From Mobula hypostoma (lineage: Eukaryota), in assembly GCF_963921235.1 (NCBI RefSeq), contig NC_086107.1, forward strand, positions 60,450,001-60,514,000: DNA of 64,000 bases, given 5' to 3'. Shown here one piece after another: positions 1 to 64,000 of this stretch; position 1 is the stretch's first letter; every line of letters begins with the position of its first letter. Below the pieces are notes generated by a model. The model was not told where the DNA came from. It saw nothing but the letters and a program-made list of their open reading frames with translations, and made no database searches. A program made the translations under genes and the position numbers.

Positions 1-482
1 GTTGAAAGAGTACGGAGAAAATTTACAAGAACGTTGCCAGGTCTGGTGGAGCTGACATATAAGGAAAGATTAGAACTTTTGTCCTTGGAACATAGAAGAT
101 TGAAAGGAGATTTGATAGAGGTATACACAATTATGAGGGGTATAGATAGGGTAAATGCAAGCAGGCTTTTTTTCCACCAAGGTTGGATCGGACTACAACT
201 AGAGGTCATGGGTTAAGGGTAAAAGATGGAAAAGTTAAGGGGAACATGAGGGGAAACTTCTTTATTCAGAGGGTCGTGAGAATGAAGAATGAGCTGCCAG
301 CATACGTGGTGCGTGCAAGCTGTATTTTAAAGTTTAAGAGAAGTTTGGATAGGTACAGTACATAGATGGTAGGGGTATGGAGGGCTATGGTTCCAGTGCA
401 GGCTGATGGGAGTTTAAATAGCTTGGCATGGACTAGGTGGGCCGAATGGTCTGTATCTGTACTTTTCATTGACTCTATGACC
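1..482 (+). mobile_element. CR1 LINE 3' fragment
   Basis: Frameshifted ORF2 C-terminus (SLEHRRLKGDLIEVY, RGHGLRVK, GNFFIQRVV) and a gactctat-type tail. Confidence 0.9.
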
Positions 483-1967
483 TCTCTCCTCTCTTCTTCC
501 ATTCCCATTCTGGTTTCCAGTGGGCTAGGTTAAAGTGTCAATCTTATTTAAATTCTTAAGGCTAGAAGATCCGAAACTCAGCTTTTTCATATCTGGAGGC
601 CCCTGAATGACAGGGAATAAGAAGAATAATGTTGATTTAAATATTTGAAATGATAACATTAAAACATATTTTATGTATGTTATGTAAATATACTATGTGT
701 ATCAATTTAATGCAGAATAATATTATATGAGAAAACATTTGAATGGACGGTAACTGTGAAAATGAAAACATTTGTAGCACGTTATACATATTAATACATG
801 TGTACAACAGAAGCTGGTGTTTATGCTGGTAGTCCATGACAGTGAGTGCAATTATTAAGCTGCATACGCTGCAGAATAAAGGGATGGTTGTAAACTTTCT
901 GAACAAAGTGGAGATTCAGAAGGCTGGGGCATGTAGTATAAGAATGGAATAATCAACCTAAGAAGAAGTGTGACGACACAAAATCATGGCAGAGTTGGGC
1001 CAAAGATGTCTTTGATGCTGTAAGGCTCTTTGACTCTAGGACAAAACTAATTACTTTTGAAATACATTATGAGGTAACCACAAAAATATAAGAAAATATA
1101 GAACGTCATTTCTCTAGTGAAAAGCAGGAAAATCCCAAACGTCAAGCACACGTTTTACCATCATTGAAGATCCTGGAAGTAATAATGGTTTATTTTTTCA
1201 GCCCCACCCAAGGTTGCTATTTAAAATGTTTTCACTAGAGAATGCTGAAATCCCTCATTTAGGTCAAGATCTAGTTTATGCACTAAACTGTTATTTCAGG
1301 ATCAGTCATTCATCTCAATTACAATCCAGATAGCAATGGTATTTTAATGCAATTACATAACTGAAATCTTGGTTTAAACAAATTACCATCCTTTCATGTA
1401 AAAAAATGGGTTTTATGCCCAAGCTACTTTCAGCCTAGGCTCCTGAGCAGATACTCATTTTGAATGCAAATGCACAGAAAAACAGAAAATGCATCAGCAT
1501 GCTTAGCTAAAACCTCTATCAACATTTCTACACTTGCTCATTTCACAGCCTTCAGAAGCTGGAGGGGTATTTTAACACGTTACACTTCAGAAGCTTCTAT
1601 TGATGGATTTTTTCTTAGCTTTGCTGGGTGTTGGAAGGACATGCAGAACATTATTTTGGGATTTCCATCATCTACAATTCCAGCATGTTACATTCCAACC
1701 AGTCTCAGAAATGTAAGGCTTTCCTTATTATGGCTGGGACAAAACTGCGAGCTCCCTAACAAAAAAACACTTGTAGAAGTACCATTGCCATGAGAACTAG
1801 AATCGTTCAAGAAGCATGGTATGGGTATAGTAGGGTAAGCAGCCTGTGTCTGTGTTCCACCACTCTGCAGCTCTACTGGGTTCATTTGTGGGAACACTTT
1901 ATCCAGCCTTCCCAGCGATGGATGGTTAATAACAGATATTGCAAATGGTGTTCTTCACATGTCTTAC

Positions 1968-2103
1968 CATGAAAAATGGTAAACTTCAAAAATGGCATAA
2001 AGGTGAGTGAATTCCAGCACCACCTGATCCGTAATGTCCATCCAATCCTGAATCTCTGGATCTCCGTGAAGTAAATGAACTTTGGAACGGGCCAGAGTAA
2101 AAC
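1968..2103 (-). CDS. PIDD1: PIDD1 coding exon 9 (second HFS autoproteolysis site); gene continues beyond the window start
   Basis: ccaag acceptor, TG|GTAAGA donor, 136 nt. GFTLARSKVHLLHGDPEIQDWMDITDQVVLEFTHLYAIFEVYHFSW. The ORF track shows a different frame. No UPA/death-domain exon was recognised in 1-1967. Confidence 0.95.
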
Positions 2104-3375
2104 CTTGGTCAAAGATTTTGTTGAAGAAATACAAAATTAGTTTTAATACTTCTTCTTTTAAAAAAAATGACTATCATTACTGATTCTAAATAGGCTACAG
2201 AACATGAACAGTGAATGATTCAGACAATGTACTTTAAAATGACACCAGTTTTGAATTCCTTATTACTCAGATTAGGACAGACATGCAAAAGTTCTCAACC
2301 ACGGGCACGCCCTCTTAGCTAGAGGACGATGCATGGCTCTCAAGAGTTTGGGGGGGGGGAAGAAATCATAACTGGAATAACAAACGAGGAAATAAATATT
2401 AAGTATCATTTTAGGTAGCATTTACTTGTGAAATTGTTTCTTAAGTCAAGGACACCAGAATGATCTCTCATTCATTTTGATTATCAGCATCTATAAACAG
2501 TTCTACTAGGAGAGAATAGTGAGACGTGGCGTAGTTCTCTAATACTCTGACAATGGTGAACCTTTAACATAGTCTGCCTGTACTGGGAGATACTTTTTTG
2601 ATAACTGCAGCAGCCATCCTAGTGACCATTCTGAAAATGCTTTGTGCACCCAAACCTAAATTTCTTTCTGACTTGACAAAGAAGGCATGCATAAAACAGG
2701 AGACTGATTAGTTCATAATTAGGTCATTGGAAAAGTTACGTTAATGGTGGACTTCAGTGAAATATACATTTTTAATGCCCAAATGACTTGGTGTCTGATG
2801 TGGTAATGGCAAGATTGTTAAACTTGTCATTCCTCAGTGGAACAGCAATTGCAGAACCCGCAACATAATCAGGTATTCAGAAATACTACAAATCAATAGA
2901 TCTTTGATCTACTGATCATCCTTAAAGTTACAAAGACTCAAAATGGATACAATCCAAACTGAGCAAATAGCACCATTCTAACAAAGTAGTACAAGTGTGA
3001 CTACATCTTACAAATCTGGCATTCCTCTGCTCCAAAGTGAGCAGCTATGGCTTCTCCATTTAATAACGGTCCTGGTGAATGCTCTTTGCACTCTCTCCAA
3101 AGCACTGATTTCCATCTTAAATCAAGATGTCCAGAATTGGCCACAGTTATTCAAGTGGATTTATTCTTCGGTTTTGTGTCATAGTTTTATGGAACCCTTG
3201 ACTTCATAAACAAAGATTGCTAAGTAATTTATCGGCAGCCTTCTCATAGTGTATTGCTGCCATCAAAGTTTTGATAGACGGCATCCCAAGTCTCCGTTCT
3301 AGCATTCACTTTAAAATTTCATCACTTAGATTTGAAACTACCAACTAACATTAACCAGTGTCTCAGAACACTGAC

Positions 3376-3523
3376 CTGAGATCCCAGAGGGCAATGGAAG
3401 CTGAATCGTAACTGGTTTCAGAAAGTCATCCATTGAGCTTTGTGACAGACAGAGCAGAGGGCTTGCAAGAGAGTCCTGATCATCCGTGAGCTCATGTAAC
3501 TCCTCTACAGTAACAGGGAACAC
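3376..3523 (-). CDS. PIDD1: PIDD1 coding exon 8 (ZU5-2)
   Basis: catag acceptor, G|GTCAGT donor, 148 nt. VFPVTVEEL...ASPLLCLSQS...FLKPVTIQLPLPSGIS. Confidence 0.93.
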
Positions 3524-3693
3524 CTATGTTTGAATTCAAGGCAATGTTAGAAGCATCAAGCCAAACAAAAAGAGAAGCAATTAGGGAAAAAATACAATTT
3601 TGATGGAAGGCATTCATTCCCTTCACTGGAGGATGGAGCTGATTCAGACATGGTTGTATTCTTAGTGCTCCAAATGAAATACGTAGCACAAAC

Positions 3694-3876
3694 CTGCATT
3701 TTCACAGTGCGCGTCTCATTCACTGCCCCGGATGGAAAGATCACCTTGATATTAGGATCCACAGAAGAGAACAGTCGGGTTCCTTCAGTTGGGACAGTGC
3801 ACTTATTCTCCTTCAGTCGTGAAATAACGATGAACCAGGAGAAATGGAGCACGCTGCAACTGGCCAAGCGTCGTGA
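3694..3876 (-). CDS. PIDD1: PIDD1 coding exon 7 (first HFS autoproteolysis site, start of ZU5-2)
   Basis: ctatgcag acceptor, CAG|GTTTGT donor, 183 nt. SRRLASCSVLHFSWFIVISR...KVIFPSGAVNETRTVKMQ. Confidence 0.95.
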
Positions 3877-6859
3877 CTGCATAGAAAACGGTAGTTTTAC
3901 AAAAAAATACATTGTTAAAACATAGCTGGAAGTATGCAAATTTTAACAAATTTTAATCCATAAACTGTTTCTAGACTGAAAAATTCTGGCCTTTGTGATA
4001 TATTCAACAAAAAAAATCCTCAACATTAAATATAGTAGTTGTACAAACACTTCTTCCCTACTTCACTCACAGCAGCATGCAATATAGAAAGAGGTGCCTT
4101 GTCTATGCTGATAATCCAGTCCCTATTTATACCAATCCCATTGCTCCGTAACTTTGCAAATGAAGTGCTCGTCCAAGTGCTACTTAAATGTGTTGGTGTT
4201 ACTGCTGTCTCTGTTGCAATTAGCTATGAGATAATGTAGGGAAATTGGAGAAGAAAATGTTTAATTTGATTTTACTAGTAGTAGGAATGACAAAGTTTTC
4301 TCTAAGTATTGTTGCCAATGGTTTTGAAAAAAAAACATCAGAGCACAATGGAAGATAATGGATCTTAATCTTGTATTGGAAAGTAGAGTTAATTCTACAG
4401 CCAATAGGAAAATATCCCTCATGTGCTTTCTCCTGGCACTAGGGAACTCTGTTGTAACCATAGGAACTCCATCACCATGACTACTATTAAAGAATTCTGT
4501 GACATCATCCAAACGATAGAAACAAATGTTAAGTAGCTCAGTAGTGTCAGCAACCGACAGGAAACAACACCCCAATGTACAATTACCAGAATAAACCAGA
4601 TAGAGCAAACATTCTCAAGCCAGATCATGTTCAAACAGGGGGAGAACATGTGCAGTCCCCAACAACGATAGCCAATTGTATTATGAAGATGACAGAATTC
4701 GTAAGACATACTGTGGAGCAAAACATGAAATAAGCTAATGCCACAAAGACCCAACATAGCATGCAGCAGACAATCTTTCTTCAAATTAAATACCACACTT
4801 TACAATGATTAATCTACTTGCAAAAGAAATCTGCCCAAGTTACTTACAACTGTATTCGTGGAGATCTGCTTCATTAATGAAATCATTAATGTATTCAGCT
4901 AATTAATCCAATGTCATGTGCATGTCTGATCAATATAATCAGCCATCAGAAAGGATATAATGTACTTACTATGACTCCTTTATATTTTTCTAGCAATAAT
5001 GTTCCTGGAAGCACTTGATGGCCCTCCACTCTACTACAGTAAACTCACTCATCTGGAATTTATGCATCTGTATTCACGCAGTTGCATCGCAATTTTGTAA
5101 CTAGCGAAGGTTTTAAGGATATTGAACAACTTCATAATTAGTTTCAAAATGTAAATTTGAATATTGCACAACTGAAAAGCACCATACTGCCCATTTGATA
5201 TTTAGAATTCTGTGATCTTGTTTTAACTAGTAGTCTAGTCAGGCTAAGATATGAGTAAAAAGGCAATTCCGAGCCTACATTTTATTTCATCTTCATGAGA
5301 GGACACTTTTTTTCCAAGTATTATACAAAGTAAGTGTGAGAAGGCATTGGAAAGCGGTGCAGATGCAGGCTAAACAGCAGTGACACTCCTGACCATTTGG
5401 TCCTTTGCGTGACTGTGAGTACAGACATTCATTAAATTTACTTTTTGATGTATACAGCATGGAGCTCGACTTGTGAGTTCTTCCAGCAGTTTGTGTTTGT
5501 TTGTTAATGCTAATTAGTCTTAAAAACATAATAGTAGTGTAAATCAATACTTAAAATGGTAAGGAGATAACATATAGTTTAATAATTTATTTAATGCCTT
5601 AAACCTAGAATACTAGTGCGTGATGTACAGTAATTTTTAAGCAATTCTCATGTTGCATGATAGTTTTTGTCTTTTAAAGGTTATTTCCCATTAAAGCTCC
5701 AATGATCATATTGTATTTCTAAATCCTACAGCACTAATTTCATCATGTATGTAACATTAATACCTAGCAAAAATAGAACAGAGCCCACCATACTTTTTTT
5801 TTGCTATTTTGTTTACTCAGCTCTCGTCTGCTGTCTATAAGCCATGCACTTGACCTGCACAATGAGAAAGGATTTCATGCACAGAAGATGGACACACCAG
5901 GCTCCCCACAAAACATGCACAAAATCTCACCCCAATCCCACTGCAATCTTAAGCAATTCAACTAATACATCTTAGTAGTGTTGTGTTAACTGAGGAGAAG
6001 GGATTCACAGCACTTCTACCGTGTCAGGTTACACTAATGCAGAAGTTATGAAGCAACTCAAGCAGACATTTGCAAGGCTTGTGATTTTACAGGGGAGGTG
6101 GTCAACCAATCAATCGGCTCTTGTGCGAACTCTGACCTGCTCCATGACTCCTGGTGTAGGAAAAAAACTGTTCATTCACTGTATCAGACAGCAACTTCAT
6201 GTCAAGAGTGGCTTGTGGACAATGCTGCCTCCTTGTGGAGGGTGTGCTTTCACAACATGGCCACAGCAGACGAGCACAGTGCTAACAAATCTCAAGAAGC
6301 TTGCACCATCAGGATAAAGCAGCCTACTTGACTGGCACCCATCCACCATCTGAAATATTCATTCCTTCTAACACTGGCACACCTACAAAATGAGGTAAAG
6401 TTACTTGCCCAGGCTACTCCAAAAGCACATCCCAAACCCACAATCTCTATCAACAGGAAAGATAAAGGCAGTAGGTGCATAGAAAAACCACCAGCTTCAA
6501 GTTCCCCTCTTAATTACACACCATCAGGATTTTGAAATATATTACTCCTTCTCCGATGTTACTAACATTCCAGGAACTTCCTCCCCTTGAGCTCTGTGGG
6601 AGTTGTTCCACTAAAAGTTTTGCATTAGTTCAAAAAGGCATATCACCAGTCCTCCTCATGCGGTATTAGAAATGGCCAATAATTGCTGGCCATACCCGTT
6701 GATGAAAATGAATGAAAGATAAGCCAATCACCTCCACATTTCTATTTTAACTAGTTCCAAATTTTTCTGCACAAATGCCTTGACTGGCATAATTTGATTT
6801 GCTTCCAGGTCTAACAAAGATATTATACACGTAATTAACAGCAACCTATGAAGTGAGTA

Positions 6860-7776
6860 CAGTCGGCCCTCCTTATCCGCGAGGGATTGGTTCGGGGGCC
6901 CCTCACGGATACCAAAAAAGACGGATGCTCAGGTCCCTTATTCAACCTGTCTCAATGCGGTGGACATTAGGACCCAGCGGAACCCCGGACCCTATTTAAC
7001 CTGTCTCAGTGCGGTGGGCATTAGGACCCGGCGGCGGCACTCTGAATCTGCAGTGTTTCTGTTCATGAAAATAATCACCACCACAATTGAAAATAAAGAG
7101 GAAATAATAAAGCGATCAGAAAGAGGTGAAACGCCATCAATCATTGGAAAAGCGTTAGGCTACAGTTGGTCAATGATTGGAACAATTTTAAAGGATAAAA
7201 TGAGAAAGGCCCTGCCCGATTAAAGCTACAATTATTACTAAGCAACTCAGTGGTTTAATTATTGGGTTTTGGGGTTTTGGGTTTTTGATCCTCCACATCA
7301 ACCCAGCAGGGATGGAGAGCGTGGTCGGGAGAGATCAGTCACTGGATCGAACTCAGGAACTTCCGTTCCCGAGCCCAGCGCTGAAACATACGTTTCTTCA
7401 GTGTTTTATATGCATAGAAAGGTAAAATATATACTATATACTAAGACAAACGTTTGACTAACTGACGCTAAGTAATACCGGATGCACCTGTTCAGACTTA
7501 CTTAGTAAGAGAACTTTTTTTTTCGATCNNNNNNNNNNNNNNNNNNNNNNNNNNNNNNNNNNNNNNNNNNNNNNNNNNNNNNNNNNNNNNNNNNNNNNNN
7601 NNNNNNNNNNNNNNNNNNNNNNNNNNNNNNNNNNNNNNNNNNNNNNNNNNNNNNNNNNNNNNNNNNNNNNNNNNNNNNNNNNNNNNNNNNNNGCTGGAAG
7701 AACACTTCTGGGTTTTCTCGATTCGCGGTTGGTTGAATTCACGCATGTGGAACTCGCGGATAAGGAGGACCGACTG
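6860..7776 (+). mobile_element. Tigger/pogo-type non-autonomous DNA transposon (contains a 163-N gap, 7529-7691)
   Basis: TIRs CAGTCGGCCCTCCTTATCCGCGAG / CTCGCGGATAAGGAGGACCGACTG with TA on both sides. Remnant CENP-B-type HTH (TIENKEEIIKRSERGE...IGTILKDK). Confidence 0.88.
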
Positions 7777-7889
7777 TAATACTAAAAAGTACACCTCTAA
7801 CATTTACTATTTGAAGAATAGATCAATTGAAAAATCTTCCAACGTTAAATACACTTTTATAATTATGAGCATAACTAATTACCCAGTAC

Positions 7890-8000
7890 CTTAGAAATCT
7901 TGGTCTCCAAATTATTCCAGCTTCCGTTGAACGTTCGCATCACAACTTCTCTTTTGTGGTCAGAACGAGAAGAAATATATGGCATCCAAATAACCACTTC
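7890..8000 (-). CDS. PIDD1: PIDD1 coding exon 6 (ZU5-1)
   Basis: ttgtacag acceptor, AAG|GTACTG donor, 111 nt, phase 0-0. EVVIWMPY...REVVMRTFNGSWNNLETKISK. Confidence 0.9.
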
Positions 8001-8428
8001 CTGTACAAAGGGAAAATTGTCACAGTAATAAAGTCCTATGGCAAAGAAACAGGCCCTTGTACCCAACACGTCCATGGGTAATCTATACTAATCCTATTTG
8101 CATGCATTAGGGTTATATTCTTCTATGCCTTACATCAGGCATTGAACAATAACCTGCCTTATAAGGTTATGTTTATGTCCAATCAATGTGGTCTGAATTA
8201 CAGTTTACCATTAAAACCCAAAAGTCAACCAATACTCCCCCAATACAGACTCGACACAAATCAGACATTCAGTTCACAATGTCTGATTAGGGAAAAAAAA
8301 GGGAAATTCCTCTTGCAACCCGTAGTGCCTAGCTGTATGCAATTCACCATTGCTAAGCTCTAAAACAAATTTAAAAACATTTTGCGATATACTATCATCC
8401 CTCACTACAACAATTATCTGAGGCTATA

Positions 8429-9243
8429 CAGTGGATTCTGGTTAATTGGGACACATTGGGACCAGTACATTTTGGCCCAATTAAGCAGCTGTCCTAATTA
8501 GCCAAAGGTTCATGGAATTGTTAAAAAGCTATAAAAAAGCCAAACTGTTTGAGTAAAATTTGTGTATTTAAATGAAATACAGAAAATACTGAAAGACTAC
8601 GTGTATCTCTACAGTACTATAAAACTGCATACTAGTTCCTAATGTTATTGATGGGAGGAATTCATCTGATGTATGCTACCATGTTATTTTGATTTACTGT
8701 AAATGAACAAAATTTCCTAGCGCAGATAATGAACTGGTGTGACTCAATGCTTTTGACAATTGCACCTTCCAAATCTTCATGTTCATTGAAACATTCAAGA
8801 AGATTCTCGATACCTTTAAACTCTTCGCAATTCTTAACTTGTTGAAAGAGGGAACTTTCTTTCATTTTCACTCCTGGCCATTTCTGGAATCTCCAATCCT
8901 GAATGCTTGAAACCACAGTAAGCAAAACAATTCCAAATTGTCTTACTGCTTATTTCTTGCCAATTATCAGTGACAAAAATCACTACTTTTTGAACAGAAA
9001 CACATGCAAGTAAAACAGTTTACTCTAAGTATGACGCAGTGTCTAATGGCCACACAAGTACATGTGACTGATGCTAGTTGGAAGCTGTTTGGCAACTGTC
9101 TCCTGCCCTAATTAAACAGCATAGTGTCCCAAATAAACCAAGGGAATCTCAATTATTTTCTTGATTAGTTTTTGTTGTTAAGAGTTGTCCTAAATAAGCG
9201 GCTGCCTCGATTAACCGCTGGCCTAATTAACTGGAATCTACTG
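8429..9243. mobile_element. Tigger-like MITE
   Basis: Imperfect TIRs CAGTGGATTCTGGTTAATTGGG / CCTAATTAACTGGAATCTACTG, flanked by TA and TG. Confidence 0.75.
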
Positions 9244-9382
9244 TGCTAATATAAATTAGACCTAGTAATTTCAAAAGGATTCTCATCAGAATAATTCATG
9301 CGTATTAAAAAGCACTGACCACCCTACTACAAGCAATTCCAGGAAAAATACCAACATACGTGTTTAGATGACGAGTTCGTAC

Positions 9383-9584
9383 CTTTTTAAATTGTATACC
9401 GTGAGGAAGTAGTTCCAGAACAGGGCTCAGTAAGAAGTCATGATGCTTGAGTTTCACCTGCTGAGGGTCTGGGGCTATGACATTGCAAGAGATCACCGTC
9501 ATCAAAGAAACAGCCTCAGGTGGGAAATTGATTTCAATTCCGCAGGGCAAAGCAACATTGCAACCCTCAGCAGTAATAGTGAAG
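9383..9584 (-). CDS. PIDD1: PIDD1 coding exon 5 (ZU5-1)
   Basis: ttccag acceptor, AAG|GTACGA donor, 202 nt. FTITAEGCNVALPCGIEINFPPEA...DFLLSPVLELLPHGIQFKK. Confidence 0.93.
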
Positions 9585-9670
9585 CTGGAACATTTCAAAA
9601 TAGTACATTTAGCTTTCATAGTGCATCTAAATGAAATGGCTAATTCAATCAGGCAATAACTGACCAGTAC

Positions 9671-9725
9671 CTCTCTGTATTAGATGGAAGGTTTCGGATA
9701 GCGATTTCTTTTGGTTTGTCGTGGT
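9671..9725 (-). CDS. PIDD1: PIDD1 coding exon 4 (55-nt linker)
   Basis: Polypyrimidine tract with acag acceptor, donor AG|GTACTG. Phase 1-2 joins the flanking exons in frame (DHDKPKEIAIRNLPSNTES). Not in the ORF track. Confidence 0.85.
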
Positions 9726-10517
9726 CTGTGTAAAATGAGAAAACAAACGGAACGTTAAATGAAATATTACCAACTCATTCATATTGATTATTGCTAAATG
9801 ATTTCAAGACCTCTTTGAAAACTGCCAGCAAATAATGGACGCTGCATAGGGACAGTCCTGGAAAATAATTTCCCACTTCATTAATAGAACTGTCCCATTA
9901 CACAAATGAAACAAAATGTTGAAGAGCTTGCAGAGAAATATGTGAACCATTTGACCCTAAAATTACAATCTTCACCTGTTATGGTATTCAGCTTCATGCT
10001 GGCTAATGGAGGGAAAACATCAACTGATGGAAGTAATAAATTAACACACAAACACAGAAATCCTATTTTTAACAATTTAGTAATGTAAATACTAAAATCA
10101 AATTTTTCTTGTTACCCTCAGTTGTACTAAGTAAATGTCCAACATTTTTTAAAGTTAAGATCCTGTGCCATTGCCCACAGTGCAAAGCAATCCTAAATCA
10201 TTTATGGAAGATGGAATACTGTGTTCTGTTGCCTCTGACTTATAACTATAATTTATTTTAGGGATTTTCCTAGATGTAGTATTCTTTAATCATTTCTTCA
10301 TTACACTGGTGTGACTCCCTTGGACCCACACAAATATTGCAGTACGTTTTGGAGAATTGTGAAGAAGCCACAATTCCTCATTCACTCTGCAACCCTCAAG
10401 GGTATCAGGAAACAGAAAAGCAGAATGTATTGCCCTCTGGTGGCACATTTAATTCAGTACCATAAAACAGACAAAGCAGAACACTGAAAACTTCTTAAGC
10501 AATCCCATAAAGTCAAG

Positions 10518-10584
10518 CAACACACATCAAAGTTGCTGGTGAACGATTGAATTTCCAGCATCTGCAGAATTCCTGTTGTTTGTA
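10518..10584. mobile_element. Miniature Penelope-derived insertion with 13-bp TSD
   Basis: CCATAAAGTCAAG at 10505-10517 and 10585-10597 flanks an inverted head plus the element tail (ttgaatttccagcatctgcaga). Confidence 0.8.
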
Positions 10585-12082
10585 CCATAAAGTCAAGTAT
10601 GACTTGCTTCCACTCCACTTCTCTGGGCTCAAAGGTCAACCTGGAAACCTCAGACTCTGCTACAGAGAGGCCGGGGGTACTTGACTGGGGACATGGATGG
10701 GAGGATGGATGGTTGGTTGCTCTTTATGGAATTGGAATTGCTTTATTATTGTCACATGTACTAAAGTACAGTGAGAACTTGTCTTGCATGTAGTTCATAT
10801 AAATCAAATCATTACACAGTGCATTACTGAGCTTAAGTTACTCCAAAGGGACACAAGGTTTTCAATGCCATCCTGAAGGCTCCTTCTCCATTTTGAGCAG
10901 CCACAGGCCAGAGATTCCAACACATTGAAGAGGTTAATTTGTTTCAAGGAGGCTTTGAGAACATCCTTGAAATATCTCCACCTGATAATAATTTTTCCCA
11001 TGACAGAGCTTGGAGTACGATATGCATTTTGAGAGTACGGTGTGAGATATCTGAACAATATTCCCACTGATTGACTGTAATTAGGGCTTCACCGCTGGGA
11101 ATGTCAGCTCTGGGAGAGGACGCTAATATCACTTCACCTACAATTTATTTGAATAATTCTATGGAGCGGTCGTAAGAATTTAGTGTCTTGAGCACCCTTT
11201 GAACTGCATTTTCCAACATCTGAAGAACAAACTACCTTTGCACGAGAATAAAATAAAGAGCAAGTCATATCAAAGCTACTTCAGCATCAGTCCTACTTTA
11301 GGGTAGTACAGAATCAAACACATTTTTTCAATATTTTATCCGTGAATAATTCTGAACCTGCAATCATAAGGTGTGATGAGAAATTGGGTTAATTGTTAAA
11401 GAGTTGAGGGGTTATTATGTAATAACTATACACAAAAATGTAATTCGTGTAAAATGTGACAAAGATCTCTGATTCTGGAATGAGCTGAGAAGAAACTACA
11501 GACCGAAACTGTCTGTAAATATCTCTTCATTAAAGTAAACTTTCCATGCAGTTACCATTAATGTAATCAGCAGTGACTTATAAAGGTTCCATTCAAAGAC
11601 AAGGCTTATTAGAAGTCTACGGTCATTAACCAGCTAGAGACAAAGGGACATGAGCAATTGTTCACAAGATTGGAGATATGCAGGAAGAAAGGTGTAGGAA
11701 CTGTGTGAATGATCTGTGTCAAAGAGATAACGGTAACAAATGGCCACCCTATCACTTACGTGGAATTGAAAGGACATTTGGAATATTAATGGCAGTGGCA
11801 TTGAAATCAAGTAGACTTTTTTAAAGACTGACTGGTGTTTAACTGAGCAATGAAATTAAGCACAGAACTACACTTCAGGAGAAAACAAAATAGAGAGCAG
11901 ACTGTAGACAATGTCACTGTATCAAAGGACCCCCACACATTGAGAGATGTGACCTATTTGTCATCTACTACCTGAATTTTTCAACTTAATAAATTCTCAA
12001 ACTTATTAAGACATGAGAGAATACAACCAATTAAGTGTGACATTAGGAAAGTGTGTATGGAACTGGAGGAGATAGCTGGGGT

Positions 12083-13675
12083 ACTGAATACTTTGCTTCA
12101 GTATTCACAACGGAAAAGGACTTCGGCGATTGTAAGGATGATTTGCAGCGAACTGAAAAGCTTGAGCATATAGACATTAAGAAAGTGGATTTGCTGGAGC
12201 TTTTGGAAAGTATCAAGGTGGATAAGTCACTGGGACCAAATGAGATATACCCAGAGCTACTGTGGGAGGTGAGGGAGGAGATTGCTGAGCCTCTGGCAAT
12301 GATCTTTGCATCACCAATGAGGACAGGAGAGGTTCCAGAGGATTGGAGGGTTGCAGATGTTGTTCCCTTATTCAAGAAAGGAAGTAGAGATAGCCCAGGA
12401 AATTATAGGCCAGTGAGTCTTACTTCAGTGGTTGGTAAGTTGATGGAGAAGATCCTGAGAGGCATGACTTACGAACATTTGGAGAGGCATAATATAATTA
12501 GGAATAGTCAGCATGGCTTTGTCAAAGGCTTACGAAGTAAGTAAGTAAGTGACTTACTTACAAAGTACCTTACGAGCCTGATTGAATTTTTTGAGGATGT
12601 GACTAAACACATTGATGAAGATAGAGCAGTAGATATAGTGTATACAGATTTCAGCAAGGCATTTGATAAGGTACCCCATGCAAGGATTATTGAGAAAGTA
12701 AGGAGGCATGGGATCCAAGGGGACCTTGCTTTGTGGATCCAGAAATGGCTTGATCACAGAAGGCAAAGAGTGGTTGTAGATTGGTCATATTCTGCATGGA
12801 GGTTGGTGACCAGTGGATCTGTTCTGGGACCCCTTCTCTTTGTGATGTTTATAAATGACCTGGATGAGGAAGTGGAGGGATGGGTTAGTAAATTTGCTGA
12901 TGACACAAAGGTTGGTGGTGTTGTGGATAGTGTGGAGGGCTGTCAGAGGTTACAGCGGGACATTGATAGGATGCAAAACTGGGCTGAGAAGTGGCAGATG
13001 GAGTTCAACCCAGAAAAGAGTGAGGTGGTTCATTTTGGTAGGTCAAATATGATGGCAGAATATAGTATTAATGGTAAGACTCTTGGCAGTGTGGAGGATC
13101 AGAGGGATCTTGGGGTCCGAGTCCATAGGACACTCAAAGCTGCTCTGCAGGTTGACCCTGTGGTTAAGAAGGCGTACAATGCATTGGCCTTCATCAACCA
13201 GGGGATTGAGTTCAAGAGCCAAGAGGCAATGTTACAGCAGTATAGGACCCTGGTCAGACCCCACTTGGAGCACTATGCTCAGTTCTGGTCGCCTCACTAC
13301 AGGAAGGCTGTGGAAACTATAGAAAGGGTGCAGAGGAGAATTACAAGGATGCTGCCTGGATTGGGGAGCATGCCTTATGAGAACAGGTTGAGTGAACTTG
13401 GCCTTTTCTCCTTGGAGCGACGGAGGATGAGAGGTGACCTGATAGAGGTGTATAAGAGGATGAGAGGCATTGATTGTGTAGATAGTCAGAGGCTTTTTCC
13501 AGGGCTGAAATGGCTAACATGAGGAGTCTCTTTTAAGAGACTCCTGGATAGGTACATGGACCTTAGAAAAATGGAGGGCTATAGGTAACCCTAGGTAATT
13601 TCTAAAGTAAGTACATGTTCGACAGCATTGTGGGCCGAAGGGCCTGTATTGTGCTGTAGGTTTTCTATGTTTCTA
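12083..13675 (+). mobile_element. CR1 LINE, 5'-truncated, disrupted RT
   Basis: PEDWRVADVVPLFKKG, DFSKAFDKV, SKFADDTK motifs and a (tttctatg) tail. Confidence 0.95.
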
Positions 13676-13844
13676 AACTTTTTCCACAAATGACTGGCTG
13701 TTGCTCATTTTCTCCTGTGGAATTACTGTGCTAGTCTTAATCAAAAAGGACTCCCTGCCACGGATTGGTACAAAGTGTAAGATCTCAAATAGATTGACAC
13801 AATGTGTACATTAAATATAAACCATATACGGAGGACAATAGAGA

Positions 13845-14260
13845 AGACAAGACCATAATACCACAAGATATAAGAGTACAATTAGGCCATCGAGCATGTT
13901 CCAGCATTCCATCATGGCTGATCCCGGATCCCACTCAACCCCACACACCTGCCTTCTCACCATATCCTTTGATGCCCTGACTGATCAGGAAACGATCAAC
14001 TTCCACCTTAAATATACCCACGGACTTGGCCTCCACCGCAGTCTGTGGCAGAGCATTCCACAGATTCACTGCTCCCTGGCTAAAGAATTTCCTCCTTATC
14101 TCTGTTCTAAAAGGTCACACTTAATTCTGAGGCTGTGCCCTCTAGTTCTGAATACCCCATCATAGGAAACATCCTCTCCACATCCACCCTATCTAGTGCT
14201 TTCAATGAGATCCCCCGCATTCTTCTAAGTTCCAGTGAGTACAGGCCCAAAGCTGCCAAG
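13845..14260 (-). mobile_element. CR1 LINE 3' fragment
   Basis: Reverse complement of a CR1 3' end (gcattccacagattcact, accataataccacaag tail). Confidence 0.8.
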
Positions 14261-15409
14261 GATGGCCAACGACAGACAGACAGTGAGGACCTACATTGCT
14301 GTGCTAAACACCAGTGGCATAACGGGCAGTAACTAACAAGGAGACAACTGCATCAATGTTTGGTGTAGCAGAGGGTACCACACTGACTTGGTTGGAAAAT
14401 GCAATCCCCAATGTGGAATTAAACCAGTCCAAACACAAGACCCCAGGACCAATGGTTTACGCATTAACGTAAACTGTTCCCTGAACAGATAAATGCAGCA
14501 AATCTCTTTGATTCTGCTGAAAGCATACATGCACATTAAGCAAGGATATGATGGGCTTGGGTTCCAGCACCCTGCTCAAGTTGAATACTCATTTTATTTT
14601 AATGGAAATTGAATATGAAAGTAAGCTTCAGATACAATACTTACAAAAAGTATTCACCACCACCCCCCAGAAGTTTTCATGCTTTATTGTTTAACATCAT
14701 TGAATCACGATGGATTTAATTTGGCTTTTCTTGACACTGATCAACAGAAAAAGACTCTTTCTTGTCAGTGAAAACAGATTTCTACAAAGTGAACTAAATC
14801 ATTAACAGATACAAAACATAAAATAATTGATTGTATAAGTATTCAGCCCTTTTAGTACAACACACCAATTCATCACCGGTGCAGCCAGTTGGTTTTAGAA
14901 GTCAATAATTAATTAAATTGAGATCACCATGTGCAGTCAAGGTGTTTCAATTGATGGTAGTAAAAATACACCTGTAGCTGGAGGGTCCAACTGCAGGTGA
15001 GTCAGTATCCTGCCAAAAACTACACCATGAAGTCAAAAGAACACTCCAAGCAACTCCGTGAAAAGGTTATTGAAAAGCACATGTCCGGAGATGGATACAA
15101 GAACATTTCCAAATCATTGAATATCCCTTAGAGTATAGTTAAGTCAATCATCAAGAAATGGAAAGAATATGGCATAGCTGTAAATCTGCCTAGAGGCCAT
15201 ACTCAAAAATTGAGTGACTGTGTAGGAAGGGGGTGAGTGAAAGAGGCGACCAAGAGACCGATGAGAACTCTGGAGGAATTACCAGCTTCAGTAGCTGAGA
15301 TGGGAGAGACTGCGCATACAACTGTTGCCCGGGTGCTTCACCAGTCACAGTTTTGTAGGACAGTGGCAAAGAGAAAGTCACTGTGGAAAAAAACTCACAT
15401 GAAACCTCA

Positions 15410-15595
15410 AGCAACACACATCAAAGAGATTTGAAATCTCTTACTAGCTCTTCTTTCAGTTAGTCCTGACAAAGGGTCTCGGCCCGAAACTTCGACTGTA
15501 CCTCTTCCTAGAGATGCTGCCTGGCCTGCTGCGTTCACCAGCAACTTTCATGTGTGTTGCTTGAATTTCCAGCATCTGCAGATTTCCTCATGTTT
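15410..15595 (+). mobile_element. Penelope-derived short insertion with degenerate hammerhead, nested in Tc1
   Basis: 13-bp TSD ACATGAAACCTCA (15397-15409, 15596-15608). Inverted arm agcaacacacatcaaag pairs with ctttcatgtgtgttgct. Confidence 0.85.
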
Positions 15596-15873
15596 ACATG
15601 AAACCTCAGCTAGTTTGCCAGAAGGTATGTGGGAGACTCTAAGGTCAGCTGGAAGAAGGTTATACGGCCTGATGAAACCAAAATTGAGCTTTTAGCCATC
15701 AGACTAAACACTGTTTGGCATAGACTAAACACTGTTTGGCATAAACCAAACACCGTGCATCATCAAAAACTCACCATCCCTACCATGAGGTATGGTGATG
15801 GCTGCATCGTGTTGCGTGGGATGCTTCACTGCCGCAGACCCTGGAAGGCTTGTGAAGGTAGAGGGTAAAATGA

Positions 15874-17415
15874 GGACCTTGAGGGAAGTTAGTGTGGAAA
15901 TAGCAGAGGCTCTGACAGAAACATTTCAAATGTCATTAGAAACGGGGATGGTGCCGGAAGATTGGCGTATTGCTCATGTTGTTCCATTGTTTAAAAAGGG
16001 TTCTAAGAGTAAACCTAGCAATTATCGGCCTGTGAGTTTGATGTCAGTGGTGGGTAAATTGATGGAAAGTATTCTTAGATGGTATATATAATTATCTGGA
16101 TAGACAGGGTCTGATTAGGAACAGTCAACATGGATTTGTGCGTGGAAGGTCATGTTTGACAAACCTTATTGAATTTTTTGAAGAGGCTACTAGGAAAATT
16201 GATGAGGGTAAAGCAGTGTATGTTGTCTATATGGACTTCAGTAAGGCCTTTGGCAAGGTCCCACACGGAAGGTTGGTTAGGAAGGTTCAATCGTTAGGTA
16301 TTGATATTGAAGTAGTAAAATAGATTCAGCAGTGGCTGGATGGGAGACACCAGAGAGTGTGGTAGATAACTCTTTGTCAGATTGGAGGCCGGTGACTAGT
16401 GGTGTGCCTCAGGGATCTGTACTGGGTCCAATGTTATTTGTCATATACAGTAATGATTTGGATGAAGGTGTGGTAAATTGGATGAGTAAGTATGCAGATG
16501 ATACTAAGATAGGTGGAGTTGTGGATAATGAAGTAGGTTTTCAAAGCTTGCAGAGAGATTCAGGCCAGTTAGAAGAGTGGGCTGAAAGATGGCAGATGGA
16601 GTTTAATGCTGATAAATGTGAGGTGCTACTTTTTTGTAGGGCTAATCAAAATAGGACATACATGGTAAATGGTAGGGCACTGAAGAATGCAGTAGAACAG
16701 AGGGATCTAGGAATAATGGTGCATAGTTCACTGAAGGTGGAATCTCATGTGGATAGGGTGGTGAAGAAAGCTTTTGGTATGCTGGCCTTTATAAATCAGA
16801 GCATTGAGTATAGGAGTTGGGATGTAATGTTGAAATTGTACAAGGCATTGGTGAGGCCAAATTTGGAGTTTTGTGTACAGTTTTGGTTACCAAATTATAG
16901 GAAAGATGTCAACAAAATAGAGAGAGTACAGAGAAGATTTACTAGACTGCTACCTGGGTTTCATCACCTAAGTTACAGAGAAAGGTTGAACAAGTTGGGT
17001 CTTTATTCTTTGGAGCGTAGAAGGTTGAGGGGGGACTTGATAGAGGTATTTAAAATTATAAGGGGGATAGATAGAGTTGACATGGATAGGCTTTTTCCAT
17101 TGAGAGTGGGAGAGATTCAAACAAGAGGACATGAGTTGAGAGTTAAAGGGCAAAAGTTTAAGGGTAACATGAGGGGGAACTTCTTTACCCAGAGAGTGGT
17201 AGCTGTGTGGAACGAGCTTCCAGCAGAAGTGGTTGAGGCAGGATTGATGTTGTCGTTTAAAGTTAAATTGGACAGCTACATGGACAGGAAAGGAATGGAG
17301 GGTTATGGGCCGAGTGCAGGTCGGTGGGACTAGGTGAGAGTAAGAGTTCAGCACGGACTAGAAGGGCCAAGATGGCCTGTTTCTGTGCTGTAATTGTTAT
17401 ATGGTTATATATGGT
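15874..17415 (+). mobile_element. CR1 LINE nested in Tc1 transposase
   Basis: RT motifs (GVPQGSVLGP, KYADDTK), (tatatggt) tail, TSD TAAAATGA (15866-15873, 17416-17423). Confidence 0.95.
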
Positions 17416-19318
17416 TAAAATGAATGCAGCAAAATACAGGGAAATCCTGGTGGAAAACCTGATGTAGTCTGCAAGAGACTGCGACTTGGGAGAAGAATTG
17501 TTTTCCAGCAAGACAATGACCCCAAGCATAAAGCCAAAGCTACACAGGAATGGCTTAAAAACAACAAAGTCAATGTCCTGGAGTGACCAAATCAGAATGC
17601 AGATCTCAATCCAATTGAGAATATGTGTCTGGACCTGAAAAGGGCTGTTCATTCAAAACCCCCATGCAATCTGACGGAGCTAGAGCAGTTTTGTAAAGAA
17701 GAACGGGGAAACATTGCAGTGTCCAGGTGTGTAAATCTGATAGAGACCTATCCACACAGATTCCAGGCTGTAATTGCTGACAACGGTGCACCTACTAAAT
17801 ACTGACTTGAAGGGGGCGAGTAATTATTCTGTGTTTAATAACTGCAATAAATTTAGATTAATTTGTTTTCACTTTGACACAAAAGTGACCTTTCTGTTGA
17901 TTAGTGTCAAAAAAATGTCAAATTAAATCCACCGTGATTCAATGTTGAACAATAATACAACATGAAAACTTCCAAAGGGGGTGAACACTTTTTATAGGTA
18001 CTGTATATAGCACAACAATGAAACCACTTCTGTAATACTGTTTCCTTATATCAGAAATGCGTTGCCAACAGTTCAGAGAAAGTTTGCCAAACCGATATCT
18101 GGAGTGGTCAGGCTGTCTTATGAGCAATAACTGGATAGTCTCAGCTCATATCCGTTGAAGATTAGAAAATCCAGGGGAACGGAATCATATTAGATCTTGA
18201 AGGATTTTGAAAGCGCGAAGGGTATGTTTCTTTTAGTGGGGTAATCTAGAACTAGGGCATTCTAATAGGGATCACAGATTTAAGAGCGATATTATGATAT
18301 TTTTTTCTCTGAGGGTCATGAGTCTTTGAAGCTCTTTTCTTCAAAGGGCACTGGAATTAGAATCAACGAATAGTTTTTAAGGCAGAGAAAGACTGATACT
18401 TGATAAGCAAGGGAGTGAGTGGTCATTAACAGTCCCGGAAAAAGATCTGATGATAAAATTGTATTCTTCTTAAAAGGCAGTGAAGTGGATAGGAGCTAGT
18501 ACACTAGTGTTTGTACAAGTTTTACTTGCAAGTCTAATTCTAGCTGCGTGCTTGAGGCATTGACGATAGATGTTCGCTTTAGAGTTTCCTATTGAGATGA
18601 AAGAGACAAAGATGATACAAATGAATTATACAAAAATAAGCTTAGGAGGAATGACGGCACCTAACGGCGACTCCTTTGTTTGCATCTTTGGACACAGCTC
18701 TATTTCTATCTTTAATATCTCTATTTTTCTCTTTCAGGGGTTCTTTTGAAGACCCTGACCTGGAGTTACACGCAGGCTTCTGTTCTTTGTGGGAATGGGC
18801 CGCTATTCGACATGCCAGGGGTTTGGCCTGAGAATCTCGGTCATGTTCGGAAACTTAAATCGGTGACTTGTAAACATAATGAGCGGAAGGGTTGCTGCTC
18901 TGAACCGTGGTTTCTGTTGTGCTAACAGATTCTACTGAACATTATGAACGGTCTTGAGGTTTGGAGCAAAGGACAAACAAAACCAACAATTCCAGGGAGT
19001 TTACCGTCAGAGATGAGCAAGCGGTACTTCCCGCCTCTCATAATTAAACCATAAACAAAAAGGGTGAAGCTGGGCTATAGGAGAGAGGAACCAAGAGGTT
19101 TCAAGGCAATATTTGCAAACATTAATTCCAATAAATTTCCGAGAAGAAGTAATTTAAGCTCGACAGGAACAAGAGCTGCAAATTCCACATTACAGGATGT
19201 CTCTTAACCCAAAAGAGACATTATTAAGCTTTGTTCAGATTATGAACATGCAACAACATTTCTAGAGCATGCTTTTGCTGCAGCCAGTGAAATAAACTAC
19301 AGTCTATCGATGCAGTAC

Positions 19319-19522
19319 CTTGTTCTTCAGGGCCTTCTGCCTCCCCTATCGGATTGCCCTTCAAATGCACAAAGGGCAAGTTCTGGATCTCAGGGGGCAC
19401 AGAGCGTAGGCAATTGTTTTGCAGGTCAAGTCTTGACAAGTTGGGGATGTAAGCAAGCTCAGCTGGAACCGTTATGAGCTGATTGCTGTGTAGATGTAAT
19501 TCCTCAAGGGACGCCATGTTTG
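19319..19522 (-). CDS. PIDD1: PIDD1 coding exon 3 (last LRRs)
   Basis: Acceptor cttgcag, donor G|GTACTG, 204 nt. ANMASLEELHLHSNQL...LDLQNNCL...FVHLKGNPIG. Confidence 0.93.
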
Positions 19523-20000
19523 CTGCAAGCAGGCAAATCAAGACTTGTATCATATATAAATGCTTTTTAAAAAATTTATTGTTATCACGATACATCAACA
19601 TCTAAACTTATCTGATCTTGTACCAAAATCTTAAAAATTAAAGCAAACCAAAAATAACTCAAAATGCAGTGTTATGCAGAACACGAAAAGTATTAATGAA
19701 GCTTCTAACCCGTCATTTAGGTGCTAGTTCTAACCATAAATGATCTGCTCAAAGCATTGATTTGTCTAACACTATCTTGTCTATGAAAGATGTTACATAG
19801 GCCAAAAGTGTATTAGTACTGGCATTGCAAATATAGTAGTCTGTAATAAAAATTTAATTCAAATATTTTAGCTCATTTTTATCTCAACATTTTCACAGAT
19901 CCTTAACCCATAATGTTCTTAATGATCGTACATTAACGAGACAACCCTAAAATCAAGTTACATCTATAAACACGTAATCAGACTTGTTCAATTAACTCAC

Positions 20001-20414
20001 CGAGTGTGGACGGCAGAGTTTTCAATCGATTCCCTGAAAAGTCTATCCAGGTACAGCTGCTCAGTTTTCCGATCTCATCCGGAAGCTGTTCCAGTTTATT
20101 CTCAGATAAGTCCACTCTCTTAAGTGCTACAAGTTCACCAATGCTTCCAGGCAACACCCTCAGCTGATTTTTCATCAGGGAAAGAAAAGACAGTTTTACC
20201 AGCTTCCCAATGCTGTTGGGCAGTGCAGCCAGTTGGTTGTGGCTTAGCAGGAGCACAGTGAGTTCCTTCAATTCCGTCAGACATTCAGGCAAAGAGACGA
20301 AGCGGTTGAAACTCAGATCCAAATGGCTCAAGCACTGGAAATGTCCAAAGTTCACAGGCAAAGTCGCCAACAGACCATGCTTACACGCACCATATTCATC
20401 CCTAAGGTGACCAC
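20001..20414 (-). CDS. PIDD1: PIDD1 coding exon 2 (leucine-rich repeats)
   Basis: Acceptor caccag, donor G|GTGAGT, 414 nt, phase 1-1. GGHLRDEYGACKHGLLATLP...LSHLDLSFNRF...LLLSHNQL...VDLSENKL (LxxLxLxxN repeats). Confidence 0.95.
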
Positions 20415-20858
20415 CTGGTGATTACATTTAACAAATAGTAATATTTCAATGGATGTAAATATCCAGGTGGATCGCACTATCTTATTGTCCAGGAATTACC
20501 GAAATATAATTATATCCATTACTGCCCATAGAGATAACAGACTTACAGCAGTACACATACATCCTGACAGCAAAAATCACTCACCCATACATGCAGACGT
20601 GCACAATGCTCTATATAATATAAATAACATTTATTACTTTGCAATAATTAAAAACATGTAGCATTCACACCACTGATTATTCATAATCACATAAAAATAA
20701 AAATACCCAAATTATAATTTAGAAATTAAAATGTTAGCGAAATACTCTATAGCCAAACTCATTTATATTCAGAAAATGAAATGCAAATACAAAATAATAA
20801 TGATGAAGAGGGGAATCAAAGTATTAATTGACCTCACAAGTAAACCCAGTTGCAATAC

Positions 20859-21102
20859 CTTTAAGCACAAGTGATTTCAGCCTCCTTAGTTCAGGAACGA
20901 ATGTGAGTGATGGACCGATCTCCTCTTCATTGCAGTTTAGCCGTAGAAACTCAACCTGTTGTAGCTCCTTCCTGTGAGTATTGCATAGCACCAAAAATTT
21001 TCTGGTGCCATTTGGAAATACGTCTAAGTTCAGTCTGTTGTCTGCCAAGTACACTTCTGCAGTGCTGTCTTTGTCTGCCTCCCCAAGCAATAATTTCGCC
21101 AT
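20859..21102 (-). CDS. PIDD1: PIDD1 first coding exon (N-terminus, 81 codons + 1 nt)
   Basis: ATG at 21102 in strong context (AAGATGG) with an in-frame TAG two codons upstream. Translates MAKLLL...NRLNLDVFP...QVEFLRL...LKSLVLKG, matching the PIDD1 N-terminus. Donor AAG|GTATTG at 20858. Acceptor tgtgtgtag gives an exon start near 21199. Confidence 0.9.
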
Positions 21103-22344
21103 CTTCTACCATAGCTCAGCTGTGCAAGGTGCATGTTTCAACACGCCAGGCAGACATTTGGTGCTTTGCACAATGATCCTCCCTCAAGAACAGGCTGCAC
21201 TACACACAATTGAGAAAGTAAGAAAAGTCATAAGTTAATAAACATGTTCGCTAATTAGTTCATTTTACATCTGTCTAGTCCAACAGAATTATGGTAAGTT
21301 GTTCCTCTCAAAACTAAAGGCATTGACGCACAGTGTAATATTGCAAACTAAAAAGCAAGATTGCAATGCTATCATATATAATCATGGAAGTAAGACAAGA
21401 CAGGTGAGACTTACCAGATTAGGTACACAAATGATACTTGAGAAAAAAAAGACTAAAAACTGCATTTGAAATGTAATTACTGTAACAAAGTTAGAAGTAC
21501 AGTAGTTAACTTTCAAACCAGATCCCAGAATCAACAGTTAATTAATGTTTGCCATGACAGTCATGAAATTTCCTTGTTCTCATATTAGAGATTGGGAATT
21601 CACTTAATACCGCTCAAGAAGTCTAGCTAAAAGATCGGACTGCTGGCACTCCAGTACTCCCCCAGTGTTGTGCACCACAGCCTGTCTGGATGATGCCTTT
21701 CTAGGGATCATCTGCTGGCCATTGTGTCCTATGAGGTGAATCTGGACGCTATCAAATTAGTTCCAAGCAGGCCTGTTGTCAATGCAAAATTGACCCTTAT
21801 TCAGCAAAAATTGCAACTTACATCCAAAGCACCTTGTATAGTATATACAATATACTAAACAAGTTGAATATAGTATTTTCAACTTCAAAGAAGCATTCAC
21901 AACAACAATTAAGCAATTTAAGAAAATATTGAGAAGTGACATAAAACTAAATCAAAAAGGTGTGTTTTATTTCATGCTTTGTCTAAATTTATCTTATCCT
22001 TGAAGCTGATTTATTGCCTCTTCACGATTTCACCAAGATCCACTGGGCTTATAAAAGACAAAAAATATTCACCTCTTGTTAAAGATTATCATTACCAGAG
22101 TTAGCTAATGAGCCATTTTTGTGTATGAGCCCCGGAGAGAGGGTTACATTTGTACAACTGTTAAAACTAAAATAAAGTTATAGCTGCAAACCATAACTTT
22201 TTCAGCTGTGTAAGATTACAAAACAGAGAGAGATGAAGAAGGAGAATACAGCAGCTGAGAGATGGTGAATAAAGAACAAAAGGGAAAACATTCAATAGGA
22301 TGAAGGCTGGAGTGACTTCAATAATGGAAAGATGAGTTCAAAGT

Positions 22345-23330
22345 TCAAGGTTCAAAATAAATTTATTATCGAAGTATATACATGTCACCAATATACAACC
22401 CCGAGATTCATTTTCTTGTGGGCATTCTCAATAAATCCAATAACCATAATAGAATCAATGAAACACCGGACCAACTTGAGTGTCGACCATTGTGTAAAAG
22501 ACAACAAACTGCAAATACAGAAAGAAAAAGAAATCGTGAATAAATAAGCAATAAATATCGAACATGAGTTGAAGAGTCCTTGAAAGTGAGTCCATAGGTT
22601 GTGGGAACATTTTAATGATTGGGCAAATGAAGTTGAATGAAGTTATCTCCTTTGGTTAAACAGTGTGATGGTTGAGGGTTAACAATGGTACCTGAACCTA
22701 GTGGTGTGCGTCCTGAGGCTCCTGTACCTTTTTTGTAAGTTTCTTCTATTATTATGTATTACGTTGTACTGCTGCTGCAAAGACAACACATTTCAGAGCA
22801 TATGCTGGTGATATTAAACCCAATTCTGATCTTCCTGAAGGCAGCAGAGAGAAGAGGGCATGACGTGGGTGGTGGGGGTCCCTGATGATGAATGTTGCTT
22901 TCCTGAGACAACACTTTGTGTAGATGTCCTCAATGGTGGGAAGGGCTTTACCCGTGATGGACTGGGATGTATCCACTACAGTTTGTCAGATTTTCCGTCC
23001 AAGGGCATTGTTGCAGCCAGTCAATATACTCTCCGCCATACATCTATAGAAGTTTGTCAAAGTTTTAGGTGTCATGCTGAATCTTTGCAAATTCCAGAAG
23101 AAGCAGAGGCGCTGCCCTGCTTTTTTCGTAATTGCACTTACGTGCTGGGCCTAGGGCGGGTCCTTTGAAATGACAACACTGAGGAATTTGGCCCTCTTCA
23201 CCTCCAATCTCCTGATGAGGACTGGCTCATGGACCTCTGGTTTCCTCCTCCTGAAGTCAATGATCAGCTCCTTGGTCTTGCTGACATTGAGTTCTCATGG
23301 CACCACTCAGCCAGATTGTCAATCTCCCTC
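22345..23330 (-). mobile_element. Rex1/Babar-type LINE fragments
   Basis: SITGKALPTIEDIYTKCCLRKATFIIRDPHHPRHALFSLLPSG; tail reads aataaatttattttgaaccttgaactttgaac on the minus strand. Confidence 0.75.
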
Positions 23331-24449
23331 CTAAATGGTGATACCTTTGCCTCGGCATACGAACCAGAAGCATGGTGCCCATAAGGAAACAACAGCTTGG
23401 TGTAGAGCAGGAGATGCAACAAAGAGTAGGATCGGTATCAGTTCATGTTGACCGAAATGAATCTTGATTATGATCTTAAATTTTGCACTGGTTATTGAGG
23501 TCACGAGGGTACGGGTTAATGGCAAAATGCTGCATTACTTTCCCAACCTTACATTGGTGACAAGAGCAAATGAGTTTTTAATTCTCCTATTTTTAGGCAG
23601 CCCCTCAGGTTCACTTCATGGGTGTTCCGAGGTAACTGCTGAGGCTAATGTGGGAACAGTGTACTTCCAAAGATGGGGCAGGAGGGGCCTTCTGGTGGAT
23701 GTGAAGAGATGTGCTTTTATGCAGGTCATCTACATAAACTCAAGGTTCTCAATACTATCTCAACTGCTTCCTTCTCCAGTTTTCGTGACCATAAGCAAGA
23801 GATTTCCAGGAGCCAATGAGGATGATGCATTTCTTCAGCAAAGCTTTGGCACATCCTTGAATAATTTCCTCACTCTGCCCGGTAATCTTCCATGAAAGAA
23901 CTCTGAATAGGTTGTCTGTTCTGGGAGTTAGGCATGGGTAAATGGCATGACCTACCTAAAGAAGCTACTGTGCGAGATTAGGATGCTGACCTGGTGGAGG
24001 ATACTGACATTGATTTGCTCATCTTTCTAATGAATATAGCAAATTTTGCAGTGACAATGATGATAGTATCTTTCGATTGCTTTCACGTATCTGCTGCAGG
24101 CAGTATAGGCTTCCAAAGCATTAGGAAAGCAGGGATCACTACTGCTCATGGGTTTTGTACCAAGCCCAAAGTCTTGATTTTCAAATATCTTCCTCCTCAA
24201 ATGCCAAAAGCAAGGTGGTGTTCAATTTCATCATTGTTATCTGCCTTTGTCATGGAGTGCCTCCCAAAATATAGGAAGTAGTCTTCTTTCTAGCAGTCTC
24301 GCCACGAACGTTTATTGACAGAGGGCAAGTGCTGTGCAGGGAGGGCAGATTGGCAAAGGACCTGGTCTTGCAGATGCTGAATGCAAGGCCATCTTCTTCT
24401 AGTATGCTTTACGGAACAGGTCTCAGCACTCAGCCATGCACAAATGTAT

Positions 24450-25140
24450 TGAATTAACTTTATTTCTTACATCTTTCGCAAACATGAGTAAAAATCTTTA
24501 CATTACGGCTCTGTCTAAATGTGCAATTTATGGTACTTTGTAATAAATAGTATGTACAACAGGACAGTCAATATAACATAGAAATACAATTGTATCAGTG
24601 TAAATAAATTAGTCTGATGGCCTGGTGGAAGAAGCTGTCCCCGGAGTCTGTTGGTCCTCGCTTTTATGCTGCCGTACTGTTTCCCCAATGGTAGCAGCTT
24701 GAACAGTCTGAGGTTGGGGTGATTCGGGTCCCCAATGATCCTTCGGGCCCTTTTTATGCACCTGTCTTTGAAAATGTCCTGAATAGTGGGAAGTTCACAT
24801 CTACAGATGCGCTGGGCTGTCCGCACCACTCTCTGCAGAGTCCTGCGATTAAGGGAGGTACAGTTCCCACACCAGGCAGTGATGCAGCCAGTCAGGATGT
24901 TCCCAATTGTGCCCCTGTAGAAATTCCTTAGGATTTGGGGACCCATTCCAAACTTCTTCAACCATCTGAGGTGAAAGAGGCACTGTTGTGCTTTCTTCAC
25001 CACACAGCGGTATGTACAGACCACGTGAGATCCTCGGTGATGTTTATGCCAAGGAACATTAAGCTGTTCACCCCCTCAACCCCAGATCCATTGATGTCAA
25101 TAGGGGTTTGCCTGTCTCCACTCCTCCTGTAGTCCACAAC
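24450..25140 (-). mobile_element. Rex1/Babar LINE 3' fragment
   Basis: VVKKAQQCLFHLRWLKKFG...LTGCITAWCGNC...IIGDPNHP. Same family as 56735-57640. Confidence 0.88.
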
Positions 25141-26254
25141 CTATATCACCTGCATAATTCTGCTCAACTGTTGAAGTTTTGTGACCTTAATTCTTTAGCA
25201 CAGTCTCTTAGGCTGAAGATTTTCTCATGAGTTCCTAGTGGAAGTGAAGCATAATATCTTGGCAAAAAAAGTGCTGGGGCAATAATGCACTCTTGCTTGG
25301 CACAGGTCTCTACCACGATTGACTCTGTTGTAGATACACAAGTTCAAATTATGCCTTACATACTATCATGAAGTAAATATCAAATGGTGACATACTTATG
25401 CGAGCACCTGCATTTAGTATGATAGCTCACAGTGCCTCTTGATTGTTGCTGTCAGAGACTTTAGCAAGAGCAAAAAGTTGCATGTGTGGTGATTGGAGCA
25501 AATCCCTGCATGTTGTTGCATGGTGAAGATCATGTGCACAATCATCTCCACGGTTGGAGTTCACTTGTTGGATCATGGAGCAATTCCTTGACCACGAGAG
25601 GAGGTGTTTAAGGATTATTCTGGTGATGCTTGTCTCTGCATTAGGCAGCAGGTTCAATGCTATTTAGTTATCACAAATAAACTTTTCTCCATTTGTGAGG
25701 CCGATCACAATTATAGCATTGTTGACATCTCCTGCTATATTCTCCTCTTCCAACAAGTGGATTTGTGACTGAAGGACTTTACCACTGGGTTTAAAAAATT
25801 CAGTATGGGTATTACCCATTTCGAAGTGAACATTATTCCAGCATGGATCTGGCCACTTCATCCTCTTGTCAGTCAGGGAAGGTGGGAAATTTGGGCCCAT
25901 GGCTTGCAGTGGGCACTCACAACAAGGACGGAATCCCAGCTGAGCAGATGTTCACTGGCACTCTGTCTCTGATGAGTCTAACTAGCCCTCCCCACATTCT
26001 GTTCTTAACTCTGGGGTAAGGTGTTGGGAGCTGAGTCAGTAGATGGTGTTGATAGGGTGAAGAACATGCACGGGTCAAAGCTGCCACTAAACCTCCTGCA
26101 CTTTCTCCATTCACCACCTGCCCTTCACATCCTCAATCTTCTTTCAATAGTGCTCCTAAGATGCTGAAGTTTTTGGAGCCCTGACGAGGCATTGTTTTAT
26201 TTTCATGAAACTCTGAATTAAATTGGGGGACTACTTTGTCAAGCACCTCCACTT

Positions 26255-26782
26255 CAACTGTCACAAGCAGGCCTTCCTGGAGGCCTAACATTTGAATTCC
26301 GATTCCCATTCCGACACGTCAGTCCATGGCCTCCTCGTGTCACAATGAATATAAAGAGCAGCACCTTATATTCGGTCTTGGTGCCTCCAACCTGTTGGAA
26401 TATCGATTTTTCTTTTTGGTAAACAAATCCCACCACCCACCACCTCCTCTATTACCCACTCTGACTTCTCACCTGCCTCATATTTCCACTGGGTCTCCTG
26501 CTCCTTTCCTTTCTCCTATGGTCTATTCTCCTCTCCTATCAGATTCCTTCATCTCCAGCCCTTTCTCACCCACCTGGGTTCACCTATCACTTCCCAGCTA
26601 TTCCGCTTCCAGCTTTTTATTCTGGCATGTTCCCCCTTTCTTCTCAGCTCCGAAGAAGGGCCTCTGCCCGAAACATCAACTGTTTACTCTTTTCCATAGA
26701 TGCTGCCTGACCTGCTGAGTTCCTTCAGCATTTTGTGTGTGTTGCTTGGATTTCCAGCATCTGCAGACTTTCTCCTGTTTTG
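26255..26782 (+). mobile_element. Penelope-like element 3' fragment
   Basis: Degenerate endonuclease C-terminus (EQHLIF.LG) followed by a pyrimidine-rich UTR, degenerate hammerhead and gatgctgcctgacctgctgagttcc tail. Confidence 0.8.
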
Positions 26783-27093
26783 TAAAGGAGCTATTTAATT
26801 GCAAATTATTGCTACACGTCGTCACATTCTACGAAGCTAAAACATTCATCTTACAAAGGCGTGGATAAAATTCCTTCAAATTAACTCCAGAAAATGCTCT
26901 TGTCCAGGAAGTGTCACGAGACTGTGAGGTCGAAGTTTTATCGACCTACACTGATAATGGATTGATACAAAATTAAAATATAAAACGATCGCAGTTCAGC
27001 ATCTGCGAAGAATATCCTCACGAAAACTATGCATTTGGCCCGTGGAAAGAAAGAAAATGAGAGTAGAAAAAAACTGTTCCTGATCACACATAC

Positions 27094-27420
27094 CGGCACA
27101 GTGCCAAAATGAAACTGACAAATCCAAACGCGCCGGAAGAACGGGCGACACAGCGCGATCCCCGGCAACTGAACAAAGTTTTCCACGAGTTTAAAGAGAC
27201 GTTGGATTTAAGGCGTCTCTTGTCCGGTTTTACTAAAAAGCGCCGTCGGGAAGATTCTTCCCGCCTCACGACGCTATCCGAGTTGCTACGTTCCGAGGAT
27301 AGGCTGTTACAACTTTCCGGAATTGTGATGTTAGGTGTTAGGATTTCGCAACATTTCTTGCTTCAAAACCCTTGCTACTGAAGTCTTTCTCCCTCGTCAC
27401 TGCAAAGGGCTAATTGGTTC
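27094..27420 (-). promoter_or_regulatory. Putative PIDD1 promoter and non-coding exon 1
   Basis: Local CpG enrichment. ETS-like CCGGAAG (27133) and TTCCGGAA (27315), E2F-like TTCCCGCC (27258), CCAAT on the minus strand (~27413), and a minus-strand donor CCG|GTATGT at 27093. No transcript evidence. Confidence 0.5.
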
Positions 27421-28389
27421 TCACTATAGACCCGACCACTTCTGCATTTCCTGTTCAAGTCACATACACTAACTCTGACAGACGCCTTTCTCTGTAAGAG
27501 TGTATCTTTCAGAGTACACAAAGGTGCCTTCTACACGGGATGTGCTAATACTACTAATGTATGGACCTGATAACACTATAAACGGACGACACTATTAACG
27601 TAAAGAAAGCTCTGCACTGTTTTCACTTTTTGTGTATATATTTTATTAAATTTAGTTTCGAACTTACAAAAATGCTTCAGTCATGAACCATCTAATCCGT
27701 TTTACACCTGAGCCCAGCGACTGGGACTTCCTAGTCCAAGCTGACAGATGGTAACGCGATAGATCAAGCTTAACTTTCCGCATCACTGGCTTTGCAAATA
27801 ACTTGATAGCATTCTTCGACTGGAAAACGATCATTTAAACAAAAACTGTGATCATTTTTTGGGGGGCAGAGGAATCTCTGTCCGGGCTTATAAAGTAATT
27901 TCAGAACGTACTGGACACGTAAACTGACACACACATAGACATTTTTATTTCACTGTACATACCATAAACTTTCGCTCTGCAAACGTTATTGGAACATACA
28001 TGCCCAAATTCACCAATATTTGAAAATCCCAGGCATCCATCATTAGAGACTCTCCCCATCCCAGACATGCCCTTTTCTCATTACTACCATCAAGGAGGAG
28101 GTACCTGAGTCTGAGGAGGTTTACTCTGTACGCTCAGTGTTTGAAGACCAGCCTCTTCCCCTCCATCATCAGCTTCCTGAATGGCCCTCATATACATTAC
28201 CTCACTTTCTGCATTATTTATTTATCTTTTGAATATTTATTTTGTAACATATAGAAATTTCTAGACATATTGTACTGTAGAACTGTTGCAAAACAACAAA
28301 TTTCACATAAACCTGATTCTGATGCTAAAAAACCTCTTTCACTGACATGTTCTCACCCTGATAGCTAACATCCATGAAGGGATCTTGAA

Positions 28390-29090
28390 CAAAGTGGATG
28401 ACTTCCCATATTTCAGAAAGACCAGACACAGGTGATGAAATCCACCACTGTCTTCAATGTGCCAACACACCCTTTGGAGTTGCTGATGGCCAAAACATCA
28501 AACCTGTCACTAGACTCATGGTCCATAACTCCATACTGATCTCCCACACTCATATACACATCAGATATATGGAAACCTGCAGTCAGTATCTCATTACCCC
28601 GAAATGTATCAGAAACGCTGCTTCTGTAAAATCATTCAGATTCATTGTAAGGATAGATAAACCAATATCCCTAACATCAAGAATTTATCCATGTTCAAGT
28701 GGTTTTAATGTCAATCCATGTTACCTGCACAGTCGACGTTAGTGGCCCAAATCAAACTTTAACACAGCAAGCAATCTATGAGAATAGACAGTAAATCTTT
28801 CAAGAATCTTTGTCACAGAAGTGATCTTTGAGAACAGACATCAGATCCTCTCTAGTCACTGGGAGTTCCAAGCTTAAGAATACCTATATTGGCTGAGAAG
28901 CATAAAATTAGCTGAAAGCAATGTGAGTACGTCCATCAAGAGCACATGGAGGCCAAGCACAAGTCCAATCCAGCCACCAAGCTCCACCTGTCCCACCTGT
29001 GCAAAATCTGCAATGGACTGATTGGTCACCTCGGAACTCTCAGAACTCTAGTGATGTATCCTTGACACTGAGGGACAGCCTCTGAAGATT
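28390..29090 (+). mobile_element. Old RTE-type LINE 3' remnant
   Basis: Degenerate match to the RTE ORF C-terminus (PTLLY..ETW, QRCLRKIL.I.W.D pattern). Related minus-strand remnants at ~10850-11110, ~23700-24440 and ~25430-26100. Confidence 0.55.
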
Positions 29091-30004
29091 TTTTCTCATT
29101 TTATGCAGTGTCTAGTCGTACGATCTGTGAAATCTTCAATGTGTTAAATTAAAACATTCACAGTGATAGACATGACAATTTGCAGGAAAAAAAACCTAAC
29201 AGAGATTATGATGAAGGGCCATTGACCCATGAGTCACTTTCCACTGTTACTACCTGACCTGGTGTGTGTTGTCTATCCAATTTTACTTCCATCATCCACA
29301 GCTCCTTTTGCTCTTCACTTAGTAGACCACTAGATTAATTCCCAATATTTGCTCCTAAAGAATGAACTCTATAAGGCCATCAGGATTTTTAACTTGTAAA
29401 ATAAACTTGTCACTACAAAGTCGTACAGTAATAGAATGTAGATTCTTGGGTTGGGTATGGGGAGGGGGAATTGTGGTTTATTATTTCACTAATTCATTGG
29501 CATTACATTATTTCTGTGTGTCAAATTCAAGAACAACTATTTACCTTTCGTTTCTTGAACCAACCTGCAAAACCCTCTTCACTACCTCAATATAGCAATC
29601 ACTTTGATCTAATCGTGCTCTTTCTTATAAAAATTTAAAATAATTTAATGTTTGTTTTTCTTGTGAAAGCCAAATTCAATGCTATGTTCCCGTGATGCTG
29701 CTGCAAATACATGTTTCACTGTAATTGTGCAAATCACAGCCGCAGCTAATAAAGTCAAAGTCGAGTTTATTGCTGTGATTTTCCCTGCTCTTGAGTGTAC
29801 TGAAGCTGTAGGATTCAACAGATAACGTTCTTAGCAATTAATATGATTCAAAGACATACAACATTGTAAAAGAGTTTCAGAGTCTTACCTGGTGGTAATG
29901 TTTTACTTATTTTGCAGTAAAACATCATGTCATATAACTTCTGTCCGACAACAGCACCAACTAACTCTTTGACATCAAACGTCCCCAACTGCAGTTCAAA
30001 AACT

Positions 30005-30730
30005 TCTAACCAATCACGTAGAGGATTACTCAGGCGGCGGTGGGGTTGGCCAAAGGCCGGCTCCGGCTGCCCAATAGCGTGGCGAGCAGCCGACGCATGC
30101 TCCTTATGTGGGTGAACGGGGACGAGGCTCTTTCTTTTAGCGCCCTGCGTGTGCCGGAGGAAAGGCGAGCGCTTCCCCTATCCTGCCAAGTAAGTTGGCC
30201 CCGCTGCACCCGCGCTTGCTCTCGGGCAGCATGCTCCTTCCCTCGGACACCGATATGCACCCGAAGGCTCCACACACTCGGTGTCGCAGGGGAGGATAAG
30301 GTTTTGAAGGGGGGGAAAGCTGAGGCCTAACCGGGGCCTGGCTGCTGAAGGAGTGGCAGGCCCAGGACATGCCGGTGAGGGGAGAGGGGGGGGGGGTGAG
30401 GACGATGCCGGCCGGATCGGGATTCGCCTCTCGGCAGGGAAGAAGACCTTCTCCCCACTGCTAGTCACTGAATTGACGGGCGGCGAGCGGGGGAAGGGGA
30501 GCAGTCTCCGCCTGCATTCACCGCTCCCACGTGCGGCTGGCTCGGGGCCCGACTATTACTCGGGCCTGAGGATGTCGGCTGACATTCGGTGATGGGACGC
30601 TGGATCAACGGTAACTGCGGGCCGTCAGCCAGAGCTCCGGCCACTGCTACACCAGCGTTCTCGGTCGCGGCTCCTTCAACCTCACCTCACTAGTGCTGCC
30701 GACGAAGGCCTGACCATGGGGCGGTGGTGG
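30005..30730 (+). promoter_or_regulatory. RPLP2: RPLP2 CpG-island promoter with CCAAT boxes and TCT/5'TOP initiator
   Basis: GC- and CpG-rich stretch. CCAAT at ~30010 and ~30072. Pyrimidine tract CTCTTTCTTTT at 30128-30138 matches the TCT motif (YC+1TYTYY) typical of ribosomal protein genes. Confidence 0.85.
30130..30189 (+). other. RPLP2: RPLP2 non-coding exon 1 (5'TOP leader)
   Basis: Starts in the TOP tract and ends at a perfect donor CAA|GTAAGT. Splicing to 33522 gives the Kozak context GCCAAG-ATG. Confidence 0.8.
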
Positions 30731-31789
30731 GCTTTTCCCTTGTCGTGGTTTTTGTCCCAATACTATCCGTTGTCCCTTCCACTGCCCCTTTTTTAAATAG
30801 TGGATTAGGAGATTAATTATAACAAAATGTTAACTAACAAATAAGTCGTTTTTTTCCAGTTAATATTGTTTTGAATTCGCGCTATTAAGCAGGAATTACT
30901 TTTGTTAAAGTAAATCAAGATTTGAAAACCCAGGCATTCTCTTTTACCTTCTACAGTGGGATGGTCTATTTAAAAGATTTGAGGTATTTAAGGAACACCT
31001 TTAGATTTGCATGATGAAGTTATTCTTGATTGAGGCTTCAATTTATCCACCTTGCTTTTAAGACTGCTAGTCTGTTGTGGATATCTGACCCACCATGGTT
31101 CCTTGTGTCAGATAACTCCAGACGTTCCCAATCATTGAGCAAAGCCTTCTCTCTTTACACAGGACCCTTTCATATGATCGTGACTTAAAAATCCTTATAT
31201 TTGAGGCGACAGGCATCTCTTGGATTTTTATCTTGCAGTTGGGAAAATTGTCCTTTTCTCAAGGTATCTCACCAAATCGGCTAGATGATATATATATAGT
31301 TTGCTCTATTGTCTTAAGTTTTGCAAAATGTGTAATTGCTGAGTTTTCCTAACCAAATTTGTCGCTGTTTTGGGCAGCAGCAGAGCACACAGGATGGCTT
31401 GCATTCCTTTGGATAAATGCCTGATTGAGAATTTGACAGCGTTGCTTTGAATGTTGATTTTTGAAAGGCTTGGGTCAAAGGTCACCATGTCTGCTGAAAT
31501 ATTTTGTTGAAGATACAAAAATTCAAAACCCATTGTTTCTACTGCCATTCTCAAGCTTTCAAACGGGAGAGACACTTCTTTTACTGGATGGATTGTAACC
31601 ATTTTGTATAAGGTTTGCCATTGGATGGAATTTGACCCAAGTTACAAGAGCTGTTAAACCCTGGGGGGTGGTGAGTTTAAGGAATGCGCTTGGATAATGG
31701 AAGCAAATTAGGCCATTTTGCTAGCACTGATTAAGATTAAGGTTGATCTTTAGATTCCTCTTTGCCGCAATAACCATATATCTGTTATT

Positions 31790-32385
31790 CCTTTGGTGGC
31801 ATCTGTTAGTCTCGCGAGACCATGGATCTGCGCCTGGAAGGTTTCCAGGGTGCAGGCCTGGGCAAGGTTTTATGGAAGACCGGCAGTTGCCCATGCAGCA
31901 AGTCTCCCCTCTCCACGCCACTAATGTTGTCCAAGGGAAGGGCAAGGGCTGATACAACTTGGCACCGATGTTGTCGCAGGAGTTGCCGGAATGAGGTTGA
32001 AGACAATGTCAGACTGGCTTGGGGACTCCAGCTCCAGATTTGTCCTCAGGGTTTACTCCCGAAGCTTTTCCCATGAGTGGGTATGGCCGCAAGGCAGCAG
32101 AGGTTTGAAATCGGAGTTTTCCCTCTCTTAGATGGACTGCCTTCCCAGGCTGACGAGCTCCATCTACCCAAAGCACTGGTTTTAAGGTGCCAGGACCCGC
32201 CTTCGCCCCTTCTCCTGTCAGTAGAAACAGTTACGGCAGGCTTAGAGGCTAAGCCACATGAGACAGCCAGGAGTTGGGACTTGGTTGCCAGAGGCTATTC
32301 GAGTCGCATGCCATGAGGAGCACTTTTAGGTAGTGGGAGCTTGTCCCCACCACCACTCCTTGGCTTGACAACCTTAGGAACCTTC
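31790..32385 (-). mobile_element. Probable RTE-clade 5'UTR-derived non-autonomous element in RPLP2 intron 1
   Basis: Minus strand contains gggaaggcagtccatctaagagagggaaaactccgatttcaaacc, resembling RTE 5'UTRs (from recall). Several GC-rich hairpins. Confidence 0.5.
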
Positions 32386-32859
32386 AAGTGACAAACATTG
32401 TGACAGTCTCCAGCCTTTCTGTTTAGTGAATTTCAAAGATTTGCTAAGCTGGGGTGAAGAAATGTCACTAAACATTGGACACCTTGAATTGGTGAACCCT
32501 GGTTCTGGGCTGCCTGACTGGGGAAATGTCAAATGTTGTCAATACTGAGAGCCTGTGGCAATGAAAGCCCAGTGTAAGGCAGTGAGTTTGTAATTACCAA
32601 TTGGCTTGAGTAGTCCAGATACAAGTAGCTTCATACATGAAATGGTTGGTGGGGTTTCAATTTTTGAAGCTTGGGTAGGTACATGAATGGGAGGGATATT
32701 GTTCAGGTATCTTCTAGGCAGAAGTTCAAGGGTTTGCACGCAATCTAATCTGGGTTATGTTGTCTGCAGATTTTGTGTATTTTTGGCTTTTTAGCGCAAA
32801 TGTTGATATTACAACAAGCCAAAAGATTAAACTAAGCTTCATCCTAATACATTGCTCCT

Positions 32860-33515
32860 TCCACAGTCTCCATCAGCACAGATGCACCACAACTGCCTGG
32901 TGTGTTTAGCCCCCTGCTAGACTCTTTATACTTATGACTGAGTTTCAAGCCATATTTAACTTTATTGGCACCACTGTCATTGGCTGAATCAAAGGTGGTG
33001 ACAAATCAGCACATATTAGCAAGATTGAAAATCTGGCTGAGTGGTGCCACAACAACTTTTCAATGTCAGCAAGACCAAAGAGATGGTTATTGACTTCAGC
33101 AGGAAGAAACCAGAGGTCCATAATTTTTGGTGTCCTCATTTTTGGTGGGGGGGGGGCAGCGGGGAGAATCAGAGGTGGAGAGGGTCAATGGCTCCTATCA
33201 GGAAGAAGATTAAAGAACCTCAGCAGTAGTTATCCCTCAACCATCAGGGTCTTGAACCAGAAGGGATAACTTTGCTCACCCCATCAGTGAACTCGCACTG
33301 CATGTGGGTCGTGTTCATATCATGTTCTTGATATATTATCTGTTATTTCCTCCGTTTGCATGCTTTATTGTTGACAAACATTGGTTGTTTGTCCAATTGG
33401 GTGCGGTTTATCATTGATTTTTTTTTGTGTTGCTTGTATTTACTGTGATTGACCACAAAAATGACTCTCAAGCTTGTCTATGGGTGCATTTTTGATCACT
33501 TACTTTGAATTTGTT
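32860..33515 (+). mobile_element. Degenerate Rex1/Babar LINE abutting the RPLP2 first coding acceptor
   Basis: Remnants of CVLSPLL, NVSKTKEMVIDF and the family 3'UTR ending tactttgaa. Confidence 0.6.
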
Positions 33516-33522
33516 TTTTAGG

Positions 33523-33645
33523 ATGCGTTACATTGCGGCTTACCTCCTTGCTGTATTGGGTGGAAATGAAGCCCCATCTTCAAAGGATATCAAGAAGATT
33601 CTTGATAGTGTTGGGATTGAAGCTGATGATGAGCGATTGAACAAG
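33523..33645 (+). CDS. RPLP2: RPLP2 coding exon 1 (60S acidic ribosomal protein P2)
   Basis: ttttag|G-ATG. MRYIAAYLLAVLGGNEAPSSKDIKKILDSVGIEADDERLNK. Donor AAG|GTATTG. Confidence 0.98.
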
Positions 33646-33722
33646 GTATTGTTTGTGTATTGAAGAGCATTGGTATTACTGAATTTCCATTTCCTAAATT
33701 AACACTTTAAAATGAATTTCAG

Positions 33723-33771
33723 GTGATCAGTGAACTGAAAGGCAAGAATATAGATGATGTCATCAGTGCTG
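33723..33771 (+). CDS. RPLP2: RPLP2 coding exon 2
   Basis: ttcag acceptor, VISELKGKNIDDVISA, donor G|GTGAGT, 49 nt. Confidence 0.97.
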
Positions 33772-34802
33772 GTGAGTCACACTTTTTAATATTTGTTTCT
33801 AAAGTCATAGGCCTGGGATGCAAGAGTAATTTTAACAATTACTCTACTGAAAAGGTTGCCAATAATTCTCTTAATCTACCTGCCTAAAATTATTTTATTC
33901 AAAATGACATGGTACTTGCAGTAGAAGACAGTTTAGACCAAGAGTTCCCAAGACCACTTGCCTAATGGCATAAAAAGGTTGGGAGCCCCTTATTTAGACT
34001 CTGGCATCTTCTCCACTTAATTAGCTCATGGCTATTGGATTGTAGCCATTGCTTTTTATTCCAGCAGTAACTTTTAGCTTTGTTCATTGAACATATAATA
34101 TCTACTTATTCAAATGTCCTGCTTCAGCCATCAAGGAAGAGTTCCAAAGATTTGGAACTGAATGATCTTGTACTGCCCTATAAACCCATCTCTTTTCCTC
34201 CTTTCTGAAGAGAAAAGGCCTAGCTTGCTCACCTTTCCTTGTAAGACCTACTCTCCAATTCGGGTAGCATCTTGGAAAGTCTCTGCACCCTCAAACTTTC
34301 AGGTCCTTTGTATGAGGTGTCCAAAACTGAAAACAATAATCCTGTTGAGGACTGACCAAAGCTTCTTTATCGAGCAGCATTGGTCTATGGCTTTTGAACT
34401 CAATCTGCCCTGACTAATGAAGGTCAACCCTGTTAATCTACACTGACACTTAAGGGGATCTATGGGCATGGACCCTGAGATTTCCCTGTTCCTCCATACT
34501 GTTATGAATCCTGTTTCAACCATGTGAAGTGAATCACTTCACACTTCTCCATCTGTGACTCATCGCAGCTCTACATCCTATTAATGTTGTGTTGTAACCT
34601 ACAACAGGATCTTACAATCCACAACACCAACAGAGTGCCATCAACAGACACTCCCTCTTGCAAGTCATTGCAAGGACAGAGGTTCCAGAACAGATCATTT
34701 GGAATGCAGCTAATCACTCCATGCATGATCTGCTCCATCTACTGCCTCCCTCTGCCTTCTGTGGGCAAACCCGTTCTGAATCTGCCTTGTCAAGATCTTT
34801 CA

Positions 34803-35490
34803 AACAGGAGAAAGGATGCAAATGCTGGAAATCCAGGCAACACACAAAATGCTGGAGGACCTTAACAGGCCAGGTAGCATCTATGAGAAAAAAGCACAGT
34901 GAACGTTTTGGGCCAAGACCCATCAGCAGGACTGGGAAGGGATGAGTAGATTTAAAAGATGGGGGAGGGGAGAGAGAAAAACGTGAGATGAGATGTGAAA
35001 TGTTGGGGGCGGTGGCAGGTGAAGTAAAGAGCTGGGAAATTGATTGGTGAAAGATATGGGGCTGGAGAAGGGAGACTGGTTGGAGAGAGCAGAAGGCCAT
35101 GGAAGAAAGCAAGGGGGAGGGCACCAGAGGGAGGGGGTGGTGCATTACCAGAAGTTTGAGAAATAGATGTTCATCAGGTGGAGGCTGCCCAGATGGATTA
35201 CAAGGTGTCATTCCTCCAACCTGAGTGTGGCCTCATCACAACAGAGGAGGCCATGGATTACCAAATGGGAAGTGGAGTTAAAATGGGTGGCTACTAGGTG
35301 ATCCTGCTTCTACGCTCCAACCACAAGGTACTTTGCAATATGGTCTACCAATCTACATTGGGTCTCACCGATATACAGGAGGCCACACTGGCCGCACTAT
35401 ATGACCCCCAGCAGATTCACGGTGAAGTGTCAATTCATCTGGAAGGACTGGGACTCTGGTAGTGAGGAAGGAGGCGTAGGGGCAAGTAAC
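34803..35490 (-). mobile_element. Penelope-like element 3' fragment (antisense to RPLP2)
   Basis: Reverse complement of the endonuclease C-terminus, UTR, hammerhead remnant and tail. Confidence 0.8.
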
Positions 35491-35543
35491 AGAACAAGTG
35501 CAGAGCACCTGTGCTCTGTCCTCCAGAAGAAGTGGGATCTCCC

Positions 35544-35745
35544 AGTGGCACGTGACCAAGTGGTTAAGGTGTTCGCCTAGTGATCTCAAGGTTGCTGGTT
35601 CGAGCCTCAGCTGTGGCAGTGTGTTTGTGTCCTTGAGCAAGGCACTTAACCACACATTGCTCCAGTGTCTGTGGGAGGAGTGGCGCCCCACACAGACTTC
35701 CAATCTGCACCTTGTAAGGCATGAAAATGCCTGATGCAGGCCTCT
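35544..35745 (+). mobile_element. tRNA-derived CORE-type SINE
   Basis: A box TGACCAAGTGG, B box GGTTCGAGCC, then CORE-like TGTGTCCTTGAGCAAGGCACTTAACC. Confidence 0.75.
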
Positions 35746-35749
35746 TGTG

Positions 35750-36280
35750 GTCTCGACGTTCCCTCCCCCCAGTGGCCACCAATTTTATATCCACTTTCAA
35801 TTCCAACATGTCAATCCGTGGCCGCCTCTGTCGTGATGAGGCCGCACTCTGGTTGGAGCAACAGCACTTTGTATTCTGTCTGGGTAGCCTCCAACCCAAC
35901 TTCTGGTGGTGCCCCCCTTCACCATTCCCCATCCTCTTTACCCCTCCCCCTCACTATAACTCCTTGCCTGCCCATCTCCTCCCATTGATTCTTCCCCTCC
36001 ATGACTTTCTGCCCTCTTAAGATTCCGTCTTCTCTAGCTCTGTATCTCTTACACCGATCAAGTTCCCAGCTCTTCAACCCTCTCCCTGCTGGTTTCACCT
36101 GTCACCTTGTTTCTCTTCTCCTTTTCCCCTCTTCTCCCCCCCCCCACCAAACTTTTAAATCCACTCAGCTTTTTCCTCCAGTCCTCTTGAAGGGTTTCAG
36201 CCCAAAATGTCAACTCCCTCCCCCCTCCCCCCCGAGATGCTGCCTGACCTGCTGCGTTCCTCCAGCATTTTATTTTGGTG
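35750..36280 (+). mobile_element. Penelope-like element 3' fragment
   Basis: LPPVAT...CRDEAALWLEQQHFVFCLGSLQP followed by UTR, hammerhead remnant and tail. Confidence 0.8.
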
Positions 36281-36579
36281 TGTGGGTCAGGATCATGCTT
36301 TGTTACTGTCAACAAAACGTTCAAGGCTTTAAACTGTACTTGAATAGCATCAAGGGTCTTGGTTAAAATGCTGGTATCGGTAAATGTGGTTATTTTATGT
36401 GGAACATTAATTTTGGATTAGCTTGTGCTACAGTGAATTCAGGTGGTAAAACTTCAGTGGTTTATTTAGCAACCCTTAGTTCCAAGCTACAGGATGGGAT
36501 TAAACCCTTGACTAGGCCACAATTTAGTTAGGAACTCTAGTGCGGTACCAAATTGTTGAGGACACACGTTTTTTTTGAT

Positions 36580-37565
36580 CGATCTTTAAGGATCGTGGTT
36601 TCCCTTCTGCCATATCAATGATGCCCTCGCCCACATCTCCTCCATTTCCCACACTTCGGCCCTCACCCCATCCTCCCACCACCACAACAGGGATAGAGTT
36701 CCCTTTCTCCTCACCTACCACCCCACCAGCCTCCGGATCCAGCACATTATCCTCCGCAACTTCCGCCACCTTCAACAGGACCCCACCACTAAGCACATCT
36801 TTCCCTCTCCACCACTTTCAGCAGGGATCATTTCCTCTGTGACTCCCTGGTCCACACGTCCCTCCCCACAGATCTCCCCACCCGGCACTTATCCCTGTAA
36901 GCGTAAGTGCTACACCTGTCCCTACACCTCCTCTCTCACCACCATTCTGGGCCCCAAACAGTCCTTCCAGGTGAGGCAACACTTCACTTGTGAGTCTGTG
37001 GTCATTTATTGCATCTGGTGCGGCCTCCTCTACATCGTGAAACCCGACGCAGATTGGGGGACTACTGTGTCGAGCACCTCCGCTCCGTCCGCCACAACAA
37101 GCAGGATCTCCCGGTTGCCACCCACTTCAGCTCTGCTTCCCATTCCCATTTGGATTTGTCCATACATGGCCTCTTTTACTGCCATGATGAGGCTAAACTC
37201 AGGTTGGAGGACCAACACCTCATATATTGTCTAGGTAGTCTCCAGCCCCTTGGTATGAACATAGAATTCTCCAACTTCCAGTTATTCCTTCCCCCATCCC
37301 AGTTTCACTCTACCCCCATCCCAGCTGCCTGTCACCTCCCTCATGGTTCTGCCTCCTTCTAGTACCCATTCTGTTTTCCCCTATTCCTTTTTCACCTTTC
37401 CTGCCTATCACCACCCTGCTTCCTCTCCCCCACCTTCTTTATAGGCCCTCTGCCCCTTCCCTCTTCAGTCCTGACGAAGGGTTCCGGCCCAAAACGTTGA
37501 CTGATCATTTCCATGGATGCTGCCTGACCTGCTGAGTTCCTCCAGCGTGTTGAGAGTGTTGTTTT
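36580..37565 (+). mobile_element. Penelope-like element (probably Neptune clade) with GIY-YIG endonuclease remnant
   Basis: GTYPCKRKCYTC Cys-rich linker, VIYCIWC..LLYI.ETRRRLGD..VEH, LRLEDQHLIYCLGSLQPLGMN across two frames. Hammerhead-like motif at 37466-37503. Confidence 0.9.
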
Positions 37566-38595
37566 GAAAAGATGTTAAACCAAGACCCCAGCTGCTTTCT
37601 AGTGTGTGCAGCAAATATCCCATGAAAGTATTCAAAGAGCATTGTCCAGCAATGTGTCTTGTATGGGATTAGATCCTAGCTCAGTTTTCAATGGCGCAAT
37701 AAAGGTAGTGGTTTATTGAAAACTACTTCAGCTTTAAATTTGTCTTTCTGCTTGGGTGGGTGGGTTCTGTGTATGTTAGTGGTTATGTCTAAAAGTTTAG
37801 AGTTAATGTTTGTTTTCTTAAATTTAACCTGTGGCTATGGTTGGCTATTTTGCCACCATTTTGTAAGGAGCTATTTAGGATGCCTTTCACATCCAAAGCT
37901 CATTTAGCTGAAGTAATTCTTTTAAAAAAAATTACTATTGTAATGCAAGAAGTTGCTTAGGTGACTAGAATGTTAATGAAGAAAGATGGCTGGGTTTTCT
38001 TTTGGTAATTGGAGATGGGAAACATGTTGGCCAGAGCACTGAGGTGTCTGCATGTCTTATTTACCCAAGAACAGAGAAGAGATTCTGGCTGATTTTTGTT
38101 GCCACCACTACTGCAGTGTTGTATCACTTGTTCTAGATGGTATTGAAATGAGAGCTTGTTCCATACTTGCCAGAAAAAGCCACCACCCTGCCAATAAGTT
38201 GCCTTGAGACAAGGGTTCACAGCTTAGTGTGATTGAGATCGCTGGTAAAAATTTCCGTACCTCTGACTTTTGTGCCTCATTCCCTGAATATTCACTTGTG
38301 TATTAAATTTTTATTAGTATGAGATGATGAGGCTCACTCTGGAATTGTGTGGGGATAGAAGTTCGTAGGTTCTTGATTGTCAGGTGCCATGCAATTAATT
38401 TGTGCAGAAGACACAGGAAAATTGCTGGAACCCCAAACAATCTGCTGCATGTGGAGAAGTATTTAATACCTGGTGGATTTTGGGTGCAGGTTTATGCGGG
38501 CATTGCCTTTGAATTGTTGAACTGGCTAAATGAGGCCAAATTGACCCTCTATTGGGTTGGTGGTGAGTAATGAGTTGACAAGTTGTCTCGTTTAG

Positions 38596-38682
38596 GCAAT
38601 GCCAAGCTTGCAAGTGTCCCAAGTGGAGGTGCTGCTGCTGTTAGTGCCACAAGTGCTGCTGCACCAGCTGCAGCTGCTGCTG
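38596..38682 (+). CDS. RPLP2: RPLP2 coding exon 3 (Ala-rich hinge)
   Basis: tttag acceptor, GNAKLASVPSGGAAAVSATSAAAPAAAAA, donor G|GTAAGT, 87 nt. Confidence 0.97.
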
Positions 38683-39304
38683 GTAAGTGATTTATTTTGT
38701 TTGCCTTGAGGGAATGAGTGGAAACTGTAAATTAGTATAAAATCATAATTTACAGCAGTGGAGGCAAATCTGACTAGAAACTATGTACATAGTTGCACTG
38801 GGGGGAAATCTTATAAAAGGGCGTTGATCTGGTTTATAAACTTCTGGGTGCGGTCAGAGGACTCTTGACAGTTTTTGTTCTAAAATGAGACATTATGGTA
38901 CAACTTACTGTTAAATCCTGTAACATTTTATGTAGCTGGTTTTTGGTGCTGGGTTCTGCAGCCACATCAGTTGATTTTTTTCCCCAGGTTGCCAGTGTCA
39001 AAGGATGTGCAATTTATTGCTAGAATGTACATTCTTATAGTGCAGACAAAAGGACTGCATCATTCCTTCAAATTTATAAAACATAAATCTGTTCCTAACC
39101 TACCTGTTTAGTGTTATTGCTAAGAAATCGACGAGTTAGGCAAGAGATCTAAAAATAGTAACTGGGAACTTTGTAAACTAGTACATACATGATGCTCTCA
39201 ACTCAATGTTGGTGTTGTGATTAGTTCCCAAATGCTTTGTTTAAGAGAATTTAGCCTTGGAATTGAGGGTTTTGGTTGTGACCTTTTTTTTTTATTATTT
39301 TCAG

Positions 39305-39381
39305 TTGAAGAGAAGAAAGAGGAGAAGAAAGAAGAGTCTGAAGAATCAGATGATGACATGGGTTTTGGTCTCTTTGATTAA
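39305..39381 (+). CDS. RPLP2: RPLP2 last coding exon
   Basis: ttttcag acceptor, VEEKKEEKKEESEESDDDMGFGLFD-stop, the conserved P-protein C-terminus. Total CDS 336 nt, 111 aa. Confidence 0.98.
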
Positions 39382-39398
39382 ATAGAAAGCTGGCTTAA

Positions 39399-39404
39399 AA
39401 TAAA
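39399..39404 (+). terminator. RPLP2: RPLP2 polyadenylation signal
   Basis: AATAAA 18 nt after the stop codon, followed by a GT-rich downstream element (ttttgtgtttgtgtgg). Confidence 0.85.
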
Positions 39405-39519
39405 CAGTTATAATATTTTGTGTTTGTGTGGTGATGTGTGAATGTCAAATATAAGAATAGCAGTTCTTGTATTTGAAGCTGGTACGCAACTCCCATGCAT
39501 TTTGCGAAAACCGTGCCAT

Positions 39520-40210
39520 GATACATGGGAGCAGAATTAGGCCTTTGGCCTATCGAGTTTGCTCTGCCAATTTCCCCCTCAATGACATATAACATAAAAA
39601 GAAGCGGTCCCAACTCAGACCCCTGTGGAACACTAGTTACTGGCAGCCAACCAGAAAAAGCTCCCTTTATTCTCACTACCAATTAGCCATTACTTTATCC
39701 ATGCTAGAATCTTTCCTGTAATAACATTGGCTTGTAGATTGTTAAGCAGCCTCATGCGTGGCACTTTGTCTAAAGGCCTGAAAATCCAAGTATACAACAT
39801 AAACTGATTCTCCCTTTGTCTATCCTGCTTGTTATTTCAAAGAATTCCAACAGATTTGTCAGGCAAGACTTTACCTGGAGGAAACCATGCCTGAGACTTT
39901 AATGACTTTTCCCAACTACTGAGGTCAGATTAACTGACCTATAGTTTCCTTTCTTTTGCCTCTCCCTCCTTGAAAAGTGGAGTGACATTTGCAATTTTCC
40001 AGTCTTCTAGAACTGTTCCAGTGTCCAGTGATTCATGAAAGATCATTACTAATGCCTTTCAGAGCCCTGATGTGAACACCATCTAGTCCTTGTCTGCCAT
40101 CAGACCTTTCAGTTTCCCCAGAACCTTCTCATAGTAATGGTAACTTCACATACTTAATGACCATTGGCACCTAGAGCTTCCATCATACTACTGTTCTCCA
40201 CAATGAAAAG
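39520..40210 (-). mobile_element. Degenerate, internally deleted CR1 LINE
   Basis: GWLPVTSVPQGSELGPLLF remnant on the minus strand. Confidence 0.8.
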
Positions 40211-41410
40211 AGATGCGCATACTTGTGTAGTATGCATTTTATGCACAGTTTAGTAAAATTAATGGTAAGATTAAATCTCAGGAGTTTCAGCTGAAATTAA
40301 TATTTGGTCAACTAAACATGAATGATAGAACAGACCACCAGGCATTGAAAGGGCAGACACTGGTACTTTATCAATGTTAGCAGTATCTTTAAAGCTGCTA
40401 AGCTGGCCACCTCTGTAAAACATTGATTTTGAGCAACTTATCTGCAGCATGGATGTGAGTTATCTAACCAACAGTAAAAGTACTTCAACATGTGCAATAG
40501 TTAAAAGTCATACACATGTTTGTCACAAGATGGTGCTATAGCTATTCAGGAAAAATTCTGATTTAAGCCAATGCTTGTGATTTAGACTTAAGCAACAGTT
40601 TTGAATTAAAATGTTTGTTCAGGCTTGAGTTAGTGCTTATCTCTGAGATGATGATTTGTACTGCAGCTTAAGTTTTTTAAACTTGAAATATGAGTAATGT
40701 TACCAGCTGAATATGTAGAGAGCAACATGATGTTTTGCCATGAACACTGGGTTGAGGCTGACTGAGCAGTGATCATTCATTTTATGGAATAAAATCTGTG
40801 CGGAAAAGATGCTGCATATCGGTTGGCTTTCGACTGTCAGGTTGAGAGCAGCCGTGTTTGATATGCAGGTCTAAGTTCTTCACAATTTGCTTATGGCTGT
40901 AATCCTTATAGTTCTGTTTGTGCCTGAATGCTAAACGTGCATCTTGGGCTAGAATAGAATGTAGGAAGGGCAAACAACTGGCTCTAGTAAAGTTGTTAAC
41001 CTGTAATGTTAACGTAGTCCTCCTGCAGATGCTGCCTGATTAGCTGATTGTTTGCAGCATTTTTGTATAACTTAATATATATTGACATTTTGAAAAGATC
41101 AAGCTATGTGTTTTTTATCAAATGAGATATAGAAGGCAAGCTTAACCATTGGTTGCCAGGATTGTTAGTCTACTGTTTTGAAAGACTTAGCTTAAAATTC
41201 ATGAATGGTAATTGGACGAAGAAATTGTTCAAAATATTCTAGGAACTTATTGATGGAAATCGTCACTTTAAAAAGGGAGTGTAAGAGAGGCAATCCTTGT
41301 GCAAATAAGGGGAGAGGAGGCACTGGAATGAATTTGAGATATATTAAATTGAAGAAGAAGTGGCAATGGGACTGGCATCACTGTACCCATAAAAGGATTT
41401 GAAACTAGTT

Positions 41411-43268
41411 ATAGAAACATAGAAAATAGGTGCAGGAGTAGGCCATTCGGCCCTTCGAGCCTGCACCGCCATTTATTATGATCATGGCTGATCATCCAAC
41501 TCAGAACCCAGCCTTCCCTCCATACCCCGTGACCCCTGTAGCCACAAGGGCCATATCTAACTTCCTTTTAAACATAGCTAATGAACTGGCCTCAACAGTT
41601 TGCTGTGGCAGAGAATTCCACAGATTCACCACTCTCTGTGTGAAGAAGTTTTTCCTAACCTCGGTCCTAAAAGGCTTCCCCTCTATCCTCAAACTGTGAC
41701 CCCTCGTTCTAGACCTCCCCAACATCGGGAACAATCTTCCCGCATCTAGCCTGTCCAATCCCTTTAGGATCTTATACGTTTCAATCAGATCCCCCCTCAA
41801 TCTTCTAAATTCCAACGAGTACAAGCCCAGTTCATCCAGTCTTTCTTCATATGAAAGACCTGCCATCCCAGGAATCAATCTGGTGAACCTTCTTTGTACT
41901 CCCTCTATGGCAAGGATGTCTTTCCTCAGATTAGGGGACCAAAACTGCACACAATACTCCAGGTGTGGTCTCACCAAGGCCTTGTACAACTGCAGTAGTA
42001 CCTCCCTGCTCCTGTACTCGAATCCTCTCGCTATAAATGCCAGCATACCGTTCGCCTTTTTCACCGCCTGCTGTACCTGCATGCCCACTTTCAATGACTG
42101 GTGTATAATGACACCCAGGTCTCGTTGCACCTCCCCTTTTCCTAATCGGCCACCATTCAGATAATAATCTGTTTTCCTATTTTTGCCACCAAAGTGGATA
42201 ACTTCACATTTATCCACATTAAATTGCATCTGCCATGAGTTTGCCCACTCACCCAACCTATCCAAGTCACCCTGCATCCTCTTAGCATCCTCCTCACTGC
42301 TAACACTGCCACCCAGCTTCGTGTCATCCGCAAACTTGGAGATGCTGCATTTAATTCCCTCATCCAAGTCATTAATATATATTGTAAACAACTGGGGTCC
42401 CAGCACTGAGCCTTGCGGTACCCCACTAGTCACCGCCTGCCATTCTGAAAAGGTCCCGTTTATTCCCACTCTTTGCTTCCTGTCTGCTAACCAATTCTCC
42501 ACCCACACCAATACCTTACCCCCAATACCATGTGCTTTAAGTTTGCACACTAATCTCCTGTGTGGGACCTTGTCAAAAGCCTTTTGAAAATCCAAATATA
42601 CCACATCCACTGGTTCTCCCCTATCCACTCTACTAGTTACATCCTCAAAAAATTCTATGAGATTCGTCAGACATGATTTTCCTTCCACAAATCCATGCTG
42701 ACTTTGTCCGATCATTTCACCGCTTTCCAAATGTGCTGTTATCACATCCTTGATAACTGACTCCAGCAGTTTCCCCACCACCGACGTTAGGCTAACCGGC
42801 CTATAATTCCCCGGTTTCTCTCTCCCTCCATTTTTAAAAAGTGGGGTTACATTAGCCACCCTCCAATCCTCAGGAACTAGTCCAGAATCTAACGAGTTTT
42901 GAAAAATTATCACTAATGCATCCACTATTTCTTGGGCCACTTCCTTAAGCACTCTGGGATGCAGACCATCTGGCCCTGGGGATTTATCTGCCTTCAATCC
43001 CTTCAATTTACCTAACACCACTTCCCTACTAACATGTATTTCGCTCAGTTCCTCCATCTCACTGGACCCTCTGTCCCTTACTATTTCTGGAAGATTATTT
43101 ATGTCCTCCTTAGTGAAGACAGAACCAAAGTAATTATTCAATTGGTCTGCCATGTCCTTGCTCCCCATAATCAATTCACCTGTTTCTGTTTGCAGGGGAC
43201 CTACATTTGTCTTTATCAGTCTTTTCCTTTTTACATATCTATAAAAGCTTTTACAGTCCGTTTTTATG
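41411..43268 (-). mobile_element. Young 5'-truncated CR1 LINE with uninterrupted RT frame
   Basis: 596-aa ORF 41501-43291 (first few codons come from flank) with PEDWRVANVTPLFK, YLDFQKAFDKV, GVPQGSVLGP and SKFADDTK. (tttctatg) tail. No APE endonuclease domain. Confidence 0.97.
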
Positions 43269-43489
43269 ATTTTACATTGTCCACTTTCCAATGAGATGCT
43301 AATAATTATAATGATTATAAGATCTTATTTAATATACTTGGAGATGAATAACTGGTTGTCACTGAATATTTTCCATTTGGCTGTTTGTCATCTTCAGCCC
43401 CTCAACAATGCACCTATTGTACCACCTTCCCCTTTCCAAAAAAAATTGCAAACTACACAAGGTGTATAGGGAAATTTGGATTCTATGTG

Positions 43490-45990
43490 TTGGAAGATGG
43501 GGCTGATCCTTTGGATGAGAATCTAAATTGAGGAAAGGCCAGTTTTGATGGCATCAGGAAAAATCGAACAGGTATGAATTGGGATAGGGTGTTTTCTGGT
43601 AGAGGTGTTTGATAAATGGGCGGTTCTTGAAAGTGAAAATATTGAGAATGCAGAATCTATGTTCGTGTTCAGATAAAGTTCAAGGCGAACTGGTGTAGGA
43701 AACCTTAGTTATCGAGGGATGTTTGAGGGCCTAGTAGAGGAGAAGGTGCATTCAGGTATAGGCAAGCTTGCTGACATTGGTGGAAACAAAGGTGGTGAGG
43801 AATTAGCTAAAGGAGGGAGATTGGAAATCTGGCTCAGTAGTGCCACAGCAACAACCTCTTACTCAAAGTTAGCAAGATCAAGGATCTGATTATTGACTTC
43901 TGGTGGAGGAAAGAGCTCCATGATCCATTCTCCATCAGGGATCAGGTGTGGAGAGGGTCAGCGACTTTAAATTCCTCAGTGTTAATTTCAGAGGACCTGT
44001 CCTGGGCCCAACACGTATGTGTGTATTGAAGAAAGCACAGCAGTATGCCTACTTAATAGTTGTGGAGATTCAGCATGAGATATAAAACTTGGAAAAACCT
44101 CAATAGATGTGTGGTGGAGTGTGTACTGACTGTATCATGGCCTGGTATGGAAACACCAATGCGCTTGAAAAGAAGTTTGATACAACACTCCCCACCATTG
44201 AGCACATCTATGTAGAGTGCTGTTGTGAGAAAGCAGCATCCATCATTAGGAACTCCCACCATCAAGGTCATGCTGTCTTGCTGCTACCATGAGGAAGAAG
44301 GAACAGGAGCCTGAGGACTCACACCAGGAGCAGTTATTACCCCTCAACTGTCAGGCTCTTGAACCCCTGTTGATAACTTCACTTGCCCCATCACTGAACA
44401 GTTCCCAGGGATGCTTCATCTCATGTTCTCTATTTATTGCTTTTCACTTGTTTTGTATTTGCAGTTGTTGTCTTGCACGTGGGCTGTTTATCTGCCCTGC
44501 TGGATATTGTCTTTGATTCTACTATGATTCTTGGATTTACTGAATATACCCACAAGAAAATGAATTTCAGAGTTGTATGTGCTTTGATAATAAATTTACT
44601 TTGAACTCTACGTATAAGAAATGCAAAGGGACACTGAAAAGAGCAATCGGAGGGCTAAAATAGGATGTGAGATGGCTGTGGCAGACAACATGAAAGAGAA
44701 TCTCAAGGGTTGCTATAGCTATATTTAAGAGCATAATGATAGCAAGGAACACAATTAGCATAGTCAGGTATTCATGGAACAGGAAGATGGAGGGCATCTT
44801 AAAATGATTTTTGTTTTTGTATCCATATTGAAAATGAACACAGACTACAGATCTGTAGTAACAGTAATGAGGTCATAGACTATCTGTGTAATGGGATATA
44901 AGGTGCTAGTTTGGGACAAATTAGGATGGATAATCCCTAGGGCTTGACAAGGTGTGTCATTGGACCTTGGGGGAATCATGTAGAAGTTGCTAATACTTCC
45001 TGGTTCAAGAAAGGCTGTAAAAGTAAGCCAGGAAGTTGCAGATCAGTGAGATGAACATCAGCAATAGATAGATTATTGGAAAGTATTCTAAGGGATAGGA
45101 CATATAAGTATTTGGATAGATGGCCTGATTAGGGATTTGTGCATGGTCGATTACATCTAACCAATCTTGTAGTTTTCAAAGGTTACTGGATTGATGAAGG
45201 ACAGCCTAGTAAATTTTGTCTGTGTGACTTTAGCAAGCCTTTGACAAAGTCCCACATTTGAGGCTGCTCCAGAAGGTTCAGTTGCTTAGCATTCAGGATA
45301 AAGTAGAAAACTGGAATTAGTATTGGCTTAGAAGTAGTAGATGGTTGTCTCTGACTGGAGGCCTGTGACTAGTGGTGTAGTGCAGGGACTGGTGCTGGGT
45401 CCATTGTTGTTTGTCATCTATATTAAGGATTTAGATGATAATGTGGCAAACGGGTTCAGCAAATTTACAGATGACACAAAGATTAGGGAACATAGTGGTC
45501 AGTGAAGAAGGCTATCAAAGTTTGTAAGAAAAGATTGGCACCTGCTGGAAAAATAACAGTATATTACAAACAAGAGTGATGTGCTGCACTTTGGGAGGAC
45601 ACCCCAGTGTAGGATTTGGTGAACAGTAGGGCACTGAAGAGTGTGGTAGAACAGGGATCTGGAAATATAGATCTATAATTCCTTGAAGGTGGTGTTACAG
45701 GTAGATAGGGTCATAAAGAGCGGCACATTGGTCTTTATAAATCAGGGCATTGATTATCAGTTGGGATATTATGTTGTAGTTGTATGAAACAGGAGGAAAT
45801 TCTTTACTCGGTGATGTGAGTGTGAAATGAGCTGCCAGTGGAGTAGTAGATTCAGGTTCATGTTTAACATTTTGGATAGGTACATGTATAAGGGGGTATG
45901 GAGGGCAATGGTTCAGGTGCAGGTAGTTGCAACTATCCAGTTTGGCATAAATTAGACCAAAGGGCCTCTTTCTCTGCTTTAGTACTCTGT
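43490..45990 (+). mobile_element. Old CR1 LINE split by a Rex1/Babar insertion (~43770-44610)
   Basis: Degenerate CR1 ORF2 motifs on both sides (e.g. tgactggaggcctgtgactagtggtg). The central segment has Rex1 motifs (CIMAWYGN, LPTIEHIY) and an aataaatttactttgaac tail. Confidence 0.75.
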
Positions 45991-46944
45991 CTCTTATACT
46001 TAATAAAAATAGCTCCTATTCTTTTTACTAGTCCAGGAGCTTACCTGTCTTGTCCAGATTTGTTTTGCCTTCATCTGTCACACTTCTGATGTCATGTTAG
46101 TAGATTAATTTCCTGGTTTTAATGGATCAAATATTGCTATAATCTTAATAATAAATATTTTTTGCCCCGAGTCAAAAACCAAACTGAAATCTGTGGAATG
46201 GCGAATGTCATTTCACAATTGCAGGATTTGTCTCTCCAACAGCTGTCTAAAACTTGATTACTCTTCAAGTGGAAAAACAACTTTCTGATATCAGCCTGAA
46301 TCTTAACATTTGCTAGTGTGAATCTGTGCTTACTGTTTAAACTGAGGAATACTGAATTTGCCACAAATTTATGATTTCATATTCCTTAATAAATTCATCT
46401 CAGATGTGTGTCCTTCCCCAAAAGTCATGACACTTGCGGCTATTCTCAAAATTCAGACCTAAGCTTTGGGGATCAGTCCCCCACTGCTTGCCTGCACAGC
46501 TCCTGGTGCATGACTGACTTTATATCATAAGATTTGAGTTCGAAATGAATTCTGCTTCTCTGCTTCAGAAATGAAGTGTTTCATAACTGAGGTGCTATCT
46601 TTCAGATCAAATGTTCTGATGGCCCTTTCGCATAGATGTAGAAGATTCTTTGATGCATTTCTAATCAAAGGGGAGTTGTCATTAAAAATTGTTCATATCT
46701 ATTGATTATTTCTAGGATCTTGCCGTGATGAACTGCTGGCAAATTTACAAATTACCACTCAAGTACTTAATTAACTGTACAGCACAAATCAGGAATGACC
46801 AGTCATACTTAAATATGATTGCAAGTCATACTTTATTGAACAGTGCTTATGTGTGTGCAAGTGTCTACTTGTATTTCTTGGAAAAGACCAAATAGATTTC
46901 ATAGTAGATTGAGCAACTATAGATCTACCTGTTAACAATGGACA

Positions 46945-47150
46945 GTACAGTGGTCAACACTACTAGGGCTGCTGCCTCAATGTTTCATCGAGCTAGGTTC
47001 AATCCTGATCTCCAAAGCTCTCAATGTGGAGTTTGTATATTTTTCCTATGATTGCATAGACTTCCTTCAAACATTCCATTTTCCTCCCACCTCCCAAAGA
47101 TATTCAGGTTGATTAGTTAAATGGTCAATGTAAATAGCCCTTGTGTGTAC
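46945..47150 (+). mobile_element. V-SINE (HE1-like), degenerate
   Basis: B box GGTTCAATCC followed by the V-domain pattern tgtggagtttgtatatttt...ttcctcccac.cccaaaga. Confidence 0.7.
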
Positions 47151-48354
47151 TGAGTGGCAGAATCTGGGATGTGCTGATAGGAATATAAGGAGAATGAAAT
47201 GGGACGAACAAGGATTGAGTAGGATGGGTGTTTCGTGTACAGGATGGAATGGTGGGACAATGACCCTATTTGTATGCTATATAGTGTGTCATCCTTTGTA
47301 CAATGAACAGCATGGACAAGGCAGTATTTAGCATTATCCTTTGATTCTCCTGAGAACAGCATACAATGTGAGACATGACTCGTGTAGACCTGTTCAAACA
47401 ATCGCGCAAACTTTCTCTCAAAGATAACCATTTAGATTCAGCATTTTTTAGTATCAGGCCACAATTTTGATTTGTAAAATTAAATTCGAAGTTAGGAATT
47501 GCTAATCCATGATTACCAGTCTAGTACAAGAACCCCCAAGTAGTAATGTCCTTGTAATTAACAATTTACTCTGACAATAAAAGGTTTTCATCTAGGATTG
47601 GGCACTGTTCAGGCAAAGGCAGTAACATCTCCACACTGCCATTTTCATATGTGCAAAATCAACATTGTCTTCCTGCCACTTAGAATGTGTTGACACCTTG
47701 GAGAGAAACAATAGGCATCAGACTTGTCTCTGTGACCTTGACAGCTTTGACAATCAGGTAACCAATGGCAATATCAGGTATAAGAATCCAAATAACATCA
47801 AGGGACTGGGCATTGTAGTTATCTAAGCAGGAAAGGATGGAGACTCGTCAGACTCCTGCTTTTAGTCAGTAGTCTGAAATCCTGTGGCTGGTAGTAATTA
47901 GGATGACCACAAATTTCTTGGTTTAGGGCATTGGACCTTTCTTGTTGGTGTTTTGTGTTTTGTTAAAGGTCAAGTTGTAAAAATGAAACTTTCTATCTTG
48001 CCTGTCTCAGTGAAGGGTAATTTGCTAGTGCATTGTCCGGCTAATAGCAGAGAAGAACAGGGTTTGATAAAATGGTCATGACTATGTAGAGAAAGAATAA
48101 AGGACACATTGCAACATATTCATCTCAGTCAAATAGGAATAAAAGGGACAAAATGCCTTTTTACAACTGGATAGAAAGACAGAAGCAGCATTAATCAGGC
48201 TCATTCTGTCAAGCACTATCCCACTCTTACTGTAGTGTAGTGTTGAATTAGGTTTGTAAATTCCCTCCATCTGAAGGTCAAGATGGTCTGAATTCTCATG
48301 AGGCGCATCAGTTGTGATGATTTATTGGAGGCCTATACACCTAGGTATCCTCCA

Positions 48355-48750
48355 AGAGGACCACAAATTTGTCATAGAGTTTGGAGGCTTGCATGCCTCA
48401 ATGACCTGCAGAACTATCATGCTTTGGCTCTCAGTAGGGTCACCCATGCCAAATAGGTTAAAGGGTAGAGGCCAGACTAAAAGTGGTCCACTGCTCCTCC
48501 AGGTTTGGGAGTTCAGCTCAGGGCTAACTACCCTGACTGGTAAAACAAAACTGTTATGGAAACAGCAATGAAGAATCACTCTACATCTGTGCTGATGGTA
48601 TTCCTGAATCTCCACCTGAAACTTGCTGGTATTAAGTGAAACTGAGCTGCTGACATGATAAAGGAAGCCCTGAACACTGCCAAAGATGGAGGACCTCCAC
48701 TGCTGCCCTAAATGTGAGTGGTGTAATAGGCAGTCAGTAGGTAGGTAGAC
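48355..48750 (+). mobile_element. Bipartite RTE-derived element (5'UTR joined to 3' end)
   Basis: Rex3/Expander-like 5'UTR (gtagggtcacccatgccaaa..gg, agggctaactaccctg..gtaaaac) joined to an RTE-like 3' end with a gtag-repeat tail. A similar 3' end lies at 14260-14340. Confidence 0.55.
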
Positions 48751-49984
48751 TTAAGTATGGTACAAATCCCTCTATTGCAATATTCGTTTTCTTTCCAGTG
48801 CACAACAATCACGTAGATATAAATGGTTTTGCAGGTAGTTTGAATTCCAACTGAGTTCTCTTCTGACCTACCATTCCTTAAATTGGGGGAAACTAGGTAC
48901 AGTGGAAGTTCAAAGAAAATTAAGGATCCTTATACTTAAATCACTAAAATGTAGTACAAAAATGCTACAAAATAATGAAATGTTAGTCTTCATAACTTGT
49001 ACCATAATATTAACAGGATGCAATTGTTGCTACCACAATACAAAGCAACGTGTGGGATATTTTGGACTTCTTTGAGTACCACAGCTATGAAAGTAGCATG
49101 GTGTGTATATACTAGTGTTCCCAGGGCTCAATAAATCACATATATTAGTGTTCATAAGGCACTTCCATAGAAGTAGGTATCATTTTCTGCTCTTAGGAAA
49201 TCTAGGGTAAGAGAATGCTTCATTAAAATTAGAGGAAGGTCATTCAGGAGAGAAGTTTGGAAACACTTCTTCATGTGAGTGATGGCCTACTGTGAATCTC
49301 TCACCCACTAAATTGTAACCAAGTTGAACAGCATGAATATGGAGTTAGCAGAGGAACTGTGTTGTCAGCAAAGATCTCAAATTATAACAGAGCGGGCCAG
49401 AGGAGATAAATGACTTACTTTTGTTCCAATGTTCCATGTGATTAGGTCAAGTTTCCCTGCCATAAAGGGCTGAGAATCTCAGGTATTGTGTCAGATCTGA
49501 GTTGCTGCCAGAATTAGTGCTCAATGGTTGGCAAGTGATTACATGCACAAGATGTAGCAGTCAACAGACAGCAGAAGTGTGTGGACTAAGCAGAGCCTTC
49601 AAGGGAAAGTATCAAGTGGAAGATGAGCCCTCGTAAAGTGACAGTTGAACTTTGTTGGAAAAGATAAAGAGTTTATCTCAAGGTAAATTTATGGTGTTCA
49701 ATCACCAGAGACAATGAAGAGAGATCTATGTGGTCCTGCATTTTGACGCACTGAATGATGTTCTTTGAAACATATAGTGACAAAAAAATCTAACAGTTTT
49801 GTACTTTATATCTGTTAAATCAAATATTGATGAGATGATTTATTAAAATAATATTAGTTGAAAGATCAAGTTCATATTTCACCGGAAAAATGCTTTTTTA
49901 AAATGCTATTGGATGTTTTATGAGCAGGCAGAAGGGATATCAGTTTTACCTCAGAATCTGGTTTATCATCACTGACGTACACGC

Positions 49985-50479
49985 AAGGCTCCTGTACCTA
50001 ATAAAGTGGCCACTGCTGCTGAGATGCGTATTGTGTGTGCAGAGATGCTCATCTGCACACCACTGTCGTAATATGTGGTTGAGTTACTGCTGCCTTCCTG
50101 TCAGTCTGAACCAATCAGACATTCTCCTCAGACTCTCTCATGAACAAAGCATTTTCGCCCACAGAACTGCCACTCATCAAATTTTTTTTTTGTTTTTTGC
50201 CCCATTCTCCGTATATCCTAGAGACTGTTGTGCGTGCAAATCCCAGGAAATCAGCAGTTTCCAAGCTACTCAAACTGCCCTGTCTGTCACCCACAATCAT
50301 TCCACGGTCAAAGTCACTTAGATCACATTTCTTCCATATTCTGATGTTTTGTCTGAATAACAACTGAACCCCTTGACCATGTCTGCATGCTTTTGCGCAT
50401 TGAGTTGCTGCCACCTGGTCAACTGATCAGATATTTGCTTTAACAAGCAGGTATACCTAATAAAGTGCCCACTGAATGT
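49985..50479 (-). mobile_element. Tc1-like non-autonomous element
   Basis: Terminal motif cagtggccactttattaggtac (twice) and a paired-like N-terminus KKCDLSDFDRGMIVG...ETADFLGFARTTVSRIY. Confidence 0.8.
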
Positions 50480-51159
50480 ATGTTGTAAAATTTGTTGTTT
50501 TGTTGCAACAGTGCAGTGCAAGACATAAAAAATTATTCTAAGTTACAATAAAAAAATAAATAGAGGAATATCGAGATTTGGTTTATTGGTTCCACGACTG
50601 GTCTGAAGTCTGAATGCGGAAGAGAAGAAGCTGTTCCTAAAGTGTTGAGTGTGGTCTTCATTCTCCTGTGCCTCCTCCATGATCTAAAGATGGAAACATT
50701 GATTATGCAGCTCTCTTCAGTACTTCACTAATATGTCAACTGGGAATATTGTGTGCTTGGGACATGACTGCACCACTTCATCTTGCACACAAGGTGCAGG
50801 ATCGAACTTCTATAAAATGCAGAAAAAGAAGTCCAAGCTACAGTAATCATTCTTTGTGCAGCCTGGGTGAGGCTACAAAGTACATCATATCAGATCTAAT
50901 TGAAGAATTGATTATTGGTTCCTGATAACGAAAAATAGCTGTGGTTGGAAGGCCACAACATCAAGGTGATCGATACAGATTCCAGGCTATCTTGCTTAGA
51001 ATCTTCACCATTCCAAAGATAGATGACTTGTTGTACATTAACGGACAGGGTCTTCCCACATCATTAATAACTATCAGATTATTATAAAGGCTGAACTTAT
51101 TCACCATTCTGATAAAGTACACCTTATTGTAGTGGTTAGCACAGTTGCTTTACAACGTT

Positions 51160-52236
51160 CAATAAAAGTTCAAAGTAAATTTTATTATCAAGGTACGTAT
51201 GTGTCACTACATACAGTCCTAAGATTCATCTTCCTGTGGGCATACTCAATATATCTATAGAATAGTAACCATAACAGAATTAGTGAAAGATCAACCAGAG
51301 TGCAGAACAAACTGTGCAAATTGCAAATGCAAATATAAATAAATAGCAATAAATAACAAGATAGAGTCCTTAAAGTGAGATCATTGGTTGTGGGAACACC
51401 TCATTGGGTGGGCAAGTGAGTGTAGTTATCCCCTTTTTGTATAGAGGTTTGTCAAAGTTTTAGCTGTCATGCCAAATCATAAGGAAGTAGAGCTGCTTCC
51501 GTGCTTTCTTCGCACTTGCACTTATGTGCTGGGTCTGGGACAGATCCTCTGGAATTGTAACACCCAGGAAATTCAAGTTGCTAACCCTCTCTATCTCTGA
51601 TCCTCAGTTGAGGTCTGGCTTATGGACTCTGGTTTCCCTCTCCTGAAGTCAATAATCAGTTCCCTGGTCTTGCTGACATTGAGTGAGAGGTTTTGGTTAT
51701 GGCACCACTCAATGATATCTTCAGCCTCCCTCCTCTATGTTGATTTATCACTGCCTTTGATTCAGCCCACAACAGTGGTGCTATCTGCAAACTTGCATGT
51801 GGCGTTGGAGCTGTGCTTAGCCACACAGTCATAAGTGTGAAGCGAGTGGAACAAGGGGCTAAGCACACATCCTTGTGGTGCATCTGTGCTGATGGAGATC
51901 GTGGAGGAGATGTTGTTGCCAATCTGAACTGACTGGGGTCTGTAAGTGATGAAATCCAGGATCCAATTGCACAAAGAGGTATTGAGGCCAAAGACTTGGA
52001 GCTTATCAATTAGTTTAGGGGGGATGATGGTATTGAATGTCAAGCTGTAAATGATAAAGAGCACCTTTGCTGTCCAGATGTTCCAGGATTGAGTGAACAC
52101 CATCTGCTGTGGGGACATGTTGCTCCAGTAGGCAAATTGGAGCGGATCCAAGTTGCCTCTCATGCGGGAGCTGATATGTTTCATCACCAACCTCTCAAAA
52201 CACTTCAACACAATGGATGTAAGTACAGAGATTACA
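51160..52236 (-). mobile_element. Rex1/Babar LINE fragment
   Basis: LTSIVLKCFERLV, LDPLQFAY, PQGCVLSPL, KFADSTT motifs. Confidence 0.88.
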
Positions 52237-53523
52237 GTCAAGTCAAGTCAAGTCAAGTTTATTTATAAAGCACATTTAAAAACAACCCATGTTGACCAAA
52301 GTGCTGTACAATCCATAACAGGTAGCTAAAATCACAAATACAAGAAACACAGATATAAACAAGAAGGCACACAGCTTATAGGCACAAAATAAACAACCCA
52401 GGAGCCTAAGCACAAGCCAAAAATCAGCCACATCAGGAAGATTCAAACGCTAGTGAATCAAGGTAAGTTTTGAGCCTGGACTTAAAAGAGTCAATGGAGG
52501 GGGCAGATCTTATACAGATACAGATCTGAGGGAGGTGGAACTAGCATAAGGGGTTAGAAGGTCTGTGATATAGGAGAGGGCCAGCCCATTTAGGGCTTTA
52601 TAAACAAACAGGAGAACCTTAAAATCAATTCTAAACCGTACTGGTAGCCAGTGGAGAGAGGCCAGGATAGGAGTAATATGGTCCCTCTTCCAGGCACCTG
52701 TCAGGAGCCTGGCTGCGGTGTTCTCGACCAGTTGCAGACGGGACAGGGACGACTAACTAATCCCAGTGTACAGGGAGTTGGAGTAGTCCAAGCGGGAGGA
52801 TATAAGGGCGTGGATGACTTTCTCGAGATCTTTGAAAGAGAGAAACGACTTGATTTCGGCAATAGTACGAAGCTGGAAAAAACTGGCCTTTACTACTGCA
52901 TTAACTTGCTTGTCAAACTAAGAGGCGGAATCAAGTATCACACCAAGGTTTTTGACATGGGGTTTGACAAGGATGGACAGGTTACCAGGACTATTGGTAA
53001 TCACTTTGATGGAGTCAGGGGGGCCAAATAGGACAACTTCAGACTTGCCTTCATTCAGCTGTAGGAAGTTTTATGTCATCCAACACTTTATGTCCTCAAG
53101 GCAGTTCATGAGGCTGACTAGATTTGACTGGTCATTTGGTTTTAGGGGGAGATAAAGCTGTGTGTCATCAGCATAACAGTGGAATGAAATGTCATATTTT
53201 TGAATGATTTGGCTGAGGGGAAGCATATATATAGAGAAAAGAATGGGACCTTGGATGGAACCTTGTAGGACCCCGCAGGAAAAACTAGCTGGAGAAGAGG
53301 AAAAATTTCCTATGTTGACTGCAAAGCTTCTATTTTTGAGGTAGGATGTGAACCAGTTCAAGGCAGTGTCATCAACACCAACCCCAAACTGGAGACGGTC
53401 TATTAAAATGGCATGATCCACAGTATCGAACGCTGCGCTGAGGTCAAGAAGAATGGCAGAGTCACCTGAGTTGGTAGAGAGGAGGAGATCATTGCACACT
53501 TTCAGCAGGGCAGACTCTGTGCT
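52237..53523 (-). mobile_element. L2 LINE, 5'-truncated
   Basis: STESALLKVCNDLL, LLDLSAAFDTVDH, FHCYADDTQLY and a (TTGAC)n tail at 52237-52257. Confidence 0.92.
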
Positions 53524-53984
53524 ACCAGTGATCACCGTTTGCTGAATTCCTGCCACTATCTGTAACAAGTTTGGGCATTCTCCCTGTAGCTACATAGGTT
53601 TCTCTCACATTCCAAAAACAAACAGGGTGAGGGTTAGTAAGTTGTGGGCATGCTAAGTGGTGACCCTTGCGAGTAGCCCCCAGCACAACCTTGGCTGATT
53701 GTATTTGATGCAATCGACGCATTTTACAGTGTGTATCGCTGTTTCAATGCACATGCTAAATAAAGCTAATCTTTTAAGAAAGTCTTTAAACCCTGTCTTT
53801 ATTTGTCTTGACTTCCACATATTTTGTTCTTTTTAAAATATTTATTCTTTGTATGTTACTATCAGTAGTAAGGCTCGCATTTACCATCTATTCTCAATTA
53901 CTTTCTGAACCAAATGGCTTCTCAGAACGGTTAAGTGTCAAACACATTTATGGGTAAGGAGTCACATACCAAATATCTACCAAG

Positions 53985-56090
53985 TTGTGGATAGAGTGGA
54001 GGGTTGTTGTAGGTTACAACCGGACATTGACAGGATGCAGAGATGGGCTGAGAAGTGGCAGATGGAGTTCAACCCAAGAACGTGTGAAGTGATTCGCTTT
54101 GGAAGGTCAAGTTTGAAGTCAGAATACAGGGTTAATGGTTCATAGTATGGAGAAACTACTTGTGGTCCATACCACAGGTCCCTTATAATAGCTGTGCAAA
54201 TTGATATGATATGATGGCTTTCATTAGTCAGAAGATTAGGTTCAAGAGCTACAAAGCAATATTGTAGCTCTATAAACTATTTATAGCTTCAGCATTACAT
54301 CCTGGCTTTTATATACCAGTTCTCTCAAAATGAATGCTAACGTTGCACTTGCCTTCCTTACCACCGAATCAACTTACAAGTTAACTTTTAGGGAATCCTG
54401 GAAGGGAAATCTCTAGTCCCTTTGCACCTTTAATTTCTGGCTGTCCTCTCCATTCAGAAAATAGTCAATGCCTTTATTCTGTAAAAAGTGCATGACCATA
54501 CATTTCCCTGCACTATATTCCATCTGCCACTAATTTACCCATTCTCCTAATCTGTCAAAGTTCTTCTGCAGACTCCCAGCTTCCTCAACACTGTCTGTAC
54601 CGATCTTGGCCACAAGGCCATTAATTCCATCATCCAAATACACTTCCGTTCAGAAAATAGTCTGCACCTTCATTCCTTCTATCAAAGTGCACGACCATAC
54701 ACTATTATCCATCTGCCATTTATTTTTCCCATCTCCCAATCCATTCAAGCCCTTCTGCAGACTCACTGCTTCCTTAATACTGCCTGCCCCTCCACCTGTC
54801 TTTGTATCATCTGCAAACTCAATCACAAACCCACTTATTCCATCATACAAATTATTGACATAAAAGATGAAAAAAATGCGGTCACATTACAGACCCCTGT
54901 GGAACATCACTAGAAAATGACAGCCAACCAGAAAAAGCCCCCTTTACTCCCAGTTTGCCTCCTCCCAATTAGCCAATCTTCTATCCATGCTTTTATCTTT
55001 CCTGTCATACCGTGAGCTTGTTTAGCAGCCTTATATGCGGTACCTTGTCAAAGGCTTCTCAAAATCCAAGTAAACTACATGCACTGACTTTCCTTTATCT
55101 GAAGATTTATCAGGATGCTGTCTAGTTTAGAGACCATGTCTTATGAGGATAGGTTGGGATAGGTTGGGTGAGCTTGGGCTTCCTCTTTTGAGCGAAGAAC
55201 GATGAGAGGCATAGATTAGATTAGGTTAGTTTATGAGGACACGCAGTCCTCTTTTATTGTCATTTAGTAATGCATGAATTAAGAAATGATACAATCTTCC
55301 TGCAGTATGATATCACAGAAACACAAGACAGACCAAGACTAAAAAAACTGACAAAAACCACATAATTATAACATATAGTTACAACAGTGCAAAGCAATAC
55401 AGTAATTTGATAAAGAACAGACCATGGGCAAGGTAAAAAAAAAAGTCTCAAAGTCTCTCGAAAGTCCTATCATCTCACACAGACGGTAGAAGGGAGAAAC
55501 TCTCCCTGCCATGAACCTCCAGCGCTGCAAACTTGCCGATGCAGCACCCTGGAAGCACCCGACCAAAGACGACTCTTGAGTCCGTCCGAAAACTTCAAGC
55601 CTCCGATCAGCCCTCCGACACCGAGCACATAGCACCATCTCTGCTGAGTGCTTCGACCCCGTCCCCGGCAACAGGCAATAGGCAAAGCCGAGGATTTGGG
55701 GCCTACCTCTCCGGAGGTTCTCGATCGCACAGTAGCAGCAGCAGCGAAGCAGGCATTTCAGAAGTTTCTCCAGATGTTCCTCCATGCTTCTCAAGTGCAT
55801 AGCCAGATACATTTTCCCAAGGGAGAAATGGTTAATACCAGAGGAGCCAGATGGTGGTGAATTTGTGGAATTTATTACCACAGGCAGCTATGGAGGCTAG
55901 GTCATTAGGTGTATTTAAGGCAGAGTTTGATAGATTCTTCATTGGACATGGCATCAAAGGTTACAGGGAGAAAGCCAGGGAGTGGGGCTAAGGAGGCAAA
56001 AAAAGGATCAGTCATGATTGAATGGCGGAGCAGACTCAATGGGCCAAATGGCCTAATTCTGCACCTATGTCTTATCCTCTTATGGACATC
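53985..56090. mobile_element. Cluster of CR1 fragments in both orientations, with an unclassified insertion at ~55215-55796
   Basis: CR1 motifs on plus (53985-54285, 55100-55210, 55800-56090) and minus (54285-55100, EFADDTKTGG). The central insert has an (attag) end and is flanked by GCATAG. Confidence 0.65.
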
Positions 56091-56734
56091 ATTTTAAGAT
56101 ACAGTACATAATTGGAGGAAAGTTTGGGGTGAGGGTGTCAGAGGTAACTTTTTTACACAGAATAGTGAGTGCAAGGGGTGTGGTAGAGGTTGAAGTGGTA
56201 AAGGGTATGGGCCTATAGAATCTTGTTGAACCAGCAGATATTTCATATAATTAGTATAATTGGGTAAAGCTCCCTTATGTCTAACATTCACATCCTGAGG
56301 ACAAATTTGGATAAGTCTGTAACTCAGACATTATTAAACTTGTGTTGCTTTCCATCTACGAGGAACTCAGGCTACTTAAGGAAAATAATTCAGATTAACT
56401 AGCAGCATAAATCCCAAAGATAACTAAACCATTAAGTGAACATTGTGCCAATACCACATTCCTGGTCACAGAAGGCTCACTCTGAGTTAACCGTCAGTGA
56501 CATGACAAGGTGTGCCCATGAATGACTGAACACTTTTAGCCTGGCTGGTACATTGCCAGGCTTTTAGCCTGGCTGGTATAAGCCAATATCAGACTGCTGT
56601 CAAGTATTCCATAGGGTTTCAATAGTTTGACTAGCTGGTGAGCTAATTGCTCGGGCAGGCAAACAGCAGGAATATTGTCAGGCTCTGTAAGGTTAAAATC
56701 CATAGTTTTAACATTAATTTCTGGCAGGAATCAT

Positions 56735-57640
56735 CCTCTCAGGGCTGTGTACCAGGCCCCCTCCTTTCCTCCCTGTATACCCATGACTGTGTCGCCACCC
56801 ACAGCTCCAATCTGCTAATTAAATTTGCTGACAACACTACACTGATTGGCCTAATCTCAAATAATAATGAGGCAGCCTACGGAGAAGAAGTCATCACTCT
56901 GACACAGCGGTTGTCAAGAAAACAACCCCTCTCTCAATATGACAAAAACAAAGGAGCTGGTTGTGGACTAGGGAAGAATGCAGACAGGTTAGCCCCTATT
57001 GACATCAATGGATCTGGGGTTGAGAGGGTAAACAGTTTAAGTTCCTTGGCATAAACATCACTGAGGATCTCAAGTGGTCTGTACATACCGGCAGTGCGGT
57101 GAAAAAGGCAAACCAACACTCCTTTCACCTCAGACATTTGAAGAAGTTTGGTGTGGGCCCTCAAATCCTAAGAACTTTCTACAGAGGCACAATTGAGAGC
57201 ATCCTGACTGTCTGCATCACTTCCTGGTATGGGAACTGAACTTCCCTCAATCACAGGACTCTGCAGGCAGTGGTGCAGACAGCCCAGCACATCTGTAGAT
57301 GTGAACTTCCCACTATTCAGGACATTTACAGTGACAGGTGTGTAAAAAGGGCCCAAAGGATCATTGGGGACCCGAGTCACCCCAACCACAAACTGTTCCA
57401 GCTGCTACCATCCTGGAAACAGTACCGCAGCATGAAAGACAGGACCAACAGGCTCCGGGACAGCTTCTTCCACCAGGCCATCAGATTGATTAATTCATGC
57501 TGATACAATTGTATTTCTATGTTATATTGACTGTCCTGTTGCACATTGCACATTTAGACAGAGATGTAATGTAAAGATTTTTACTCCTCATGTACAAACG
57601 TATATGAAGGATGTAAGTAATAAAGTCAATTCAATTCTAA
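56735..57640 (+). mobile_element. Rex1/Babar LINE 3' fragment
   Basis: QGCVPGPLLSSLYTHDCVATHSSNLLIKFADNTT and an aataaagtcaattcaattc tail. Confidence 0.9.
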
Positions 57641-57779
57641 CCAGCTTGCATCACAGCAAAGTCAAAAATGACATCCAGGTAATTATGACATATTCCTCTT
57701 CCTCTCAGTCTCTCTCCAGCCTTGAATATCTGAACATCCTCTTGCAGGTGAGACTGCGCTCACTTCTTACCTACCTTCA

Positions 57780-58150
57780 TGACCTGTCCATCACCTCCCT
57801 CTTTTTCCCCACCCCCTCCTTTTATTCCACTGACCTCTCCTATCAAATTCCTTTTTCTTCTTCAGCCCTTTAACTCTTCCACATATCAGCTCCCAACTTT
57901 TCATATCATGTGCCACCCACATTCCCCTGTACCTGGAGTCACCTATCACCTACTAGTTTGTATCCCCTGCCCTCCCCCCACATGCTTATTCTAGCTTCTG
58001 CCCCGTTCTTTTAGTCCTGATGAAGAGTCTCGGTCTGAAGCGTCGACTGTTTATTCCTCCTCATACATGTTGTCTGACTTTCTGAGTTCCTCCAGCACTT
58101 TGTATGTAATTATCAAGATTTCCACTGTCTGAGTAATCTCGTGTCTATGT
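57780..58150 (+). mobile_element. Penelope-like element 3' UTR with hammerhead-like motif
   Basis: TAGTC CTGATGA AGAGTCTCGGTCT GAAGCGTC GACTG at 58012-58049 plus the family tail. Confidence 0.75.
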
Positions 58151-58334
58151 TTCTTTATCCAAAATGATGTAGCCAACTATGTCATCTTTTTCTGTGGCAA
58201 CATCTTAATGTTTTGTTCCCCCCCACCACCCCCGGCCTCAGGGCTTTTTCCTATTTAAGCCTTTTGTGTAAGATCACCCAAAAACACAGTACCTGATTCT
58301 ACCTATGTGCCAGTAACACCCAGGATTCTCTCAG

Positions 58335-58590
58335 CAACACATTTAGAGATACAGCGTGGAGCTAGCCCTTCTAGTCGTGCTGCCCAGCAAACCACCGACA
58401 GGGCAGGACAATGGCTAATTAACCTACTAACCAGCACATCTTTGGACTGTGGGAGGAAATCGGAGCACCCGGAGGAAACACAGGAAGGAATGCTCAAGTT
58501 TGCTAAAAGAGAATGCCGGAATCGAACTCCGAACACCGACGCCCCGAGCTGTAATAGCGTTGCGCTAACTGCTAAATTACCGTGGCACCC
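58335..58590 (-). mobile_element. V-SINE (HE1-like)
   Basis: Minus strand: tRNA-like head, GAGTTCGATTCC B box, V-domain gtttcctccgggtgctccgatttcctcccacagtccaaaga. Confidence 0.85.
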
Positions 58591-59249
58591 TTCTGTCCCA
58601 CTCCCAAGTTCTTTACCAGCTCAGAAGAACCCTTACCCCCGTGCTAGGCAGTTAGCATTGCCCTAGAGACTCTGACTTTGTGGTAGCTAGCATTGTCTTT
58701 TCCGTTTACCACGCAATCCCTACCGTTGCGGCCGTATACACGAGCCGGACATCAGTAACCCGCTGCCTACCTCTTCCACAAAAGTGACCTTGTGTATGTT
58801 TGGTATCCAGTTTCGCATGGTAGCTAGAGGCAGAGAGTGCGGGACACCGGAACCCGGAGCAACAAACAGCCTGTTGCAGGAACACAGCGGATCGGGCAGC
58901 ATCTGGTGGGGGGGAGGGGGGGGGGAGAGAAACAGCGCAATTCCTCTCCCTAACTTTTCACACTCAGACAATGCTTTTCGACCTGCCGAGTTACTGGAGT
59001 ATGATAGCTCTTGCTGAGATATTTTGAGAAGCTTTTCTCTGTAAAAAGGCTAAATAAATCGGTCTGTTTTTGCGTTGAGTTTCAAGTATCTTCCCTATGG
59101 GCGTGGTGCTGTTTTAAGCGCTTAAGTTTGAGAATCAGAATGACAACAACAAAATATAGCACATGCTGGAAATATGAAAATAAAGACAAAAATACGTTAT
59201 CAGTGATATTGCGATCGTTTCCGGTATCCTTGCACATTGTACAGAATAC

Positions 59250-59470
59250 CCTGGCCAACCAATTAGCGGCAGCGCCTTCTGTGTATGATAATAATCTACA
59301 TATAAAAACAAGCCCGACCTTTCACTGTCAGCAGTTGACAGCTGCGCTACGTGGATCGGGGTGGGAGCTCTGTGATTGGCTAACGCGACGGTCATTCAAG
59401 GTGGGTGGCGAAGGTAATTGGCTGGGGTGGAGGGAGAAAGGGAGTATCCAGGAACGCTCCCAAGCAGAGC
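59250..59470 (+). promoter_or_regulatory. PNPLA2: Putative PNPLA2 promoter
   Basis: CpG-rich region upstream of the ATG. CCAAT (~59259), two ATTGG (~59375, ~59417), TATAAAA (~59301), TACGTG (~59348). Confidence 0.55.
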
Positions 59471-59638
59471 GGAACTGAGCCCAGCAGAGCAGAGCAGAGG
59501 AGGTTAGGAGCCGGGTGTTTGGAAACGTCTGTGCGGCAGCTTAGCGGAAGATGTGAGTGCGGCGGCCAGAGGGTGTCAGAAGCCGGTTCCAAGTACGTTT
59601 GCCGGAGGGCGTCGTTTGAAGTTGAGCCCACAGAGGAG

Positions 59639-59828
59639 ATGCTGCGGCCCGAGGACTCGTCCTGGAGCATTTCGTTCGCCGGCTGCGGGTTTCTGGGCAT
59701 CTACCATGTCGGAGTGGCCAGCTGCTTGTGCGAGCATGCCCCGCAGCTGGTGCACAACGCCAGCAACATCTACGGGGCATCGGCCGGCGCGCTGACAGCC
59801 TGTAGCTTGGTCAGCAAAGCCTGTCTCG
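59639..59828 (+). CDS. PNPLA2: PNPLA2 (adipose triglyceride lipase, patatin domain) first coding exon; gene continues beyond the window
   Basis: [30 protein letters not shown]...IYGASAGAL contains the GCGFLG oxyanion loop and the GxSxG catalytic serine (S48). Donor G|GTAAGA. Assignment to PNPLA2 rather than a paralogue rests on PIDD1-RPLP2-PNPLA2 synteny. Confidence 0.92.
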
Positions 59829-60142
59829 GTAAGAAACGAATTAAGAGACGCCCTGTTCCCGGGATGGGAATCTCTCTCGCCTCTAATCTCACCCTTTGTC
59901 GAACTCCCCAACTATCAGCGAGGTACCTTGGGCGCAGAGGTGCACATTTTACGCACAGAAAGAGTGTCTGGGGATTGTAGGAGGGAGGGAAAATATCTTT
60001 CATCTGGCGGAAAGGTATTTTACAAGCAGGTACAGCACCTTAAGGTTTTGAACAGATGGAGAGGCAAGGGGTGATGCCAGTGAGGTTAAGTCATGAAAGG
60101 GCAGGGATGAGAATGCTCGTAAAAAGAAGTTAGCATAGATTG

Positions 60143-60400
60143 CAAACACGGGAAAATCTGCAGATGCTGGAAACCCAAGCAACACACAAAAAGCTGCAGG
60201 AACTCAGCGGGCTACGGAAAAGAGTCGAGGTTTTGGGACGAGACCCTTCAGCAGGAGTCTGCAAGCGGCGGAGAGAGAATCCCAGTTGTGGATCCCAGTC
60301 CTGATGAAGGGTCTCGGCCCGAAACGTCGACCGTTTACTCTTTTCCAACCATTGATGCTACCTGACCTGGTGAGTTCCTCCTGCATTTTGAGTGTGTTGT
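60143..60400. mobile_element. Fold-back Penelope-derived element with two oppositely oriented hammerhead motifs
   Basis: The left half is the reverse complement of the Penelope tail and the right half is the forward copy, joined at ~60260-60295. Confidence 0.85.
60296..60333 (+). ncRNA. Minimal type I hammerhead ribozyme motif (Penelope-associated)
   Basis: CAGTC-CTGATGA-A-GGGT(CTCG)GCCC-GAAA-C-GTC^GACCG: conserved core boxes, stem II, palindromic ACGT stem III, and stem I CAGTC/GACCG with one mismatch. Confidence 0.75.
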
Positions 60401-60989
60401 CAGGACAAATCGGATGTAATGCTGGTGCTAAAGGAAACAAATCGTAATATCAGGTTTTGGAATTGCATCCCATTGGCTAGTGAAAACATTCCCTTTAGTC
60501 ACAATCCTCCCACTTAGTGGCCTGTAGCTAACCTATTCTCTCTGTCATGGTGATTACCTGCGCTCACCATTCTCCCGCCTCCCACCAAGACTCCGGGCAA
60601 TTCACAGTAATAGTCTGCTAGCAGATGTGGATGGAAATTGCCTAGGCATAGAAGACTATGGGCAAGTGCTGGAAGATGGGATAAATGGAGATGTGTCAGC
60701 ACAGATATGGTGGGCCAAGGACTGGTTCAAGTCAAGTTGTGTCTGTTGCTGTGTGCACAATACAGCAATGACATGAATGTACAAAAAAATCCTTCCTTGT
60801 AGCAGATTCACAAGTTCAGGAAACACAAAATATGAATTGTACATAAATTATGTAACAGAGTGGAGAGGAAAACTACAGAATGGTACATTTGCACAAAAAC
60901 AGTAAGTTCGTAGTAGAGCAAGGGGTGGACTGTAGTGTTCTGTTCCTACGGTAGAATTGGGGTTGTATTTTAGGTTTCCATGCTGTACA

Positions 60990-62620
60990 AGATCATAAAA
61001 CATAGGGGCAGAATTAGGCCACTCAGCCCATCATGTTTGCTCCACCATTCAATCATGTCTGATTTTCCCCCTCTCAACCCCATTCTCCTGACTTCTCCCC
61101 ATAACCCTTGATACCCTTACTAACCAAGAACCTATCAACCTCTGCTTTAAATTTACAGAATGACTTGGTCTCCAGAGCTTCTGTAGCAATGAATTCTACA
61201 GATTCACCACCCTCTGTCCAAAGAAATTCCTCCTCATCTCTGTTCTAAGGAAGTGTCCTTGTATACTGAGGCTGTACCCTCTGTCTCTGACTCCCCCACT
61301 ATAATATATTCTTTTATATTCTATTCTTGGAATGAATGCTCACATTGCATTTGCTTCCCTTGCTGCTGAGTCCATCTGCTAGTTAACCTTTAGGAAATCC
61401 TGTACTGGGACTCCCAAATGCTTTATACATCCAGTTTCTGAATTTGCTCCCATTCAGAAAATAGTCTCCACCTATATTCCTTCTGCTAAAGTGCATGACT
61501 ACACACCTAATTACACTGTATTCCATCTGTCACTTCTTTTTCCCTTCTCTTAATCTGTCCAAATCTTTCTGCAGACTTCCTGCTTACTCAACACCGCCTG
61601 CCCCTCCACCTTTCTCTGTATAGTCTGCAAATTTGGTCACAAAGCCATCAGTTCCATTCTCCAGATCATTAACGTGTACCATGAAAAGCCGTGGACCCAA
61701 CATAACTGGTAATATCTAACTGTGCTACAAAATCATCTACCTTATTTTGTATACTGTGTGCACTCAAATATAACATTTTTTGTCATGCATTCACCACCCT
61801 TTTCAATTTTGTCTTCATGTTACCTGAAGTTAAATTCTTACTTTCTGAACTTTTTATGGAATTCTCCAGAATGAAGAATTTGACAACACTTCCTGCACTC
61901 TCCTTCCCTTTTACTTTATCCGTATTTTTCCAAGCTGCTGAGTCCACACCCCACTATTTCATTTAAAGCCTTATCTACAACTCTAGTTTTGTATTTCGCT
62001 AGGACCCTGGTTCCATCATGGTTTAGATGGAGCCGACCCATTGGAACAGCTCCCTGCTTTCCCAGTACTGGTGCCAATGTCCCACAAATGTTGACTGTAC
62101 TTTTTTATTCATAGATGCTGCCTGACCTGCTGAGTTCCTCCAGCATTTAGTGTGTGTGTTCCCCACAAACTCAAACTCAAACTCACTTTTCCCACACTAA
62201 TCTTTGAGCCACACATTTAGCTCTCTGATTTTATTAACCCTGAGAACCCCGTAGCAATTTGCACTTGGCCCTGATAACGTTGCAGAGGTATTACCTTTTT
62301 TGGTTCTGCATTTTAAGTTGGTCTCTAGCTGCTCAAATTCCGACAGCTGAACCCCTTTCCTTATCCTTCCTACATCTTTGCTATCTACCTGGCCTCAGAT
62401 CAAATTTAAAGTAGTTAGTCTGATAGAAGTGACAGCCTCCTGAAACACAGGAGGTTCCCTCCCTGATGCATCGTTTATCTGAAGCTCAGATTCCAGGTCA
62501 TTAACCTTGAGCCTGAGTTCCTCCAGCAACCAAGTCTTTCTGTAGTTGTGGTCACCAGGAACCACAGTGGAGTCCAACTCCCATATCATGCAGCGATTGC
62601 ACATTACCTGATCCTGCACC
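60990..62620 (-). mobile_element. Internally deleted CR1 retaining an ORF1 remnant
   Basis: 3' end at ~60990. ORF1-like Cys/leucine-zipper N-terminus MQDQVMCNRCMIWE...LEELRLKVNDLESELQ at 62395-62619. Confidence 0.75.
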
Positions 62621-62753
62621 CCTATTTCATTTAATTTGTTTAAATTGGTATCTTTTTAGTTAATACTACTATATATGAAAAAACCTTGCCTATTCTTACC
62701 TGCTCCTCACCTGTGCCTCCTTACTGAAGCCTCCCGAGCCAAAGTCTCAGAAC

Positions 62754-63475
62754 CAATGTTCTCTCTAATTTGTAATGACCAGTGTGCACAAAAATCTTGT
62801 GCTGGGCAATTTTTTGCCCAGTGACAACGTGTGATCTGAATTTTATATATAGAGGTATTCATTTTAACAGCTGGCAAAACACTGTCAATAAGATCTTTGA
62901 TCTTCTCTCGGTTTGATCGTTTTTGCTCTCATTCATCTGCACTCTCACAAAACGTGTAGCAGGCCTTTAGCGGTATTGAAGGATTTTCTCCCTGGAGCCT
63001 TTGCACACCGCCCATATGTGATTTGCTTGCTAAATGATGCTTTAAAAAGTCAAGTTCACAAGTATCACTCCACTTCTTCCCCCTTGTAAATTCTTCAGCA
63101 ATAAATGCAGGTAACACCAGTTTCTGTATTGTACATAATATTTCTTGTAGCTGCATATTTCTGACTTCATGAGGTTTTGGTGCAGCAATTTCTACTGTTT
63201 CATTAAGCCATTCTGCTTTAAATGAACTCGCAGTTCATTTGCAATTCATACCCTTTGTTTCTTTGGAATTCGACATGGTGAATCAATAATTTTTTCAATT
63301 CAAACAGTATAAATAAGTCAGTTCTAAAATCTGCAGACAAATGATCACAAATTCCACATTGTCAACACAGTCCATGTCAGTAACTGGAAGAGGAAGTGTG
63401 ATCGTGTGCGATCATAAAATATATTTAACATGCCAACGAGGTAAAGGGTGACAACCTTTTGTGGAGGGAACATTG
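62754..63475 (-). mobile_element. hAT-superfamily deletion derivative
   Basis: TIRs CAATGTTCTCTC / GAGGGAACATTG and an 8-bp TSD CTCAGAAC / CTCAGATC (7 of 8 match). Remnant N-terminal zinc-finger-like peptide (FKAEWL...CTI...FTRGKKW...LKHHLASKSH). Confidence 0.85.
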
Positions 63476-63816
63476 CTCAGATCCTAGATTCCTGCACTAG
63501 CCCACTAGCCCAGAGGCTGATCCACAATGGTCTCTGGGACCTTAGCCTTCACCTCTTCTCACAGAAGCATGCCTCAGTTCACCACTTTACTCTGCTCACT
63601 TCAGCAATGGCCCTGAGCAATCATTTATGACATGATGGAACTGGAAAGCCAGAGAAAACCCCCACAGGGTGAGACGGAATATGCAGATTCCAGCCAGGTA
63701 GCTCTGGACGTAGGTATTGAACCCAGGCTGCTGCAAATGTGTGCTCTCAGAATGAAATGTTGCTTAACTGTGCCTGATAGAACAACAAATTATAATAAAA
63801 AAATTACAACAATAAA

Positions 63817-64000
63817 GGAGCGGCATGGTAGTGTAGTCGTCAGCACAATGCTTTACGGTACCAGTGACCAGGTTCAATTCCTGCTACCGCCTGTAGTGAG
63901 TTTGTACGATCTCCCTGTGATCATGTGGGTTTCCTCGGGGTGCTCAGGTTTCCTCCCAGTGTCCAAAGGCATGCCAGTTAGTAGGTTAATTGGTCATTGT
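63817..64000 (+). mobile_element. V-SINE (HE1-like), runs off the window
   Basis: tRNA-like head ggcatggtagtgtagt, B box GGTTCAATTCC, V-domain gtgggtttcctcggggtgctcaggtttcctccca. Confidence 0.85.

What the first reader, a model, noticed from the sequence alone, without database searches (positions are those of the whole stretch)
60296..60333. Core-intact hammerhead ribozyme in sense orientation in a PNPLA2 intron
Seen: CAGTC CTGATGA A GGGT-CTCG-GCCC GAAA C GTC GACCG, about 470 nt after the PNPLA2 donor at 59828 and on the transcribed strand. It has both hammerhead core boxes, stem II, a GUC cleavage triplet (predicted cut after 60328), stem I (4 of 5 pairs) and a loopless palindromic stem III (ACGT). 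Known: Penelope-like elements carry minimal type I hammerheads with a palindromic stem III that cleave as dimers, and some vertebrate genes contain intronic hammerheads. Inference: this is the only one of eight copies here with an unmutated core, so it could cut PNPLA2 pre-mRNA when paired with another copy in trans, or be a substrate for exaptation.
Basis: partly seen in the sequence, partly recalled or inferred. Interest (0 to 1): 0.78.

Follow-up and report, generated by a model that had tools for sequence, protein, structure and literature searches.

The report
Penelope-type hammerhead motif in intron
The hammerhead ribozyme motif is really there, but it is one ordinary, probably inert copy of the small ribozyme motif that Penelope-like jumping genes scatter through this ray genome, and here it is locked in a hairpin with an inverted sister copy.

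Summary
It has both core boxes, a 4-bp stem II, GUC with the cut after 60328, 4 of 5 helix I pairs, and a loopless ACGU helix III. It is not chance: a descriptor gave 0 hits in 300 shuffles.

It matches the published minimal hammerhead of Penelope-like elements (PLEs) point for point. It forms the 5' edge of a dispersed retro-copied "tail". The window holds nine substantial copies and only this one has an intact core.

Neutral decay predicts about 1.5 intact cores among nine, so one is expected.

A function in the patatin-like (PNPLA2-like) pre-mRNA is not supported:
- An inverted sister copy lies 40 nt upstream. The 291-nt RNA folds into a long hairpin (z = -6.6) that pairs nearly every ribozyme base with probability about 1.
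- In the only workable dimer, the partner's core would cut 60328, not this copy's own core.
- Curated Rfam hammerhead models do not match.
- The available runs are contigs only, so RNA ends could not be read.

The scan has found this family hundreds of times in this genome. Verdict: a new member of a known kind, of low interest.

The parts
60296..60333 (+). Minimal type I hammerhead motif. Helix I 5' strand 60296-60300; CUGAUGA 60301-60307; unpaired A 60308; stem-loop II 60309-60320; GAAA 60321-60324; ACGU half of helix III 60324-60327; C17 at 60328 (predicted cut 60328/60329); helix I 3' strand 60329-60333.
   Evidence: Direct reading. Only descriptor hit with a helix I in the window. 0 hits in 300 shuffles. 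No Rfam hit.
60292..60400 (+). Short-form retro-copied tail of the Penelope-like family. It starts at the hammerhead edge and ends after GTGTGTTG, about 72 nt past the predicted cut.
   Evidence: nhmmer E=2e-35. Alignment of nine copies. Contigs of other copies diverge just before 60296/60298 (table 7).
60142..60264 (-). Inverted sister copy (long-form tail), head-to-head with the first. Its hammerhead (about 60221-60258) is dead: CUGCUGA, CAAAAC and CCUC.
   Evidence: nhmmer E=1.7e-26. Alignment. Inverted repeats I1-I4.
60265..60291 (.). Spacer between the two 5' ends. It forms the apical part of the predicted hairpin.
60136..60424 (+). Predicted long imperfect RNA hairpin of the sense transcript, formed by the two opposed tails. 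It sequesters the hammerhead strand.
   Evidence: MFE -117.6 kcal/mol, z = -6.61, 0 of 200 shuffles as good. Pairing probability about 1 for nearly all of 60299-60329 (60304, 60317, 60326 unpaired). Arm-to-arm duplex -56.4 kcal/mol.
59636..59828 (+). First coding exon of a patatin-like phospholipase gene (PNPLA2-like). The donor GT is at 59829-59830.
   Evidence: Pfam Patatin E=3.5e-9, profile positions 1-50. Sequence. Atlas look-alikes are all patatin-like.
62055..62170 (+). Another sense copy of the tail in the same intron. Its hammerhead core is destroyed, but a GUU-GACUG substrate-like strand is kept.
   Evidence: nhmmer E=2.4e-26. Alignment.
58004..58140 (+). Family copy upstream of the gene. 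Box 1 is intact but A15.1 is G and stem II is decayed.
34800..36297 (.). A second head-to-head pair of the same family (34941-34800 minus, 36171-36297 plus) with longer arms. It shows that the inverted layout recurs.
15454..15597 (+). Family copy starting at the hammerhead edge (long-form tail, core mutated).
26638..26781 (+). Family copy extending upstream (long-form tail, core mutated).
37457..37599 (+). Family copy extending upstream (short-form tail; G12 lost at a CpG).

Best explanation
The motif is the minimal type I hammerhead that Penelope-like retroelements (PLEs) carry near their ends. Here it sits at the 5' edge of a roughly 105-nt retro-copied PLE tail that landed, head-to-head with a second and more decayed tail, about 470 nt into the first intron of a patatin-like (PNPLA2-like) gene.

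In the element's own life cycle the motif is thought to cut multimeric PLE transcripts as a domain-swapped dimer. That step comes from the literature and is not shown here.

At this locus it is most likely an inert passenger. Its core survives because the copy is only about 7-10% diverged, and possibly because it lies on the shore of the gene's CpG island. In the sense pre-mRNA it is predicted to be locked in a long hairpin with its inverted partner, so it does not cut the host transcript to any meaningful extent.
For: Shown here:
- Every sequence feature that Cervera and De la Pena list for PLE min-HHRs is present: the core boxes, an extra nucleotide between A9 and G10.1, the G10.1-C11.1 pair, a palindromic 15.2-16.2 with no loop 3, and a short open helix I (PMC4209133).
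- The motif belongs to a dispersed family with nine substantial copies on both strands, and the majority sequence of those copies keeps the hammerhead.
- The copies show retro-copy anatomy. Five extend 400 nt or more upstream with shared homology and four start at the hammerhead edge.
- There are two alternative 3' ends about 40 nt apart, four short and five long. This matches the optional 30-40 bp 'tail' and the two reverse-transcription start sites described for PLEs (PMC11167929).
- Head-to-head inverted pairs occur twice in the window. This layout is reported for PLE min-HHRs (PMC4209133).
- The repeat part reaches a summed contig depth of about 10^4, against about 8-9 for unique intron sequence. 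The family is therefore very abundant.
- Neutral decay predicts 1.5 intact cores among nine copies; one is observed. Changes are 1/37 in the ribozyme part and 6/59 in the tail, p=0.24.
- CpG o/e is 0.76 at 60200-60399, against 0.33 for the whole window and 0 beyond 60600. Several core losses in sister copies lie at CpGs, for example G12 in CCCGAAA becoming CCCAAAA.
- The hairpin has MFE -117.6 kcal/mol and z = -6.6. Ribozyme bases pair to the partner with p about 1, stem II and helix I have p = 0, and the duplex is -56.4 kcal/mol against -5.8 for the hammerhead shape and -10.5 for the double hammerhead.
Against: - No PLE reverse transcriptase or GIY-YIG ORF lies in this window. The RT ORFs present are CR1/L2-like LINEs. 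The link to an autonomous PLE therefore rests on motif and tail anatomy, the literature, and unchecked scan notes.
- Stem II is 4 bp here, shorter than the 6-8 bp described for Schistosoma and Drosophila PLE motifs.
- Secondary-structure prediction is an equilibrium model. Helicases or co-transcriptional kinetics could free the motif.
- Cleavage was not measured. The only runs available are contigs, which cannot show RNA ends.
- The two arms differ in divergence (7/96 vs 14/80 changes, counts). They may be two separate insertions rather than one fold-back event.
Confidence: 0.85

Rival explanations
1. The motif is active in vivo. It pairs in trans with another intact family RNA, or with a second pre-mRNA, as a double hammerhead. 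The patatin-like pre-mRNA is then cut at 60328/60329, lowering its expression.
For: - The substrate side needed for this is intact: ACGU, GUC and 4 of 5 helix I pairs.
- Family RNA or DNA is extremely abundant in the probable transcriptome runs.
- Dimer cleavage of PLE min-HHRs has been seen in vitro (PMC4209133; Lunse et al. 2016, as cited in PMC6765202).
Against: - The fold-back sequesters the motif.
- Helix III in the double hammerhead is only 4 bp. The whole dimer scores -10.5 kcal/mol, against -27.3 for a non-catalytic homodimer.
- Activity of such motifs is low even as dimers and mostly needs non-physiological Mg2+ (PMC4209133).
- No RNA-seq ends were seen at the predicted site of an Anolis PLE (PMC11167929).
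- Contigs in probable RNA runs run from the exon into the intron, and one spans 60305-61098, so uncut molecules exist.
- There is no sign of selection on the motif.
Confidence: 0.04
2. The relevant feature is not the ribozyme but the roughly 120-bp imperfect hairpin made by the two opposed tails. As intronic double-stranded RNA it could be edited, diced into small RNAs, or affect splicing of intron 1.
For: - Strong predicted hairpin (z = -6.6).
- Weak hits with microRNA-precursor shape only.
- The intron is present in probable RNA contigs.
Against: - No base differences were seen in the contigs (table 3), although contigs drop rare variants.
- The Rfam hits are far below gathering (17 vs 80 bits).
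- The same layout recurs as a by-product of PLE insertion. It needs no function.
Confidence: 0.07
3. The repeat is an independent non-autonomous element (SINE-like or solo retrozyme-like) that merely carries a hammerhead head. It is not a truncated PLE copy.
For: - Four of nine copies start right at the hammerhead edge.
- No PLE ORF is nearby.
- Animal retrozymes are proposed to derive from PLE pLTRs (bioRxiv 10.64898/2026.07.22.740005).
Against: - Five copies extend upstream into shared sequence, so the unit is not fixed.
- There is no tandem arrangement, which is what defines retrozymes.
- The dimorphic 3' end fits PLE reverse-transcription start sites.
- Even on this reading the machinery and the motif would still be PLE-derived.
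Confidence: 0.04

Closest known systems
Minimal hammerhead (min-HHR) of metazoan Penelope-like elements (Cervera and De la Pena 2014, PMC4209133; Lunse, Weinberg and Breaker 2016)
   Same: - Core boxes.
- Extra nucleotide before G10.1.
- G10.1-C11.1 pair.
- Loopless palindromic helix III that requires a dimer.
- Short open helix I.
- Thousands of dispersed, variable copies, some in opposite-strand pairs 100-700 bp apart.
   Different: Stem II is 4 bp rather than 6-8 bp. No RT/GIY-YIG ORF is linked within this window. The host is a ray, a group not specifically described in that paper.
Poseidon PLE of Anolis carolinensis (PAc), hammerhead and 'tail' (PMC11167929)
   Same: - The hammerhead sits a short distance upstream of the element's 3' insertion end.
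- There are two alternative ends 30-40 nt apart.
- An ATG is embedded in the CUGAUGA box region.
   Different: - Here the frame from that ATG, read by eye on the printed majority sequence, stops after about 21 codons, so no ORF follows.
- The ends lie about 72 and 112 nt from the cut, rather than about 85-92 nt.
- The end region is GU-rich rather than AC-rich.
[quoted passage not shown]
   Same: Type I topology, sense strand of an intron of a protein-coding gene.
   Different: - Those have a stable helix III and loop-loop tertiary contacts, act as monomers, and are conserved at orthologous positions.
- This one has none of these features.
- It matches no Rfam hammerhead model.
- It is one repeat copy among many.
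Non-LTR retrozymes of animals (PMC7229834; bioRxiv 10.64898/2026.07.22.740005)
   Same: Type I hammerhead that needs a second copy. Probable PLE ancestry.
   Different: Retrozymes are head-to-tail tandem arrays that give circular RNAs. Here the copies are dispersed or head-to-head, never tandem.

Membership tests
PLE minimal type I hammerhead (min-HHR) | Conserved core: C3-U-G-A-N-G-A9, G12-A-A, A15.1-U16.1, and H17 that is not G | tested here: met
   60301-60307 CTGATGA, 60321-60324 GAAA, T at 60327, C at 60328
PLE minimal type I hammerhead (min-HHR) | Unpaired nucleotide between A9 and G10.1, and a G10.1-C11.1 pair | tested here: met
   A at 60308; G60309 pairs with C60320
PLE minimal type I hammerhead (min-HHR) | Helix III reduced to a palindrome with no loop or a tiny one, so that only a dimer can form it | tested here: met
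   ACGT at 60324-60327 with no loop. The monomer does not fold as a hammerhead. The domain-swapped dimer is the only nested topology.
PLE minimal type I hammerhead (min-HHR) | Short open helix I (4-5 bp) | tested here: met
   CAGTC/GACCG gives 4 of 5 pairs. The family majority GACTG gives 5 of 5.
PLE minimal type I hammerhead (min-HHR) | Enlarged helix II (6-8 bp in the described metazoan families) | tested here: not met
   4 bp (three G-C and one U-G) with a 4-nt loop. The paper describes this as typical, not as required.
PLE minimal type I hammerhead (min-HHR) | Lies in the terminal repeat of an element that encodes RT plus a GIY-YIG endonuclease | tested here: inconclusive
   No GIY-YIG motif in any frame. 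The RT ORFs are LINE-type. Scan notes report such links elsewhere in this genome, but they are unchecked.
PLE minimal type I hammerhead (min-HHR) | Self-cleavage as a dimer | not testable with these tools
   Only Logan contigs were available. A transcription assay or end-specific RNA-seq is needed.
PLE insertion anatomy | Common 3' end with an optional 30-40 bp 'tail' (two reverse-transcription start sites) | tested here: met
   Four copies end after GTGTGTTG and five run about 40 nt further to ...CTGCAGATTTTCTCCTGTTT (PMC11167929)
PLE insertion anatomy | Variable 5' truncation, with tandem or inverted partial copies | tested here: met
   Five copies extend 400 nt or more upstream and four start at the motif. 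There are two head-to-head pairs.
Canonical type I hammerheads of Rfam (Hammerhead_1, HH9, HH10) | Score at or above the family's gathering threshold | tested here: not met
   No hammerhead hit at gathering, nor at E<=10 on 601 nt or 61 nt
Non-LTR retrozyme | Two or more head-to-tail tandem units, each with a hammerhead | tested here: not met
   The nhmmer map shows dispersed or inverted copies only

The most novel reading that the evidence does not exclude
Sense-strand intronic copies such as this one are substrates for the very abundant PLE-tail RNAs. An intact partner core docks on ACGU plus GACCG as a domain-swapped dimer and cuts the PNPLA2-like (lipase) pre-mRNA at 60328/60329. That would give a transposon-driven, ribozyme-mediated brake on host genes. 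Alternatively, the fold-back is processed as double-stranded RNA.
Probability: 0.04. Interest if true: 0.7.

Novelty: new member of a known kind. Interest (0 to 1): 0.14.

Why it matters
As it stands it matters little. It is one more copy of a published kind of ribozyme motif, in a genome where this scan has already logged the family hundreds of times.

Three points are useful for triage of similar findings:
1. An intact core in a single copy is the neutral expectation.
2. In a loopless hammerhead the dimer is domain-swapped. The substrate side (ACGU, GUC, helix I 3' strand) and the partner's core decide whether a given RNA is cut, not that RNA's own core.
3. Head-to-head sister copies can lock the motif in a hairpin.

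A genome-wide test would be the meaningful way to ask whether these motifs cut host RNAs in vivo. It would compare orientation bias for intact against mutated copies in introns.

Tried and rejected
- Rfam hammerhead models: no hit at gathering score or at E<=10 on 601 nt and 61 nt. I read this as a limit of models built on hammerheads with a helix III hairpin, not as evidence against the motif.
- RNA ends at 60328/60329: the four runs that hold the intron are Logan contigs of unrecorded type. Their small size and uneven intron coverage suggest RNA. Contigs break inside the repeat because of graph branching, and no ends table was produced, so the test is uninformative. The many 'joints' between 60317-60337 and 62108-62128 come from other family copies and are not splicing.
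- Read tools and the exon: I kept the read tools off the exon by choice.
- Orthology: a second species label holds 0.35-0.41 of the words of 59900-60700 and a third holds 0.13 (one search was busy). No more reads could be laid, so presence of the insertion there is unknown.
- PNPLA2 identity: PDB has no close relative and the Atlas gives only 'patatin-like'. The paralogue is therefore untested.
- Autonomous PLE: the GIY-YIG regex found nothing real. Pfam on ORFs upstream of the longer copies found nothing.
- Target-site duplication around the fold-back: only a weak 9-nt near-repeat, 60112-60120 / 60418-60426. I did not accept it.
- Lunse et al. 2016 (PMC5785218) is not held. I cite it only through PMC6765202.
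- Chance origin is rejected.
- Selection on this copy is rejected as unsupported.

Full report
**1. Observation**

One search shows that 60296-60333 on the + strand reads CAGTC CTGATGA A GGGT CTCG GCCC GAAA C GTC GACCG. In standard hammerhead numbering:
- 60301-60307 are C3 to A9.
- 60308 is an unpaired A.
- 60309-60312 pair with 60317-60320 (G10.1-C11.1, two more G-C pairs and a U-G) around a 4-nt loop.
- 60321-60324 are G12 to A15.1.
- 60325-60327 are C15.2, G16.2 and U16.1.
- 60328 is C17.
- 60329-60333 pair with 60296-60300 in 4 of 5 positions (one A.C mismatch).

The motif is not chance. The 28-mer has an expected count of 0.00. A min-HHR descriptor that I wrote finds this as the only hit with a helix I in the window, and finds none in 300 dinucleotide-preserving shuffles.

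No curated Rfam model matches it, at gathering score or at E<=10 on 601 nt or 61 nt.

**2. Host gene**

- ORF 59405-59980 carries the first 50 positions of the Pfam Patatin profile at residues 89-141.
- The exon ends ...TGT CTC G | GTAAGA at 59828/59829.
- Atlas look-alikes are all patatin-like phospholipase proteins.

The motif is therefore 468 nt into the first intron, on the transcribed strand. That the paralogue is PNPLA2 fits my memory of the human ATGL N-terminus, but no tool tested it (one search found no solved relative).

The exon sits in a CpG island: CpG o/e is 0.7-1.0 over 59200-59999, 0.76 at 60200-60399, 0 beyond 60600, and 0.33 for the whole window.

**3. What the motif belongs to**

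blastn and nhmmer find nine substantial copies of one repeat:
- 15454+, 26638+, 34941-, 36171+, 37457+, 58004+, 60264-, 60292+ and 62055+.
- About five fragments in addition.

The majority sequence of the copies keeps an intact hammerhead with a perfect 5-bp helix I. The ribozyme motif is therefore ancestral to the family. Only the 60292+ copy still has an unmutated core.

The copies have the anatomy of retro-copies:
- Five extend 400 nt or more upstream into shared, C/T-rich sequence, and four begin at the hammerhead edge.
- Contigs of other family members diverge just before 60296/60298 (table 7).
- There are two classes of 3' end. Four copies stop after GTGTGTTG, about 72 nt past the cut. 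Five run about 40 nt further.

That dimorphism matches the optional 30-40 bp 'tail' and the two adjacent reverse-transcription start sites shown for an Anolis Penelope-like element. In that element the start sites lie a little downstream of the hammerhead (PMC11167929).

The motif also shows every non-descriptor feature that Cervera and De la Pena list for PLE min-HHRs: the extra nucleotide before G10.1, the G10.1-C11.1 pair, and a palindromic 15.2-16.2 without loop 3 (PMC4209133). The one difference is a 4-bp rather than a 6-8-bp stem II.

I could not link the family to an autonomous PLE inside this window. No GIY-YIG motif exists in any frame. The three RT ORFs are LINE-type: they give L1/R2 or group II intron RT hits in PDB, and two of them are 60% identical, with a C-terminal motif I recognise as CR1/L2-like.

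Summed contig depth over the repeat is about 10^4, against about 8-9 over unique intron sequence, so the family is very abundant. Earlier notes of this scan describe the same family hundreds of times in this genome, a ray, and call it Penelope tails. I treat those notes as leads that agree with what I tested.

**4. Local context: a fold-back**

A second copy lies head-to-head just upstream (60264-60142, minus strand). Its hammerhead is dead (CUGCUGA, CAAAAC, CCUC). The arms are complementary over 60180-60256 and 60299-60399.

The sense RNA 60135-60425 is predicted to fold into one long imperfect hairpin: MFE -117.6 kcal/mol, z = -6.61, and none of 200 shuffles as stable.

In the partition function nearly every base of 60299-60329 pairs with the upstream arm at probability 0.88-1.0; only 60304, 60317 and 60326 are predicted unpaired. 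The stem II and helix I pairs of the hammerhead have probability 0.

The energies compare as follows:

| Structure | Energy (kcal/mol) |
|---|---|
| Arm-to-arm duplex | -56.4 |
| Non-catalytic homodimer (MFE) | -27.3 |
| Double hammerhead | -10.5 |
| Monomer, non-hammerhead fold (MFE) | -9.5 |
| Monomer in hammerhead shape | -5.8 |

The upstream arm is transcribed first, so the hairpin should also win kinetically. That last point is inference.

The same head-to-head layout recurs at 34800-35274 / 35798-36297, and it is reported for PLE min-HHRs (PMC4209133). I read it as a by-product of PLE integration.

**5. How a loopless hammerhead must work, and what that means here**

With no loop 3, A15.1-C15.2-G16.2-U16.1 of one RNA can only pair with the same four bases of a second RNA.

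- If helix I is kept within each molecule, the structure is crossing.
- The only nested arrangement that gives two proper three-way junctions is domain-swapped. The core and helix I 5' strand of molecule A hold the G16.2-U16.1-C17 and helix I 3' strand of molecule B, and the reverse.

Two consequences follow:
- The cut at 60328 would be made by a partner's intact core.
- This copy's intact core would cut the partner.

The only other sense copy in the same intron (62055+) has a destroyed core. It could at best be a substrate, not a partner that cuts 60328.

**6. Is the intact core special?**

I used each copy's tail divergence as a clock. The chance that 13 core positions remain untouched sums to 1.5 copies among nine, and one is observed.

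Within this copy the ribozyme part has 1 change in 37 and the tail 6 in 59 (Fisher p=0.24).

Several core losses in sister copies are at CpGs, for example G12. This copy keeps all five CpGs of the motif and lies on the shore of the CpG island. That offers a neutral reason for its preservation, although its sister arm did lose CpGs.

**7. RNA evidence**

The four runs that hold the intron are stored as contigs of unrecorded type. Their small size (143-241 Mb) and sample-to-sample differences in intron coverage suggest transcriptomes.

One contig runs from 35 nt inside the exon into the intron (59835-60181). Another covers 60305-61098. If these runs are RNA, unspliced and uncut molecules exist. 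Contigs cannot show ends, so cleavage is neither shown nor excluded.

**8. Literature**

- For PLE min-HHRs, activity in vitro is low even as dimers and mostly needs non-physiological Mg2+ (PMC4209133).
- For the Anolis PLE, hammerhead mutants insert normally and no RNA-seq reads start or end at the predicted site (PMC11167929).
- In Xenopus, related retrozymes are depleted from introns (bioRxiv 10.64898/2026.07.22.740005).

**9. Verdict**

The element is a Penelope-type minimal hammerhead in a retro-copied tail, a new member of a known kind. The proposed action on the host pre-mRNA is not supported by any test I could run, and the predicted fold-back argues against it. It remains formally untested.

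The N run at 7529-7692 was left untouched.

Noticed in passing
window 60136-60424: The two opposed Penelope tails form a predicted hairpin of about 120 bp in the sense intron RNA (MFE -117.6 kcal/mol, z = -6.6). It is a possible double-stranded RNA substrate.
   Followed up: partly
window 34800-36297: A second head-to-head pair of the same family, with arms of about 475-500 nt and about 520 nt between them. Four of the nine copies in the window are therefore in inverted pairs.
   Followed up: partly
window 12053-13522, 16332-17333 (+) and 41501-43291 (-): Three LINE reverse-transcriptase ORFs. The first two are 60% identical and end in an ...ERVQRRxTRxLPG...LERRRxRGDLIEVxK... motif, which I recognise as CR1/L2-like. 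None is Penelope-type.
   Followed up: partly
window 61025-61298, 13884-14159, 56044-55848: Another very abundant repeat (summed contig depth 6,000-47,000). One copy lies just downstream of the LINE ORF that ends at 13522, so it is probably that LINE's 3' region or a SINE that shares it.
   Followed up: no
window 15237-15434 (+): Remnant of a Tc1/mariner transposase HTH domain (Pfam HTH_Tnp_Tc3_2, E=4e-8), directly upstream of the family copy at 15454.
   Followed up: no
window 24515-25024 (-): An ORF with a Pfam ALKBH8_N match (E=1.5e-7). It is likely part of a retroelement ORF rather than a host gene.
   Followed up: no
window 59200-60000: CpG island (CpG o/e 0.7-1.0, GC up to 65%) over the promoter and first exon of the patatin-like gene. 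CpG drops to zero from 60600.
   Followed up: partly
window, all family copies: Seven of the nine substantial copies are on the + strand. The numbers are too small to test.
   Followed up: no
window 62113-62246: The central part of the tail (GATGCTGCCTGACCTGCTGAGTTCCTCCAGCATTTT) has by far the highest summed contig depth (about 90,000-260,000). That is more than ten times the depth of the hammerhead part, so many more genomic or RNA copies keep this segment than keep the ribozyme.
   Followed up: no
window 7529-7692: A run of 164 N. It was left as it is.
   Followed up: no
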